Positions 1 through 33,212 of a DNA stretch of 33,212 nt are shown here, piece by piece. Location of the stretch: contig JBHIDP010000002.1 in NCBI GenBank assembly GCA_046760185.1, positions 1-33,212 on the forward strand, read 5' to 3'. How positions within the stretch are numbered: position 1 is the stretch's first letter; each line of letters starts with the position of its first letter. A model generated the notes under the pieces. That model was given only the letters and a program-made list of their open reading frames with translations. It was not told the DNA's origin and ran no database searches. The stretch is from Anaerolineae bacterium (GTDB lineage Bacteria; Chloroflexota; Anaerolineae; JBHIDP01). The position numbers were made by a program, and so were the translations under genes.

Positions 1-69
1 TTCTGGCTGCGGGACCAGATAGGGGATGCTGCTGGCTCCGTGATGGCCAACATGGGGGACTCTAGGACA

Positions 70-98
70 TTGACAACGGCAGCAAGCTGTGGTAAATT
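70..98 (+). promoter_or_regulatory. sigma70-like promoter candidate for the first kinase/regulator operon
   Basis: TTGACA at 70-75, a 17-nt spacer, then TAAATT at 93-98 preceded by TGG (extended -10 like). It lies about 40 nt upstream of the start at 141, which has GGGAGG upstream. Confidence 0.35.
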
Positions 99-140
99 TC
101 TTGGGTAAAGCTTCAGGACACTTTGGGGAGGCAAGGGTAG

Positions 141-1229
141 ATGGATATCGTGTGCGAAGCCAGTCTGTTCAGCCGGGTCAAGGCACGGGTGCTAAATGTG
201 CCCATTTTCTACAAGATTCTGATCGCGAACTCTCTCCTGATCATTGTCGGAGCTATCGGTGGCACCTGGCTGACCAAAATCTTTGTGCAGCAGCCTAACT
301 TTGCTCTGATCGGTTTCTTCGCCCTGGTTGGTGTCACCCTCAGCATTATCATCAACTTCGTGGTGCTGAAGACGGCCCTTCGCCCCCTGTCCACCCTGCA
401 AGGGACTGTAGAAGAGGTGTATCGGGGGAACACGCAGGTACGGGTGCCACTGAATCGGATTGATGATCCGGACCTGGCCCGTCTGGCTGTGGCCCTCAAC
501 ACCATGCTCGACCGACTGCAGACGCACACGGAGACGATAGAAGCACATCAGCGGCAACTGCGCTTTCTGTCGGGACAGGTGATCAATGCCCAGGAGGAGG
601 AGCGGAAACGGATAGCGCGGGAGCTGCACGATGAGACCAGTCAGGCGCTGGCCACGTTGATCATCAACCTGGAAGTGTTGGAGGAGAATCTACCGCAGGG
701 GTTGAAGGGGGCGAAGGAGAAGTTGGCGGCCACGAGGGGATTGGCCACGCGGACGTTGGGGGACGTCAGGAAGCTGGTGTTCGACCTGCGGCCGACGGTG
801 CTGGATGACCTGGGATTGGTGCCGGCCTTGAGGTGGTATGCGAAGAACCATCTGGAGAAAAGGGGGGTGAGGGTGCAGTTGGAGACGAGGGGGTTTGTGG
901 AGAGGCTTATGCCACAGGTGGAGACGGTGCTGTTCCGCATCACGCAGGAAGCGATGAACAACGTGGTGAAGCATGCGGAGGCGAGGAACGTGAAGGTGCG
1001 GTTAGGGCGGGAAGATGCGAAGCTGACGTTGATGGTGGAGGATGATGGGCGGGGTTTCAACGTGGAGGAGGTGTTGAAGAGGAGTGACAAGGAGACGAGG
1101 TTGGGGTTGTTTGGGATTGAGGAGAGGACAGCCCTTCTGGGTGGCACCTTCACCATTGAGTCTAAGGTGGGACAGGGGACGCGGCTGCGGGTCAGCATTC
1201 CGTATGGTCAAGGGGAGGTTGATGGCTAG
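141..1229 (+). CDS. sensor histidine kinase, NarL/DegS class (HisKA_3 + HATPase), two TM helices with almost no outer loop, HAMP-like linker
   Basis: 362-aa ORF with two N-terminal hydrophobic helices. The H-box is ARELHDETSQALA and the DLRP motif follows. The ATPase part contains QEAMNNVVKHA, DDGRGF and GLFGIEER. Confidence 0.9.
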   Translation: MDIVCEASLFSRVKARVLNVPIFYKILIANSLLIIVGAIGGTWLTKIFVQQPNFALIGFFALVGVTLSIIINFVVLKTALRPLSTLQGTVEEVYRGNTQVRVPLNRIDDPDLARLAVALNTMLDRLQTHTETIEAHQRQLRFLSGQVINAQEEERKRIARELHDETSQALATLIINLEVLEENLPQGLKGAKEKLAATRGLATRTLGDVRKLVFDLRPTVLDDLGLVPALRWYAKNHLEKRGVRVQLETRGFVERLMPQVETVLFRITQEAMNNVVKHAEARNVKVRLGREDAKLTLMVEDDGRGFNVEEVLKRSDKETRLGLFGIEERTALLGGTFTIESKVGQGTRLRVSIPYGQGEVDG

Positions 1230-1878
1230 AATACGGGTGCTGCTGGTTGATGACCATACCATTCTGCGAGACGGTATCCGGGTCCTTTTGGAGGCTCAGC
1301 CAGACATCCAGGTCGTGGGCGAAGCGGCAGATGGTCGCGAGGCGGTGCTCAAAACACGCCAATTGCGTCCCCACGTGGTCTTGATGGATATCGCCATGCC
1401 TCGGCTAAGTGGCCTGGAGGCAACTCGCCAGATAAAGGAGGAGAATCCGGAGGTTGCGGTCCTGGTGCTGACCATGCACGACAGTGAAGAATACGTGGGC
1501 CAAATCCTGGCTGCGGGGGCTAGCGGCTATGTGATCAAGCGGGCAGCGGCCAGCGAACTCGTCTCGGCCATTCGGGCTGTGAATCAAGGAGGGGCTTTTC
1601 TCTATCCCTCGATTAGCAAGATGTTGGTCGAAGACTACCTGCGCCGGGTGGAGGCTGGAGGGGAGCAGGATAGTTACGATGGGCTGACGGACCGGGAGCG
1701 TGAGGTACTGCAACTGATCGCTGAAGGGTATACCAATAAGGAGATCGCTCAGATCCTGTCGGTGAGCGTCAAGACCGTTCAAACCCACCGGAGCCACATC
1801 ATGGAGAAATTGGATATGCACGACCGGGTTGACCTGGTTAAGTATGCCATTCGAAAAGGAATCATTCAGCTAGAATAG
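1222..1878 (+). CDS. response regulator, NarL/LuxR family (REC + HTH)
   Basis: Translation from the ATG at 1222 gives MARIRVLLVDDH...MDIAMP (receiver domain) and LTDREREVLQLIAEGYTNKEIA (LuxR HTH). The start overlaps the kinase stop by 8 nt (ATGGCTAG), which indicates coupling. The track ORF from 1084 is an upstream extension. Confidence 0.9.
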   Translation: MARIRVLLVDDHTILRDGIRVLLEAQPDIQVVGEAADGREAVLKTRQLRPHVVLMDIAMPRLSGLEATRQIKEENPEVAVLVLTMHDSEEYVGQILAAGASGYVIKRAAASELVSAIRAVNQGGAFLYPSISKMLVEDYLRRVEAGGEQDSYDGLTDREREVLQLIAEGYTNKEIAQILSVSVKTVQTHRSHIMEKLDMHDRVDLVKYAIRKGIIQLE

Positions 1879-1915
1879 TGAAGCTATCATAATAGAGCTC
1901 ACTGAGGGGATATCA

Positions 1916-1950
1916 AAAGACCTGGCATGAAGCTAAGGTCTTTTTTGTTT
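1916..1950 (+). terminator. intrinsic terminator candidate after the first regulator
   Basis: AAAGACCT (1916-1923) pairs with AGGTCTTT (1936-1943) and is followed by a T run. Confidence 0.45.
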
Positions 1951-2138
1951 TCAAATGGGGTCTCCTACACCTCAAAATGGGTTCTCGGCCCTATACACAA
2001 GTGTAGCCAAGAGGTGTAAACTATAAGAGGATATTCATAGTATTCTTGCTGGTTGATCGCTCAGGCGGATGCCAAGAAGTTCCAGACGGACTAGCAGTTA
2101 TCATCTTCTTGAGAATTCTATCGCACCGGAGGTAAGGC

Positions 2139-2279
2139 ATGGATCGCCTGACAATCTTCTGGATCACCGTGGCCGTGGCATTGGTCCTGGCCGGTATCGG
2201 GCTGTGGATCAATCTGTCCATCTGGCTCCAGGGCCAGGTGAACGGCAAAGACGGCCCGGTCACTCAGCAGACTAAATGA
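2139..2279 (+). CDS. small (46 aa) single-pass membrane protein, absent from the ORF track (below its size cutoff)
   Basis: GGAGG at 2128-2132 lies 6 nt before the ATG at 2139. Hand translation gives MDRLTIFWITVAVALVLAGIGLWINLSIWLQGQVNGKDGPVTQQTK with a TGA stop at 2277-2279. It sits directly upstream of hdrC. Confidence 0.5.
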   Translation: MDRLTIFWITVAVALVLAGIGLWINLSIWLQGQVNGKDGPVTQQTK

Positions 2280-2322
2280 GGTTAAACGCCACGATATGAT
2301 GTCGTTTGCACAGGAAGGGAAC

Positions 2323-2886
2323 ATGGCGAAGCAGGTCGCGAAATTACCATTGGGATTTCCCGATTTCAGTGAGGCGGTTAGAAGCGTAAGTGGAGTTGAT
2401 GTGAATTTGTGTTTTCAATGTGCAAAGTGTGCCAGTGGTTGCCCTGTTTCCTACGCTATGGACTACACACCCACTCAACTAATCCATGCCATTCAATTGG
2501 GGTTGATTGACCTCGTGCTGAACAGCAAGACGATGTGGCTTTGTGCCTCCTGTCAAACCTGTAGTACCCGCTGCCCACAGGACGTAGACCTTGCGGGGGT
2601 GATGGATGCGGTAAGGATCATTGCCCAGCGTAAAAAGATAAGGGCTAAGATACCGGAGGTTCTGACCTTTTACAGGAGTTTTCTGAGAAACGTCGGCTTC
2701 TTTGGGCGCACGTATGAATTAGGCATGATCGCCATGCTGAAGCTCCTGACCCGCAGGTTTACCAAGGATATAGGCCTGGGGCTGAGGATGCTGAGGAAGG
2801 GGAAGTTGAATATCTTCCCCAGCTTCAGGGGGGCACTGGCGGCGAGGAGGATATTTGCCGAAGTCAAGGCCAGGGAAAAGAGATGA
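2323..2886 (+). CDS. hdrC: heterodisulfide reductase subunit C-like (2x[4Fe-4S] ferredoxin-type)
   Basis: Cys motifs CFQCAKCASGCP and CASCQTCSTRCP. The start at 2323 is preferred because AGGAAGGGA lies just upstream. The track ORF begins at 2296. The stop overlaps the hdrB start (ATGA). Confidence 0.85.
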   Translation: MAKQVAKLPLGFPDFSEAVRSVSGVDVNLCFQCAKCASGCPVSYAMDYTPTQLIHAIQLGLIDLVLNSKTMWLCASCQTCSTRCPQDVDLAGVMDAVRIIAQRKKIRAKIPEVLTFYRSFLRNVGFFGRTYELGMIAMLKLLTRRFTKDIGLGLRMLRKGKLNIFPSFRGALAARRIFAEVKAREKR

Positions 2887-3743
2887 GGTACGCATACTAT
2901 CCGGGGTGCTCCTTACATTCTACTGCGAAAGAATACGACCATTCGTTCCGTGCCGTATGCAGCAGGCTGGGTATCGAACTAGTGGAAATTAAGAATTGGT
3001 TCTGCTGCGGTTCAACCCCAGCCCATAGTGTCTCCAGGTTGCTTGGCTCGGCCCTCCCCCTTGGGAATCTGGCAACGATGCAAAAGAGGGGCTTCCAGGA
3101 GGTTGTCGTTCCCTGCGCCTCATGTTTCTCCCGGTTCAAAACGGCTCTGCACAACGTGGAGAATGAACCTGGGCTGAGAGAAGAGATCGAGCAGGTGATC
3201 GAAGGCAACTGGAGCGATGACATCAAGGTTTATCATCCACTCCAGATATTTTCTGAGGAGTCTCAATTAGGCAAGATTTCTGGCCTTGTGAAGCGAGAAT
3301 TGGCTGGCTTGAAGGTGGTTTGCTACTACGGGTGTCTGCTAACGCGACCACCAAAGGTTGCCCAGTTCGACACCTGTGAGTATCCGGAAAGCATGGATCG
3401 GGTGTTAAGGGCACTGGGCATTGCCACCTTGGATTGGTCTTACAAGACCGATTGCTGCGGGGCCGCTTTCGCCCTGACTAGAACCGACATTGTGTTGAAA
3501 CTGAGCCATGAGATTTTGGAGGGGGCCAAGTCCGTGGGCGCGGACGCAATTGCCGTTGCCTGCCCCCTCTGTCATGCCAATCTAGATACGCGTCAGGAAG
3601 AAATCGAGAAAGATTACGGCGCGGATTACAAGTTGCCGATCTTCTATTTCACCGAGTTGATGGGAATCAGTTTTGGGCTGTCGTCAAAGGAGTTATTGCT
3701 TGGAAAGCACTTAGTCGGTGCTGAAAAAATTTTGAGCAGGTGA
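2883..3743 (+). CDS. hdrB: heterodisulfide reductase subunit B-like (two CCG domains)
   Basis: 286 aa. The CCG-type motifs are NWFCCGSTP...VPCASC and TDCCGAAF...ACPLCH. The ATGA overlap with hdrC and the GTGA overlap with hdrA indicate coupling. Confidence 0.9.
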   Translation: MRYAYYPGCSLHSTAKEYDHSFRAVCSRLGIELVEIKNWFCCGSTPAHSVSRLLGSALPLGNLATMQKRGFQEVVVPCASCFSRFKTALHNVENEPGLREEIEQVIEGNWSDDIKVYHPLQIFSEESQLGKISGLVKRELAGLKVVCYYGCLLTRPPKVAQFDTCEYPESMDRVLRALGIATLDWSYKTDCCGAAFALTRTDIVLKLSHEILEGAKSVGADAIAVACPLCHANLDTRQEEIEKDYGADYKLPIFYFTELMGISFGLSSKELLLGKHLVGAEKILSR

Positions 3744-6700
3744 CAGCGATGTCTGATGACAAAAAAGTAGGCGCAGCTTTGGTAGTAGGCGGAGGCATTG
3801 CTGGGATGCAGGCGGCGCTGGATTTAGCCGGATCGGGTATCAAGGTCTATCTGGTGGATAAGAAGCCTGCCATTGGCGGCACCATGGCTCAGCTCGACAA
3901 GACCTTCCCCACCAACGACTGCGCCATGTGCACCATGGCGCCACGACTAGTCGATGTCGCTAGGCACCTCAATATCGAGCTCGTGACGTACTCAACTGTA
4001 GAGAACGTGACTGGAGAAGCGGGAAACTTTAAGGTCAAGATCAGGAACCTTAGAAGGTTCGTTGATCTGGAAAAATGTACGGGATGTGGCGAATGCGAAA
4101 ATGCATGCCCTGTGGAAGTAAAGGACGAGTTCAACCTTGGCTTGTCGAATAGGAAAGCCATCTATAGGCTATACCCGCAGGCCATCCCGAATGTTTTCAC
4201 CATTGACAAGCTTGATGAGAAATCTCCATGTAAAGTTGCGTGTCCTGCAAGGGTCAATGCACAAGCATACGTCAAGCTTATCTCGCAGAAGAAGTTCAGC
4301 GAGGCCCTTGCGATAATCAGGGAAAGGAACCCGTTCCCGGCGATATGTGGCCGCGTCTGTCACCACCCGTGCGAGGAGGAGTGCAATAGAAAAGATGTAG
4401 ACGAAGCCATCGCAATCCGCGGGCTGAAGAGGTTTGCCATAGACCACGCGATGCAAAACGGTGAGGAAGCCCCGGAGCCAGTAGCTCCAACCAAGGGGGA
4501 AAAGGTTGCGGTCATAGGAGCGGGGCCGGCAGGTCTTACCTGTGCGCTGAGACTCGTAGAGATGGGCTACCCCACGACAGTGATCGATGCCTCCGCCGAG
4601 CCGGGGGGCATGATGACGGCCTGCATTCCCAACTACCGCATACCCAAGAGCATAGCCAGATACGACATCAACCGCATACTTGCCCACGGCGTGACATTGA
4701 GAGTAAATACCAAGGTCGGAAAGGATGTGACGCTCGATGAGCTAAGAGGACAGTTCAACGCTATCTTCGTCGCGATAGGGGCGCAAGACGCGGCTAAACT
4801 GCCGGTTGAGGGGGCGGAGTCCCAAGGTGTCCTTTTCGGCTTACCATTCCTGCGAGAGGCAAAAGGCAATGGGAAGGTCGAAAATTTCGGAGAGAGCCCA
4901 ATCATTATCGGTGGTGGCAATGTCGGGATAGATTGCGCGAAGACCGCCTTGCGACTTGGTGCTAAGGAGGTTCACCTTGTTTGTCTCGAGACTCGAGATC
5001 TTGCATCCAAAGATAGAATGCCTGCACATAACTGGGAAATAGAAGAGGCTGAGGAAGAAGGCGTAGTGATACATCCGTGTCTAGGCCCAAAGAAAATCGT
5101 CATTGATAATGGGCGAGTCACGGGATTGGAAACTATCGCTTGCACTTCAGTCTACGACGATTCCGGGAAATTCGCTCCCAAATTCGACAAGGATAGCCCG
5201 TCTCCGACAATCCCGGGTGACACTGTAATAATCGCCATCGGCCAGAGGTCAGACCTAAGCGGTTTTGAGCAACTGGAACAAGAGCGCCGCCTCATCAAGG
5301 TCGACCCGATAACCCTCCAAACAAGCATACCCGGGATCTTCGCTGGCGGCGATATTGTCAGCGGGCCAGCCTCCGTGGTGGAAGCTGTACAGCATGGCAA
5401 CGAAGCCGCCATATCCATTGACAGATACCTGAGGGGGGAAAACCTCAGGGAGGGTCGTGGCCTAGAAGAGCCGAAAATTACACAGGTACGGGAAGAAGTC
5501 AAGAAAGAAGCCAGGCAAAACATGCCGAAGCTGTCGGCGTCCGAAAGGAAGACCACGTTCTCGGAGATTGAACTTGGCTTCACCGAGGAGATGGCGGTTT
5601 CCGAAGCGAACAGATGTCTGAGTTGCTCCATTTGCGCTGAATGTCTCCAATGCGTGAAGGCCTGCAAAGCTGAGGCTATTGACCATCAAATGCAGGAACG
5701 AGTGTTGGAATTGGATGTGGGCGCTGTAATACTCGCGGCTGGCTACGAAATAGTTGACCCTGAGGCGAAGAAAGAGCTTGGCTATGGCAGGTACCCCAAC
5801 GTCATCTCAAGCCTCCAGTTTGAGCGATTGCTTTCGGCAAGCGGCCCGCATATGGGCAAGGTGCTGCGCCCCTCCGACCTAAAAACCCCCAAGAAAGTAG
5901 CCTTCATCCAGTGCGTGGGCTCGCGGGAGATTGAGCACAACTACTGCTCCTCCGTGTGCTGTATGTATGCCACCAAAGAGGCCATCATAGTCAAAGAGCA
6001 CGAGCCCGATACAGACTGTACCATCTTTTACATTGACCTACGGGCCTTCGGAAAGGGGTTCGAGGCTTACTATAACCGCGCTAAGGAACTCGGCATCCGA
6101 TACATCCGATGCCGCCCCTCATCTATTAAAGAAGTGCCGCAAACCAGAAACCTCTTAATTCAATATCAGAAAGAAGGCGGCCAAATCGCCACCGAAGATT
6201 TCGACCTCGTCGTCCTCTCCGTAGGGCTTAGGCCAATACCGGAGGGGGCTGAACTGGCTCGGGTCTTTGGCATCGACCTTAACGAGCACGGCTTCGCCAG
6301 CACCAAGGAGTTCTCGCCAACCGAGTCTTCCAGGCAGGGGGTCTATGTGGCGGGCTTATTCTCCGGGCCGAAGGATATACCGGAGAGCGTGATGGAGGCC
6401 TCTGCCGCTGCATCCAAGGTGATGGGCTTTCTGGCCGAGGAGAGAGGGAGCCTCATTGCTGAGAAGACATACCCGCCGGAAAGGGATGTGTCGGGCCAGG
6501 AGCCACGCATTGGCGTTTTCATCTGCCATTGCGGCAGGAACATAGCCGGGGTAGTGAACATCTCAGAACTGGTTGAATACGCTAGAACATTGCCCAACGT
6601 CAGCTACGTCGAGGACAACCTGTATACTTGTTCCACGGACACCCAGCAGGTCATCACCCAAAAAATCCAGGAGCATGATCTGAACCGGGTTATCGTGGCC

Positions 6701-8179
6701 TCCTGCACCCCGAGAACCCACGAGCCCCTGTTCCAGGATACCTTAAGGGAAGCTGGGCTCAACCCCTACCTGTTCGAGATGGCCAATATCCGCGACCAGT
6801 GCTCCTGGGTGCACATGCACGAGCCAGAAGCGGCAACGGAAAAGGCGAAGGACCTGGTAAGGATGGCCGTGGCCAAGGCAAGGCTCCTGGAGCCTCTGTA
6901 CCCTCAGTTTGTAGACGTCATTCCCAGGGCTCTGGTCATTGGCGGTGGTATGGCTGGAATGACGGCTGCCCTTGACCTCGCGGAACAGGGGTTTGAAACC
7001 TATCTGCTGGAAAAGAGCCTCACCCTGGGTGGCAACGTGCGAAGGCTGAAATTCCTCATGAACGGCGATGATCCACAGGAATGGCTGGATACCCTGATCC
7101 AAAAGGTGACCACACACCCCAAGGTTCAGGTTTACACCGAGGCAGAAATCTCAGACTTCCAGGGGTCAATAGGCAACTTTAAGACGGAGTTTATAGCCAA
7201 CGGCAAGGTTCATAGCGTGGAGCACGGGGTTGTCATCGTGGCCACCGGTGCCCAAGAGTACAGGCCGCAGGAATATATGTATGGTCAAGACCCGAGGGTG
7301 ATGACCCAGCTCGAGCTGGAGGAGAAGCTGACGAACGGCGACTTCAAAGCCGGTTCAGTTGTTATGGTCCAGTGCGTAGGCTCGTGCGAGGAGCCACAAG
7401 GCTATTGCAGCCGGCTGTGCTGTTCTCAGGCAGTAAAGAATGCCCTGAAGATGAAAGAAGGAAAACAACAGGCAGATGTGTTCATCCTGCACCGGGATGT
7501 TCGCACCTATGGCTTCAACGAGGCATACTACCGCAAGGCGCGCGAAGCCGGGGTGAGGTTCATCCGCTTCGAGCAGGGCCACGAGCCAGAAGTGACATCT
7601 GCTAACGGACACCTGGCGGTGTCGGTTGACGATAGCCTGCTGGGTATGAGGCTGAGTATCAACTGTGATGCCGTCGTCCTAGCCGCTGGCATAGTACCTC
7701 GGGATGACAATAGCGATCTGGCCCAGAAGCTCAAGATACCTCTAACCCAGGATGGATTCTTCCTGGAGGCCCACATGAAGCTGCGGCCTGTAGATTTCGC
7801 CAGCGACGGCATCTTCCTCTGCGGCCTGGCCCATGCCCCTAAGTCTCTGACTGAAAGCATTGTCCAGGCAAGCGCAGCAGCGGCCAGGGCGGCCACGGTC
7901 CTCTCCAAGCGCCAGATTGAGCTGGAGCCGAAAATCTCCCAGGTGGTGGACGAGAACTGTGATGGCTGTGCCTACTGCATTGAGCCTTGCCCCTACGATG
8001 CCATCACCCTCATAGAGTACATGAAGGAAGGCGCCGTGAAGAAGACAGTCGAGTCGGACCCCGCCAAGTGCCGTGGCTGCGGGGTATGCCAGGCCACCTG
8101 TCCCAAGAAGGGAATCTTTGTTCGCAACTTCAGGCTGGAGCAGATATCAGCCATGGTGGAGGCAGCATTGACGAGATGA
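3740..8179 (+). CDS. hdrA: giant HdrA-family fusion: an HdrA-like module interrupted by a GltD/NfnB-like NAD(P)H-FAD module, followed by a second complete HdrA module
   Basis: 1479 aa. FAD fingerprints are VVGGGIAGMQAALDLA (N-terminus) and VIGGGMAGMTAALDLA (about aa 1066). The HdrA signature CxGSR/C...YCSxxCC occurs twice (QCVGSREIEHNYCSSVCC and QCVGSCEEPQGYCSRLCC). GltD-like motifs at about aa 160-570 are NPFPAICGRVCHHPCEEECNR, VAVIGAGPAGL and IIIGGGNVGIDCA. CHCGRNIAG marks the HdrA N-terminal cluster domain at about aa 929. There are several CxxCxxCxxxCP ferredoxin motifs. An alternative ATG start lies at 3749. Confidence 0.9.
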   Translation: MTAMSDDKKVGAALVVGGGIAGMQAALDLAGSGIKVYLVDKKPAIGGTMAQLDKTFPTNDCAMCTMAPRLVDVARHLNIELVTYSTVENVTGEAGNFKVKIRNLRRFVDLEKCTGCGECENACPVEVKDEFNLGLSNRKAIYRLYPQAIPNVFTIDKLDEKSPCKVACPARVNAQAYVKLISQKKFSEALAIIRERNPFPAICGRVCHHPCEEECNRKDVDEAIAIRGLKRFAIDHAMQNGEEAPEPVAPTKGEKVAVIGAGPAGLTCALRLVEMGYPTTVIDASAEPGGMMTACIPNYRIPKSIARYDINRILAHGVTLRVNTKVGKDVTLDELRGQFNAIFVAIGAQDAAKLPVEGAESQGVLFGLPFLREAKGNGKVENFGESPIIIGGGNVGIDCAKTALRLGAKEVHLVCLETRDLASKDRMPAHNWEIEEAEEEGVVIHPCLGPKKIVIDNGRVTGLETIACTSVYDDSGKFAPKFDKDSPSPTIPGDTVIIAIGQRSDLSGFEQLEQERRLIKVDPITLQTSIPGIFAGGDIVSGPASVVEAVQHGNEAAISIDRYLRGENLREGRGLEEPKITQVREEVKKEARQNMPKLSASERKTTFSEIELGFTEEMAVSEANRCLSCSICAECLQCVKACKAEAIDHQMQERVLELDVGAVILAAGYEIVDPEAKKELGYGRYPNVISSLQFERLLSASGPHMGKVLRPSDLKTPKKVAFIQCVGSREIEHNYCSSVCCMYATKEAIIVKEHEPDTDCTIFYIDLRAFGKGFEAYYNRAKELGIRYIRCRPSSIKEVPQTRNLLIQYQKEGGQIATEDFDLVVLSVGLRPIPEGAELARVFGIDLNEHGFASTKEFSPTESSRQGVYVAGLFSGPKDIPESVMEASAAASKVMGFLAEERGSLIAEKTYPPERDVSGQEPRIGVFICHCGRNIAGVVNISELVEYARTLPNVSYVEDNLYTCSTDTQQVITQKIQEHDLNRVIVASCTPRTHEPLFQDTLREAGLNPYLFEMANIRDQCSWVHMHEPEAATEKAKDLVRMAVAKARLLEPLYPQFVDVIPRALVIGGGMAGMTAALDLAEQGFETYLLEKSLTLGGNVRRLKFLMNGDDPQEWLDTLIQKVTTHPKVQVYTEAEISDFQGSIGNFKTEFIANGKVHSVEHGVVIVATGAQEYRPQEYMYGQDPRVMTQLELEEKLTNGDFKAGSVVMVQCVGSCEEPQGYCSRLCCSQAVKNALKMKEGKQQADVFILHRDVRTYGFNEAYYRKAREAGVRFIRFEQGHEPEVTSANGHLAVSVDDSLLGMRLSINCDAVVLAAGIVPRDDNSDLAQKLKIPLTQDGFFLEAHMKLRPVDFASDGIFLCGLAHAPKSLTESIVQASAAAARAATVLSKRQIELEPKISQVVDENCDGCAYCIEPCPYDAITLIEYMKEGAVKKTVESDPAKCRGCGVCQATCPKKGIFVRNFRLEQISAMVEAALTR

Positions 8180-8595
8180 GCACTGAAACCTTCGAGCCGT
8201 TGGTCATAACCTTCTGTTGCAACTGGTGCTCCTATGCCGGGGCGGACCTGGCCGGGGTTTCCAGGATCCAATATCCGCCGAACATACGCATTATCAGGGT
8301 TATGTGCTCTGGCATGGTGCACCCGAACCTGGTTATGGATGCCTTGACTAAAGGCGCCGACGGGGTGCTCATTTGCGGCTGCCACCCCGGGGACTGCCAC
8401 TACCAGGAGGGCAACCTAAAGGCCGAGGCGAGGGCCGATGCCATCAAGCTGATGATGGAGGACTTCGGTATCGAAGAGGAGAGGTTCAGGCTGGAGTGGG
8501 TGTCCGCCTCTGAGGCGAGCAGATTTGCTCAGGTCGTGACCGACATGGTGTCCCAGATCAAGGCCCTAGGCCCCAGCCCGTTCAAAACTTTCTAG
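8176..8595 (+). CDS. mvhD: MvhD-like (methyl-viologen-reducing hydrogenase delta subunit family, [2Fe-2S])
   Basis: Translation from the ATG at 8176 gives MSTETFEPLVITFCCNWCSYAGADLAG...MCSG...ICGCHPGDCHY. The ATGA overlap with the hdrA stop indicates coupling. The track ORF from 7987 is a frame extension inside hdrA. Confidence 0.9.
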   Translation: MSTETFEPLVITFCCNWCSYAGADLAGVSRIQYPPNIRIIRVMCSGMVHPNLVMDALTKGADGVLICGCHPGDCHYQEGNLKAEARADAIKLMMEDFGIEEERFRLEWVSASEASRFAQVVTDMVSQIKALGPSPFKTF

Positions 8596-8606
8596 GGGGA
8601 GAGCAG

Positions 8607-8807
8607 GTGGAATTGGCAAGGACGTTTGGCGGCAAGAAGTTCATGTGGGACGGAAGGGTTTACGAGGATCAAAAGGAAGCCCAGGAGGTTGGTCAAAAGT
8701 ACAGAGGCGACGGCTTTGAGGTCGAGCTGGTTGAGGAAAACGGACAGTGCTTCTTATTCACCCGGAGGGTGGTTAAAGAAGTGGTAGTTGAGGGACAACC
8801 AATCTGA
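8607..8807 (+). CDS. small hypothetical protein (66 aa) between mvhD and mvhG
   Basis: GTG start with GGGGGAGAG upstream. The product is soluble and charged. I recognise no family for it. Confidence 0.45.
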   Translation: MELARTFGGKKFMWDGRVYEDQKEAQEVGQKYRGDGFEVELVEENGQCFLFTRRVVKEVVVEGQPI

Positions 8808-8822
8808 AAGGAGGTTTAAGTC

Positions 8823-9746
8823 ATGGTTCGAGTAGCGGAGGAGTGGCTGGCCACCTGCGGCGGCTGCGAGGTAACTATTCTGGACATCGGGGAGCCGCTT
8901 TTGGACCTGTTGTCCAAGCTGGAGTTTGTCCATATGCCCGTCATCATGGACCATAAATATTATGGGCAAACGGGAGAGAAAACAGAGCTAGAAATCCCAG
9001 AAGCGGAGGTGGGCATAATCAGCGGCGGCATACGCACCGAAGAGAATGAGCAGGTAGCCGAGGAGATGCGCAAAAAGTGCAAGACGCTTATCGCTGTGGG
9101 CTCCTGTGCCAACTTCGGCGGCATCCCCGCCCTGGGCAACATGTATACGATGCAGGAGATCTTCGACAAGGTCTACCGGGAAACAAGGAGCACCGAGCCG
9201 GGGGATACCCCAAATATGGACATCCCGCCCTTCAAGGATAGGGTGTATGCCGTGAGTGAGGTCGTCAAGGTGGATGTGCAGTTGCCAGGCTGTCCGACAA
9301 CGCCTGAGCTAGTGGCTGAAGCCTTGACCTGCCTTCTGGAGGGGAAGCCCTTCACCCTGGCCGAAAGGAGCGTCTGCGACGAGTGTCCCACCAAGAGGGA
9401 GAAAAAGGCGGTGGCCAAGCTGAAGAGGCCCTTGGAGAAGGTCGAATTTGCCCCGGGTCAACCACTGGAGGAGGTGCGCTGCTTCATGGAACAGGGCTAC
9501 CTGTGCCAGGGCCCAGCCACAAGATCTGGCTGCGGCGGGACGGAGAAGATCCCCCGGTGCGTAGGGGCTTATATGACCTGTAGGGGCTGCTTTGGGCCGA
9601 TCCGGGCGGGGGCCAATCCCATGGTCGACATGATGGGGGCGCTTTCGAGCATCGGGCTCGACCCCAGGGAGATAGAGGACAGGATGGCTACCTTTAACCG
9701 GTTCATAGGCGTTGTTGGACGACTAAGGCCTCTGCCAGCAAGGTAA
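8823..9746 (+). CDS. mvhG: [NiFe]-hydrogenase small subunit, group 3 (MvhG/FrhG-like)
   Basis: 307 aa. AAGGAGG precedes the ATG. Motifs present are WLATCGGCE, GSCANFGGIP and LPGCPTTPE, plus a distal Cys-rich C-terminus (CDECP...CQGP...CGG...CRGCFGP). Confidence 0.85.
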   Translation: MVRVAEEWLATCGGCEVTILDIGEPLLDLLSKLEFVHMPVIMDHKYYGQTGEKTELEIPEAEVGIISGGIRTEENEQVAEEMRKKCKTLIAVGSCANFGGIPALGNMYTMQEIFDKVYRETRSTEPGDTPNMDIPPFKDRVYAVSEVVKVDVQLPGCPTTPELVAEALTCLLEGKPFTLAERSVCDECPTKREKKAVAKLKRPLEKVEFAPGQPLEEVRCFMEQGYLCQGPATRSGCGGTEKIPRCVGAYMTCRGCFGPIRAGANPMVDMMGALSSIGLDPREIEDRMATFNRFIGVVGRLRPLPAR

Positions 9747-9760
9747 GAAAGGAGAATCCA

Positions 9761-9823
9761 ATGAAACAGATTGTTATCCAGCCGGTGACAAGGATCGAAG
9801 GCCACGCAAAGGTGTGCTTGTAG
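9761..9823 (+). pseudogene. mvhA: 5' remnant of the [NiFe]-hydrogenase large subunit (mvhA-like), 20 codons then TAG
   Basis: AAAGGAGA RBS, then ATG at 9761. Hand translation gives MKQIVIQPVTRIEGHAKVCL followed by a stop. xPVTRIEGHAK is the conserved N-terminal large-subunit motif. No frame downstream continues a hydrogenase-like sequence. Confidence 0.7.
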
Positions 9824-9893
9824 GCTCGCATGGGGCCATATCTTTCCTTGACCCACCAGCCGATGCTTCGTCCGCCCGCGTTGTTGTGATAGG

Positions 9894-9921
9894 TTGACAA
9901 AGCTGGGAAAAGTTATATAAT
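9894..9921 (+). promoter_or_regulatory. consensus sigma70-type promoter with no clear cargo gene
   Basis: TTGACA at 9894-9899, a 16-nt spacer, then TATAAT at 9916-9921. Only short ORFs and gene fragments lie downstream. Confidence 0.4.
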
Positions 9922-10292
9922 ATTTGTAAATGGATAATTATGCCTCGGTGCTTACGTCGTTGTGATAGACGCAGCTGGAGGGAAGCTGAGATGAACGAGG
10001 GTCGACTATTTTCCCAGCCGAGACGCCAGGGAGAGGTCGGCCTTTTGGTTTTTGGGGCGGCAAAGTAGATGGCCCGGCGTGGCGGCTACCACCCGGGCCG
10101 TGGCACAGGGTGGACCGAGCACCCGGTGCGGGACGGGACTATAGCACAAGGGCTCGCTTTGGTCAACCTGGGCGAGCCTCTTTGTTTGCCTGGGACCACC
10201 GCTGGAGTGTCGAGGAAATCCTGACCACTGTTGTTACTCCTTTATTACCAACACGTAGAAGGGAGACTACCAACAAAGATTGTGTGAAAAAT

Positions 10293-10466
10293 CTACTCAG
10301 GGGTGTCTAACAACCTTCTCACGTGGACCCACATCTCATCGAAAATTTCCACCGTGAGACGACCAGTCTGCGTTTTCTGCCGGCTGGGATGGTAAGAAGA
10401 CACCAGCCAAAGTAAACCTTTCCCCAATTTAAATGTTGCTGCATGGCTGAAGAAAAATCGCGGCAT
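10293..10466 (-). pseudogene. C-terminal fragment resembling a family-4/5 uracil-DNA glycosylase
   Basis: Hand translation gives MPRFFFSHAATFKLGKGLLWLVSSYHPSRQKTQTGRLTVEIFDEMWVHVRRLLDTPE. The SYHPSRQ-T-TGRLT--MFD pattern matches my recollection of the UDG superfamily C-terminal motif B region. It is only 57 aa, so the N-terminal roughly three quarters of such an enzyme is absent. Confidence 0.4.
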
Positions 10467-10543
10467 AGCTCGGATTGGTGGTGAGATCCTTGGCGATATC
10501 CTCAGTGGTGGATAGAGTCCACCAATATCTGGTGATATATATT

Positions 10544-10578
10544 GACCCTCAGGTTATTATCCTGAGGGTCATTTTTAT
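10544..10578. terminator. perfect 10-bp hairpin, probable (bidirectional) terminator downstream of the 845-aa gene
   Basis: GACCCTCAGG (10544-10553), a 7-nt loop, then CCTGAGGGTC (10561-10570). ATTTTTAT follows on the + strand, and an A/T-rich tract follows on the - strand. Confidence 0.55.
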
Positions 10579-10648
10579 CAATGAACAATCAATCTGGTAG
10601 AACTACAAATCCTATTCCACGTCAGCCACCGATCTGTTTGCCAAAGTT

Positions 10649-13186
10649 CTAGTTTCTCTTTAAATGCTTGTTCACCAGCACAGCCATGCTCACCATAAGT
10701 AAGAAACCAATAGACGGACAAAATGGTCTGCGTGGCTCAACCTCTTCGGTTATTTTTTCTTCATCAGTCGGTTCTACAGTTGGTTCTTCGGTCGGTTGTA
10801 CAACCACCTGTGTTGCTGTCGGGGTGATCTCGATTCTGGTCACCTGATAGAAAGCTACATCTGTGTCATTGACCCTTTGATTGCATGGGAAGGTGATACT
10901 GCTATCAGATATTGTTGGGGTGATTGTCTTAATCAACCGGTTATCACGGTCGTATGCCATTACACTGATCGGATCTGAGGAACTCCAATTTGGCAGCATG
11001 TCTAATGTGATGTCTGTATCGGGTCCCATTGGATGTCGAACGACAATGTCCTCCGCATTACGTTGCTCGATGATGAAGTGATCTCCCTCGCTAAGAGGCA
11101 CACCGTTATATGCGGTGAATATGCCAGCGATCAGGTTGTCAAGCGAGCTTGTGACGAACACACCATCCGACGACAAGGTATACTCATCTACAGTGTATGT
11201 ATTCGTTGTATCCCAGTTCTTGAGCACGCTGATGGTCTCATCATCAGTTTCGAAGGTGCTGAGTGTGACATTATCGGGCAACTCATCGTAACCAGTCATC
11301 CGCGCACCGACGTAGCGGGAGGAAACGTGCGCCTGGAAATCTGTGACCACATTGACCCAGGGACTGGGCAGGCGATGCTCAGGGGGACACATAGGAGGAG
11401 CGCAGATATTGAAGCGGTCCATGTAACCGAAGGCCAGATTCACACTGAGGTCGTATTTGGAGGGGTGCCACTCCCAGATTCGGTAATGGAGGCTCTTGTC
11501 ATGCATCAGCAGCGGTTCAGCAGCATATGAACGCCAATTACCCTCCCCCCACCATTCTTTGCCAAGTTCATCGCCTTCAAAATATATGAAAGTGCCCATA
11601 CCCCCAATGGCATACTCGAGGATGCGGTCGTAGCCGGATTCAACGACGATGTGGACATCGCTGTAGGTGCGGACGTGCTCGAGCCAACCCTCGGAGAAAT
11701 CCATCGGGCTGGGCGCGCTGGGGTTGAAGTCGTACTCCCATGGAAAAGCACCGATCACATCGTGGTAGATCAAGTCGCTGGGAAGGACTTGGGTCATATC
11801 CTGGATATATTGGTCCAAACGCTGTTTCACATAAGCTGGGTGTGGAGAGACATTGAAACCGCAAGCATCCGGACCCCAACAGTAACGCTGCGGCTGTCCA
11901 CTCTCGTCCAGCACAGCCACGTCGGTGATGGTCAGCGGAGGGCTCAAGCTTGAGAACCCCTGGACCGTCGGCGACCTCTCATTCCACCACACCGCCTGGC
12001 TGATGGGCATCACCAGATGCCCCATTTCCTGAGCCGCCTCGATCGCCTGCCGGAGGTCCTCGGTTGTGCCCCATTGGGGATCGGGTGGTAGGAAGTCGGG
12101 ATCGATGGGATCCCAGAAGGGCGCGATGAGGGTCGACCCGGGAAGTTGTGCGAACAACTGGGGCCATGAACCAAAAGTCTGGGGGACGGTCATACCGGCA
12201 CCGATCCAGCCCATGGGAGACCGGGCCACGGCCTCGAACTTATCGCCCAACTTCTGCTGCACCGATGGGTATGCCGCCACGGCGTTGTCCGCCCGATACG
12301 CCTGTATGATTTCGACGAACGATCCCGAAACCCTCACCCGCACTGGGGAACCTCTCCACAACTCACCATCGGCTTTCCATGCAGGTAATTCGCGAGTCAG
12401 CACCGTGGTATCGGTGAATTCAGGGTGAGGTGAGATCTGAAGCATTGCAGGTCGCACGGGACCGCTGGGGTGCAGGCCGTACAGGGCCAGGCTGCCTCCT
12501 TGCATCTGCAAGACCAGATAGTCTGCATGAAGATCCCCAGGATACCTAGCCCGGTATGACCGTCCCTCAGTGAAGAAACCGGACTGCAGTACGATACCTG
12601 GATGAAGATACGGCAGCAGCACTTCCTCGATCTCGTTTGCGGCAAAGGTTAGTTCTACTGGGAAGTTAACCATTATCAATGGATAACCCCATCGGTTGTC
12701 GATGGTGAGTTGCATATCAAAGTAGGGTCCCTCTGTAATTTCAAATGTCACCATAGCCTCAACTTGGCGGCTCATCATCGGATCAGGGGTGTACTGAAGG
12801 ATCAATGTGTTCGTGGCATCCTCCCAAACGTAGTCGAACTGATTCGGACCCGCAGGAGAGTACACGGCTGAAAACTGGAATTGATCGGCTGGATCAGGCA
12901 CATTTGTGAATTCGACCATCCACAGTAGGTGGCCAGCAGGCCCAGTCCCCTCCTGTGAACCCGGCATAACCCTCTGACCAGTGGTCTTGTCGATGATGTA
13001 GGCGATGGCTCCGTGTTGTTTGCTTAAACCTAACTCATAGTAATTCTGGTTCCCTACAACAATTACATCAGGGTTTGAATCATCGAAATATATGGATGGT
13101 GATTGGGCATAACAAGTCCGATGAATGGACCCAGCAAAGACAAGTATGAGTATCAGAATAAACAACGATATTTGAATACGCTTCAT
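10649..13186 (-). CDS. large secreted, C-terminally membrane-anchored protein of unknown function (possibly glycoside-hydrolase-like)
   Basis: 845 aa. AAGGAGGGG RBS. Signal peptide MKRIQISLFILILILVFAGSIHRTCYAQ. A Pro/Thr/Glu linker (QPTEEPTVEPTDEEK) precedes the hydrophobic helix IGFLLMVSMAVLV and a basic tail KHLKRN. The enzymatic assignment is only a weak impression from W/Y-rich motifs. Confidence 0.8.
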   Translation of the reverse strand: MKRIQISLFILILILVFAGSIHRTCYAQSPSIYFDDSNPDVIVVGNQNYYELGLSKQHGAIAYIIDKTTGQRVMPGSQEGTGPAGHLLWMVEFTNVPDPADQFQFSAVYSPAGPNQFDYVWEDATNTLILQYTPDPMMSRQVEAMVTFEITEGPYFDMQLTIDNRWGYPLIMVNFPVELTFAANEIEEVLLPYLHPGIVLQSGFFTEGRSYRARYPGDLHADYLVLQMQGGSLALYGLHPSGPVRPAMLQISPHPEFTDTTVLTRELPAWKADGELWRGSPVRVRVSGSFVEIIQAYRADNAVAAYPSVQQKLGDKFEAVARSPMGWIGAGMTVPQTFGSWPQLFAQLPGSTLIAPFWDPIDPDFLPPDPQWGTTEDLRQAIEAAQEMGHLVMPISQAVWWNERSPTVQGFSSLSPPLTITDVAVLDESGQPQRYCWGPDACGFNVSPHPAYVKQRLDQYIQDMTQVLPSDLIYHDVIGAFPWEYDFNPSAPSPMDFSEGWLEHVRTYSDVHIVVESGYDRILEYAIGGMGTFIYFEGDELGKEWWGEGNWRSYAAEPLLMHDKSLHYRIWEWHPSKYDLSVNLAFGYMDRFNICAPPMCPPEHRLPSPWVNVVTDFQAHVSSRYVGARMTGYDELPDNVTLSTFETDDETISVLKNWDTTNTYTVDEYTLSSDGVFVTSSLDNLIAGIFTAYNGVPLSEGDHFIIEQRNAEDIVVRHPMGPDTDITLDMLPNWSSSDPISVMAYDRDNRLIKTITPTISDSSITFPCNQRVNDTDVAFYQVTRIEITPTATQVVVQPTEEPTVEPTDEEKITEEVEPRRPFCPSIGFLLMVSMAVLVNKHLKRN

Positions 13187-13221
13187 TAATACCCCTCCTT
13201 AACTTTCTAAGCCAACAAGTA

Positions 13222-13365
13222 TTAGATGGACGTTTTTCCACCTAATCGCCCAATTTGGCATGTTAGGCGGACGTTTTCCCATCTAAAACCCCATTTGGCG
13301 TTTTAGATGGACATTTGTCCATATAACACCACCTTTCTGGTGTATTAGCCGAAATTTGACAGTTA
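13222..13365. repeat. degenerate tandem repeat, about 3.5 units of 40-42 bp, each starting with a 24-bp dyad-symmetric core
   Basis: Units start at 13222, 13263, 13303 and 13345. The cores are TTAGATGGACGTTTTTCCACCTAA, TTAGGCGGACGTTTTCCCATCTAA and TTAGATGGACATTTGTCCATATAA. Units 1 and 2 share a CC(A)ATTTGGC spacer motif. A related copy lies at 13525-13549. Confidence 0.7.
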
Positions 13366-13854
13366 TGAGCCAGTGGGGCCTCAAATGCAGTTTTATCGTC
13401 AAGTCGGCTTCGCCAGAATGGGCTGGATCCCCACTTCAGGGGTAATTTGAGGCTTGATAACATAGAAATTTGGGATGTAATTAACCTCTCAGAGGTCAAT
13501 TTTGCTAACTGTCAAATTAGGCTATTAGGCGGAAATTTATTACATCTAGTACACCTGCTGCACCTTCGACCAGGCGCAGATAGATAATTGCCGCTTCCCT
13601 CCACCTCCCAGCGCCGGGAAGGGATCGCCGTCCTGGGTATCTTTGCCCTCTCATTCTTCTGAAAGCTGTCACTCCCAGGTAACAAAACACCCGACCACCC
13701 ACCGGGATCGCTCCCCAGATAGGGGTCGGCTGTCAATCTTTCACACCACCCTCCTCGGTCGACTACGATTGGGACGGGGGCTGCGATGTTGCTACACGCC
13801 GCTTTATATTTATGATATCATAGATGGAGGCACAAGTCAATACACTTCTCTATT

Positions 13855-14061
13855 GTCACGTTACCGCCAAAAATTCATAGGGTTGTTACAGCCAAAATCT
13901 AATACCTCCTGCTAGCTACGGAGTGTCGCCTTACCCCCTACCAGTAGTATTCCCAATACCTTGCAGGCCCCACCGGTTGTGGTCAAGTGCTTGCCAGCAA
14001 CCTATTAGATTTTGGCGGTAACAAATAGCGCTCGACTATTAGATTTTAGCAGTAACGTGAC
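13855..14061. mobile_element. nested terminal-inverted-repeat structure (MITE-like, or clustered IS ends)
   Basis: R1 is GTCACGTTACCGCCAAAAATTCATAG (13855-13880) and R2 is GTTACAGCCAAAATCTAATA (13885-13904). Their inverted partners are R3 TATTAGATTTTGGCGGTAAC (14003-14022) and R4 TATTAGATTTTAGCAGTAACGTGAC (14037-14061). R2 and R3 match at 19 of 20 positions. Confidence 0.55.
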
Positions 14062-14404
14062 AAGTGCTGCCAGCTTGATATTCTGCTCATCACTGTCCAA
14101 CCGCAGTCTATACCGGAAGTAGTCAGCCCTGGATTGTCGCAGAAACTCGAGGCAACTGTGGCCCGGGTCTCTCAGTACATAGCGGAAAGCTGCTTTTAAG
14201 GTCTGGCGATTGGGGTTAGGGATACCTGATCAGATCACTGTCTTCGCCATTGAGGTGGAGGATGTGAGCACCTTTGGCGAAGGATGCACCCTTGTGGGGA
14301 GGCAGCAATCCCCTCTGCTGTGGAGATGGTCCTACAGGAGTTGAGATCGTGACTCTTTCTGCTGAGGTGACGTGTTTTCGAGAGAGATGGCTCCCAGCCG
14401 CCTG

Positions 14405-14827
14405 TTAGGTTGCTGAAAAGAGAGATTGCTTCTCCAGAGGGAGTTCGGCTGCCATCTCGCCATATTTCTGCTTCAGCAGCTCAAGGGCTCCCTCCAGGGC
14501 AGTGCCGACAAAGGCTTCTCTTTCTCTGAGGAGCATCGCTATTCTTGCATCGGCCTCGGCTACACAGCGGCTGTTGAGCACTGCCCTGATGTCCTCTTTG
14601 AGTTGATATTGCCGCTCCAACATAGTTCCTCTGTGTTCCAACAGGAGAGCACATAGCTCCATCCTCTCGTTTGTGGTCAATTCCTCTCTTCCCTTCAAAA
14701 AGGCGTGCCTGGCTCTGAAGAGGCTTTCCCGTTGTCCCTTGGGCAGGGAATGGCGGTATGCCTTCAGATCCCGGTCAAAGAGTTGACGCACAAGATCCTC
14801 AAAGTGTTTCCTTTCCAGTGGACTCAT
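14405..14827 (-). pseudogene. transposase-derived fragment (resembles the central/C-terminal part of ISL3-type DDE transposases)
   Basis: This 140-aa ORF has no convincing RBS. HAFLKGREELTTNERMELCALLLEHRGTMLERQYQLKEDIRAVL parallels the ISL3 pattern (R)xLLKxxExLTxxQxxxLxxLLxxxxxLxxAYxLKExxR. No DDE N-terminal part is present. It adjoins the inverted repeats at 13855-14061. Confidence 0.4.
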
Positions 14828-14850
14828 GGCTGCTTCCCTGCGAATGGGGG

Positions 14851-14881
14851 AAAATAAACTGGGGGAGCCGCTGCCCCCCCC
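14851..14881 (-). terminator. intrinsic terminator candidate downstream of the protease gene
   Basis: A GC hairpin reads GGGGGAGCCGCTGCCCCCCC on the + strand (14861-14880). On the - strand it is followed by AGTTTATTTT. Confidence 0.45.
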
Positions 14882-14928
14882 TCATCTTCCTGCTTTCAAA
14901 CCCTGCTCTTAATCATCCGCAACTACGA

Positions 14929-16287
14929 TTAACCACAGTTAGGATTCTTCTTGGCCGACTTTCCATTCTTGCACTTCCCTGTGCCAGAATCCTTCTCGCT
15001 GTCTGCACTGCTATCCGCTGAGCCGGAACCTCCTGAGTCAGGACTGGTGGAGCTTGCCTCGATGGTGAGGCCCTGCTTGACGTAGGAGGCATTGCCCGCA
15101 GAGTTGATGGCCCTGACCTCTATGATGTGGCTGCCCACGGTCAAGGTGGGGGTGAAGGAGAAGTACTCAGTGGCGGAGTCGAAGGCTCCGTCGCTGGCTG
15201 AAGCTGGCTGCCAGGCTCCACCGTCAACCCTGAACTCTACCTGAGCGATGGTGTTGATGGTGACATCGGCATGGGAAGGGGAGTTGAACGGGATGTCATA
15301 AGTAGAGCCGGTGAAGGTTGGGTTGGTGGTGGAGTTAATGGAGATGGCCGGGGTGGTGTCAATGACATCGGGAATGGTGTCGTTGTCACGGTCCCAGAAG
15401 CCGACCTGGCCGCTGGCGTAGTAGTCGAGGGCGCTGTGGAGGTAAGGGGCGGTCTGGCCGCGCATGATGCTCTCCTCGTTGGAGAGGGCGGGGCCGAACA
15501 TAGTGTTGCCGTTCTGAGCGTCGAGGTAGCCGCTGGTGGTGGTGTAAGGGATCTGGGCACCCTCGTACTGATCGAGGGCGTAGAAGATGTGGCCGATTTC
15601 ATGGCTGGCCAGGGCATCCATGTTCTCGATGGAGTAGGTGCCGTTGTCGAAGGTCATGACCATGAAGGGGCCACCGATGTAGGTGTAAGAATAGTAGGCG
15701 TTATCGGCGAAGAAGCCATCGGGGTCGTTGAGGCTGTCAACGACGAAGATGGTGAAGGCCCAGTCGGCGTTCAGTTTCTTTCGGAGGGCGTTGTTGAAGC
15801 TGTAGACCATTTCGGTGTGGCTGGTGCCGGGGTGGCCGAGAGCTCTCATGGTTTGGCTGATCCAGAGGGACTCCTCGGCCTGGGGGTGGTTGATGGGCTC
15901 ATAGCCGGTGGGGACGCTGTTGTGAACGTCGAGGATGAACTGGACCTGGCCATTGGAGCGGGCGGTCCACCACTTGAGGGCGGCTGAGATTTCACTGAGG
16001 ACCTTGGCCTGGCGATCGGGAGACCAGTTTTCGGTGGAAGGCTCGTTGATGCCGACGCTTTCGGGCAAGATGACGCCGACAGCCACACGGCCGATCATGA
16101 ACTCGCTGGTCTGGTAGTAGCCAGGGATGTAGATAGGGGCCGGGGCAGCGGCGATTTCGGGCTGCTCTGCTTTCTCCTCGGGGCCCTGAGCGTAGGCGAC
16201 TGTGCCGCTGAAGGGTAGCAGTCCGCTCAAGAGCAGCATGGTTATCAGTATGACACTGCCTGCTTTGATCATCCATTTGCTTCGCAT
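14929..16287 (-). CDS. secreted zinc metalloprotease, metzincin-like (HExxHxxxxxD plus Met-turn), with a C-terminal Ig-like domain and a Ser/Gly/Asp-rich then Lys-rich tail
   Basis: The start is placed at MRSKWMIKAGSVILITMLLLSG (GGGGAGAGA RBS), whereas the track ORF extends to 16359. The signal peptide ends AYAQG. Other features are HEIGHIFYALDQY, SIMRG, VEFRVDGGAWQPASASDGAFDS and the tail GKCKNGKSAKKNPNCG. Confidence 0.8.
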   Translation of the reverse strand: MRSKWMIKAGSVILITMLLLSGLLPFSGTVAYAQGPEEKAEQPEIAAAPAPIYIPGYYQTSEFMIGRVAVGVILPESVGINEPSTENWSPDRQAKVLSEISAALKWWTARSNGQVQFILDVHNSVPTGYEPINHPQAEESLWISQTMRALGHPGTSHTEMVYSFNNALRKKLNADWAFTIFVVDSLNDPDGFFADNAYYSYTYIGGPFMVMTFDNGTYSIENMDALASHEIGHIFYALDQYEGAQIPYTTTSGYLDAQNGNTMFGPALSNEESIMRGQTAPYLHSALDYYASGQVGFWDRDNDTIPDVIDTTPAISINSTTNPTFTGSTYDIPFNSPSHADVTINTIAQVEFRVDGGAWQPASASDGAFDSATEYFSFTPTLTVGSHIIEVRAINSAGNASYVKQGLTIEASSTSPDSGGSGSADSSADSEKDSGTGKCKNGKSAKKNPNCG

Positions 16288-16448
16288 TTTTTCTCTCCCC
16301 CAATCTGTTTTTCGATTTTTTTCATCATCTGCCCCCAGCATACCGTAACTGGCAGGCAAAATATAGAGGCCACGGTCCCGACCCAGCCTGCCAAAGGTCC
16401 CTTCTTTTAGGGACTAAAGTCCTGAAACCACAATTATCGCCATCCCTT

Positions 16449-16476
16449 TTGACACCCCATCCGAATCAGCTATAAT
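16449..16476 (+). promoter_or_regulatory. consensus sigma70-type promoter for the second kinase/regulator operon
   Basis: TTGACA at 16449-16454, a 16-nt spacer, then TATAAT at 16471-16476. Confidence 0.5.
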
Positions 16477-16551
16477 CAGTCTTGAAATCGCATCGCGCCA
16501 ATCGGCACTTTCTTTGTTGTGGTAACAGTCTCCTTCTGTGACTGTGTTGAT

Positions 16552-18618
16552 ATGGATGCCGTATCTGAATTCCTGACCGCAAATATCATATTCGTCTATT
16601 TCTTCTACGGTCTGGCTTTCTTCGCCATGGGGCTAGCCGTGGCCTTGGAATCGGGACGGGGCTCTGAGTTTCGTTTTGCTCAGGCCACACGGCTATTGGC
16701 TTGGTTTGGCCTCCTGCACGGGTCCCACGAGTGGCTGGAGATGTTTCAGAAGATCGCCGAACAGACATCAGGTCAAATCTTTCCCCCCCTTGCTGAGGCT
16801 GCGCGTGTAATCCTGCTGGCTCTATCATTCCTCCTCCTCATCGCCTTCGGCGCCCGGCTAACCTACGGCAAGGGAGAATCCCAGAGGCGGGTCTATGGCC
16901 TGATTTCGATCCTGGGCCTGGTTTGGCTGGGTGGTGTGGTAGGCATCCACCTATTCCTCAATCCAGGGATCGTTGATTTGATCGCTGCCAGCGAGGTATG
17001 GGCTCGCTATAGCCTGGGTATGCCAGGGGCTGTTTTGGCTGCTTGGGCTCTGGTTCTGGAGTGGCTTGCCTTTCGGGAGAGAGGCATGCCCCGCTTCGGT
17101 CGGTATTTGCTCCTGACCGCCATCGCTTTCAGTTGGTACGGGGTCGTTGGTCAGCTCTTCACGCGGCAGAGCATCCTTTTTCCCTCCACGATCATCAACG
17201 ATGTCCTGTTTGTCCGTCTGGCCGGCATGCCAGTTCAGCTCTTCCGAGCCATCATGGCCGGCCTTATGGCCGTCTTTGTCATCCACGCCCTACGCGCCTT
17301 TGAGCTGGAGGGTACGCGGCGATTGGAAGCCGCTCGCCGTGAGGCTTTTGAGATCCAGCGCAGAATGCGCCTGGAGACAGAGCAGTTGAACGAGGAATTA
17401 CGCGCGGCGGCGCGGGACCTATCGGTTCTCTTTGAGATGTCGCGTATGTTGGCCTCAACCCTTGACCTGGATGCCCTTCTCCAGGAGGCCATAACCAAAA
17501 TCGTCCAGATGCTTGAGCCGGTACAAAGTGGCATGATCCTTCTCTACGAAGGAGAGGCGCGTGCTTTGGCCCCTATGGCCAGTTGTGGTTACGGACCCAA
17601 TCCAGCAGACAGTGAAAACTTCGATCTCAGTCAGCGCGTCGGTATTCGTGCGGTCCAAATCGGCCAAACCGTTTGGCACCGGGGAGATGGGAAACTGGTC
17701 GGGGAAAAAGCAGAGATTCTGGTGGTGGAGCAGGGAGGGGAGGTTGCGAAGCAAGGCCCCTCCGACAAAGTGGCTACCACTGTGGCGGTTCCGGTGATCT
17801 CCAAGAGCGGGATTGTCGGTAGCCTTGTCCTTGGAGGCCCATACGGCGTTCCTTCTTTCGCAGCCTCAGATGTTCCCTTGATAGAAGCCCTGGCTGGCCA
17901 ACTGGGGATGACCATCGAGAATGCCCGCTTGTATAAAGATGTGAAACTGAGGGATGAGCTACGAGGCCAATTACTTTACAGAGCGGTTTCGGCTCAGGAG
18001 GAGGAGCGCCGCAGGATTGGGCGGGAGCTCCACGACGAGACCGGTCAGGCCTTGACCGCTCTGGGGGTGGGACTCAGGGGTGTGGAGGAGACACTACTAT
18101 TGGATCCGGACCTGGCCAGAACACAACTGGCGGAACTGAGGGATCTCAGCGTGCAGGCCCTGGAAGAGTTGCGACAGCTCATCTCCGACCTACGTCCTTC
18201 CCTTCTCGATGATCTTGGTCTGGTAGCTGCGGTGCGTTCCTACGCCAAGCGTTTTGGACAGAATTTCTCTCTGGACGTCCAGGTGGAGATCAGCGGTGAT
18301 AGGCGGCGGTTGCCGGCCCAGATCGAGATCGTGGTGTTTCGCATTGTGCAAGAGGGCCTCACCAATGTCGGTCGCCATGCCAAGGCTCAGAAAGTGCTGG
18401 TCAGCCTGAACTTTGGTCCCTCGGTGGTTACGCTCACCGTTGAGGATGATGGGGCTGGTTTCAATCCCGATGAAGTGTTGGGTCCCCAGACAAAGCGACG
18501 GGGATGGGGTTTGCTGGGAATCAAGGAGAGGATAGCTTTGGTGGGGGGGAAGTTCAGCATACAGTCCAGTCCTGGGATGGGGACCAAACTAGTGGCGGAG
18601 ATTCCTATCGGGGGGTAA
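16552..18618 (+). CDS. multi-TM sensor histidine kinase with GAF domain (NarL class, HisKA_3 + HATPase)
   Basis: About 260 aa of hydrophobic helices are followed by a coiled coil, a GAF-like region (LDLDALLQEAITKIVQML...GSLVLGG) and the H-box GRELHDETGQALTAL. DLRP, QEGLTNVGRHA, DDGAGF and GLLGIKER are also present. The start is uncertain: ATG at 16552 or GTG at 16519. Confidence 0.88.
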   Translation: MDAVSEFLTANIIFVYFFYGLAFFAMGLAVALESGRGSEFRFAQATRLLAWFGLLHGSHEWLEMFQKIAEQTSGQIFPPLAEAARVILLALSFLLLIAFGARLTYGKGESQRRVYGLISILGLVWLGGVVGIHLFLNPGIVDLIAASEVWARYSLGMPGAVLAAWALVLEWLAFRERGMPRFGRYLLLTAIAFSWYGVVGQLFTRQSILFPSTIINDVLFVRLAGMPVQLFRAIMAGLMAVFVIHALRAFELEGTRRLEAARREAFEIQRRMRLETEQLNEELRAAARDLSVLFEMSRMLASTLDLDALLQEAITKIVQMLEPVQSGMILLYEGEARALAPMASCGYGPNPADSENFDLSQRVGIRAVQIGQTVWHRGDGKLVGEKAEILVVEQGGEVAKQGPSDKVATTVAVPVISKSGIVGSLVLGGPYGVPSFAASDVPLIEALAGQLGMTIENARLYKDVKLRDELRGQLLYRAVSAQEEERRRIGRELHDETGQALTALGVGLRGVEETLLLDPDLARTQLAELRDLSVQALEELRQLISDLRPSLLDDLGLVAAVRSYAKRFGQNFSLDVQVEISGDRRRLPAQIEIVVFRIVQEGLTNVGRHAKAQKVLVSLNFGPSVVTLTVEDDGAGFNPDEVLGPQTKRRGWGLLGIKERIALVGGKFSIQSSPGMGTKLVAEIPIGG

Positions 18619-18621
18619 TCG

Positions 18622-19281
18622 GTGTCAAAGATCCGGGTGCTGTTAGTTGATGATCATGCCATCGTCCGCGCTGGCCTTCGTATGCTCCTGCAAGCTCAAC
18701 CAGATGTGGAGATAGTTGGCGAGGCCGGGAAAGGGACGGAGGCTATCCAGATGGTGCGGGAGCTGAGGCCCGACGTGGTCTTAATGGACATCACCATGCC
18801 CGACATGGATGGCTTCCAAGCTACCCGGAAGATCAAGGCCCTTGAGCCTGAAACGGCTGTTCTGGCCCTGACTATACACGAGGGTGAAGAGTACTTCTTC
18901 GAGATGCTCAATGCCGGAGCCTCCGGCTATGTGCCCAAGAAAGCGGCCCCCACTGAGCTCGTCTCCGCCATCCGTGTCGTACACAGAGGTGATGTATTTC
19001 TCTATCCACCGTTGGCTAAGGCCCTGGTAAGTGACTACCTGCGTCGTGTGGAGAGTGGAAAGGAGAGGGAGAGTTACGATGGCCTCACCAAACGGCAGCG
19101 CCAAGTCGTGAAGCTCATCGCCCGCGGGTGCCGCAATCAGGAGATAGCAGACCTCCTGGTCATAAGTGTCAAAACTGTGGAACGACATCGCGAGAACATC
19201 TACCGAAAGCTGAACCTCCACAGCCGTGTCGAATTAGTGAAATACGCCATCCAGAAAGGGCTCATTGACCTGGGAGAGTAG
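18622..19281 (+). CDS. response regulator, NarL/LuxR family; close paralogue of the regulator at 1222-1878
   Basis: GTG start. Motifs are SKIRVLLVDDHAIVRAGL...MDITMP, then LTKRQRQVVKLIARGCRNQEIA. It shares long identical runs with the first regulator (IRVLLVDDH, GASGYV, ELVSAIR, FLYP, DYLRRVE, SYDGLT, LVKYAI). Confidence 0.9.
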   Translation: MSKIRVLLVDDHAIVRAGLRMLLQAQPDVEIVGEAGKGTEAIQMVRELRPDVVLMDITMPDMDGFQATRKIKALEPETAVLALTIHEGEEYFFEMLNAGASGYVPKKAAPTELVSAIRVVHRGDVFLYPPLAKALVSDYLRRVESGKERESYDGLTKRQRQVVKLIARGCRNQEIADLLVISVKTVERHRENIYRKLNLHSRVELVKYAIQKGLIDLGE

Positions 19282-19315
19282 AATAGTCCCAAGGCCAAGC
19301 ACTGTCTTTTATGAG

Positions 19316-19349
19316 AAAAAGACCCCATCCTCAGATGGGGTCTTTTTTT
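19316..19349 (+). terminator. intrinsic terminator after the second regulator
   Basis: AGACCCCATC (19320-19329), loop CTCA, GATGGGGTCT (19334-19343), followed by a T run. Confidence 0.75.
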
Positions 19350-19454
19350 GTGAAAGTTGGGATTATTACAGGATTCACAAATGAACTCTAATCTGCTACA
19401 GTGATAATGGAAGGAAAAGGATGGGCAGTTAATCCAGAAAGGAGGGCAGCAAAG

Positions 19455-19802
19455 ATGCTTGAGGATGTACTGATTATCCTGGCTATGTTTGCCCTCCGCA
19501 TCGGTGTACCGATTTTGATTACCATAAGCGTGGGTCTCCTGATCTCGCGATGGGTCGAGAGGGAAGAGAAAGGGACGGTTGAGCGGCCTGAAACAGTGGT
19601 GCCTTTGCCCGATGAAGATGCTCAGACACCGACCCTGCCCCGGCCTCCTTCGGAGATCAAGGACCATGAGCCGAGGCGAGCAGCGTGCCCGGCCTTCCAA
19701 CAAACCCCGGTACCGTGTTGGCTGGCTCTGCAAGTCAGCGGTCAACCTCTTAAGGATGAATGTTTCACTTGTGATGTGTATAGGTTGCGAAAGAGTGCTT
19801 AG
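19455..19802 (+). CDS. small single-pass membrane protein with a 4-Cys C-terminal domain (paralogue P1)
   Basis: AAGGAGGG lies 8 nt before the ATG at 19455. The sequence runs MLEDVLIILAMFALRIGVPILITISVGLLISRW...ACPAFQQTPVPCWLALQVSGQPLKDECFTCDVYRLRKSA. The track ORF from 19401 is an upstream extension. Confidence 0.7.
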   Translation: MLEDVLIILAMFALRIGVPILITISVGLLISRWVEREEKGTVERPETVVPLPDEDAQTPTLPRPPSEIKDHEPRRAACPAFQQTPVPCWLALQVSGQPLKDECFTCDVYRLRKSA

Positions 19803-19835
19803 CAAAATGGCTAGTTTTGGAGCAAGCACTTAGAG

Positions 19836-19917
19836 CCTATCCGAAAACCCAGCAGCGGGGGCTCCCATGCCCCCACTGGGCGGGCGTGGGAGCCAGCCCA
19901 GCTAGTTTTCGGATAGG
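19836..19917. repeat. 82-bp nested palindromic element between P1 and P2
   Basis: The outer perfect 13-bp inverted repeat is CCTATCCGAAAAC (19836-19848) with GTTTTCGGATAGG (19905-19917). The inner GC-rich repeat is GGCTCCCATGCCC (19860-19872) with GGGCGTGGGAGCC (19882-19894). It is flanked by an imperfect direct repeat GCTAGTTTT(C)GGA...ACTTAG. Confidence 0.7.
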
Positions 19918-19951
19918 TACTTAGCAGCCAAAGCTCAAGGAGGTGATAACA

Positions 19952-20152
19952 ATGCAAGACATCGTAATCATGCTTTTCATGCTGATCACACGCATAGGGC
20001 TACCGGTGTTGGCGGTCGTTGTTGCTGGCTACCTGATCGAGCGCTGGTACACCGCCCGCGAGCAGGCGGCCAGTCGGGAGGAGACTTTCTCCACCGGCCG
20101 GACAGCCGATGCCGGATACGAGGAGACCGAGCGAAGGAAAAAGGCTGCCTGA
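19952..20152 (+). CDS. small single-pass membrane protein, paralogue P2 lacking the Cys-rich tail
   Basis: AAGGAGG (19937-19943) lies 8 nt before the ATG at 19952. MQDIVIMLFMLITRIGLPVLAVVVAGYLIERW is followed by a charged tail. Confidence 0.6.
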   Translation: MQDIVIMLFMLITRIGLPVLAVVVAGYLIERWYTAREQAASREETFSTGRTADAGYEETERRKKAA

Positions 20153-20250
20153 TAGTAAACCAACGTCGTCAGCCGCAGATCGGTGCCTTACAGGGGACAA
20201 TCTCTTCGCAGATGCCCTTAGACTGAACAGTTCCGCTAAGGAGGTTCTCA

Positions 20251-21327
20251 ATGAAACTGACTTCTACCCTTGGGCTACTGATGGTAGTTGCAGGGCTCAT
20301 CCTCCTCATGCTGGCCGGGCCGGTTCAAGCCCAGTCCCCGGCGGTGCCGCCCATCCCTCACTCTACAGAAGATCAGACTGATTGTCAGGCCTGTCACAGC
20401 GAAGGGGGAGCAGGAGCACCAAGAAACCCTGAGGACCATGCTGGCCGGTCCAATGAGTCCTGCCAACTATGCCATAAAGTGGACCTAAGCGTATCCACAG
20501 TCGCCTCGGCCAGGGATGAAGCATCGTTGACCCCCGCAGACTACCAGGGCCCTGATTACTGTGCGCCTTGCCATGCAGCGCAGTACGAGCAGTGGAAAGG
20601 GACCTTACATGCCCAGGCTGCTGTTGACCCCAAGTTTCAGGAGGAATGGCTGAAAAGCCGGAAACAAGCCTACTGCTTGGCCTGCCACACCACCGGTTAT
20701 GATGCCAACACCACTAAGTTCGTCTTTGAAGGGGTAACATGTGAATCATGTCACGGAGCTTACAAAGAGGGGCACCCACCGGCGGTGATGGAGGTCAAGG
20801 AAGAGGCTGAGCTGTGTGGCTCTTGCCACACCGGGGTCCATTCTCCGACCTATGAGGAATGGCTTGTCAGCAGCCATGCCAGAGGAAATGTGGAATGTGC
20901 AAACTGCCATTTAGGCCATTCTCTGGACTTGCGGGCTGAGAACCTCTCTGAGTTGTGTGGAACCTGTCACCATCAGGCCTATGAAGGATCGGTCCACTCC
21001 ATTGAGGGCCTGACCTGCAACGGGTGTCACATGTATACGGGGCTCGAAAGGACTGAATTCAGGAGCACAGGGCACACCTTTGAGATCGCCCCTGAGGTCT
21101 GTGCTGGTTGTCATGGCATGATTCACAGCAAGCGCGAACCGAACCTTGAAGCCTCTGTTCAAGAGACTCTTCAAGAGCAAGTGTTGGTTCTTCAAAGACA
21201 GGTTGCCCAATTGCAGGAATCAGCATCCAACAATCTGGGTATGGGGTTGACGGTGGGTATCGTCGGTGGCCTGCCACTGGGGTTTGGAGCAGCCTGGATA
21301 ATTAAGAAGAGAGGTGCTAAGAAGTGA
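20251..21327 (+). CDS. decahaem c-type cytochrome with an N-terminal signal peptide and a C-terminal TM anchor
   Basis: AAGGAGG RBS. There are ten CxxCH motifs (CQACH, CQLCH, CAPCH, CLACH, CESCH, CGSCH, CANCH, CGTCH, CNGCH, CAGCH). The C-terminus has a coiled segment and the helix GLTVGIVGGLPLGFGAAWII followed by KKRGAKK. Confidence 0.9.
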   Translation: MKLTSTLGLLMVVAGLILLMLAGPVQAQSPAVPPIPHSTEDQTDCQACHSEGGAGAPRNPEDHAGRSNESCQLCHKVDLSVSTVASARDEASLTPADYQGPDYCAPCHAAQYEQWKGTLHAQAAVDPKFQEEWLKSRKQAYCLACHTTGYDANTTKFVFEGVTCESCHGAYKEGHPPAVMEVKEEAELCGSCHTGVHSPTYEEWLVSSHARGNVECANCHLGHSLDLRAENLSELCGTCHHQAYEGSVHSIEGLTCNGCHMYTGLERTEFRSTGHTFEIAPEVCAGCHGMIHSKREPNLEASVQETLQEQVLVLQRQVAQLQESASNNLGMGLTVGIVGGLPLGFGAAWIIKKRGAKK

Positions 21328-22115
21328 AGGAGAAGACACGCTTTGCCAGGAGAGATTTCCTTAAGCTGATGGGAGCACTGGGGGCCTCGGCCCTCTTAGC
21401 CAGGTTCGCTTCATGGTCTCCTTTCTTCCATGAGCGAGCTGAGGCCAGCTTTCCCCAGGCGGAAGCTCCCCAGCGGAGAAAGCCGAGGTGGGCTATGGTC
21501 ATAGACCAGGGGAGGTGCATTGGCTGCGATTATTGCACCTTTGCCTGCAAGGCTGTGAATGATACAGCGCCGAACATCTACTGGAACCTCGTCCTTACCG
21601 AAAGCGGGCTACGGGGAGGCCACGTATTTCTGCCCAGACCTTGCCTGCACTGTCAGCACGCCCCCTGCGTCGAAGTCTGCCCGGTGGGAGCTACCTATGC
21701 CAGAGAAGATGGCATCATTGTCATGGACTATAACAAATGCATCGGATGCCGCTATTGTGAGGTCGCCTGTCCCTACGGAGCGCGCTACTTCAACTGGAAA
21801 GAGCCCACCGAGGAGAACCGGTACGTGCCTGCCTGGGGCACGCCGGAAGTAGAGAGACGTCCACGAGGAGTGGTGGAGAAATGCTCCTTCTGCATCCAGA
21901 GGATAGACAGGGGGTTGGCAAGAGGCTTGACGCCAGGGGTTGATCGCGAGGCCACGCCAGCCTGCGTCAACATCTGCCCCGTGGAGGCGCGGTTCTTCGG
22001 TGATTTGAACGACCCTACAAGCAAGGTCTCTCAACTGCTCCGCAGCAGAAGGAGCTTCCGGCTCAGGGAAGACCTAGGAACCGAACCACGAGTTTACTAT
22101 TCGCCACCATCATAG
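21324..22115 (+). CDS. TAT-exported 4x[4Fe-4S] protein of the NrfC/PsrB/DmsB family
   Basis: The GTG start overlaps the cytochrome stop (GTGA). The twin-arginine signal is RRDFLKLMGALGASALL. Cys clusters are CIGCDYCTFAC, CLHCQHAPCVEVCP, CIGCRYCEVACP and CSFC...CVNICP. Confidence 0.9.
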   Translation: MKEKTRFARRDFLKLMGALGASALLARFASWSPFFHERAEASFPQAEAPQRRKPRWAMVIDQGRCIGCDYCTFACKAVNDTAPNIYWNLVLTESGLRGGHVFLPRPCLHCQHAPCVEVCPVGATYAREDGIIVMDYNKCIGCRYCEVACPYGARYFNWKEPTEENRYVPAWGTPEVERRPRGVVEKCSFCIQRIDRGLARGLTPGVDREATPACVNICPVEARFFGDLNDPTSKVSQLLRSRRSFRLREDLGTEPRVYYSPPS

Positions 22116-22173
22116 ATGGTACCACTTACCGTAACCTATGGCCTATCTTTTGTGACTGCTTGAATTGCATTTT

Positions 22174-22527
22174 GAGACCCTTGCATAATTCATGGAACGG
22201 CGTTCCGTCTGCTACGGAGGGGCGTCCCCGCCTCGCCTTGAGCGGTGAGGGCGCCTGGAACGGGGCGAGGACGCCCCTTGGCAGCAAGAGAGGGTTTTCC
22301 TGACCTTTCTTAACTGATTTTATGCAAGGCTCTCTGTATTCATAGAGGAGAGAGCCTTTCATAATTCGCAGGATATCGTTCTATCAGCTAACATGGTATC
22401 CGGAGTCGAGGCTTTCCCTGGCACCTGTGCGCCAGGACAGGTGAGCCGGATTTTGAGAGCCAAAACCGCCTGAAGGCTCCACTCCAGGTGACAAAGCAGT
22501 GTCCTGCTCGATTTATGCAAGGGTCTC
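22174..22527. repeat. about 350-bp structured insertion-like element between the NrfC-like and NrfD-like genes, bounded by 15-bp perfect inverted repeats
   Basis: GAGACCCTTGCATAA (22174-22188) pairs with TTATGCAAGGGTCTC (22513-22527). A second inner copy pair is TTATGCAAGGCTCTC (22320-22334) with GAGAGCCTTTCATAA (22350-22364). A GC-rich hairpin AGGGGCGTCC...GGACGCCCCT lies at about 22225-22280. Confidence 0.6.
22402..22485. repeat. dispersed repeat, copy 1 (long form)
   Basis: GGAGTCGAGGCTTT ... AGCCGG ... CCGCCTGAAGGCTCCACTCC. It shares the 14-nt and 20-nt blocks with 33090-33135. The terminal blocks are mutually complementary at 11 of 13 positions. Confidence 0.7.
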
Positions 22528-22553
22528 CATTTTGGCAAAGTGAGGGGTTCGAC

Positions 22554-23741
22554 ATGTTTGGAAAGAGGATATCGGCAGCCTTCGTTATCTGGGTAGGGGC
22601 CTTGCTGTCGGTCATAGCCGTTGGAGCCTGCGGTGCCTACTTTGTCTTCACCCGTGGCCTGATCGTCACGGGACTGAGTGACGCGGTTCCCTGGGGCCTC
22701 TGGATCACCGTGGATCTATCCTCCATCGCTCTCAGCGCTGGAGCGTTCAGTGTCTCTGCCGCCATCTACATTCTCAAGATGGAGAAGTACAAACCGATTG
22801 GTAGGTTGGCGGTCTTCATCGGCCTGATCGGGTACAGCATGGCAGTTATGACCCTCCTGTTTGACATCGGGCGTCCGGAGAGGTTTTGGCATATTCTGGC
22901 CTTCGGCCAGCCTCATTCGGTCCTGTGGGAGGTAACCTGGTGTATCACTCTGTACCTGGTGGTCTTGATCACAGAGGTAGCTCCTATTGTGGGCGAGACC
23001 AGGATAGTGCAAAGGTTGCCCTTGATCCCCAAACTGACCTACAAATTGCACCAAGCCACGCCCATCCTGGCCGTGGTCGGACTGATCCTGTCCTTGCTTC
23101 ACCAGTCCTCACTGGGTGCCACCTACGGCGTGGTCAAGGCCCGGCCTATCTGGTTCAAGCCCAACATGGCTGTCCTGTTCATCGGCTCGGCCATAGCAGG
23201 TGGTCTATCCCTTACTATCCTGGCCAGCCTTGCTACCTCCAGAATCGCCCGGAGGGAGGTGGTGAAAAAAGAGCTTCTCTTCGATCTGGCAAAGGTTACG
23301 GCTGTGGTGCTGATTGCCTACCTGTACCTGAAGCTCTGGGATACAGTGGGAATGAGCTATACCTATCTCCCCATGCGGAGCGAGAGCTTGGCATTACTGA
23401 CCCGGGGACCATATAGTTGGGCCTTCTGGGGGTGGGAGATCATTTTAGGTGGGGTTGTGCCGGCCGTGATCCTGGCCGTACCCAGGCTGCGTGAGAACAT
23501 CTGGGGACTGTTTACAGCCTGTGCTTTAGTCGTTATCGGTGTGGTTATCAATAGGTGGAACGTCAACATCTCGGGCCTGGTGACCCCTCTCGTGCTCTCC
23601 CCTTCACTCTCCCTTTCCCCGTTGGCACAGTACACCCCGACATGGGTGGAGTGGGTCACTAGCGCTGGTGTCGTTGCCTATGGATTGCTGGCCTACACTT
23701 TGGGTACCAGGTTCCTGCCTATCTTTGTCCAATCTGAGTGA
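22554..23741 (+). CDS. NrfD/PsrC-family polytopic quinone-interacting membrane subunit
   Basis: GAGGGG RBS before the ATG at 22554 (MFGKRISAAFVIWVGALLSV...). About 395 aa with many hydrophobic helices. It sits downstream of the NrfC-like gene. The track ORF from 22488 is an extension. Confidence 0.88.
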   Translation: MFGKRISAAFVIWVGALLSVIAVGACGAYFVFTRGLIVTGLSDAVPWGLWITVDLSSIALSAGAFSVSAAIYILKMEKYKPIGRLAVFIGLIGYSMAVMTLLFDIGRPERFWHILAFGQPHSVLWEVTWCITLYLVVLITEVAPIVGETRIVQRLPLIPKLTYKLHQATPILAVVGLILSLLHQSSLGATYGVVKARPIWFKPNMAVLFIGSAIAGGLSLTILASLATSRIARREVVKKELLFDLAKVTAVVLIAYLYLKLWDTVGMSYTYLPMRSESLALLTRGPYSWAFWGWEIILGGVVPAVILAVPRLRENIWGLFTACALVVIGVVINRWNVNISGLVTPLVLSPSLSLSPLAQYTPTWVEWVTSAGVVAYGLLAYTLGTRFLPIFVQSE

Positions 23742-23800
23742 GGGGATTACCTGAGCCGTCCATTTTCGGAGAGAGCTGATGCTCGAAAGGAGGGATGACT

Positions 23801-24178
23801 ATGTTGGAGTTGATGTTGGACTCTGTCGTTGTACTGTTTATGTTGCTGCTCAGGGTTGGCATTCCGCTGCTGATAACGATTGGCGTGTTTAAACTCATCC
23901 AGCGCTGGCAGGGTCATCAACAAGAAGATATCTTGCAGCAAATCCGTGCGGAGAGGGCCAAAGTTGCTCAGCCGGTGGCCGAGAGGGAAGTCCCCAACAC
24001 AGTTGTGCGTCGTCTGCGCTGCTGGGATGTGATGAGGTGTCCGCCGCCCAAGAGAGACAACTGTCCAGCTTACCACCACTCGTATGTTCCTTGCTGGCTA
24101 GCTATCCGTTTGAGCGAGGGGCAGCTCAGGGAGGAGTGTTATGCCTGCAGGTTCTACGATCTGAGGAAAACGGCCTGA
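23801..24178 (+). CDS. small single-pass membrane protein with a 6-Cys C-terminal domain (paralogue P3)
   Basis: AAGGAGGG (23787-23794) lies 6 nt before the ATG at 23801. The sequence runs MLELMLDSVVVLFMLLLRVGIPLLITIGVFKLIQRW...RCWDVMRCPPPKRDNCPAYHHSYVPCWLAIRLSEGQLREECYACRFYDLRKTA. Confidence 0.75.
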   Translation: MLELMLDSVVVLFMLLLRVGIPLLITIGVFKLIQRWQGHQQEDILQQIRAERAKVAQPVAEREVPNTVVRRLRCWDVMRCPPPKRDNCPAYHHSYVPCWLAIRLSEGQLREECYACRFYDLRKTA

Positions 24179-24253
24179 GGAAAGAAGGTGGATCAATCTC
24201 AAGCCCCGTGGTAGCTGGGATTAGGGGGTGTCAAGTTGCTTCTTAACAACCCC

Positions 24254-24496
24254 TTAGTCCTTCCCACTGTCAGGTATCCCATCCGCCTGGGCTGATGTCT
24301 CCCCTGCATTTTCCTCGATGCCCGCATCCGCGTCCGAATCTTCAGAATTTGTTGTCAGAATCTGATCCTTCAGTTCAGCCAATGTTTTCCGGATTTCATC
24401 CAACTCTTCGGCATGGAGTTTCTGATACGACTCCAATTGTTGCTCCAAACGCAGAATACGGATGGCAAGGTCGCTCTCTTGGGCTATCCGTACCAC
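24254..24496 (-). CDS. small acidic coiled-coil hypothetical protein (80 aa)
   Basis: GTG start with GGAGG 5 nt upstream. LRLEQQLESYQKLHAEELDEIRKTLAELKDQ has heptad character and the tail is acidic. Confidence 0.45.
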   Translation of the reverse strand: MVRIAQESDLAIRILRLEQQLESYQKLHAEELDEIRKTLAELKDQILTTNSEDSDADAGIEENAGETSAQADGIPDSGKD

Positions 24497-24641
24497 CGTT
24501 ACCTCCCCAAAATGGTCAAGACCGTCCCCCCGAACTGAGTGGTCGCCCTTGCTGGAAATTCAGCCTAATCTTACTTGAAGCATGGAGGCCGGACAAGGGC
24601 AAACGGTATCAACTTTCCAGCCAAACAGTATCTACCGAAAC

Positions 24642-24676
24642 AAAAAAACTCCCTCTCCTGTCCTCAGAAAAGGGAG
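24642..24676 (-). terminator. intrinsic terminator after the third regulator
   Basis: On the - strand a 12-bp stem forms (CTCCCTTTTCTG, loop AGGA, CAGGAGAGGGAG; two G-U pairs). Seven T residues follow. Confidence 0.7.
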
Positions 24677-24703
24677 CGAAAAACAACCTGATTTGAAGAA
24701 GGA

Positions 24704-25345
24704 CTATATCAACCCTCTTTTGATAGCTTCTGCCACTGCTTGAGCTCGATTAACTACCTCTAACTTGCCCAAAATGTCTTGGATTTTCCTCTTTACCGTT
24801 ACCTCGCTCCAGTAGAGTCTCTTAGCGATCTCCTTGTTGGTAGCCCCTTCAGCGATCAGGCTTAGGACTTGCAGCTCCAGGTCAGACAACTGCGATTCAT
24901 GCCTCGCCTTCTCTTTGGCCAGTTCCTCGAACTGCTGGAGAACCTTGCCTACCAACTGCGGGCTTAACAGGCGTTCACCCTTGTACACGGACCGTATGGA
25001 TGAGGCTAGCATCTCATGGGAAGCGCTCTTGAGCAGGTAGCCATGCGCTCCAGCTTGCAGAGCTCCATACAGATACTCATCGTCATCGTACGTGGTCAAG
25101 ATTATGATCTTCACCTCTGGCTGTGCCCGTCTCAGTTGACGGGCAATCTCTATGCCATTTGGACCGGGCATGAGGATGTCCAGCAGAACTACGTCAGGCT
25201 TTACCTCTCTTACTTGCTCGACGACAGCGAAGCTGGTGCTTGCCTCTCCAACAACTTCAATGTCAGAAAAGCTCGACAACAGACTGCGCAGCCCCTGTCG
25301 TACCACAGGGTGGTCGTCAGCAACCAAAACTCTGATCTTGTTCAT
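24704..25345 (-). CDS. response regulator, NarL/LuxR family
   Basis: GGAG lies 6 nt before the ATG at 25345. Motifs are MNKIRVLVADDHPVVRQGL...LDILMP, then LSDLELQVLSLIAEGATNKEIA. It overlaps the 3' end of the kinase gene. Confidence 0.9.
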   Translation of the reverse strand: MNKIRVLVADDHPVVRQGLRSLLSSFSDIEVVGEASTSFAVVEQVREVKPDVVLLDILMPGPNGIEIARQLRRAQPEVKIIILTTYDDDEYLYGALQAGAHGYLLKSASHEMLASSIRSVYKGERLLSPQLVGKVLQQFEELAKEKARHESQLSDLELQVLSLIAEGATNKEIAKRLYWSEVTVKRKIQDILGKLEVVNRAQAVAEAIKRGLI

Positions 25346-26957
25346 TCTGTACTCCGCCGCTGTGTACATTCTGATCGGATGTAGCTGGAATCCTGAGGAT
25401 TATCCTGGTGCCGTGCCCAGGAGCGGATCGGATCTCTATCTCCCCTCCCATGCTCTCCGCTCTCTGTTTCATGCCCAGCAGTCCCAAACGACCATTAAAA
25501 TCGCGTCCTGCTGCCTCGTAGGCGAATCCTCGACCATCATCCTCCACACTGACTTTCAACTCAGTTGCCCCAAAATCAAGGCGGACTTGGACCGAGGAAG
25601 CTTCAGCATGGGCTTCCGTGTTGTGGAGAGCTTCTTGCACGATGCGGAAGATGGCAACCTCCTTGTCCGGCGGCAGCCTCCACGGCTTGCCAGAGATGCG
25701 CACTGAGCATGAGATGTCAAAAAGTTCATGGTAGTTCACCGCATATCTCTTCAGGGCCGGGATCAATCCTGAGGTATCGAAGCCGGTGGGACGTAAATCG
25801 TGTATGACCCGGCGTGTTTCAGTCTCCACTCTGGTGAGCAGGTCTTGAACAGTCCGCAACCTCTCCGTGGCTTCTTCCGGTTGTGAAGGGAGCCTTTCTC
25901 TAGCGGCCTGGATTTCATAGAGGGCACCAATGATCAACTGTGTCACGCCGTCATGCATATCATGGGCTATTCGGGCCCGTTCCTCTTCCTGGACACTTAT
26001 GGTTTTGGTCAGCAGTTGCTGAAGCTGACTTGCCTTTCGAGCGATCTCCTCCTTTGCCCTGGCCAGTTCCTTGGCCCTTGCCCGTTGCAGTTTCGAAATT
26101 TCCGACTCCAGCCTTGTCTTTTCCTTCAAACTTTGCGCCATGCGATTGAAAGATGTGGCCAGCTCGCTGATCTCATCATTCCCTTTGAGTTCCAGGCGCT
26201 GGTCTAACTCCCCTTGACCAAGCCGTCTCATGGCCTGCACGAGGATCTTGAGCCTGGTCAGAACAATTTGGTTCATCACCAGACTTGCTATCAAAACCAC
26301 AACCACAATTGCGCTCAGGAGGATGGCAATAGTCTCCCTCAGATGGATTCCAATCTCTTTATTGACCTCGGCCATGGAGAAGTCGGCCAGTATCACACCA
26401 CTGATAGCCGACTGGGGATCGTGACAGCTATGGCATTCCTGCCTGTTCTCTACCGGGTTAACATTACGGAGGACTTCCTCTCCACTATCTGTTTTGAAAA
26501 TAACCGTCCTGCTACGTTTCTGGGCTGTGTCCCGCTGGTGGCAAAGCTGGCACGTCGAATCACTGAGGTCTAACCGTTTGCCTATTTCTTCTGCGTTGGG
26601 AGAAGCAGTGATCTTGCCGCTCTTATCAAGAAGGAGGATGCTCACGATATCCTGTTGTTTGCCCAGATCGTTTAAAATGGTACGTAGTTCATCCGGATCT
26701 TGAGTCATCATGCTGTGTTGGAGGCTGCTTTCGATCAAATCGCTTTGCAGTGTGGCGGTTGCTACCCTCTGAGCTATGAGCCGGTCCCGATGGCGAATAT
26801 ACTCAACATAAAAAAGCAGACTTAAGGTGGCAATCAAGGCCACCGATAAGACAAGCACCAGTTTGAAGCTCAGGCTGCGAAAAGTCCCGACAGACTCGAT
26901 ATCTTTAACTTTCAATGACCTTCCCTGTCCTTTGCTCAACTTTAGACCGTGTTCCAA
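25317..26957 (-). CDS. sensor histidine kinase (NarL class) with a two-CxxCH outer sensor loop, HAMP, HisKA_3 and HATPase
   Basis: TM1 is LSFKLVLVLSVALIATLSLLFYV and TM2 is AILLSAIVVVVLIASLVM. CQLCH and CHSCH lie between them. Other motifs are HAMP (RLGQGELDQRLE), the H-box AHDMHDGVTQLI, DLRP and DDGRGF. The start is uncertain: the frame opens at a TTG and there is no ATG before TM1. Confidence 0.88.
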   Translation of the reverse strand: MEHGLKLSKGQGRSLKVKDIESVGTFRSLSFKLVLVLSVALIATLSLLFYVEYIRHRDRLIAQRVATATLQSDLIESSLQHSMMTQDPDELRTILNDLGKQQDIVSILLLDKSGKITASPNAEEIGKRLDLSDSTCQLCHQRDTAQKRSRTVIFKTDSGEEVLRNVNPVENRQECHSCHDPQSAISGVILADFSMAEVNKEIGIHLRETIAILLSAIVVVVLIASLVMNQIVLTRLKILVQAMRRLGQGELDQRLELKGNDEISELATSFNRMAQSLKEKTRLESEISKLQRARAKELARAKEEIARKASQLQQLLTKTISVQEEERARIAHDMHDGVTQLIIGALYEIQAARERLPSQPEEATERLRTVQDLLTRVETETRRVIHDLRPTGFDTSGLIPALKRYAVNYHELFDISCSVRISGKPWRLPPDKEVAIFRIVQEALHNTEAHAEASSVQVRLDFGATELKVSVEDDGRGFAYEAAGRDFNGRLGLLGMKQRAESMGGEIEIRSAPGHGTRIILRIPATSDQNVHSGGVQNEQDQSFGC

Positions 26958-26996
26958 CTTATTTTACCACATCTGATCGGAAATGGCTAAGTTAAA

Positions 26997-27134
26997 GGAC
27001 TTACGCTAAAGGTGCCCGGCACCTCTCAACTCCGCTATTCAGCCGAAAACTTTGCTTTTTGCGGCCAGAGTTGGCACCATCGAGCCGCATTTTGAGGTGC
27101 CGGGCACCTGAACTCAGGGTAACTGCGTAAGTCC
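26997..27134. repeat. 138-bp element with two nested perfect inverted repeats
   Basis: The outer repeat is GGACTTACGC (26997-27006) with GCGTAAGTCC (27125-27134). The inner repeat is AGGTGCCCGGCACCTC (27010-27025) with GAGGTGCCGGGCACCT (27094-27109). Confidence 0.65.
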
Positions 27135-27257
27135 TGTAAGTTAGTCTCGTGTTGTTGCCTACGTTGGGGGTGTGCTCCATGCCCCTGGGAGCCGGCTCTG
27201 CGCCTTTTTGGAGGGAAGAGCACCTTGCGGTCGGTGCTATCCTGCCTTTGTAACTTG

Positions 27258-27284
27258 TTGAATGCATACGGTTCATGATATAAT
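27258..27284 (+). promoter_or_regulatory. promoter candidate with an extended -10 upstream of the CCA-enzyme gene
   Basis: TGATATAAT contains TG at 27276-27277 and TATAAT at 27279-27284. A weak -35 TTGAAT lies at 27258-27263, with a 15-nt spacer. Confidence 0.4.
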
Positions 27285-27314
27285 TAAGTGGATTGATTAA
27301 ACATACCCAGCCTG

Positions 27315-29903
27315 ATGCCTATGGAAATAATAACTACTCATGACCACACCGATTTCGATGCGTTAGCGGCCATGTTGGGGGCGAAGAAGATGTACCCAGA
27401 GGCAGTGCCGCTTCTGCCACGACGGCCGAACCGTAATCTGCGCCACTTTCTGACCCTCTACTGGGACGAGCTCCCCTTCGTCCGCCCCGAGGATCTGCCG
27501 CGACGCAAAGTATCACGCCTGATCCTGGTTGACACCCAAAGTGTCCCCTCGCTAAGGGGGAAACAGGCCACAACGGAGATTTTCATTATTGACCATCATC
27601 CCCTGAGCAGACCGCTGGAAAAAAGGATGACCTATTGCGGGGGGGACACTGGAGCCACTACTACTATCCTGGTTGAGCAGATCATGCAGGCTCAGATCGA
27701 GATTTCACCGGTCGAGGCTACTTTGCTTCTGTTGGGTATCTACGAGGATACCGGCTCCCTTTCCTACGTTGATACCACCCCCAAGGATCTACGCTGTGCT
27801 GCCTGGCTGCTGGAACAAGGGGCCAATCTCGAGGTGGTTAACGAGTTCCTCTATGAGCCCCTCAGTGAACAGCAGCGAGAGCTGTATGCCCGTCTGGTGC
27901 AGAATGCCGAGTTTCATCAGTTTGTTGGTCAAACAGTGGTCATCGCCACGGCAGCAGTGGAGGAGTACGTAGAGGAGGTATCTACCCTGGCCCACAGGCT
28001 GCGGGACCTGTATGATCCGGCTGCCCTCTTCCTGGCGGTGCAAATGGATAACCGGGTACAGGTTGTGGCCCGCAGCAGCAGTGAGACCATAGATGTCTCT
28101 GAGATCGCCCAGCGCCTGGGAGGGGGCGGACACAGCAGGGCTGCCGCGGCTGTCATCAGGGATACTGACTTGGCCTGGGTGCGGCGGCGGTTGCTGGAAC
28201 TGCTGAAAGAGCATGCCAAGCCGGCCGTGACCGTGGCCCAAATCATGTCCTGGGGTGTGCATACTCTGTCTCCAGAAACCACGGTGGCCGAAGCCGAGAG
28301 AATGATGCGCCGCTACAGCCATGAGGGTTTCCCGGTCGTGGATGGTGATCACCTGGTAGGTGTCCTCACCCGGCGGGAGATTGACAAAGCCCTCCATCAC
28401 AAACTGGGTGGAGCACCTATTGAAACCTACATGCACAAGGGGGAGATCAGCGTCACACCGAGCGACTCGGTGGAATACTTGCAGAAGGTGATGATTGACC
28501 ACGCTCTCGGCCAGGTACCGGTGGTAGAAGGGGGCAAGATTGTGGGCATAGTTACCCGTACTGACCTGATCAAGCTGTGGAGCCAGCCAGCGCAACCGTC
28601 AGGTACAGAAGTGGTGGCAGACCGTATAGAGGAAGCTTTACCGCCTCCCCTGGTTGATCTGGTGAAGGAGGCCAGCCGCACCGCTACTGAAATGGGTTTT
28701 GCCCTGTACTTTGTGGGCGGATTGGTACGGGACCTCCTGCTGGGCCTGCCGAATCTGGACATTGACCTGGTGGTTGAGGGTGAAGCCATCGCTCTGGCTC
28801 AACGCCTGGCGGAGGTAAAGGGGGGGAGGGTCCATGGCCACGCCCGCTTTGGCACTGCCAAATGGATTCTGGAGGGGACAGCCTATGCTGACGTTGTGCC
28901 TTACATAGACTTCGTAACGGCTCGCACCGAATTCTACGACCATCCTACGGCCTTGCCCCAGATTGAGCGCAGTTCCATAAAACAGGATCTGCACCGGCGC
29001 GATTTCACCATCAACGCCATGGCCATCAGCCTGGAGGAGAAAAACTACGGCCAGCTCCTCGACTTCTATGGGGGGATAAGGGACCTGGAACAGGGGCTGA
29101 TCCGCGTGCTTCACAGCTTAAGCTTTGTGGAGGACCCTACCCGCATGTTGCGGGCCGTGCGCCTGGAACAGCGACTGGGCTTCAGGATAGAGGAACGCAC
29201 CCTCGAACTGATCGAAAATGCGCTGGATCTGCTGGACCGGGTCAGTGCCGACCGTGTGCGCAGCGAACTGGACCTGATCTTCCAGGAGGAGGAGCCGGAG
29301 CGGAGCCTACGACGATTGGATGAACTGGGCGTTCTGGTCCAGGTCCACCCCGGCCTCCGCTATGATGCCTGGCTGGAGACCAAGGTACGGCAACTGCGCA
29401 CTGGTTTTGAGGCATGGAGGCAAATGGCCACCAAGACAGCACTGGACAGCTCCATACTCAATTCCCTCTACCTTGGCCTCCTGACCTTCCGTCTGGCTGA
29501 AGGTGAGATCGAGGCTCTTATTGATCGTCTGAGGCTACCTCGCTACGATGCAGAAGCATTGCGGCAGGTCAGCAGTTTGAAGGGGATAGAAACAGAATTG
29601 AATGAGAAGGAGCTACGGCCCAGCCAGGTCTATCACCTGCTGGAATACTACTCCGAGCCGGCCCTTTTCATCCTTTGGGTTGCCTCGGATAAGAAGAGGG
29701 TCCGTCAAAGGTTGGAGCAGTACCACAGCACCCTGCGCTTCGTCGAGCCGGAGATTGATGGGGAGCATCTCAAGAAGATGGGCATCAAGCCTGGCCCGAT
29801 CTATGGCCACATCCTGGAAGGGCTGCGCGATGCCCGGCTCGACGGTGAGATCGGCAGCCTGGCCGAAGAGGAGAGTCTGGTGAAGAAATGGGCAGCCCAA
29901 TAG
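27315..29903 (+). CDS. cca: multidomain tRNA nucleotidyltransferase/poly(A) polymerase family protein (DHH/DHHA1 + 2 CBS + CCA-adding head and body)
   Basis: 862 aa. Motifs are THDHTDFDALAA, IIDHHP, GGGGHSRAA, a CBS pair (HEGFPVVDGDHLVGVLTRREI; VPVVEGGKIVGIVTRTDL) and YFVGGLVRDLLLGLPNLDIDLVVEG...RRDFTINAMA. Confidence 0.88.
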   Translation: MPMEIITTHDHTDFDALAAMLGAKKMYPEAVPLLPRRPNRNLRHFLTLYWDELPFVRPEDLPRRKVSRLILVDTQSVPSLRGKQATTEIFIIDHHPLSRPLEKRMTYCGGDTGATTTILVEQIMQAQIEISPVEATLLLLGIYEDTGSLSYVDTTPKDLRCAAWLLEQGANLEVVNEFLYEPLSEQQRELYARLVQNAEFHQFVGQTVVIATAAVEEYVEEVSTLAHRLRDLYDPAALFLAVQMDNRVQVVARSSSETIDVSEIAQRLGGGGHSRAAAAVIRDTDLAWVRRRLLELLKEHAKPAVTVAQIMSWGVHTLSPETTVAEAERMMRRYSHEGFPVVDGDHLVGVLTRREIDKALHHKLGGAPIETYMHKGEISVTPSDSVEYLQKVMIDHALGQVPVVEGGKIVGIVTRTDLIKLWSQPAQPSGTEVVADRIEEALPPPLVDLVKEASRTATEMGFALYFVGGLVRDLLLGLPNLDIDLVVEGEAIALAQRLAEVKGGRVHGHARFGTAKWILEGTAYADVVPYIDFVTARTEFYDHPTALPQIERSSIKQDLHRRDFTINAMAISLEEKNYGQLLDFYGGIRDLEQGLIRVLHSLSFVEDPTRMLRAVRLEQRLGFRIEERTLELIENALDLLDRVSADRVRSELDLIFQEEEPERSLRRLDELGVLVQVHPGLRYDAWLETKVRQLRTGFEAWRQMATKTALDSSILNSLYLGLLTFRLAEGEIEALIDRLRLPRYDAEALRQVSSLKGIETELNEKELRPSQVYHLLEYYSEPALFILWVASDKKRVRQRLEQYHSTLRFVEPEIDGEHLKKMGIKPGPIYGHILEGLRDARLDGEIGSLAEEESLVKKWAAQ

Positions 29904-29969
29904 TTTATGTTATTTAAGCTAGACCTGTCAGGTCTTGTACTCATCATGCCAATGGAAGGGAGACAGACC

Positions 29970-30227
29970 ATGCGAGGCTTAGAACAGTTCGATCAGCAAA
30001 GCCGCGAGTTTGTCAACACAGCCAAAGACTGGATTGATAAGGAAATGGCCCTGAGGCAGATGCTGGCTAAGACTTCCATTTGGGGCGAGGAGACCCAGAA
30101 GCTGTGGCGGGAGAGGTATGAAGAGGCCAGGAAAGCGCATAACAAGCTCATGGAGCTTTCGCAACAGATCGTCGCCAGCAGGCCTCCCGAACAGCCCCCG
30201 GACTCGGTGGTCGGATATCACCGCTGA
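29970..30227 (+). CDS. small hypothetical helical protein (85 aa)
   Basis: GGAAGGGAG lies 7 nt before the ATG at 29970 (MRGLEQFDQQSREF...). The track ORF from 29907 is an extension. Confidence 0.45.
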   Translation: MRGLEQFDQQSREFVNTAKDWIDKEMALRQMLAKTSIWGEETQKLWRERYEEARKAHNKLMELSQQIVASRPPEQPPDSVVGYHR

Positions 30228-30245
30228 CTAACTCCAATGTTAAAT

Positions 30246-30336
30246 CCTCCCGCAGGTTCGAGTTTGGCCGTCAGAGACCTCTCGCAACTCAGGAAACCTG
30301 TCACGCCACAAATGCCTCACTGTAACCTGCGGGAGG
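30246..30336. repeat. 13-bp perfect inverted repeat with a 65-nt spacer between convergent genes
   Basis: CCTCCCGCAGGTT (30246-30258) pairs with AACCTGCGGGAGG (30324-30336). Confidence 0.6.
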
Positions 30337-30375
30337 GTAGGCGGAGCAATCGGTGCTGGACGCAAACGCAGGTGA

Positions 30376-31263
30376 TCAGAAGAGGTACAGGATCAGCACC
30401 ACGGAGATCCCCCAAAGGAGGATGGCCGCGATGAAGGGCGGATCGCCGATAAGGATTTCCTCAGGGCTCCCACCGGCGTTCTTGATGTGAATCAGGTAGA
30501 GGTAGCGGAAGATGCCGTAGATGACGAAGGGGATGGTCAGCATCATGGCATGGTTCTCCGGGAGGTTGGGGGCGGAGAAGGTGTAGAGGGAATAGGCCAT
30601 CACTGAGGCCGAGCTCACTACGGCGATCATCTCATCCAGGAAGTGGCGGCTGTACTCCCGCAGGATGGCACGGTGCTCGCTGGCGTTGTCTTCGAGGAGG
30701 AGTAGTTCATGGCGGCGCTTGCCAAAGCCGAGGAAGAGGGCCAGCAGGATGGTGCAGACATAGAGCCAGGGGGAGATGCCCACATCAATGACCACAGCTC
30801 CGGCTACAGCGCGCAGCACGAACCCGGCCGCAATGGTGAAGACATCAATGATGACTACGTTCTTCAGCACGAAGTTGTAGGTGAGCATCACCAGGAAATA
30901 GGCCAAAGCGATGCTCCCGAAGAAAAGGTGCAGCCAGAAAGAGGCCACCAGGGAGAGGGGCAGCAGAACGGCCAGGGCCACGATGGCTTGGCGCGCGGTT
31001 AGCTTGCCGGCGGGGAGGGGACGGAGGGACTTGGTCGGGTGGTGACGGTCCTTTTCCATGTCCATTATGTCGTTGATCAGATAGACGCAGCCGGAAAGGA
31101 TGCAGAAGAGGAACAAGGCCGGCATAACTAGACCCAGCATGTGGTACATCTCGGGGCTGAAGGGGCTCCAATATTCGTTCAGGGTGAACATGAAGGGAAA
31201 AAGCAGGATGGCGTTTTTGGTCCACTGCTTGGGTCGCATGGTGATGAGAAGAGCTTTGAACAT
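30376..31263 (-). CDS. UbiA-family prenyltransferase, decaprenyl-phosphate phosphoribosyltransferase-like
   Basis: The start is placed at MFKALLITMRPKQWTKNAILLFPF. The NDxxDxxxD motif is present (LINDIMDMEKDRHHPTKSLRPLPAG). The protein is polytopic. The track ORF extends to 31335. Confidence 0.8.
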   Translation of the reverse strand: MFKALLITMRPKQWTKNAILLFPFMFTLNEYWSPFSPEMYHMLGLVMPALFLFCILSGCVYLINDIMDMEKDRHHPTKSLRPLPAGKLTARQAIVALAVLLPLSLVASFWLHLFFGSIALAYFLVMLTYNFVLKNVVIIDVFTIAAGFVLRAVAGAVVIDVGISPWLYVCTILLALFLGFGKRRHELLLLEDNASEHRAILREYSRHFLDEMIAVVSSASVMAYSLYTFSAPNLPENHAMMLTIPFVIYGIFRYLYLIHIKNAGGSPEEILIGDPPFIAAILLWGISVVLILYLF

Positions 31264-31368
31264 CGTTGATCGGACCCCCTTTTGCAGGAGCGTTATTGAA
31301 CGGAGGCTGTTTCCAGCCTGGAGAAATACGAACAAAATGATAACCTAAGGTGTCTCATAAGTCAAACC

Positions 31369-32160
31369 ATGAAAAAGCGACTGGATCTGCTGCTGGTGGA
31401 GAGGGAGTTGGTGGAAAGCCGCGAGCGGGCCCGGCAACTGATCAGAGCTGGTCACGTCTTGGTTGACGAGGTTGTCTTGGACAAGCCTGGCGTTAAGGTA
31501 AGGGAGGAGGCCCAGGTGCGGCTGCGCCAGACCCTGCCCTACGTCAGTCGTGGTGGTTTGAAGTTGGAAGCGGCCTTGGAGCGCTTTGCCCTTTCCGTGG
31601 AGGGGAAAGTGGCCCTGGACGTGGGTGCCTCCACCGGGGGCTTCACCGACTGTCTGCTGCAACGCGGTGCGGCCCGGGTGTATGCCGTTGACGTGGGCTA
31701 CGGACAACTGGCCTGGAAGCTTCGCCAGGATGGGCGGGTGGTGGTCATGGAGCGGACCAACATTCGGCACCTGACGGCGCTGCCGGAGCCAGTAGACCTG
31801 GCTGTGGTGGATGTTTCCTTTATCTCGCTGCGCCTGGTACTGCCAGTGGTGAAGAAACTGCTCAAGCCGGTGGGGGAGATTGTCTGCCTGATCAAACCCC
31901 AGTTCGAGGCTGGGCCGGAGCAGGTGGGGAAAGGGGGTGTGGTCAGGGACCCTGCCGTTCACAAGGTTGTGCTGGAGAGGATCGTTCATTTCGCCCGGGA
32001 GCAGGGGCTCTCGGTGCGGGGGTTGATCCCTTCACCCCTGCGTGGACCGGCCGGCAATGTGGAGTTCTTTGCTCACCTCACCCTGGAGAGTGAGAGGCCG
32101 ACCACTGACCTCTCAGCTATGATCAAGGCCTGTCTCGAACATAGCCTGGAGGTAAGCTGA
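31369..32160 (+). CDS. tlyA: TlyA-family rRNA 2'-O-ribose methyltransferase (S4-like + FtsJ-like)
   Basis: [30 protein letters not shown] forms the S4-like part. [19 protein letters not shown] is the SAM motif. PQFE and GNVEFF are also present. Confidence 0.88.
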
Positions 32161-32203
32161 AGGCTTTTTCGTTGAATTGACAACATCTCGGAAGGAGGAT
32201 GCC

Positions 32204-33016
32204 ATGACTCAATCAACTGTCAACCCTGAAATCAGGTATGAGGCTAAGGAAGGGGCTGTGGCCGGTATCTTCGCCCTCACCTCGGCTGAATCGAAACGGC
32301 TCATGGCCAAGGGGGTGGCCGCTTTGCCTGTGGTGAGGCAGGCTTTTGAGAAGGGGCGGATTATCATAGCCAACGGCACCACCACGGCCTTTGTTGCCGA
32401 GGAACTGATGGACATCTCCGTTCCAAAATACCCCTATGCGGCCGGCTACATTGGTGATGGGCGTCTGAGCTCCACTCCCAAGACCATCAGGATGACACCC
32501 TACGTGCTGGTAGACGGCAAGCCGGTTGATGTGCCAGCCAAGAAGATGATCCGCCAATTCGAGGCCGGGGATGTCTTTATCAAGAGCGGCAACGCTATTG
32601 ACTCTAACGGCCATGTGGGGATACTCATGGGTGATGAGCTGGGGGGTACCATCGGTATGGCTCTGGGGCCGGTGACAGCCCGGGGAGCCCATCTCATCAT
32701 GCCTGTTGGGCTGGAGAAGAAGATTGACTCAGTGATCGAGGCTTCGCGGCATTGCGGCATATCACGCCTGAAATACAGCATTGGTATGCTTGTTGGTCTC
32801 ATGCCCGTGGTGACCGGGACTGTGGTGACCGAGATCGAGGCTCTGCATATCCTGACCGGGGTGAAAGCTTTCCATGTCGCTTCGGGTGGCATCGGTGGCT
32901 GCGAAGGAGCGGTGACCCTGGTGGTCGAGGGGGAGGATGAGCAGGTGCAACGAGCCTTCACCTTGGTCGAAAGCATCAAGGGAGAACCCCCGGTGATGGT
33001 GGAGGCTGGAAAATGA
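32204..33016 (+). CDS. conserved-looking hypothetical protein (270 aa), soluble and Gly-rich
   Basis: GGAGG (32194-32198) lies 5 nt before the ATG at 32204. Coding-like composition. I recognise no family for it. Confidence 0.65.
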   Translation: MTQSTVNPEIRYEAKEGAVAGIFALTSAESKRLMAKGVAALPVVRQAFEKGRIIIANGTTTAFVAEELMDISVPKYPYAAGYIGDGRLSSTPKTIRMTPYVLVDGKPVDVPAKKMIRQFEAGDVFIKSGNAIDSNGHVGILMGDELGGTIGMALGPVTARGAHLIMPVGLEKKIDSVIEASRHCGISRLKYSIGMLVGLMPVVTGTVVTEIEALHILTGVKAFHVASGGIGGCEGAVTLVVEGEDEQVQRAFTLVESIKGEPPVMVEAGK

Positions 33017-33040
33017 GGAGGTGGTAGCAGGTGCTACTGG

Positions 33041-33064
33041 AGGGGCCGCAACGGCCCCTTTTTT
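33041..33064 (+). terminator. intrinsic terminator
   Basis: AGGGGCCG (33041-33048), loop CAA, CGGCCCCT (33052-33059), followed by a T run. Confidence 0.8.
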
Positions 33065-33089
33065 CATTTGAGCGTGGCCAAAACTTGTG

Positions 33090-33135
33090 GGAGTCGAGGC
33101 TTTAGCCGGTTTTATCCGCCTGAAGGCTCCACTCC
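33090..33135. repeat. dispersed repeat, copy 2 (short form)
   Basis: The sequence is GGAGTCGAGGCTTTAGCCGGTTTTATCCGCCTGAAGGCTCCACTCC. It has the same terminal blocks as 22402-22485 but lacks two internal segments. Confidence 0.7.
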
Positions 33136-33212
33136 TCCACAGATTTTAGCCAGACTCTTTTCATTTTAACTGAGATATTGTATAATCGAAATCATGGATC
33201 AAGACCGTATCC

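Follow-up and report, generated by a model that had tools for sequence, protein, structure and literature searches.

The window analyzed here, a stretch of 33,212 nucleotides from an Anaerolineae bacterium, encodes a giant HdrA (Table 1). Alignment with solved HdrA structures showed two diverged HdrA units joined in a single polypeptide, a predicted pseudo-heterodimer, and sequence and model comparisons place a circularly permuted GltD/NfnB-like module between the two cysteine motifs of the inserted ferredoxin domain. We consider it probable that the protein is the large flavin/Fe-S subunit of a cytoplasmic HdrABC-MvhD-type bifurcating (or confurcating) complex fed by NADH. The first-pass annotation had called the arrangement unusual. 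It is, however, an ordinary one: the giant HdrA belongs to a kind (HdrL or Moorella type) that is very widespread and had been described before, HdrL having been named in 2009 and a Moorella domain map published in 2022, and full-length relatives of the fused form are spread over more than 20 phyla of bacteria and archaea.

Table 1. Features of the giant HdrA and its operon (residues in 1476-aa numbering)
Feature	Position	Strand	Remarks
hdrC, 196 aa, 2x[4Fe-4S] ferredoxin-like subunit	2296..2886	+	Pfam Fer4_8/Fer4_17; NCBIfam HdrC/QmoC-like matches, all under equivalog cut-offs
hdrB, 286 aa, with a putative disulfide-reducing site and two CCG domains	2883..3743	+	Pfam CCG, 2 stretches; both C..CC..CxxC motifs readable
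Giant HdrA (HdrL / Moorella type)	3749..8179	+	1476 aa (1479 from GTG 3740); 52% end-to-end identity to 1487-aa Neomoorella glycerini HdrA homologue
Flavin (thioredoxin-reductase-like) domain 1, N-terminal part	3749..4063	+	Aligns with 5ODC_A from residue 146 on
Inserted ferredoxin domain, first CxxCxxCxxxCP motif	4064..4210	+	C110, C113, C116, C120, invariant; alignment with 5ODC_A through residue 290
GltD/NfnB-like module	4211..5632	+	Pfam Fer4_20 and Pyr_redox_2; NF009410 559 bits (cut-off 516); PDB alignments
Inserted ferredoxin domain, second CxxCxxCxxxC motif	5633..5698	+	C629, C632, C635, C639, invariant; alignment with 5ODC_A starting at residue 293
Flavin domain 1, C-terminal part	5699..6448	+	[4Fe-4S] motif CVGSRE..YCSSVCC (C722, C733, C737, C738); E692, K743; 5ODC_A alignment
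HdrA N-terminal-type domain, second half	6497..6913	+	C926, C928, C961, C986, invariant; 5ODC_A residues 2-130, 224 bits
Flavin domain 2	6914..7918	+	FAD motif GGGMAG (aa 1065), CVGSCE..YCSRLCC, E1191, K1230
C-terminal 2x[4Fe-4S] ferredoxin domain	7919..8176	+	C1404-C1414, C1441-C1451; 5ODC_A residues 562-647; Pfam Fer4_7
mvhD, 139 aa, [2Fe-2S] electron-transfer subunit	8176..8595	+	Pfam FlpD, 186 bits; ATGA overlap with giant HdrA
Conserved 66-aa ORF between mvhD and mvhG	8607..8807	+	No Pfam or NCBIfam match; homologues at same place in related loci L040, L048, L049, L052, L054, L082
mvhG-like [NiFe]-hydrogenase small subunit, 307 aa	8823..9746	+	Pfam Oxidored_q6; NCBIfam VhuG 234 bits, under cut-off 450
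mvhA ([NiFe] large subunit) remnant	9761..9823	+	First 18 codons MKQIVIQPVTRIEGHAKV, then unrelated sequence and stop

Two HdrA units in one uninterrupted chain

As first annotated, the ORF runs without interruption from GTG 3740 to 8179 on the forward strand (1479 aa). ATG 3749 is the more likely start; the resulting 1476-aa form is identical to protein-database entry P0001, and its numbering, which we use throughout, is that of the first-pass annotation minus 3. Domain parsing against solved HdrA and NfnB structures yielded two HdrA-type units and a pyridine-nucleotide module. All motifs quoted in the first-pass annotation were present, and its count of up to three flavin sites plus an NAD(P)H site in a single chain agrees with the three dinucleotide-binding flavin motifs and the one NAD(P)H motif that we found.

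In the first half, aa 10 to 154 match residues 146 to 290 of HdrA (5ODC_A) and aa 629 to 842 match residues 293 to 510. Flavin domain 1 harbors the FAD motif GGGIAG (aa 14 to 19) and the loop FPTNDCAMC, whose cysteines C58 and C61 are invariant in 97 of 97 relatives; C61 aligns with Cys197 of methanogen HdrA. E692 and K743 align with E356 and K409 of 5ODC_A and with E696 and K750 of Moorella HdrA (Moorella residues from PMC9430772). Alignment to the HdrA structure revealed neither the N-terminal domain nor the C-terminal ferredoxin in this half. An AlphaFold model of aa 1 to 915 only had a pLDDT of 89.6, with values below 50 in the loop at aa 50 to 58 when this half was modeled alone, and its outer part, taken across the insert, superposed on an HdrA chain of 427 residues (8rvu_a) with a TM of 0.93.

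In the second half, aa 917 to 1089 match HdrA residues 2 to 174 and aa 1287 to 1471 match residues 467 to 647. E1191 and K1230 align with E1204 and K1246 of Moorella HdrA; three of the four Glu/Lys residues of the two units (E692, K743, and E1191) do not vary, with conservation of at least 90% for K1230. The cysteine of the second CVGSC is peculiar to the window protein, 94 of the 97 relatives having an arginine there. When the two halves were compared by BLASTP, they showed 30 to 36% identity in an alignment that skipped the inserted domain. The second half had been annotated as a second full HdrA. An HdrA beginning at about aa 917, a second FAD motif, and a terminal ferredoxin were indeed found, but the alignment of the halves revealed neither an inserted ferredoxin domain nor a TNDCxxC (Cys197-type) loop in this part. 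By these alignments, the halves are complementary partial HdrAs and not two full copies. Unit 1 is shown as the predicted source of a flavin domain, the sole inserted ferredoxin domain, and the Cys197-type ligand, and unit 2 as that of the sole N-terminal cluster domain, the second flavin domain, and the sole C-terminal ferredoxin domain. Across 97 full-length relatives, 38 cysteines are invariant and group exactly as nine [4Fe-4S] sites need. The same complementarity logic has been proposed for the tandem and fused HdrAs of ANME (PMC9012536).

An assembly chimera or a frameshift could in principle have joined separate hdrA, gltD/nfnB, and hdrA genes into one long ORF. Logan contigs do break at 3903-3936, 5900-5990, and 6794-6822, and loose contig ends run into other sequences, e.g., a canonical hdrA start at 6512. 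However, these breaks sit in the most conserved HdrA motifs with overlaps of about 30 nt, as for graph nodes common to paralogues. Moreover, in each of four independent hydrothermal-vent metagenome samples one Logan contig covers 3903-5916, with both insert junctions (about 4.2 and 5.6 kb) inside, and contigs from two samples cover 5990-6801, with the junction of the halves (6.5 kb) inside; in one sample, a contig at 26-3913 joins hdrB to the giant-HdrA ORF. Contig depth is uniform throughout the ORF, including the 4.2-, 5.4-, and 6.5-kb regions singled out earlier as possible artefacts. Independent protein clusters, numbering more than 100 and drawn from many sources, are collinear with the protein over 98 to 100% of its length, as are Moorella proteins from isolate genomes, and the same single ORF is found in 43 of 80 species-level genome loci. 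The ORF is intact and no assembly artefact, the joining of separate genes being effectively refuted.

The inserted module and its nucleotide

The presence of a GltD/NfnB-like unit within HdrA, as first annotated, was borne out by Pfam, NF009410, PDB alignments, and Foldseek alike. The module contains eight cysteines for two [4Fe-4S] clusters (C161, C165, C200, C204, C208, C212, C623, and C626). Its FAD motif is GAGPAG (aa 257), and its NAD(P)H motif, GGGNVG (aa 388), precedes VCLETR. Residues ~155 to 628 matched NfnA of NfnABC and StnC with E values of 1e-104 to 1e-85 and Thermotoga maritima NfnB with 1e-68; Foldseek superposed the module part of the model on the latter with a TM of 0.80 and an rmsd of 2.3 A. 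The insert occupies the inserted ferredoxin domain, where ferredoxin is thought to dock in methanogen HdrA. That a GltD module can serve simply as an entry port for the nucleotide, without bifurcating, has a precedent in StnC (PMC10482914).

In all five NADPH-binding solved relatives of our alignments, the second strand is closed by YRR (or YR-RS), while the giant HdrA has CLE. Because CLE stands where the NADPH type has YRR, this motif rule, together with one congeneric comparison (ACLE is also found in the Moorella-group protein of Neomoorella glycerini), suggests that NADH is the preferred nucleotide. About half of the giant-HdrA family carries YRR, and nucleotide preference varies within the family. 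For M. thermoacetica HdrA, the passage of PMC9430772 that cites Mock 2014 gives an NADH oxidation activity of 190 U/mg with benzyl viologen.

Operon, hydrogenase genes, and proposed electron path

The coupling of the giant HdrA to hdrC, hdrB, and mvhD is as initially annotated, with ATGA overlaps at 2883-2886 (hdrC/hdrB) and 8176-8179 (hdrA/mvhD) and a GTGA overlap at 3740-3743 (hdrB/hdrA), the latter only if GTG is the hdrA start. The hdrB product scored 152 bits against TIGR03288 (HdrB), under the cut-off of 345; the NCBIfam equivalog cut-offs for HdrB and HdrC are methanogen ones. Giant-HdrA relatives are often adjoined by hdrCB, metVF, or mvhGA. Of 45 related loci whose core gene is intact, 39 have mvhD directly downstream, and metV plus metF is the commonest neighbor (23 loci). 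This neighborhood, together with the 52% identity to the Moorella-group protein, would fit methylene-THF, instead of a disulfide, as the true high-potential acceptor. We regard this as very unlikely for the window: no MTHFR or MetV gene adjoins the operon, mvhG and the mvhA remnant stand past mvhD where relatives have metVF, and the giant HdrA groups with hydrogenase-linked members in a neighbor-joining tree without support values.

The nearest relatives harbor a complete hdrL-mvhD-small ORF-mvhG-mvhA-protease set. With MvhA of two related loci (L063 and L054) as tblastn queries, the sole match was at 9764-9820, and in three samples contigs fork at 9814 toward an intact mvhA. The majority haplotype, that of the window, has mvhA cut after codon 18; in the same samples, mvhA is retained by a minority haplotype. 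Because the operon runs into mvhG and the truncated mvhA, and the nearest relatives have complete mvhDGA, the nucleotide module sits together with the hydrogenase in the hydrogenase-linked clade, and not in its stead. The earlier proposal that NAD(P)H rather than H2 feeds the complex therefore stands in part: a nucleotide feeding an Hdr core fits the literature, including the Moorella NADH:benzyl viologen activity in the passage cited above, but mvhG and mvhA in the window and mvhDGA in its relatives speak against the exclusion of H2. The NADH/H2/heterodisulfide scheme that we propose below had also been put forward for a Bathyarchaeota GltD-inserted HdrA with mvhADG (PMC12054007).

In the path that we propose, NADH would be oxidized at the GltD-type FAD, and single electrons would pass through two clusters in the module and two in the split ferredoxin domain to a bridging cluster, formed by the N-terminal domain of unit 2 and C61 of unit 1, and then to an HdrA flavin with the conserved Glu/Lys pair. 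From this flavin, one branch would lead via the CxGxR..C..CC cluster and HdrC to the CCG clusters of HdrB, reducing a putative disulfide-type acceptor. In relatives and in the minority haplotype, the other arm (C-terminal ferredoxin plus MvhD) would go on to the [NiFe] site of MvhA (H+/H2), and the same wiring may run in reverse. With mvhA truncated in the dominant haplotype, most of the population's cells cannot use the H2 branch in this form.

The roles could also be swapped, H2 via MvhAGD, or another donor at MvhD, feeding the reduction of both NAD+ and a disulfide, with the GltD module as an acceptor that replaces ferredoxin; this would be useful where low H2 pressure makes NAD+ reduction uphill. 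The arm on which the module sits is indeed precisely the one that serves ferredoxin reduction in methanogen HdrA, the closest relatives have genes for an entire MvhADG, and the reverse reaction is explicitly allowed in PMC12054007. We nevertheless consider such a swap possible but unlikely, as the sole measured homologue, that of M. thermoacetica, is described in the passage cited above as an NADH oxidizer, NADH is the proposed donor in the metVF-paired loci, and mvhA is truncated in the window haplotype. Still less probable is a plain NADH:disulfide (or NADH:MvhD-partner) oxidoreductase that does not bifurcate, its extra flavins converting between one- and two-electron transfer. Non-bifurcating HdrA homologues exist (PMC9430772), StnC offers a non-bifurcating GltD module (PMC10482914), and by established redox potentials NADH can pass electrons downhill, unaided, to a disulfide at about -140 mV. 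Yet the Glu/Lys pair by which bifurcating HdrA flavins are marked in the literature (PMC9430772, PMC12054007) is retained in both HdrA flavin domains, and the third arm, conserved as it is and made up of the C-terminal ferredoxin and MvhD, would be left without a role.

Comparison with known systems

The domain map published for Moorella HdrA (Kremp et al., PMC9430772), with three sites for FAD and a single one for NAD(P)H, matches that of the giant HdrA. The HdrA of the M. thermoacetica MetFV-HdrABC-MvhD complex (Mock et al. 2014; PMC9430772) has 1487 aa against 1476 and the same order of parts: an N-terminal flavin domain, a ferredoxin domain broken by the GltD module, and, from about aa 920 on, an HdrA without inserted ferredoxin. 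It also shares the Glu/Lys pair in both flavin domains, hdrC-hdrB upstream, and mvhD downstream. Our comparison used Neomoorella/Moorella relatives of equal length, standing in for the M. thermoacetica sequence; residues 7 to 1470 of the giant HdrA are 52% identical to residues 11 to 1480 of the congeneric N. glycerini protein, and the CLE-type nucleotide motif is common to both. Unlike Moorella HdrA, the window protein has a 5-residue insert (DLASK) past the nucleotide motif and Cys for Arg in the second CVGSR, and mvhD is followed by mvhG and truncated mvhA instead of metV and metF.

HdrL of sulfate reducers (Desulfobacterium autotrophicum, Strittmatter 2009, PMC2702500; Syntrophobacter fumaroxidans Sfum_0824, PMC5947623) is described as a large protein that fuses HdrA with glutamate synthase, has an NADH site, and is always followed by mvhD. 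The Desulfobacterales loci that we retrieved have the same full-length architecture; the named HdrL proteins were compared by description. In many members from the Desulfobacterales, the position of C61, a Cys in the window, is taken by an in-frame TGA (presumably selenocysteine). The Desulfobacterales neighbors are dsr, fdh, or metVF, whereas those in the window are hydrogenase genes.

Archaeal GltD/NfnB-inserted HdrAs (HdrA9-11 of ANME-1, Chadwick 2022, PMC9012536; "type III HdrA," PMC12054007) carry a module of ~470 to 500 aa at the same place and have the same proposed use of NAD(P)H, the Bathyarchaeota version being clustered with mvhADG. However, type III is described with one flavin domain, while the window protein has two and combines features of types II and III. 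In the fused double HdrA of ANME ("type II," HdrA3/4), which also has two flavin domains per chain, the complementarity of N-terminal cluster domain and Cys197 suggests an intramolecular heterodimer. The order is reversed: in ANME, unit 1 has the N-terminal domain and unit 2 Cys197, whereas in the window Cys197 belongs to unit 1 and the N-terminal domain to unit 2. The type II proteins have no GltD insert.

For aa 155 to 628, the best sequence and fold matches are the modules of NfnA (NfnABC/Bfu), StnC, and NfnB/NfnL, which likewise have two [4Fe-4S] clusters, FAD, and two Rossmann folds. The segment F.E..G.T.E.A..EA.RCL.C ends the module in the giant HdrA, NfnA, and StnC, whereas it opens NfnB. 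The giant HdrA keeps the NfnB-like CGRVC, which is IGKIC in StnC, and differs from all of these modules in being nested in an HdrA host and in having CLE instead of YRR.

The giant hdrA gene and its operon

The giant hdrA gene lies in a cluster with hdrB and hdrC and is directly followed by mvhD (see the table), which is the gene context of Moorella-type giant HdrAs. Its ORF is uninterrupted from a GTG at 3740 to 8179, and all motifs that the first-pass annotation had quoted for it were found in the sequence. Translation more likely begins at the ATG at 3749; the corresponding 1476-aa protein, whose numbering we use, is present in the public protein collection (cluster P0001). The hdrC/hdrB and hdrA/mvhD junctions are 4-base start/stop overlaps, as is the hdrB/hdrA junction provided that GTG 3740 is the start. 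Within its 33 kb, the window also encodes three HisKA_3 histidine kinase/LuxR-type response regulator pairs, of which one immediately precedes the hdr operon, and a three-gene membrane redox module.

Features of the window
Feature	Position (nt)	Strand	Remarks
HisKA_3 histidine kinase/LuxR-type regulator pair	141-1878
hdrC	2296-2886		operon gene
hdrB	2883-3743		operon gene
giant hdrA	3740/3749-8179	+	operon gene
mvhD	8176-8595		operon gene
conserved 66-aa ORF	8607-8807		between mvhD and mvhG; no family assignment
mvhG-like small subunit	8823-9746		after the 66-aa ORF
mvhA remnant	9761-9823		first 18 codons (MKQIVIQPVTRIEGHAKV), then unrelated sequence and a stop
845-aa signal-peptide protein	10649-13186	-	just downstream of the mvhA break; no family matches
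short inverted and direct repeat cluster	13853-14063		between the 845-aa protein gene and the transposase fragment
ISL3-type transposase fragment	14405-14827	-
HisKA_3 histidine kinase/LuxR-type regulator pair	16519-19281
multihaem cytochrome c	within 20251-23741		358 aa; membrane redox module
FeS protein	within 20251-23741		membrane redox module; NCBIfam DsrO, 211 bits (cut-off, 200)
NrfD/QrcD-like membrane subunit	within 20251-23741		417 aa; membrane redox module
HisKA_3 histidine kinase/LuxR-type regulator pair	24704-26957

The reality of the gene was checked in four sequencing runs from four hydrothermal-vent samples (X1 to X4), in which three stretches of the window were queried. The runs contained 94 to 99% of the sampled sequence words across these stretches. 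A contig covering 3903-5916, with both junctions of the GltD insert inside, was unbroken in all four runs, and one covering 5990-6801, with the junction between the first and second HdrA halves (units 1 and 2) inside, was unbroken in two. Upstream, a contig covering 26-3616 (3591 nt) showed no differences to the window in X1 and X2, and a contig covering 26-3913 (3888 nt) in X4 ran from hdrC into the giant hdrA. Depth was even along the sequence (about 66 to 70, 54 to 57, 65, and 30 to 34 in the four runs). The contigs break at the most conserved HdrA motifs, where k-mers are shared with paralogues in the community. Together with the collinear homologues described below, these data rule out an assembly chimera or a frameshift fusion: the insert and inter-unit junctions lie on single contigs of even depth, and the ORF is intact. 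At position 6512, contigs of X1 and X3 enter the window sequence from a different upstream sequence (..ATGGAAATGGAAGAACCTAGAGTG). The joining sequence resembles the beginning of another, canonical hdrA of the same community, which would have the conserved coding sequence of the N-terminal domain in common with the giant gene.

Two HdrA halves and a nested GltD/NfnB module

Domains were parsed with phmmer against all PDB chains and with Pfam and NCBIfam profiles. By phmmer, four segments matched 5ODC_A, the HdrA of Methanothermococcus thermolithotrophicus, each with an E-value between 1e-38 and 1e-65: aa 10-154 (5ODC_A residues 146-290, gapless), 629-842 (293-510), 917-1089 (2-174), and 1287-1471 (467-647). 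The GxGxxG motif of the thioredoxin-reductase-like FAD domain of HdrA occurs twice (aa 14-19 and 1065-1070), and so does the [4Fe-4S] motif CxGxR(D/E)..C..CC (C722/733/737/738 and C1209/1220/1224/1225). Both sets of flavin-domain motifs are invariant in 97 full-length relatives, across which a total of 38 cysteines are invariant and sort into ligand sets as expected for up to nine [4Fe-4S] clusters. The second cluster motif of the window protein is CVGSCE, with a cysteine at aa 1213 (nt 7385-7387), versus CVGSR in 94 of the 97 relatives; this extra cysteine adjoins a [4Fe-4S] ligand and is specific to the window. The protein scored below the cut-offs of the methanogen HdrA equivalogs NF040770 (1030; cut-off, 1100), NF041778 (779; cut-off, 1400), and NF041891 (741; cut-off, 1300), and HdrB and HdrC of the window were likewise below their NCBIfam methanogen cut-offs.

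Neither half harbors a complete four-domain HdrA set (N-terminal cluster domain, flavin domain, inserted ferredoxin, and C-terminal ferredoxin), which is complete only across both. Unit 1 (aa 1-900) is devoid of the N-terminal cluster domain and the C-terminal ferredoxin but keeps the loop FPTNDCAMC, in which the second cysteine, C61, is the counterpart of Cys197 in the HdrA of methanogens. The two domains missing from unit 1, the N-terminal one and the C-terminal 2x[4Fe-4S] ferredoxin, are present in unit 2 (aa 917-1476), which passes from the "GNFK" strand directly to the next core strand, without the inserted ferredoxin or the Cys loop. In the methanogen enzyme, Cys197 of one HdrA completes the N-terminal cluster of the other. 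The two HdrA modules of the first-pass annotation are thus two as far as the flavin domains are concerned, but they are complementary rather than duplicate, and the second lacks the inserted ferredoxin. Furthermore, the two flavin domains are only 30 to 36% identical, which points to a fusion of diverged HdrA paralogues; given this low identity and the unlike domain content, a recent duplication yielding two complete HdrAs was rejected. From the same kind of complementarity, tandem and fused HdrAs of ANME have been argued to be built-in heterodimers (Chadwick et al., PMC9012536). The window protein shares this logic with the ANME fusion, but its unit order is reversed.

About 475 residues between HdrA positions 290 and 293 form a GltD/NfnB-type module. 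Its best matches were NfnA of NfnABC complexes (9bov_A and 9n5u_A) and StnC (8oh5_C), followed by NfnB/NfnL, GltD, and dihydropyrimidine dehydrogenase, and it scored above the thresholds of Fer4_20 (PF14691; 75.6 bits versus 25.8), Pyr_redox_2 (PF07992; 208 bits), and NF009410 (559 bits versus 516). The module comprises a Fer4_20 domain with two [4Fe-4S] clusters as well as FAD and NAD(P)H Rossmann folds; seven of its eight cluster cysteines are invariant, and C200 is kept in 93 of the 97 relatives. The insert site falls exactly between the CxxCxxCxxxC motifs C110-C120 and C629-C639 of the ferredoxin domain that is itself inserted in HdrA, and hence the nesting has three levels, with the GltD module inside the ferredoxin domain and the latter inside the flavin domain.

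An AlphaFold model covering aa 1-915 only, built on 53 sequences, reached a pLDDT of 89.6 and a pTM of 0.84. In Foldseek searches, the outer part of the model fitted HdrA across the insert (TM 0.93 to 8rvu_a, 427 residues, over about 898 alignment columns), while the insert matched NfnB/NfnL/GltD with TM 0.77 to 0.80 (NfnB, TM 0.80, rmsd 2.3 Å). Profiles and structures thus recovered both the HdrA segments and the pyridine-nucleotide module that had been predicted. The only internal stretch of low confidence in unit 1 modelled alone (pLDDT <50) was aa 50-58, just before C58/C61, which is weakly consistent with a need of this loop for the partner unit.

Judged by its motif order, the GltD module is circularly permuted relative to NfnB. 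Indeed, it begins at a "PCxxxCP" motif and closes with "F.E..G.T.E.A..EA.RCL.C", a segment that opens NfnB of T. maritima and NfnL of P. furiosus according to two weak but concordant secondary alignments. NfnA and StnC have the same module order as the window protein and are collinear with it through RCLxC.

In the printed alignments of five solved relatives that bind NADPH, Tyr-Arg-Arg or YR-RS ends the second strand of the nucleotide fold. This NADPH-type YRR is not present in the window module, which has Cys-Leu-Glu followed by a 5-residue insert. In Rossmann folds, an acidic residue at the end of the second strand favors NAD(H). Similarly, the Moorella-group protein P0157 has ACLE at this motif, and the HdrA of M. 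thermoacetica uses NADH; we infer from the CLE motif and this likeness that the nucleotide would be NADH. At the motif site (aa 412-421; nt 4982-5011), the family alignment holds about 50 Cys/x-Leu-Glu versus about 45 Tyr-Arg-Arg members, and about 40 of the former, the window among them, harbor the 5-residue insert DLxSK. A rough neighbor-joining tree without support values shows both types intermingled, and nucleotide preference has therefore probably switched repeatedly within the family.

Truncation of mvhA and the possible electron path

An intact MvhADG set was not found in the window: mvhD and mvhG are intact, but mvhA ends after codon 18 and is followed by about 830 nt (9815-10648) without a convincing gene. 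Among the closest relatives, the full set hdrL-mvhD-small ORF-mvhG-mvhA-maturation protease is found at loci including L082 (66% identity), L003, L019, L040, L048, L054, and L063, and the 66-aa ORF occupies the same position in the hydrogenase-linked loci L040, L048, L049, L052, L054, and L082. The window groups with these full-set, hydrogenase-linked relatives in the neighbor-joining tree, which carries no support values. The genes metV and metF are not next to the window operon, where mvhG and the mvhA remnant come after mvhD.

In three of the four samples, contigs branch exactly at 9814 and pass into "ACCATTCAGCTCGATGACCAGGGAAACGTT", coding for TIQLDDQGNV, with which MvhA normally continues. 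The window path accounts for about 48/65, 45/58, 43/52, and 18/33 of the upstream depth in the four runs (roughly 55 to 80%), indicating a mixed population. The vent population thus contains two mvhA haplotypes, the truncated one being in the majority. A mobile-element insertion was considered for the break, but no repeat pair marking the ends of such an element flanks 9815.

The most likely mechanism builds on what was observed: the cofactor-binding anatomy, the nesting, the complementary halves, the genes that share the operon, and homology with an enzyme that oxidizes NADH. NADH would reduce the GltD-type FAD, and single electrons would then pass via the two clusters of the module and both clusters of the split ferredoxin domain to a bridging cluster, formed by the unit 2 N-terminal domain together with C61, and on to an HdrA flavin. 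From this flavin, one branch may lead over the CxGxR..C..CC cluster to HdrC and further through the CCG clusters of HdrB to a disulfide-type acceptor. A nucleotide module feeding an Hdr core, as first proposed from the sequence, fits the homology; the unusualness attached to that proposal does not stand. The wiring is equally compatible with reverse roles, in which H2 would be the donor and NAD+, in place of ferredoxin, the acceptor.

A Glu/Lys pair beside the flavin is the literature marker for bifurcating HdrA flavins. The positions aligned to this Glu356/Lys409 pair are E692/K743 and E1191/K1230 in the two flavin domains, making both HdrA flavins candidate bifurcating sites. We consider a non-bifurcating enzyme unlikely; StnC is a precedent for a GltD module acting as a simple nucleotide port (PMC10482914). 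Bifurcation by the NADH-fed enzyme would follow a scheme already put forward for type III HdrAs that go with mvhADG (PMC12054007).

For the subclade with the order hdrCB-hdrL-mvhD-small ORF-mvhG-mvhA, we tentatively suggest, as a possibility rather than an expectation, that an asymmetric HdrA in one chain, having two flavins as candidate bifurcating sites, would bifurcate electrons from NADH, the middle-potential donor, to a disulfide and protons. This would amount to NADH-driven H2 evolution or, in reverse, to NAD+ reduction driven by H2 and thiol, and the vent population would then be losing the H2 arm. To our knowledge, bifurcation from NADH to disulfide and protons has never yet been measured. 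If true, the population would have been caught in the course of this loss, with mvhA truncated in roughly 55 to 80% of the genomes by depth.

Relatives of the giant HdrA and known systems

A search of 5.8 billion proteins, from which the best 120 clusters were taken, gave lengths of 1438 to 1694 aa. Among these, clusters of about 1440 to 1530 aa covered 96 to 100% of the query at 54 to 68% identity, and variants of 1645 to 1694 aa covered 76 to 78%. In a scan of one genome per species, at least 600 stretches matched, and 598 of the matches listed were confirmed as relatives. The best 80 loci carry the labels Acidobacteriota, Chloroflexota, Planctomycetota, Bacillota, Desulfobacterota/Syntrophia, Bacteroidota, Gemmatimonadota, Spirochaetota, Armatimonadota, Atribacterota, Actinomycetes, and Nitrospinota and, for archaea, Promethearchaeota (Asgard), Bathyarchaeia, and Thermoplasmata. 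The fused form is thus distributed, at full length, across bacterial and archaeal phyla, and by our ORF calls it is a single full-length ORF in 43 of these 80 loci. In 45 loci with an intact core gene, mvhD is directly downstream in 39, metV and metF are present in 23, hdrB and hdrC in 18, and mvhG and mvhA in 4.

Several architectural variants were observed (loci L049, L052, L054, L057, L058; L059, L060, L069, L071-L073, L080; clusters P0022; P0014/P0016/P0018). In Planctomycetota and Acidobacteriota loci, genes are found that are split in two (about 290 and about 1081 aa), the parts being separated by other genes. Archaeal and Dehalococcoidia loci have HdrA-like ORFs of about 1,010 aa, one form of 1619 aa is fused to MvhD, and Thermoplasmata have forms of about 1650 to 1690 aa. 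By their length, the ORFs of about 1,010 aa are presumably GltD-inserted forms with a single flavin domain. Desulfobacterales-type loci (L020, L024, L032, L034, L036, L039, L045, L056, L068, L077, and L079, with second copies in L013 and L018) have an in-frame stop in the giant HdrA exactly at the Cys197-equivalent codon (FPTNDCAM-stop; window C61), presumably a selenocysteine, and their mvhD is also split by an in-frame stop.

The giant HdrA family is known and widespread but biochemically under-studied. This HdrA type is among the most widespread putative electron-bifurcating modules of anaerobes, and we know of only one assayed homologue, from Moorella. The window reveals no new principle, but it offers three aids to experiments on the family: the complementary halves, the CLE/YRR split, and the three sets of partners that recur (metVF, mvhGA, or mvhD only). 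In public records, homologues from isolate genomes are named "Ferredoxin--NADP reductase", "NADPH-dependent glutamate synthase beta chain", "NAD-dependent dihydropyrimidine dehydrogenase subunit PreT", "Alpha-helical ferredoxin", or "FAD-dependent oxidoreductase". Moorella-type/HdrL HdrA would be preferable to the glutamate synthase, ferredoxin-NADP reductase, and FAD-dependent oxidoreductase annotations.

The first-pass annotation had considered the arrangement unusual, but the same architecture is common across many phyla and has been described previously. HdrL was named in 2009 by Strittmatter et al. as a "heterodisulfide reductase/glutamate synthase fusion" with an NADH site and mvhD always downstream of it (PMC2702500), and it is abundant in Syntrophobacter fumaroxidans in the presence of sulfate (PMC5947623). 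The NfnB insert was described for HdrA9-11 of ANME-1 (PMC9012536), and NfnB-inserted HdrAs were called "type III HdrA" in 2025, with the proposal that the ferredoxin site is blocked by the insert and this arm thereby made an NADH port; according to that study, there is no biochemistry yet on this type (PMC12054007). A study of HdrA evolution covered proteins of 640 to 775 aa only, and the giant type is absent from it (bioRxiv 10.1101/2024.09.26.615249).

Kremp et al. (2022) mapped the domains of the 1487-aa HdrA of M. thermoacetica: the N-terminal part consists of a ferredoxin plus flavin domain that a GltD domain interrupts, residues 922-1487 resemble HdrA but have no inserted ferredoxin, and the protein has sites for three FAD and one NAD(P)H as well as the Glu/Lys pairs E696/K750 and E1204/K1246 (PMC9430772). 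It oxidizes NADH with benzyl viologen at 190 U/mg (PMC9430772, citing Mock et al. 2014). Moorella-group proteins of 1487 aa were retrieved; cluster P0157 contains those of Neomoorella glycerini, stamsii, mulderi, carbonis, and sulfitireducens. Window residues 7-1470 align end to end with residues 11-1480 of P0157 (N. glycerini) at 52% identity, and E692, K743, E1191, and K1230 coincide exactly with E696, K750, E1204, and K1246. On the basis of this sequence collinearity and the coincident Glu/Lys pairs, the window protein is a Moorella-type/HdrL giant HdrA of already known architecture, in agreement with the published domain map of the M. thermoacetica enzyme, which is the same as that of the window protein.

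Follow-up and report, generated by a model that had tools for sequence, protein, structure and literature searches.

Probable knock-out by DNA replacement of a group 3c [NiFe]-hydrogenase module on an hdrCBA operon of an Anaerolineae bacterium

In an Anaerolineae contig of 33,212 bp, which was analysed over its whole length and is hereafter called the window, an hdrCBA operon continues with genes for the MvhD and MvhG subunits of a hydrogenase and with only the beginning of the gene for the catalytic subunit MvhA. The first-pass annotation, made from the sequence alone, had offered two readings of this arrangement, namely inactivation of the Mvh hydrogenase by a deletion or insertion, or retention of MvhD and MvhG as electron-transfer subunits of an NAD(P)H-linked Hdr complex, for an NAD(P)H-linked Hdr. 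Comparison with related loci, designated here by L numbers, favours the former in a refined form: a group 3c (Mvh-type) [NiFe]-hydrogenase module on the hdrCBA operon was probably knocked out by DNA replacement (Table 1).

Table 1. Features of the hdr-mvh locus and of the DNA that follows it (positions in the window)
Feature	Position	Strand	Remarks
hdrC	2296-2886	+	Operon start, together with hdrB; Pfam 4Fe-4S dicluster/CCG domains (hdrC and hdrB)
hdrB	2883-3743	+	Pfam 4Fe-4S dicluster/CCG domains (hdrC and hdrB)
hdrA	3740-8179	+	1,479 aa; Pfam Fer4_20 and Pyr_redox_2, an inserted GltD/NfnB-like NAD(P)H module
mvhD	8176-8595	+	Intact, 139 aa; Pfam FlpD, E 7e-56
orf66	8607-8807	+	66 aa, between mvhD and mvhG; conserved ORF, no assigned function
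mvhG (small subunit)	8823-9746	+	Intact, 307 aa; Pfam Oxidored_q6, E 3.6e-29
mvhA stub	9761-9823	+	Codons 1-18 genuine mvhA (to 9814); codons 19-20 and TAG insert-derived
Replacing segment	9815-14062		4,248 bp; unrelated to any fetched hdr-mvh locus
Sigma-70-like promoter site	9894-9921	+	TTGACA-16-TATAAT, 12/12 consensus matches; followed by ORF-less DNA
Family-5 uracil-DNA glycosylase (UDG) gene, C-terminal fragment	10311-10451	-	About 47 codons; phmmer match to PDB 2D3Y
Terminator-like hairpin	10543-10571	+	11-bp stem with 7 GC pairs, then TTTTT
Secreted DUF6259-family protein gene	10649-13186	-	Intact, 845 aa; signal peptide and C-terminal hydrophobic anchor
Three palindromic 27-nt repeats	13219-13326		Spacing 40-41 nt; upstream of the DUF6259 gene (repeat search)
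MITE-like element	13854-14062		209 bp, TGTCAC...GTGACA termini; right end abuts the protease remnant
HycI-type maturation protease, 3' remnant	14063-14199	+	Last 44 codons and stop, in frame (start 14063/65)
ISL3-family transposase gene fragment	14405-14827	-	Just right of the protease remnant; Pfam DDE_Tnp_ISL3

The completeness claimed for mvhD and mvhG is borne out by Pfam and PDB matches and by the conservation of all expected cysteines. MvhD, whose ATG overlaps the hdrA stop codon, matches chain D of PDB 5ODC (E 8.5e-50) as well as 7BKB_F and 8RVU_F, the three E-values ranging from about 1e-48 to 1e-50, and has five of five conserved cysteines; MvhG matches chain E of 5ODC (MvhG; E 3.5e-64) and has 13 of 13, that is, the full iron-sulfur cluster set. 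At alignment columns with a conservation of 95% or more, neither protein deviates. MvhG is 87% identical to its L087 counterpart at the amino acid level, with 86.7% DNA identity to L097. The small ORF between the two genes gave tblastn matches in 53 of the 92 fetched loci, including archaeal ones, and matched no Pfam family. Further upstream, the hdrC-hdrB segment (2296-3743) is about 79% identical to L087-89 at the DNA level, and the architecture of HdrA as a single polypeptide that includes the NAD(P)H module also occurs in L002 and L003 (56% amino acid identity).

The gene following mvhG had been credited with a good ribosome-binding site and a large-subunit N-terminus, and both are present: AGGAG lies 7 nt upstream of ATG 9761, and the reading frame, MKQIVIQPVTRIEGHAKVCL and then TAG, matches the [NiFe] large subunit over 18 codons. 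The cut that had been placed after codon 20 is correct as to the TAG at 9821-9823, but homology already ends after codon 18, so that codons 19 and 20 (C, L) are not mvhA and belong, with the TAG, to inserted DNA. When the full-length MvhA proteins of three relatives were compared with the whole window by tblastn, only residues 1-20 were found, at 9761-9820, and the next best match had an E-value above 0.2; this agrees with the earlier statement that neither a 3' part of mvhA nor any large-subunit-like frame lies downstream. The stub stops well short of the nickel-iron-binding motifs, which in MvhA of L092 appear as RICGVC (residues 59-64) and DPCLSC (near residue 446), and both RxCGxC and DPCxxC are absent from the locus. 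As had also been noted, no hyp genes occur among the other large ORFs of the contig.

Synteny with relatives indicates what has been lost. An uninterrupted mvhA of 477-479 aa directly follows mvhG in 86 of 93 related loci; in four of the remaining seven the gene is cut by contig ends, in two a frameshift or a run of Ns splits it, and only one, the Thermoplasmata locus L015, has an intact mvhG beside a truly truncated mvhA. In the closest relatives, some of which were reached through the 90% cluster of the MvhG protein (L097, L092, L090 and L087-89, with DNA identities of 87.9%, 86.9%, 84.8% and 81.6%, respectively), mvhA is intact throughout and is followed by a gene for a HycI-type protease of about 165 aa wherever the contig reaches far enough. 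Judged from this gene order, which all close relatives share, the ancestral arrangement was hdrC-hdrB-hdrA-mvhD-orf66-mvhG-mvhA-hycI.

When the window is aligned with L092, L097, L090 or L087, homology stops at 9814|9815. It resumes at 14063-14065 on the same strand and in the same operon. What resumes there is the 3' end of hycI, a gene that adjoins mvhA in most related loci, and the statement that no maturation protease gene occurs in the window thus has to be corrected, although this cognate endopeptidase gene is itself incomplete. The remnant is recognized by tblastn against five relatives (E 7e-12 to 3e-12) and by blastn with 80.9% DNA identity to L097 (over 14065-14200) and 80.5% to L090; to the right of it, synteny with any relative is absent. 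In L097 the counterpart of the replaced interval is 2063-3822 (1,760 bp), so that about 1,760 bp, comprising mvhA codons 19-478 and some 120 protease codons, were exchanged for about 4,250 bp of unrelated DNA. The proposed inactivation by deletion or insertion is thereby supported, and with both breakpoints mapped against intact relatives it is better described as a replacement. Neither the nickel-iron catalytic subunit nor the protease that matures it can any longer be produced from this locus.

A misassembly near the stop codon had been raised as a caveat, and a chimeric contig, in which the join at about 9814 is an artefact of assembly or binning, deserves consideration: the contig is derived from a metagenome, and the break falls in a highly conserved motif-coding stretch that is identical in other species, where de Bruijn graphs cross over. 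However, the junction-spanning 31-mer 9785-9815 is present in independent Logan contigs from SRR29324585 and SRR29324586, and the two contigs (L081, covering 9785-13883, and L082, covering 9785-13290; 99.97% identity) run from 9785 through the junction and 3.5-4.1 kb into the insert. Because the left junction was thus recovered in two independent assemblies, a misassembly at this point is very unlikely. Moreover, 4.25 kb further on the contig re-enters this operon at its 3' end and in unchanged orientation, which a random chimera would not do. The caveat is thus largely removed, and an artefact as the explanation of the whole arrangement is extremely improbable. No independent contig spanning the right junction (14062|14063) was retrieved.

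The contig ends near the two junctions also bear on whether the truncation is only one allele, with a close strain carrying intact mvhA-hycI in the same samples, a situation that would be compatible with the replacement account. The three Logan contigs from the right side (L093-95, from three runs) all start exactly at 14063, which in a k=31 graph means that the 30-mer 14063-14092 has two different left neighbours; as this 30-mer differs from the nearest relative L097 at four positions, its second context must be a closer relative. On the left, L081 and L082 both end at 9785, 30 nt from the junction, but this branch is explicable by another species, since L092 and L097 share the 30-mer 9785-9814 exactly, and graph topology is in any case indirect evidence. 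An intact allele, in which mvhA would continue past 9814 as ACCATTCAG..., was not found in SRR29324583-87: full-length and partial homologues from the full-length and N-terminal MvhA searches, the cluster members and five contigs all came from other samples. A mixed population is therefore possible, and we regard it as somewhat doubtful.

The replacing DNA, which has no blastn or tblastx match to the relatives, is a patchwork. The UDG fragment matches residues 171-216 of the 219 in PDB 2D3Y (phmmer, E 2.7e-6), and it was recovered only in this way, with nothing in Pfam or NCBIfam. For the DUF6259 protein the homologues carry PF19773 and the best are only 37-43% identical; the identical protein occurs in two Logan runs. 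The palindromic repeats upstream of its gene are possibly operator sites. The ISL3 fragment beyond the right breakpoint covers positions 85-178 of the 240 in the DDE_Tnp_ISL3 profile (E 1e-6) and is present in four Logan runs. It was the only piece matched when Pfam was applied to selected scar fragments, and NCBIfam found nothing when both scar regions were translated in six frames. RNA folding of 9925-10290 gave a z-score of -2.8, and Rfam gave no match, at gathering or E-value thresholds, either after the promoter-like site or at the junction. Two further candidates were rejected: a group II intron or known RNA after the junction GTGTG, for which there was no Rfam match and no mvhA exon downstream, and a transposase C-terminus suspected from the string DHRWSVEEIL (about 10180-10215), for which family searches gave no support.

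At the right breakpoint lies an element with the small size, the terminal inverted repeats and the lack of coding capacity of a MITE. Its outermost 12 bp form a perfect inverted repeat (TTGTCACGTTAC and its complement) within 28-nt arms that are 82% complementary, and each end has two subterminal 20-nt motifs, the motif thus occurring four times against none expected. The terminal 12-mer is found only here in the window, and neither the window nor the fetched loci contain a second copy of the element; when viral contigs were scanned with its 18-nt motif, 48 single matches at chance level resulted. No transposase gene for the element was found, nor any inverted repeat between the left junction and the end of the element. 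L081 stops exactly 30 nt (k-1) inside the left terminus of the element, as a k=31 graph would do at a sequence with more than one context, and this behaviour of the assembly graph suggests that another context exists in that sample. The flanks, ...CTTCTCTAT and AGTGCTGCC..., share no repeat, and the target-site duplication is thus absent, which fits a secondary rearrangement and gives no positive proof of transposition.

It is plausible that this small element, or a larger transposon ended by it, inserted into the protease gene, and that mvhA and the remainder of the protease gene were later lost through a deletion or recombination on the other side of it, which also brought in neighbouring DNA. 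Such a later step would explain both the missing target-site duplication and the lack of a repeat at the left junction. How these events followed each other and what part the element played in them we infer from the anatomy only. Inactivation by an IS or MITE with adjacent deletion is a known pattern, and the locus resembles it in that a short non-coding element with inverted-repeat TG...CA ends sits exactly at one breakpoint among gene fragments (UDG, ISL3 transposase, hycI) and in that a missing target-site duplication is typical of secondary rearrangement; it differs in that neither a parent transposase nor a second copy was found. The interruption of a [NiFe] large-subunit gene by several kilobases also recalls the hupL element of Anabaena heterocysts, which undergoes programmed excision. 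There is virtually no chance that the present insert is of this kind: it has no recombinase gene, and excision could not restore mvhA, as the remaining 460 codons are missing from the window, a deletion that makes the change irreversible.

The loss looks recent, to judge from a protease remnant that is in frame and conserved like working orthologues and from mvhG and mvhD, which are without signs of relaxed constraint. The divergence of the remnant from L097 (80.7% DNA identity, compared with 86.7% for mvhG) lies within the spread between intact relatives, with no excess. A recent event and continued selection on mvhG and mvhD would account equally well for the absence of decay. The second of the two initial readings can be developed into one in which the NAD(P)H-linked Hdr complex keeps MvhD and MvhG on purpose, as an iron-sulfur wire that does not depend on H2, and the loss of mvhA is adaptive. 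That both genes are fully intact with all cluster-binding cysteines, that HdrA has its own NAD(P)H module, that Fdh-Hdr complexes (PDB 7BKB) employ MvhD in the absence of a hydrogenase and that in a second lineage, L015, an intact mvhG again adjoins a truncated mvhA would all agree with it. Yet the protease remnant is undecayed and no more diverged than working orthologues, so too little time has passed since the event for intact mvhG and mvhD genes to say anything about selection. No stable architecture with mvhDG only was seen among the 93 related loci, and the NAD(P)H domain of HdrA does not need MvhG. In the solved Mvh-Hdr complex (5ODC family), MvhG passes electrons from the catalytic site of MvhA to MvhD; since that site is its electron source, MvhG without MvhA lacks input. 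Adaptive retention is accordingly quite unlikely in our judgement.

The two subunits nevertheless have to be considered separately. For MvhG a role in electron transfer has no positive support, as mvhA follows mvhG wherever this is visible, L015 excepted, and it is probably a stranded gene awaiting decay. For MvhD alone there is precedent, both in 7BKB and in MvhD-HdrABC clusters without a hydrogenase reported in metagenome-assembled genomes (MAGs), and by analogy with the formate dehydrogenase complexes MvhD could still serve Hdr; together with the NAD(P)H-binding HdrA it could plausibly keep working without H2. A Hdr complex that keeps both MvhG and MvhD as a hydrogenase-independent iron-sulfur relay is very improbable. 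If it were real, such a relay might have arisen more than once, given the window and the Thermoplasmata locus, and it would represent a new subunit composition for bifurcating complexes of the heterodisulfide reductase type.

Among known systems, the locus shares the gene set and order hdrCBA, mvhD, mvhG of its bacterial and archaeal relatives with the group 3c MvhADG-HdrABC complex of methanogens (5ODC family), and differs from it in that MvhA is reduced to 18 codons and the maturation protease to 44, and in that a GltD-like module for NAD(P)H binding is added to HdrA. Group 3c [NiFe] hydrogenases are also widespread in bacteria. In FdhAB-MvhD-HdrABC (7BKB) and the MvhD-HdrABC clusters of MAGs, MvhD is the entry adaptor to HdrA without a hydrogenase, but these systems lack MvhG and draw on a defined alternative donor, for example formate dehydrogenase. 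Here mvhG persists, and the loss of the hydrogenase shows as a scar and not as a settled architecture. The NADH-linked FlxABCD-HdrABC complex of sulfate reducers, in which FlxD is a homologue of MvhD, likewise receives its input from a pyridine nucleotide via an MvhD-like subunit; here, in contrast, HdrA itself contains the NAD(P)H module as a fusion, instead of leaving it to separate Flx subunits, and no Flx genes are present.

The change therefore appears to be an ordinary and apparently recent gene loss (pseudogenisation) and not a new kind of enzyme module. For annotation, calling an Mvh hydrogenase from matches to mvhD and mvhG would wrongly credit this locus with H2 metabolism. For ecology, H2 coupling may have been lost at strain level in a subsurface lineage, all relatives of which retain the hydrogenase; there are hints that the two states occur side by side within the same samples, and this would, if confirmed, provide a natural comparison for the contribution of an Hdr-linked hydrogenase.

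In the hdr-mvh operon of this contig, mvhG is followed by AGGAG and an ATG at 9761, whose frame translates as MKQIVIQPVTRIEGHAKVCL and stops at TAG 9821-9823. The first-pass annotation had described mvhD and mvhG as followed by a truncated mvhA, the gene for the catalytic hydrogenase subunit, and this is borne out by the reading frame and by tblastn, in which three full-length MvhA queries matched only the 20 residues of the stub in the window. An MvhG scan with one genome per species yielded 80 loci, among which Dehalococcoidia MAGs were nearest, and cluster and contig look-ups supplied closer relatives, namely the loci L097, L092, L090 and L087-89 (87.9%, 86.9%, 84.8% and 81.6% DNA identity to the window, respectively). 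Alignments to L092, L097, L090 and L087 place the left breakpoint at 9814|9815, after mvhA codon 18; as homology is lost there, the last two codons of the stub (C, L) and its TAG are foreign, and an intact allele would be expected to continue as ACCATTCAG....

The window comprises a complete contig of 33,212 bp. No hyp genes were found within it, and the earlier statement that it also lacks a maturation protease gene needs correction. Tblastn with the protease of the relatives (E down to 3e-12) recovers its last 44 residues and stop at 14065-14199 on the plus strand, and blastn aligns this remnant with L097 over 14065-14200 at 80.9% identity and with L090 at 80.5%. The right breakpoint lies, by alignment, between 14062|14063 and 14064|14065. 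The interval between breakpoints is 1,760 bp in L097 (2063-3822) versus about 4,250 bp in the window, the latter with no similarity to any fetched hdr-mvh locus; the event was thus a replacement, in which about 1,760 bp of operon gave way to about 4,250 bp of unrelated DNA.

Features of the operon, the replacing DNA and its right flank
Feature	Position	Strand	Remarks
hdrC	2296-2886	+	first operon gene
hdrB	2883-3743	+	
hdrA	3740-8179	+	1479 aa; inserted NAD(P)H module (Fer4_20 + Pyr_redox_2)
mvhD	8176-8595	+	product vs solved Mvh chain 5ODC_D, E 8.5e-50
66-aa ORF	8607-8807	+	between mvhD and mvhG
mvhG	8823-9746	+	product vs solved Mvh chain 5ODC_E, E 3.5e-64
sigma-70-like promoter	9894-9921	+	perfect TTGACA-16-TATAAT; then ORF-less GC-rich DNA
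family-5 uracil-DNA glycosylase fragment	10311-10451	-	C-terminal ~47 codons; PDB 2D3Y, E 2.7e-6
terminator-like hairpin	10543-10571	+	
secreted DUF6259-family protein gene			845 aa, intact; homologues at best 37-43% identical
three palindromic 27-nt repeats	13219-13326		40-41 nt apart; just upstream of DUF6259 gene start
209-bp element	13854-14062		TGTCAC...GTGACA ends, perfect 12-bp terminal inverted repeat; sequence TGTCACGTTACCGCC...
ISL3-family transposase fragment	14405-14827	-	profile positions 85-178 of 240; just right of protease remnant

The operon itself varies among relatives. The HdrA of the window is a single polypeptide, similar in the loci L002 and L003, and L087-89 and L005, the nearest by mvhDG, have three proteins of 288, 999 and 1117 aa in its place (2053-9356 in L087), carrying NuoE-like, NuoF-like and GltD-like modules. 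At the DNA level, L087 does not match window 3978-5693, and thus the operon is mosaic. The 66-aa ORF is conserved in 53 of the 92 fetched loci, archaeal Thermoplasmata loci among them, and matches no Pfam family; it may encode a so far undescribed component of Mvh-Hdr clusters in bacteria and archaea, either a small subunit or an assembly factor.

A misassembly at about 9820, with a chimeric join at the left junction, would also produce a truncated mvhA. Logan contigs (k=31 de Bruijn assemblies) from two sequencing runs carry the gene for the exact 845-aa DUF6259 protein: L081 (SRR29324586) and L082 (SRR29324585), which span window 9785-13883 and 9785-13290, respectively, each at 99.97% identity. 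As both cover 9785-9815, the junction 31-mer is read-supported in two runs, and since the operon resumes 4.25 kb downstream on the same strand, a chimeric join is very unlikely. This support concerns the left junction; the right one is outside the independent contigs retrieved. The three right-side Logan contigs (L093-95) begin exactly at 14063.

Where a stretch occurs in two contexts, contigs of a k=31 graph break off k-1 = 30 nt into it, and the ends of L081 and L082 at 9785 therefore indicate that the 30-mer 9785-9814 is common to another sequence. This 30-mer is exact in L092 and L097, so that other species could explain the branch at the left junction. Similarly, the starts of L093-95 at 14063 in three runs indicate a second left neighbour of the 30-mer 14063-14092, to which the nearest relative has four mismatches; this second context suggests a more closely related strain or another allele, perhaps one with an intact hycI, the protease gene. 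The branch would favour coexistence of an intact mvhA-hycI allele in the same samples, but no intact MvhA from SRR29324583-87 was found among the homologues, cluster members and contigs looked up, and therefore such coexistence is hypothetical. Three further Logan contigs from three runs (L083, L084, L085) all begin at window 6794, inside hdrA, which points to a graph branch there, due either to an hdrA paralogue or to a variant strain.

The replacing DNA is a patchwork. Within 9894-10571 (+), about 620 nt between the promoter-like site and the strong terminator hairpin lack a credible ORF and might represent either a degenerate gene or an RNA of unknown type; the ORF-less DNA has no Rfam match, and the RNA fold of 9925-10290 has z = -2.8. 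The palindromic repeats, with the core TTAGATGGAC...GTCCATCTAA, look like candidate operator sites for a dimeric regulator. The 209-bp element carries two 20-nt subterminal motifs at either end (four matches versus 0 expected by chance), and the protease remnant adjoins its right end. Neither a target-site duplication around the element nor a matching repeat at the left junction was found. L081 ends 30 nt inside the element, which fits the terminus at 13854 defined by the inverted repeat and suggests that the element is present elsewhere in that sample. The neighbourhood of the scar is clearly a place of repeated rearrangement. Further downstream, at 20251-23741 (+), lies a putative membrane oxidoreductase module with genes for a multihaem cytochrome c, a 4Fe-4S protein and an NrfD-type membrane subunit; several LuxR-type two-component systems flank it.

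Among 93 related loci, mvhA is uninterrupted (477-479 aa) directly 3' of mvhG in 86; of the other seven, four run into a contig end, a frameshift or N-run divides two, and one (L015) is truncated. Close relatives have a HycI-type maturation protease gene (163-171 aa) downstream of mvhA. In L015, a Thermoplasmata MAG locus (JBHIFJ010000012.1, 8932-9171), mvhA is truly truncated after ~79 codons and followed by unrelated opposite-strand genes; its protease gene, like mvhG and the small ORF, is intact, making it a second natural case of mvhA truncation beside an intact mvhG. Some bacterial MvhA homologues (P0109, P0128) have a predicted length of 446 aa and finish with '...AYDP' directly before the DPCxxC motif, which suggests an in-frame TGA (selenocysteine) and hence [NiFeSe] variants.

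The protease remnant has kept the reading frame, and its stop codon occupies the ancestral position. It shares 80.7% DNA and 70% amino acid identity with L097, mvhG sharing 86.7% DNA identity, and the same segment in intact relatives at similar mvhG distance is 54-91% identical; compared with these relatives, the remnant has no excess decay. The simplest reading of these alignments is that the replacement was recent. MvhG and MvhD show no deviation at columns conserved in at least 95% of sequences (84 and 58, respectively) and keep all conserved cysteines (13 and 5, respectively); on the reading of a recent event, their intactness is uninformative on selection.

In the solved complex, electrons go from the Ni-Fe site in MvhA via the MvhG clusters to MvhD and HdrA. 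With this architecture, mvhG would be a stranded gene, because its product would receive no input without MvhA. It had also been proposed that MvhD and MvhG are kept for electron transfer. MvhD works without hydrogenase in the PDB 7BKB complex, and MAG surveys give further precedent for MvhD without a hydrogenase; a functional MvhDG-only Hdr complex found no positive support. The locus is a real, well-delimited pseudogenisation of an Hdr-linked hydrogenase, probably recent, brought about by an insertion-deletion in association with a small inverted-repeat element, and adds a case to a type of event already known. The NAD(P)H module within HdrA itself may allow the Hdr core to keep working on NAD(P)H.

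Follow-up and report, generated by a model that had tools for sequence, protein, structure and literature searches.

We analysed a window of 33,212 nucleotides (JBHIDP010000002.1, positions 1-33,212, from the Anaerolineae bacterium assembly GCA_046760185.1), and all coordinates are positions in this window. The original prediction described six co-directional ORFs encoding P1, P2, a decahaem cytochrome, an NrfC-like protein, an NrfD-like protein and P3, with a two-component system on each side. All six ORFs were present as described, and Pfam searches identified LuxR-type two-component systems on either side of the module of P, multihaem cytochrome (MHC), NrfC and NrfD genes (Table 1). The terminator-like repeat sits between RR1 and the P1 operon. 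The promoter candidate upstream of P1 was found by a consensus scan only, which is not functional evidence. RNA folding of the P1-P2 hairpin gave a minimum free energy of -70.9 kcal/mol (z = -7.0). The periplasmic sensor of HK2 carries two CXXCH motifs, and an HdrC/HdrB/HdrA-like cluster is located 11-17 kb upstream, inside the window.

Table 1. Genes and predicted sequence elements of the P/MHC/NrfC/NrfD locus (window coordinates).
Feature	Position	Strand	Basis
HK1, polytopic-membrane / GAF / HisKA_3 / HATPase histidine kinase	16519..18618	+	Pfam domains
RR1, LuxR/NarL-type response regulator	18622..19281	+	ORF
Perfect 14-bp inverted repeat (I11) then T run, terminator-like	19316..19347	.	inverted-repeat search
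Sigma-70-like promoter candidate, TTCACA-17-TACAGT with TG	19374..19402	+	consensus scan only
P1, helix + degenerate four-Cys tail without first CW..C	19455..19802	+	
Long imperfect hairpin (inverted repeat I4) between P1 and P2	19829..19924	.	
P2, helix-only paralogue	19952..20152	+	
Decahaem c-type cytochrome, signal peptide + C-terminal TM anchor	20251..21327	+	
NrfC/DsrO-like 4x[4Fe-4S] protein, TAT-type signal	21324..22115	+	
nrfC-nrfD spacer, unusually long, highly structured	22116..22553	.	inverted repeats I2, I6, I10, I13
NrfD-like (QrcD-like) integral membrane quinone-interacting subunit	22554..23741	+	PF03916
P3, canonical member, helix + six-Cys two-CW-like tail	23801..24178	+	
RR2, LuxR-type response regulator, convergent with P3	24704..25369	-	
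HK2, HAMP / HisKA_3 kinase	25317..26957	-	Pfam

The translated cytochrome contains ten CXXCH motifs along with a signal peptide and a hydrophobic C-terminal anchor, and it matched the Pfam families Cytochrome_C7, c3_2 and C554. The NrfC-like protein matched Fer4_11 at 62.9 bits; its TAT_signal match was weak (16.9 bits vs. a cut-off of 22.7), and the sequence contains RRDFLK. The NrfD-like protein matched PF03916 at 128.5 bits; ATG 22554 is its most likely start and makes it 395 aa long, in line with the gene call of locus L001. A decahaem cytochrome c, a TAT-signalled 4x[4Fe-4S] protein and NrfD are the domain content that this trio has in common with MHC/NrfC/NrfD modules such as NrfBCD, QrcABCD, the DsrJOP part of DsrMKJOP, the ACIII core and the Geobacter Cbc-type complexes. 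Among the NCBIfam equivalog models, the cut-off was exceeded for DsrO only (211 bits for the NrfC-like protein, cut-off 200), whereas the NrfD-like protein reached 292 of 570 bits against QrcD, and the QrcC and NrfD models gave 185 of 400 and 45 of 348 bits, respectively. The window module has no QrcB/ActB molybdopterin-like subunit, second NrfD or DsrMK. To our knowledge, no P-like helix or two-CW subunit is present in the Nrf, Qrc, Dsr, ACIII or Cbc systems.

P1, P2 and P3 are paralogues, as had been proposed. P1 and P3 aligned over their full length (BLASTP E = 2e-25), and the P2 helix is 47% identical to that of P3 (E = 3e-9). The C-x9-C-x14-C-x2-C spacing is the same in P1 and P3, CWDVMRC is an extra element of P3, and P2 consists of the helix alone. 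P1 matched both the helix HMM (4e-16) and the tail HMM (2e-17), and P2 matched the helix HMM (6e-10). Strong Shine-Dalgarno sites were found for all three genes (AGGAGG 8 nt upstream of the P1 start, AAGGAGG before the P2 start, and AAGGAGG at 23787-23793 for P3), and because of their positions we favor ATG 19455, ATG 19952 and ATG 23801 as the probable starts of P1, P2 and P3. From ATG 23801, P3 is 125 aa, equal in length to the independently called P0001. The AF2 model of P3 (mean pLDDT 87.8) consists of one long helix (residues 2-57) followed by a confident, compact tail fold (pLDDT about 90).

An exhaustive HMMER search of 1.84 billion proteins with the family profile yielded 212 representative clusters with E <= 1e-3, 45 of them with E <= 1e-10; the clusters are nearly all 100-170 aa, and the profile matches end to end. 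Members start with an N-terminal helix in which R-x-G-x-P is invariant and continue with the pattern C-W-x4-C-x7-C-P-A-x6-P-C-W-x~14-C-x2-C. Across 51 aligned members R20, P24, C100, W101, C115 and C118 do not vary, and conservation is 90% or higher at C76, W77, C82, C90, A92 and P99. No model in Pfam or NCBIfam recognizes the full-length P proteins. Public records name the homologues "hypothetical protein" and literature searches found nothing, in agreement with the earlier statement that P is not a described component of NrfCD-type complexes. P is an undescribed Chloroflexota family.

The original prediction compared the Cys-rich tail with the two-CW domain, and this was right as a distant homology. 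NCBIfam contains the model NF045718 (two_CW_domain, "two-CW domain-containing protein"), for which we found no published function; two CW motifs in a conserved Cys framework are common to this model and the P tails. All 23 domain-only sequences tried, including six P-type tails and P3, matched NF045718 and essentially nothing else (best E-value 1.4e-7); the alignments listed run in register from model position 2 to position 71-77 of 80. No score as high as the curated cut-off of 35 bits was seen for any of the 23; full-length P3 scored 10 bits and the best Dehalococcoidia-type protein 24. By these scores, the P tail is a divergent, sub-threshold relative of the two-CW domain. It falls about 25 residues short of the 80 positions of the model, keeps one CW in P1 and none in P2, and is C-terminal to a membrane helix, not N-terminal to a sensor protein.

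A two-CW-like domain is also found on HspR/MerR-like regulators and small Dehalococcoidia proteins, and some of these are encoded next to redox modules. The hhalign probabilities of P tails vs. MerR-type tails (99.4%) and vs. the Dehalococcoidia type (98.4%) are inflated, because one Cys-motif pattern picked all three groups. The P-tail HMM matches the ORFs of the HspR/MerR-like regulators, whose Cys domain is homologous to the P tail but usually has a seventh Cys and is joined to a DNA-binding HTH (PF13411, HspR-like) instead of a membrane helix. This type is found in other phyla (Nitrospirota, Ignavibacteria, Bacteroidota and Desulfobacterota) and is annotated merely as "MerR family transcriptional regulator"; we found no experimental characterization of it. 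SoxR, a MerR protein whose Cys cluster is C-terminal, is a functional analogy. Some of these regulators adjoin NrfC/NrfD, CCG or multihaem genes: near the MerR-type genes of 71 loci were Fer4_11/NrfC-like genes (12-14), NrfD (8), CCG/HdrD-like (6), Pyr_redox_2 (6) and multihaem ORFs (19). Dehalococcoidia-type genes lie near NuoE/NuoF-like genes and an HK/RR pair.

Gene neighborhoods bear out the suggestion of a dedicated accessory family. NrfD/NrfC adjoin P in 16 of 18 independent P-type loci, which come from distinct Chloroflexota MAGs, as compared with 2 of 71 MerR-type two-CW loci (Fisher p about 1e-13); an MHC gene is present too in 12 of the 16. Gaps between P and its neighbors, taken from stop-to-stop ORF coordinates, were 4-10 nt where read, or the ORFs overlap NrfD. 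An HK1/RR1-like two-component system adjoins P in 13 of the 18 loci and also in L123, where independent gene calls gave the order HK-RR-P-MHC-NrfC-NrfD, then a 43-aa helix-only P, with housekeeping genes where the window has Hdr-like genes. RR1-like genes in other loci are directly upstream of P or convergent with it, and in both arrangements P is always at the junction of the two-component system and the Nrf-type genes. The convergent RR2-like arrangement was also found in L001 and in the type-B loci L082 and L105. L030, L058 and L101 keep P beside a two-component system with NrfC/NrfD absent, and by these loci P may belong to the signaling pair as much as to the complex.

Going beyond the original prediction, we found that the helix can be fused to NrfD, that helix-only paralogues are conserved and that the Cys domain is C-terminal on many MerR/HspR-like regulators. 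The P-helix HMM matched the NrfD N-terminus, one copy each, in L025 and L094, and as helix-TM-helix in L089 and L097. By alignment, the fused helices are N-terminal extensions before a TM1 homologous to that of the window NrfD; in the helix-TM-helix-NrfD fusions both helices are oriented alike, running into NrfD TM1. The fusions in these four loci argue for a physical partnership with NrfD and for a cytoplasmic tail. The helix flanks carry mean charges of -0.9 (N side) and +0.4 (C side), the C flank being more positive in 98 proteins and less positive in 27. Flank charges, NrfD fusions and the fusion of the tail domain to a cytoplasmic MerR HTH form the basis for a cytoplasmic tail, and from these features we infer a topology with the N-terminus outside and the C-terminus in the cytoplasm. 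Helix-only, P2-like ORFs lie directly beside full P genes in at least 10 loci other than the window, and L123 has a helix-only ORF as well, which makes the helix the constant element and the tail optional. Since P2-like members do without the tail and P1 has a degenerate one, the role of the helix cannot depend on it.

The P proteins are probably accessory subunits of the complex and carry a sensor. Stated in full, namely that they dock on NrfD and carry a cytoplasmic metal/Fe-S or redox/ligand sensor domain, this is our best reading, and we hold it to be somewhat likelier than not. P1, P2 and P3 would then be single-pass accessory subunits of a Chloroflexota-specific decahaem cytochrome/NrfC/NrfD quinone-interacting complex, with the L-R-x-G-x-P helix packing on NrfD within the membrane. 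The C-terminal six-Cys module, canonical in P3, a four-Cys remnant in P1 and absent from P2, would lie in the cytoplasm, where it would most likely hold a metal or Fe-S cluster and serve as a redox or ligand sensor. Such a sensor could couple conditions in the cytoplasm, or the state of the complex, to complex activity, or to the HK1/RR1-type pair, which would control the operon. Counted against this reading, NrfD proteins have no cofactor by which electrons, or any evident signal, could cross the membrane, so that a cytoplasmic sensor has no evident input or target in a module that faces the periplasm. Other points against it are the L030, L058 and L101 loci, the dispensable tail, the sub-cut-off two-CW match and the Foldseek search, which found no structural relative of P suggesting a cofactor.

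Small single-TM accessory subunits are represented by the extra single-helix subunits in ACIII cryo-EM structures. The concept is the same, i.e., one helix on a polytopic core, in several copies and sometimes fused; we found no sequence or structural relationship between these subunits and P, and P adds a cytoplasmic Cys-rich domain. Transporters or respiratory enzymes report to histidine kinases in the co-sensing or flux-sensing systems BceAB-BceS, DcuB-DcuS and cbb3 oxidase-PrrBA. By analogy only, with no homology, the P loci have a comparable genetic arrangement, in which a membrane complex is encoded together with a small accessory protein and a dedicated kinase/regulator pair.

P could instead be mainly the partner of the adjacent kinase, a membrane-tethered two-CW co-sensor forming a three-component system with HK1/RR1 and not a stable subunit, its operon position reflecting merely autoregulation. 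The frequent HK1/RR1-like neighbors (13 of 18 loci plus L123), the constant junction position, the three loci that keep P and the two-component system without NrfC/NrfD, and the occurrence of the two-CW-like domain on signal-output domains such as the MerR HTH all speak for it. We nevertheless consider it unlikely: in the loci examined the helix is fused to NrfD four times and never to a kinase, helix-only forms are conserved though they have no sensor, and the short distance to the MHC gene (4-10 nt) or the nrfD overlap suggests translational coupling with structural genes. It is compatible with the best reading, since a P protein might link NrfD to the kinase. An assembly or maturation factor, acting in NrfD insertion or as a checkpoint of NrfC/cytochrome cofactor loading and absent from the mature complex, was among the options of the original prediction; small membrane proteins do lead or trail the operon, and a Cys-rich cytoplasmic domain could be a temporary site for a metal or cluster. 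The permanent, covalent helix-NrfD fusion in four loci is unlike a transient chaperone, the presence of this Cys domain on DNA-binding proteins of the MerR type speaks for sensing and not for cofactor delivery, and two to four helix copies per locus look like structural stoichiometry. This evidence favors a sensing subunit over an assembly factor, which we regard as quite improbable.

Six conserved Cys, the Hdr-like cluster in the window and an NrfC-like subunit above the DsrO cut-off would also fit a tail that is a cytoplasmic Fe-S electron-transfer domain joining the NrfD module to cytoplasmic partners such as the Hdr-like proteins; DsrK and HmcF are comparable cytoplasmic links in the Dsr and Hmc complexes. 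By gene content, however, there is no haem-b membrane subunit (DsrM/NarI-type) to carry electrons across, and the Hdr-like neighbors are not conserved, L123 having housekeeping genes instead. P2-like members are devoid of the Cys domain, and the tail matches no Pfam family and contains neither a CCG nor a ferredoxin-type motif. A sensor fits the MerR fusions better, and a role in electron transfer is very improbable. It is hardly credible that P2 and other helix-only ORFs especially are untranslated and their similarity due to chance hydrophobic composition. The ORFs are short, and hydrophobic helices can give spurious HMM matches (the family profile matched rhodopsin TM5 in PDB at E about 0.4). 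Against chance stand the invariant R-x-G-x-P and Cys/Trp positions, the 212 clusters from the exhaustive search, synteny recurring in more than 18 MAGs, the independent calls of P0001, P0048 and the 43-aa ORF, and the strong Shine-Dalgarno sites.

The nrfC-nrfD spacer of the window gave a fold z of -4.5, in contrast to L123, in which nrfC and nrfD overlap by 4 nt.

All six co-directional ORFs of the original prediction were found in the order and at the positions claimed (P1, P2, decahaem cytochrome, NrfC-like protein, NrfD-like protein and P3). P1 and P3 are paralogues (BLASTP E = 2e-25), as are the helices of P2 and P3 (E = 3e-9 for the P2 helix against P3), and the Cys spacing described for the P1 and P3 tails was exact. 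Two-component systems lie on both sides, HK1/RR1 upstream and the oppositely oriented RR2/HK2 downstream. The length of P3 is that of the independently called family member P0001.

Features of the P/NrfCD cluster and its flanks
Feature	Position	Strand	Remarks
HK1/RR1 kinase/LuxR-regulator pair	16519-19281	+	Upstream of P1
Perfect hairpin followed by T run	19316-19347		Between the upstream response regulator and P1
Promoter-like site	19374-19402		
P1	19455-19802	+	115 aa
P2	19952-20152	+	ORF opens with GTG at 19943; AAGGAGG 7 nt before ATG at 19952
Cytochrome	20251-21327	+	Ten CXXCH; signal peptide; hydrophobic anchor at C-terminus
NrfC-like	21324-22115	+	Fer4_11; 263 aa; DsrO model 211 bits (cut-off 200)
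TAT-type signal of NrfC-like			RRDFLK; Pfam TAT_signal 16.9 bits, below its 22.7 cut-off
NrfD-like	22554-23741	+	PF03916 128.5 bits; closest model QrcD, 292 bits (cut-off 570)
P3	23801-24178	+	SD at 23787-23793; 125 aa
RR2/HK2 kinase/LuxR-regulator pair	24704-26957	-	Other side of the cluster

The P family is real, and so are its conserved residues. An exhaustive HMMER search of 1.84 billion representative proteins with a profile of P3 and P1 gave 212 clusters at E ≤ 1e-3 and 45 at E ≤ 1e-10, nearly all of them 100-170 aa long and aligned end to end. A word-indexed homologue search was of little use here, returning one protein with P3 alone and five with the 51-sequence profile. The alignment of 51 members shows a canonical protein that begins with a hydrophobic helix with invariant Arg and Pro (L-R-x-G-x-P), continues with a helical linker, often RLDxRWQxEA, and ends in the tail C-W-x4-C-x7-C-P-A-x6-P-C-W-x~14-C-x2-C. 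P3 is canonical, with an R-x-G-x-P helix, a six-Cys tail and a gene beside multihaem cytochrome (MHC), NrfC and NrfD genes and a LuxR-type two-component system. P1 has the helix and a four-Cys tail from which the first CW..C has been lost, and P2 has the helix only, the entire tail being lost; degenerate or truncated members occur elsewhere too (for example P0134, 57 aa, and P0141, 71 aa). No match to Pfam or NCBIfam was obtained for the 51 full-length members at E ≤ 0.01, save two isolated, chance-level Pfam matches of single members. The claim that the P proteins are not a described component of NrfCD-type complexes stood: NCBI and JGI name them "hypothetical protein", and neither the P family, nor helix-NrfD fusions, nor a membrane-tethered two-CW-like domain was described in the databases and literature searched. 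Literature searches on two-CW, NF045718, Chloroflexi NrfD multihaem and NrfD single-helix subunits returned nothing relevant.

P is linked at the operon level to MHC-NrfC-NrfD genes and to a kinase/regulator (HK/RR) pair. GTDB species-representative genomes were scanned with a DNA pattern back-translated from the Cys motif, which gave at least 120 loci dominated by MerR-type genes; loci were 8-kb slices, so that gene absences near their ends are uninformative. The matches listed comprise ∼70-80 MerR-HTH proteins that end in the domain, 13 small soluble proteins of Dehalococcoidia with the motif, and 18 P-type proteins, every one from Chloroflexota MAGs (Anaerolineales, Caldilineaceae, Ardenticatenaceae, Ca. 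Aquidulcis and others); about four other matches were due to chance, in high-GC actinobacteria. Neighbours were identified with the proteins of the window as queries (E ≤ 1e-5), a test by which distant homologues will be missed. The original prediction had proposed a co-occurrence survey, and the P homologues proved to be linked: among the matches listed, NrfD/NrfC genes lay directly beside P in 16 of the 18 P-type loci, with an MHC gene also seen in 12 of those 16, and an HK1-like/RR1-like pair was present in 13/18. Gaps at P-type loci were typically 4-10 nt, or the ORFs overlapped nrfD. By the same test, a window-like NrfD was found in only 2 of 71 MerR-type loci (Fisher p ∼1e-13 vs. P-type). 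Two gene orders recurred, HK-RR-P-MHC-NrfC-NrfD and NrfC-NrfD-P convergent with RR-HK, and the window combines both. The locus of the divergent member P0048 (L123), read from its source gene calls and Pfam, carries HK, RR, P, a multihaem cytochrome, a Fer4 protein, NrfD and a 43-aa ORF; since this island is embedded among housekeeping genes, the P/NrfCD island is self-contained. Three P-type loci depart from the pattern, and in each of them P still adjoins the two-component system. Locus L058 has only a convergent 614-aa multihaem cytochrome, and L101 has a cytochrome with NrfC/NrfD missing. Locus L030 contains restriction/modification-like genes (1341-3724, judged by eye) where MHC-NrfC-NrfD would be expected downstream of HK-RR-P, which suggests that the respiratory genes were replaced or disrupted by a mobile insertion.

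Fusions of the P-type helix to NrfD exist. One copy is fused to the NrfD N-terminus in each of loci L025 and L094, and the N-terminal extension of NrfD in L089 and L097 consists of a helix, a connecting TM and a second helix. An alignment of NrfD N-termini placed the fused helices before a TM1 homologous to that of the window NrfD. Gene fusions of this sort are classical evidence of physical partnership, and these argue for one between P and NrfD. Short helix-only ORFs carrying an R-x-G/A/V-x-P motif were detected with a helix-only HMM directly adjoining the full P gene in at least 10 loci, and the 43-aa ORF 3' of nrfD in L123 is likewise helix-only (MLTEIGTVFAGFILRIGIPLL…). Because such ORFs recur with the same motif, P2 is better regarded as a conserved component than as a decayed copy specific to this genome. 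The total is two to four helices per locus, three in the window.

The tails probably face the cytoplasm. Both P-type helices of the helix-TM-helix-NrfD proteins are oriented alike and run into NrfD TM1, the mean net charge in the family is -0.9 for the N-flank and +0.4 for the C-flank (C-flank more positive in 98 proteins and less positive in 27), and the domain is fused to DNA-binding domains in other phyla; all of these point to a cytoplasmic tail. The N-terminus of NrfD is positively charged (MFGKR…). The conserved Arg-Gly-Pro sits in the outer half of the helix. PsrC-type NrfD proteins bind quinone on the outer side, near NrfC, and by analogy it is conceivable, if speculative, that Arg-Gly-Pro contributes to the NrfD quinone site.

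Sequence comparison indicates that the tail is homologous to regulator-borne domains. Profile-profile comparison of the P tails gave 99.4% with MerR-type tails and 98.4% with the Dehalococcoidia type, values that are inflated because all groups were motif-selected. The terminal C-x2-C-x-Y/F and an Arg before the third Cys, which lie outside the selection motif, are common to the tail groups. The proposed likeness to the two-CW domain held in part. Two CW motifs in a multi-Cys framework were found in P3 and the canonical family; P1 has one CW and P2 none. The NF045718 model (two_CW_domain) was matched at E ≤ 1 by 23/23 domain-only sequences, including six P-type tails with P3 among them (best E = 1.4e-7), and essentially no other model was; the alignments were in register, covering model positions 2 to 71-77 of 80. 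However, its curated cut-off of 35 bits was not reached by full-length P3 (10 bits, E = 0.91), the Dehalococcoidia type (24.2 bits, E = 3e-5) or Peptococcaceae sequences (20.7 bits, E = 8e-4), and 0/51 full-length P-family members matched it at E ≤ 0.01. In the profile-HMM check that had been proposed, domain-only sequences matched NF045718, and Pfam/NCBIfam gave no family model for full-length P. Two-CW membership is judged here solely from HMM scores; a further homologue search returned almost only Dehalococcoidia "hypothetical proteins". The original prediction had placed the domain at the N-terminus of sensor proteins, which does not apply here: it is C-terminal to the TM helix in P and to the HTH in the MerR type. 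On this evidence the tail is related to the two-CW domain but divergent from it, and the curated criterion excludes it from membership.

Pfam has no model for the tail, and no paper mentioning the domain was found in the literature searched. AlphaFold2 with the family alignment predicted one long helix (residues 2-57) followed by a compact small helical domain, with a pLDDT of ∼90 in the tail block and an overall mean of 87.8. A Foldseek search of this model against the PDB gave no match, and a PDB sequence profile search gave only spurious matches to rhodopsin TM5 (E ∼0.4). The tail, with its conserved Cys and confidently predicted fold, may be an Fe-S or zinc-binding sensor. A ZAS-type anti-sigma factor was ruled out, as the HxxxCxxC motif is lacking and no gene for a sigma factor lies close by.

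The MerR-type proteins with the two-CW-like domain form a large group of wide distribution, have an HspR-like HTH, are annotated only as "MerR family transcriptional regulator" and come from Nitrospirota, Ignavibacteria, Bacteroidota, Desulfobacterota, Zixibacteria, Gemmatimonadota and Planctomycetota (e.g., loci L007, L011, L022, L043 and L112). Their neighbours, with identities confirmed by Pfam, included NrfC-like Fer4_11 proteins (12-14 of 71 loci), NrfD proteins (8/71), Fer4_8 + CCG (HdrD/DsrK-like) proteins (6/71), Pyr_redox_2 flavoproteins (6/71) and multihaem ORFs (19/71); no single redox neighbour class exceeds about a quarter of the MerR-type loci. Several Dehalococcoidia-type genes adjoin NuoE-like/NuoF-like genes and HK/LuxR-RR pairs. 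The two-CW-like domain occurs joined to regulatory output domains and, at some loci of each architecture, beside redox modules; these associations favour a putative role as a cytoplasmic sensor of redox state or metal. An analogy is SoxR, which is likewise of the MerR type and has a cluster of Cys at its C-terminus. The small soluble Dehalococcoidia proteins have eight Cys and an FWxGK..CW motif (L016, L027, L051, L076, L078, L116 and others), and tandem copies or fusions to repeated KIGD…YP.WV domains are seen among them.

As had been claimed, the three core genes fall within the multihaem/NrfC/NrfD class and are unexceptional in it. Few quinone-interacting units of anaerobic respiration are as widespread as NrfD-type modules (Nrf, Psr, Qrc, Dsr, ACIII and Cbc). 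The NrfD-like protein belongs to the NrfD/PsrC family PF03916 (128.5 vs. a cut-off of 25.8 bits, profile positions 2-311 of 313), and its gene has an nrfC-like gene upstream, as the family expects. The trio falls outside the equivalog definitions of Qrc, Nrf and Dsr, except for the DsrO score, and the partner subunits are missing. It differs from QrcABCD in its scores (QrcD 292 vs. 570 bits, QrcC 185 vs. 400) and in its cytochrome, which is decahaem whereas the hexahaem QrcA is part of the Qrc definition; no ORF like QrcB, which is molybdopterin-like, was found in or near the cluster. The DsrO model was exceeded (211 vs. 200 bits) but DsrP was far from its cut-off (81 vs. 350), and no genes for DsrM (NarI-type cytochrome b), DsrK (CCG) or the trihaem DsrJ are adjacent to the cluster; assignment to DsrMKJOP was therefore ruled out despite the DsrO score. 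Alternative complex III contains two NrfD-like subunits (ActC and ActF), a fused ActB, the pentahaem ActA and the monohaem ActE, whereas in the P/NrfCD cluster a single NrfD-like gene is accompanied by a separate NrfC-like protein and one decahaem cytochrome. In our rating, the respiratory module is of a known kind and its accessory subunit represents a new class, bearing a catalogued domain without published function.

In the mechanism that we consider most likely, the P helices would dock on NrfD as accessory one-helix subunits, and the tails would bind a metal or Fe-S cluster through their conserved Cys, sense redox state or a ligand, and then either act on the complex itself or signal to the adjacent kinase. 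A more specific version, which we regard as rather improbable, is that P physically bridges the NrfD module and its own two-component system: the helices would sit on NrfD, and the cytoplasmic two-CW domain would be an Fe-S/thiol redox switch through which the HK1-type kinase learns of turnover of the complex or of the quinone pool's state. If true, this would be a respiratory "flux-sensing" three-component circuit and the first function for the widespread two-CW domain, which in other phyla would play this part as a direct attachment to MerR/HspR-type DNA-binding proteins.

The strongest competing reading makes P primarily a co-sensor of the kinase, as the retention of P with the two-component system in L030, L058 and L101, where NrfCD is missing, would suggest; the helix-NrfD fusions and the helix-only members speak against it. 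The co-sensor and NrfD-subunit readings are compatible, provided that P serves as a bridge. An assembly factor fits less well because the fusions to NrfD are permanent, and so does an electron-transfer role for the tail, since there is neither a transmembrane electron carrier nor, judging from L123, a conserved Hdr-like partner.

NrfD-type complexes would gain a new class of component in these conserved, unannotated one-helix subunits with their cytoplasmic Cys-rich domain, and the fusion of the P helix to NrfD makes the subunits a concrete candidate for cytoplasmic sensing or regulation of periplasm-facing complexes. One small domain links the Chloroflexota P proteins, the HspR/MerR-two-CW regulators and the small Dehalococcoidia proteins, all three groups being uncharacterised; because it is common to them, a single biochemical result on its metal content or redox behaviour would inform many genomes. 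Annotation rules are now available for several hundred "hypothetical proteins", and P can serve as a marker for such multihaem/NrfCD clusters in Anaerolineae-like bacteria thought capable of extracellular electron transfer.

Several other features of the window were recorded. A HisKA_3 kinase/LuxR regulator pair (141-1878) precedes an Hdr-like cluster (2296-9746), which encodes an HdrC-like Fer4 protein, an HdrB-like CCG protein, a 1479-aa fused HdrA/GltD-like flavoprotein with several FAD/NAD and Fe-S modules, and an NiFe-hydrogenase small-subunit-like (Oxidored_q6) protein. A conserved link between this cluster and the P genes was ruled out, as it is missing in L123. Two large minus-strand ORFs of 845 and 476 aa (10649-13186 and 14929-16359) gave no Pfam match at E ≤ 1e-3. 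The P1-P2 intergenic region (19805-19940) folds as one long, imperfect hairpin (MFE -70.9 kcal/mol, z = -7.0), which could represent a REP/MITE-like element or serve within the operon as an attenuator or stabiliser. The nrfC-nrfD spacer (22116-22553) is 438 nt long, vs. a 4-nt nrfC/nrfD overlap in L123; it contains several long inverted repeats (fold z = -4.5 for 22160-22380) and no convincing ORF, and could be an insertion or else serve in regulation or processing. Neither structured region gave anything above noise in Rfam or had further copies within the window. A coiled-coil-like ORF of 80 aa (24254-24496, minus strand) lies between P3 and RR2 and has no meaningful Pfam match; the gene calls of two near-identical contigs, L001 and L002, include it as well. 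HK2 (25317-26957, minus strand), convergent with P3, carries two CXXCH in the periplasmic sensor region that separates its two membrane segments, with weak NapB, Cytochrome_C7 and Mcp40H-20_sensor matches, and looks like a haem-c-containing sensor kinase.
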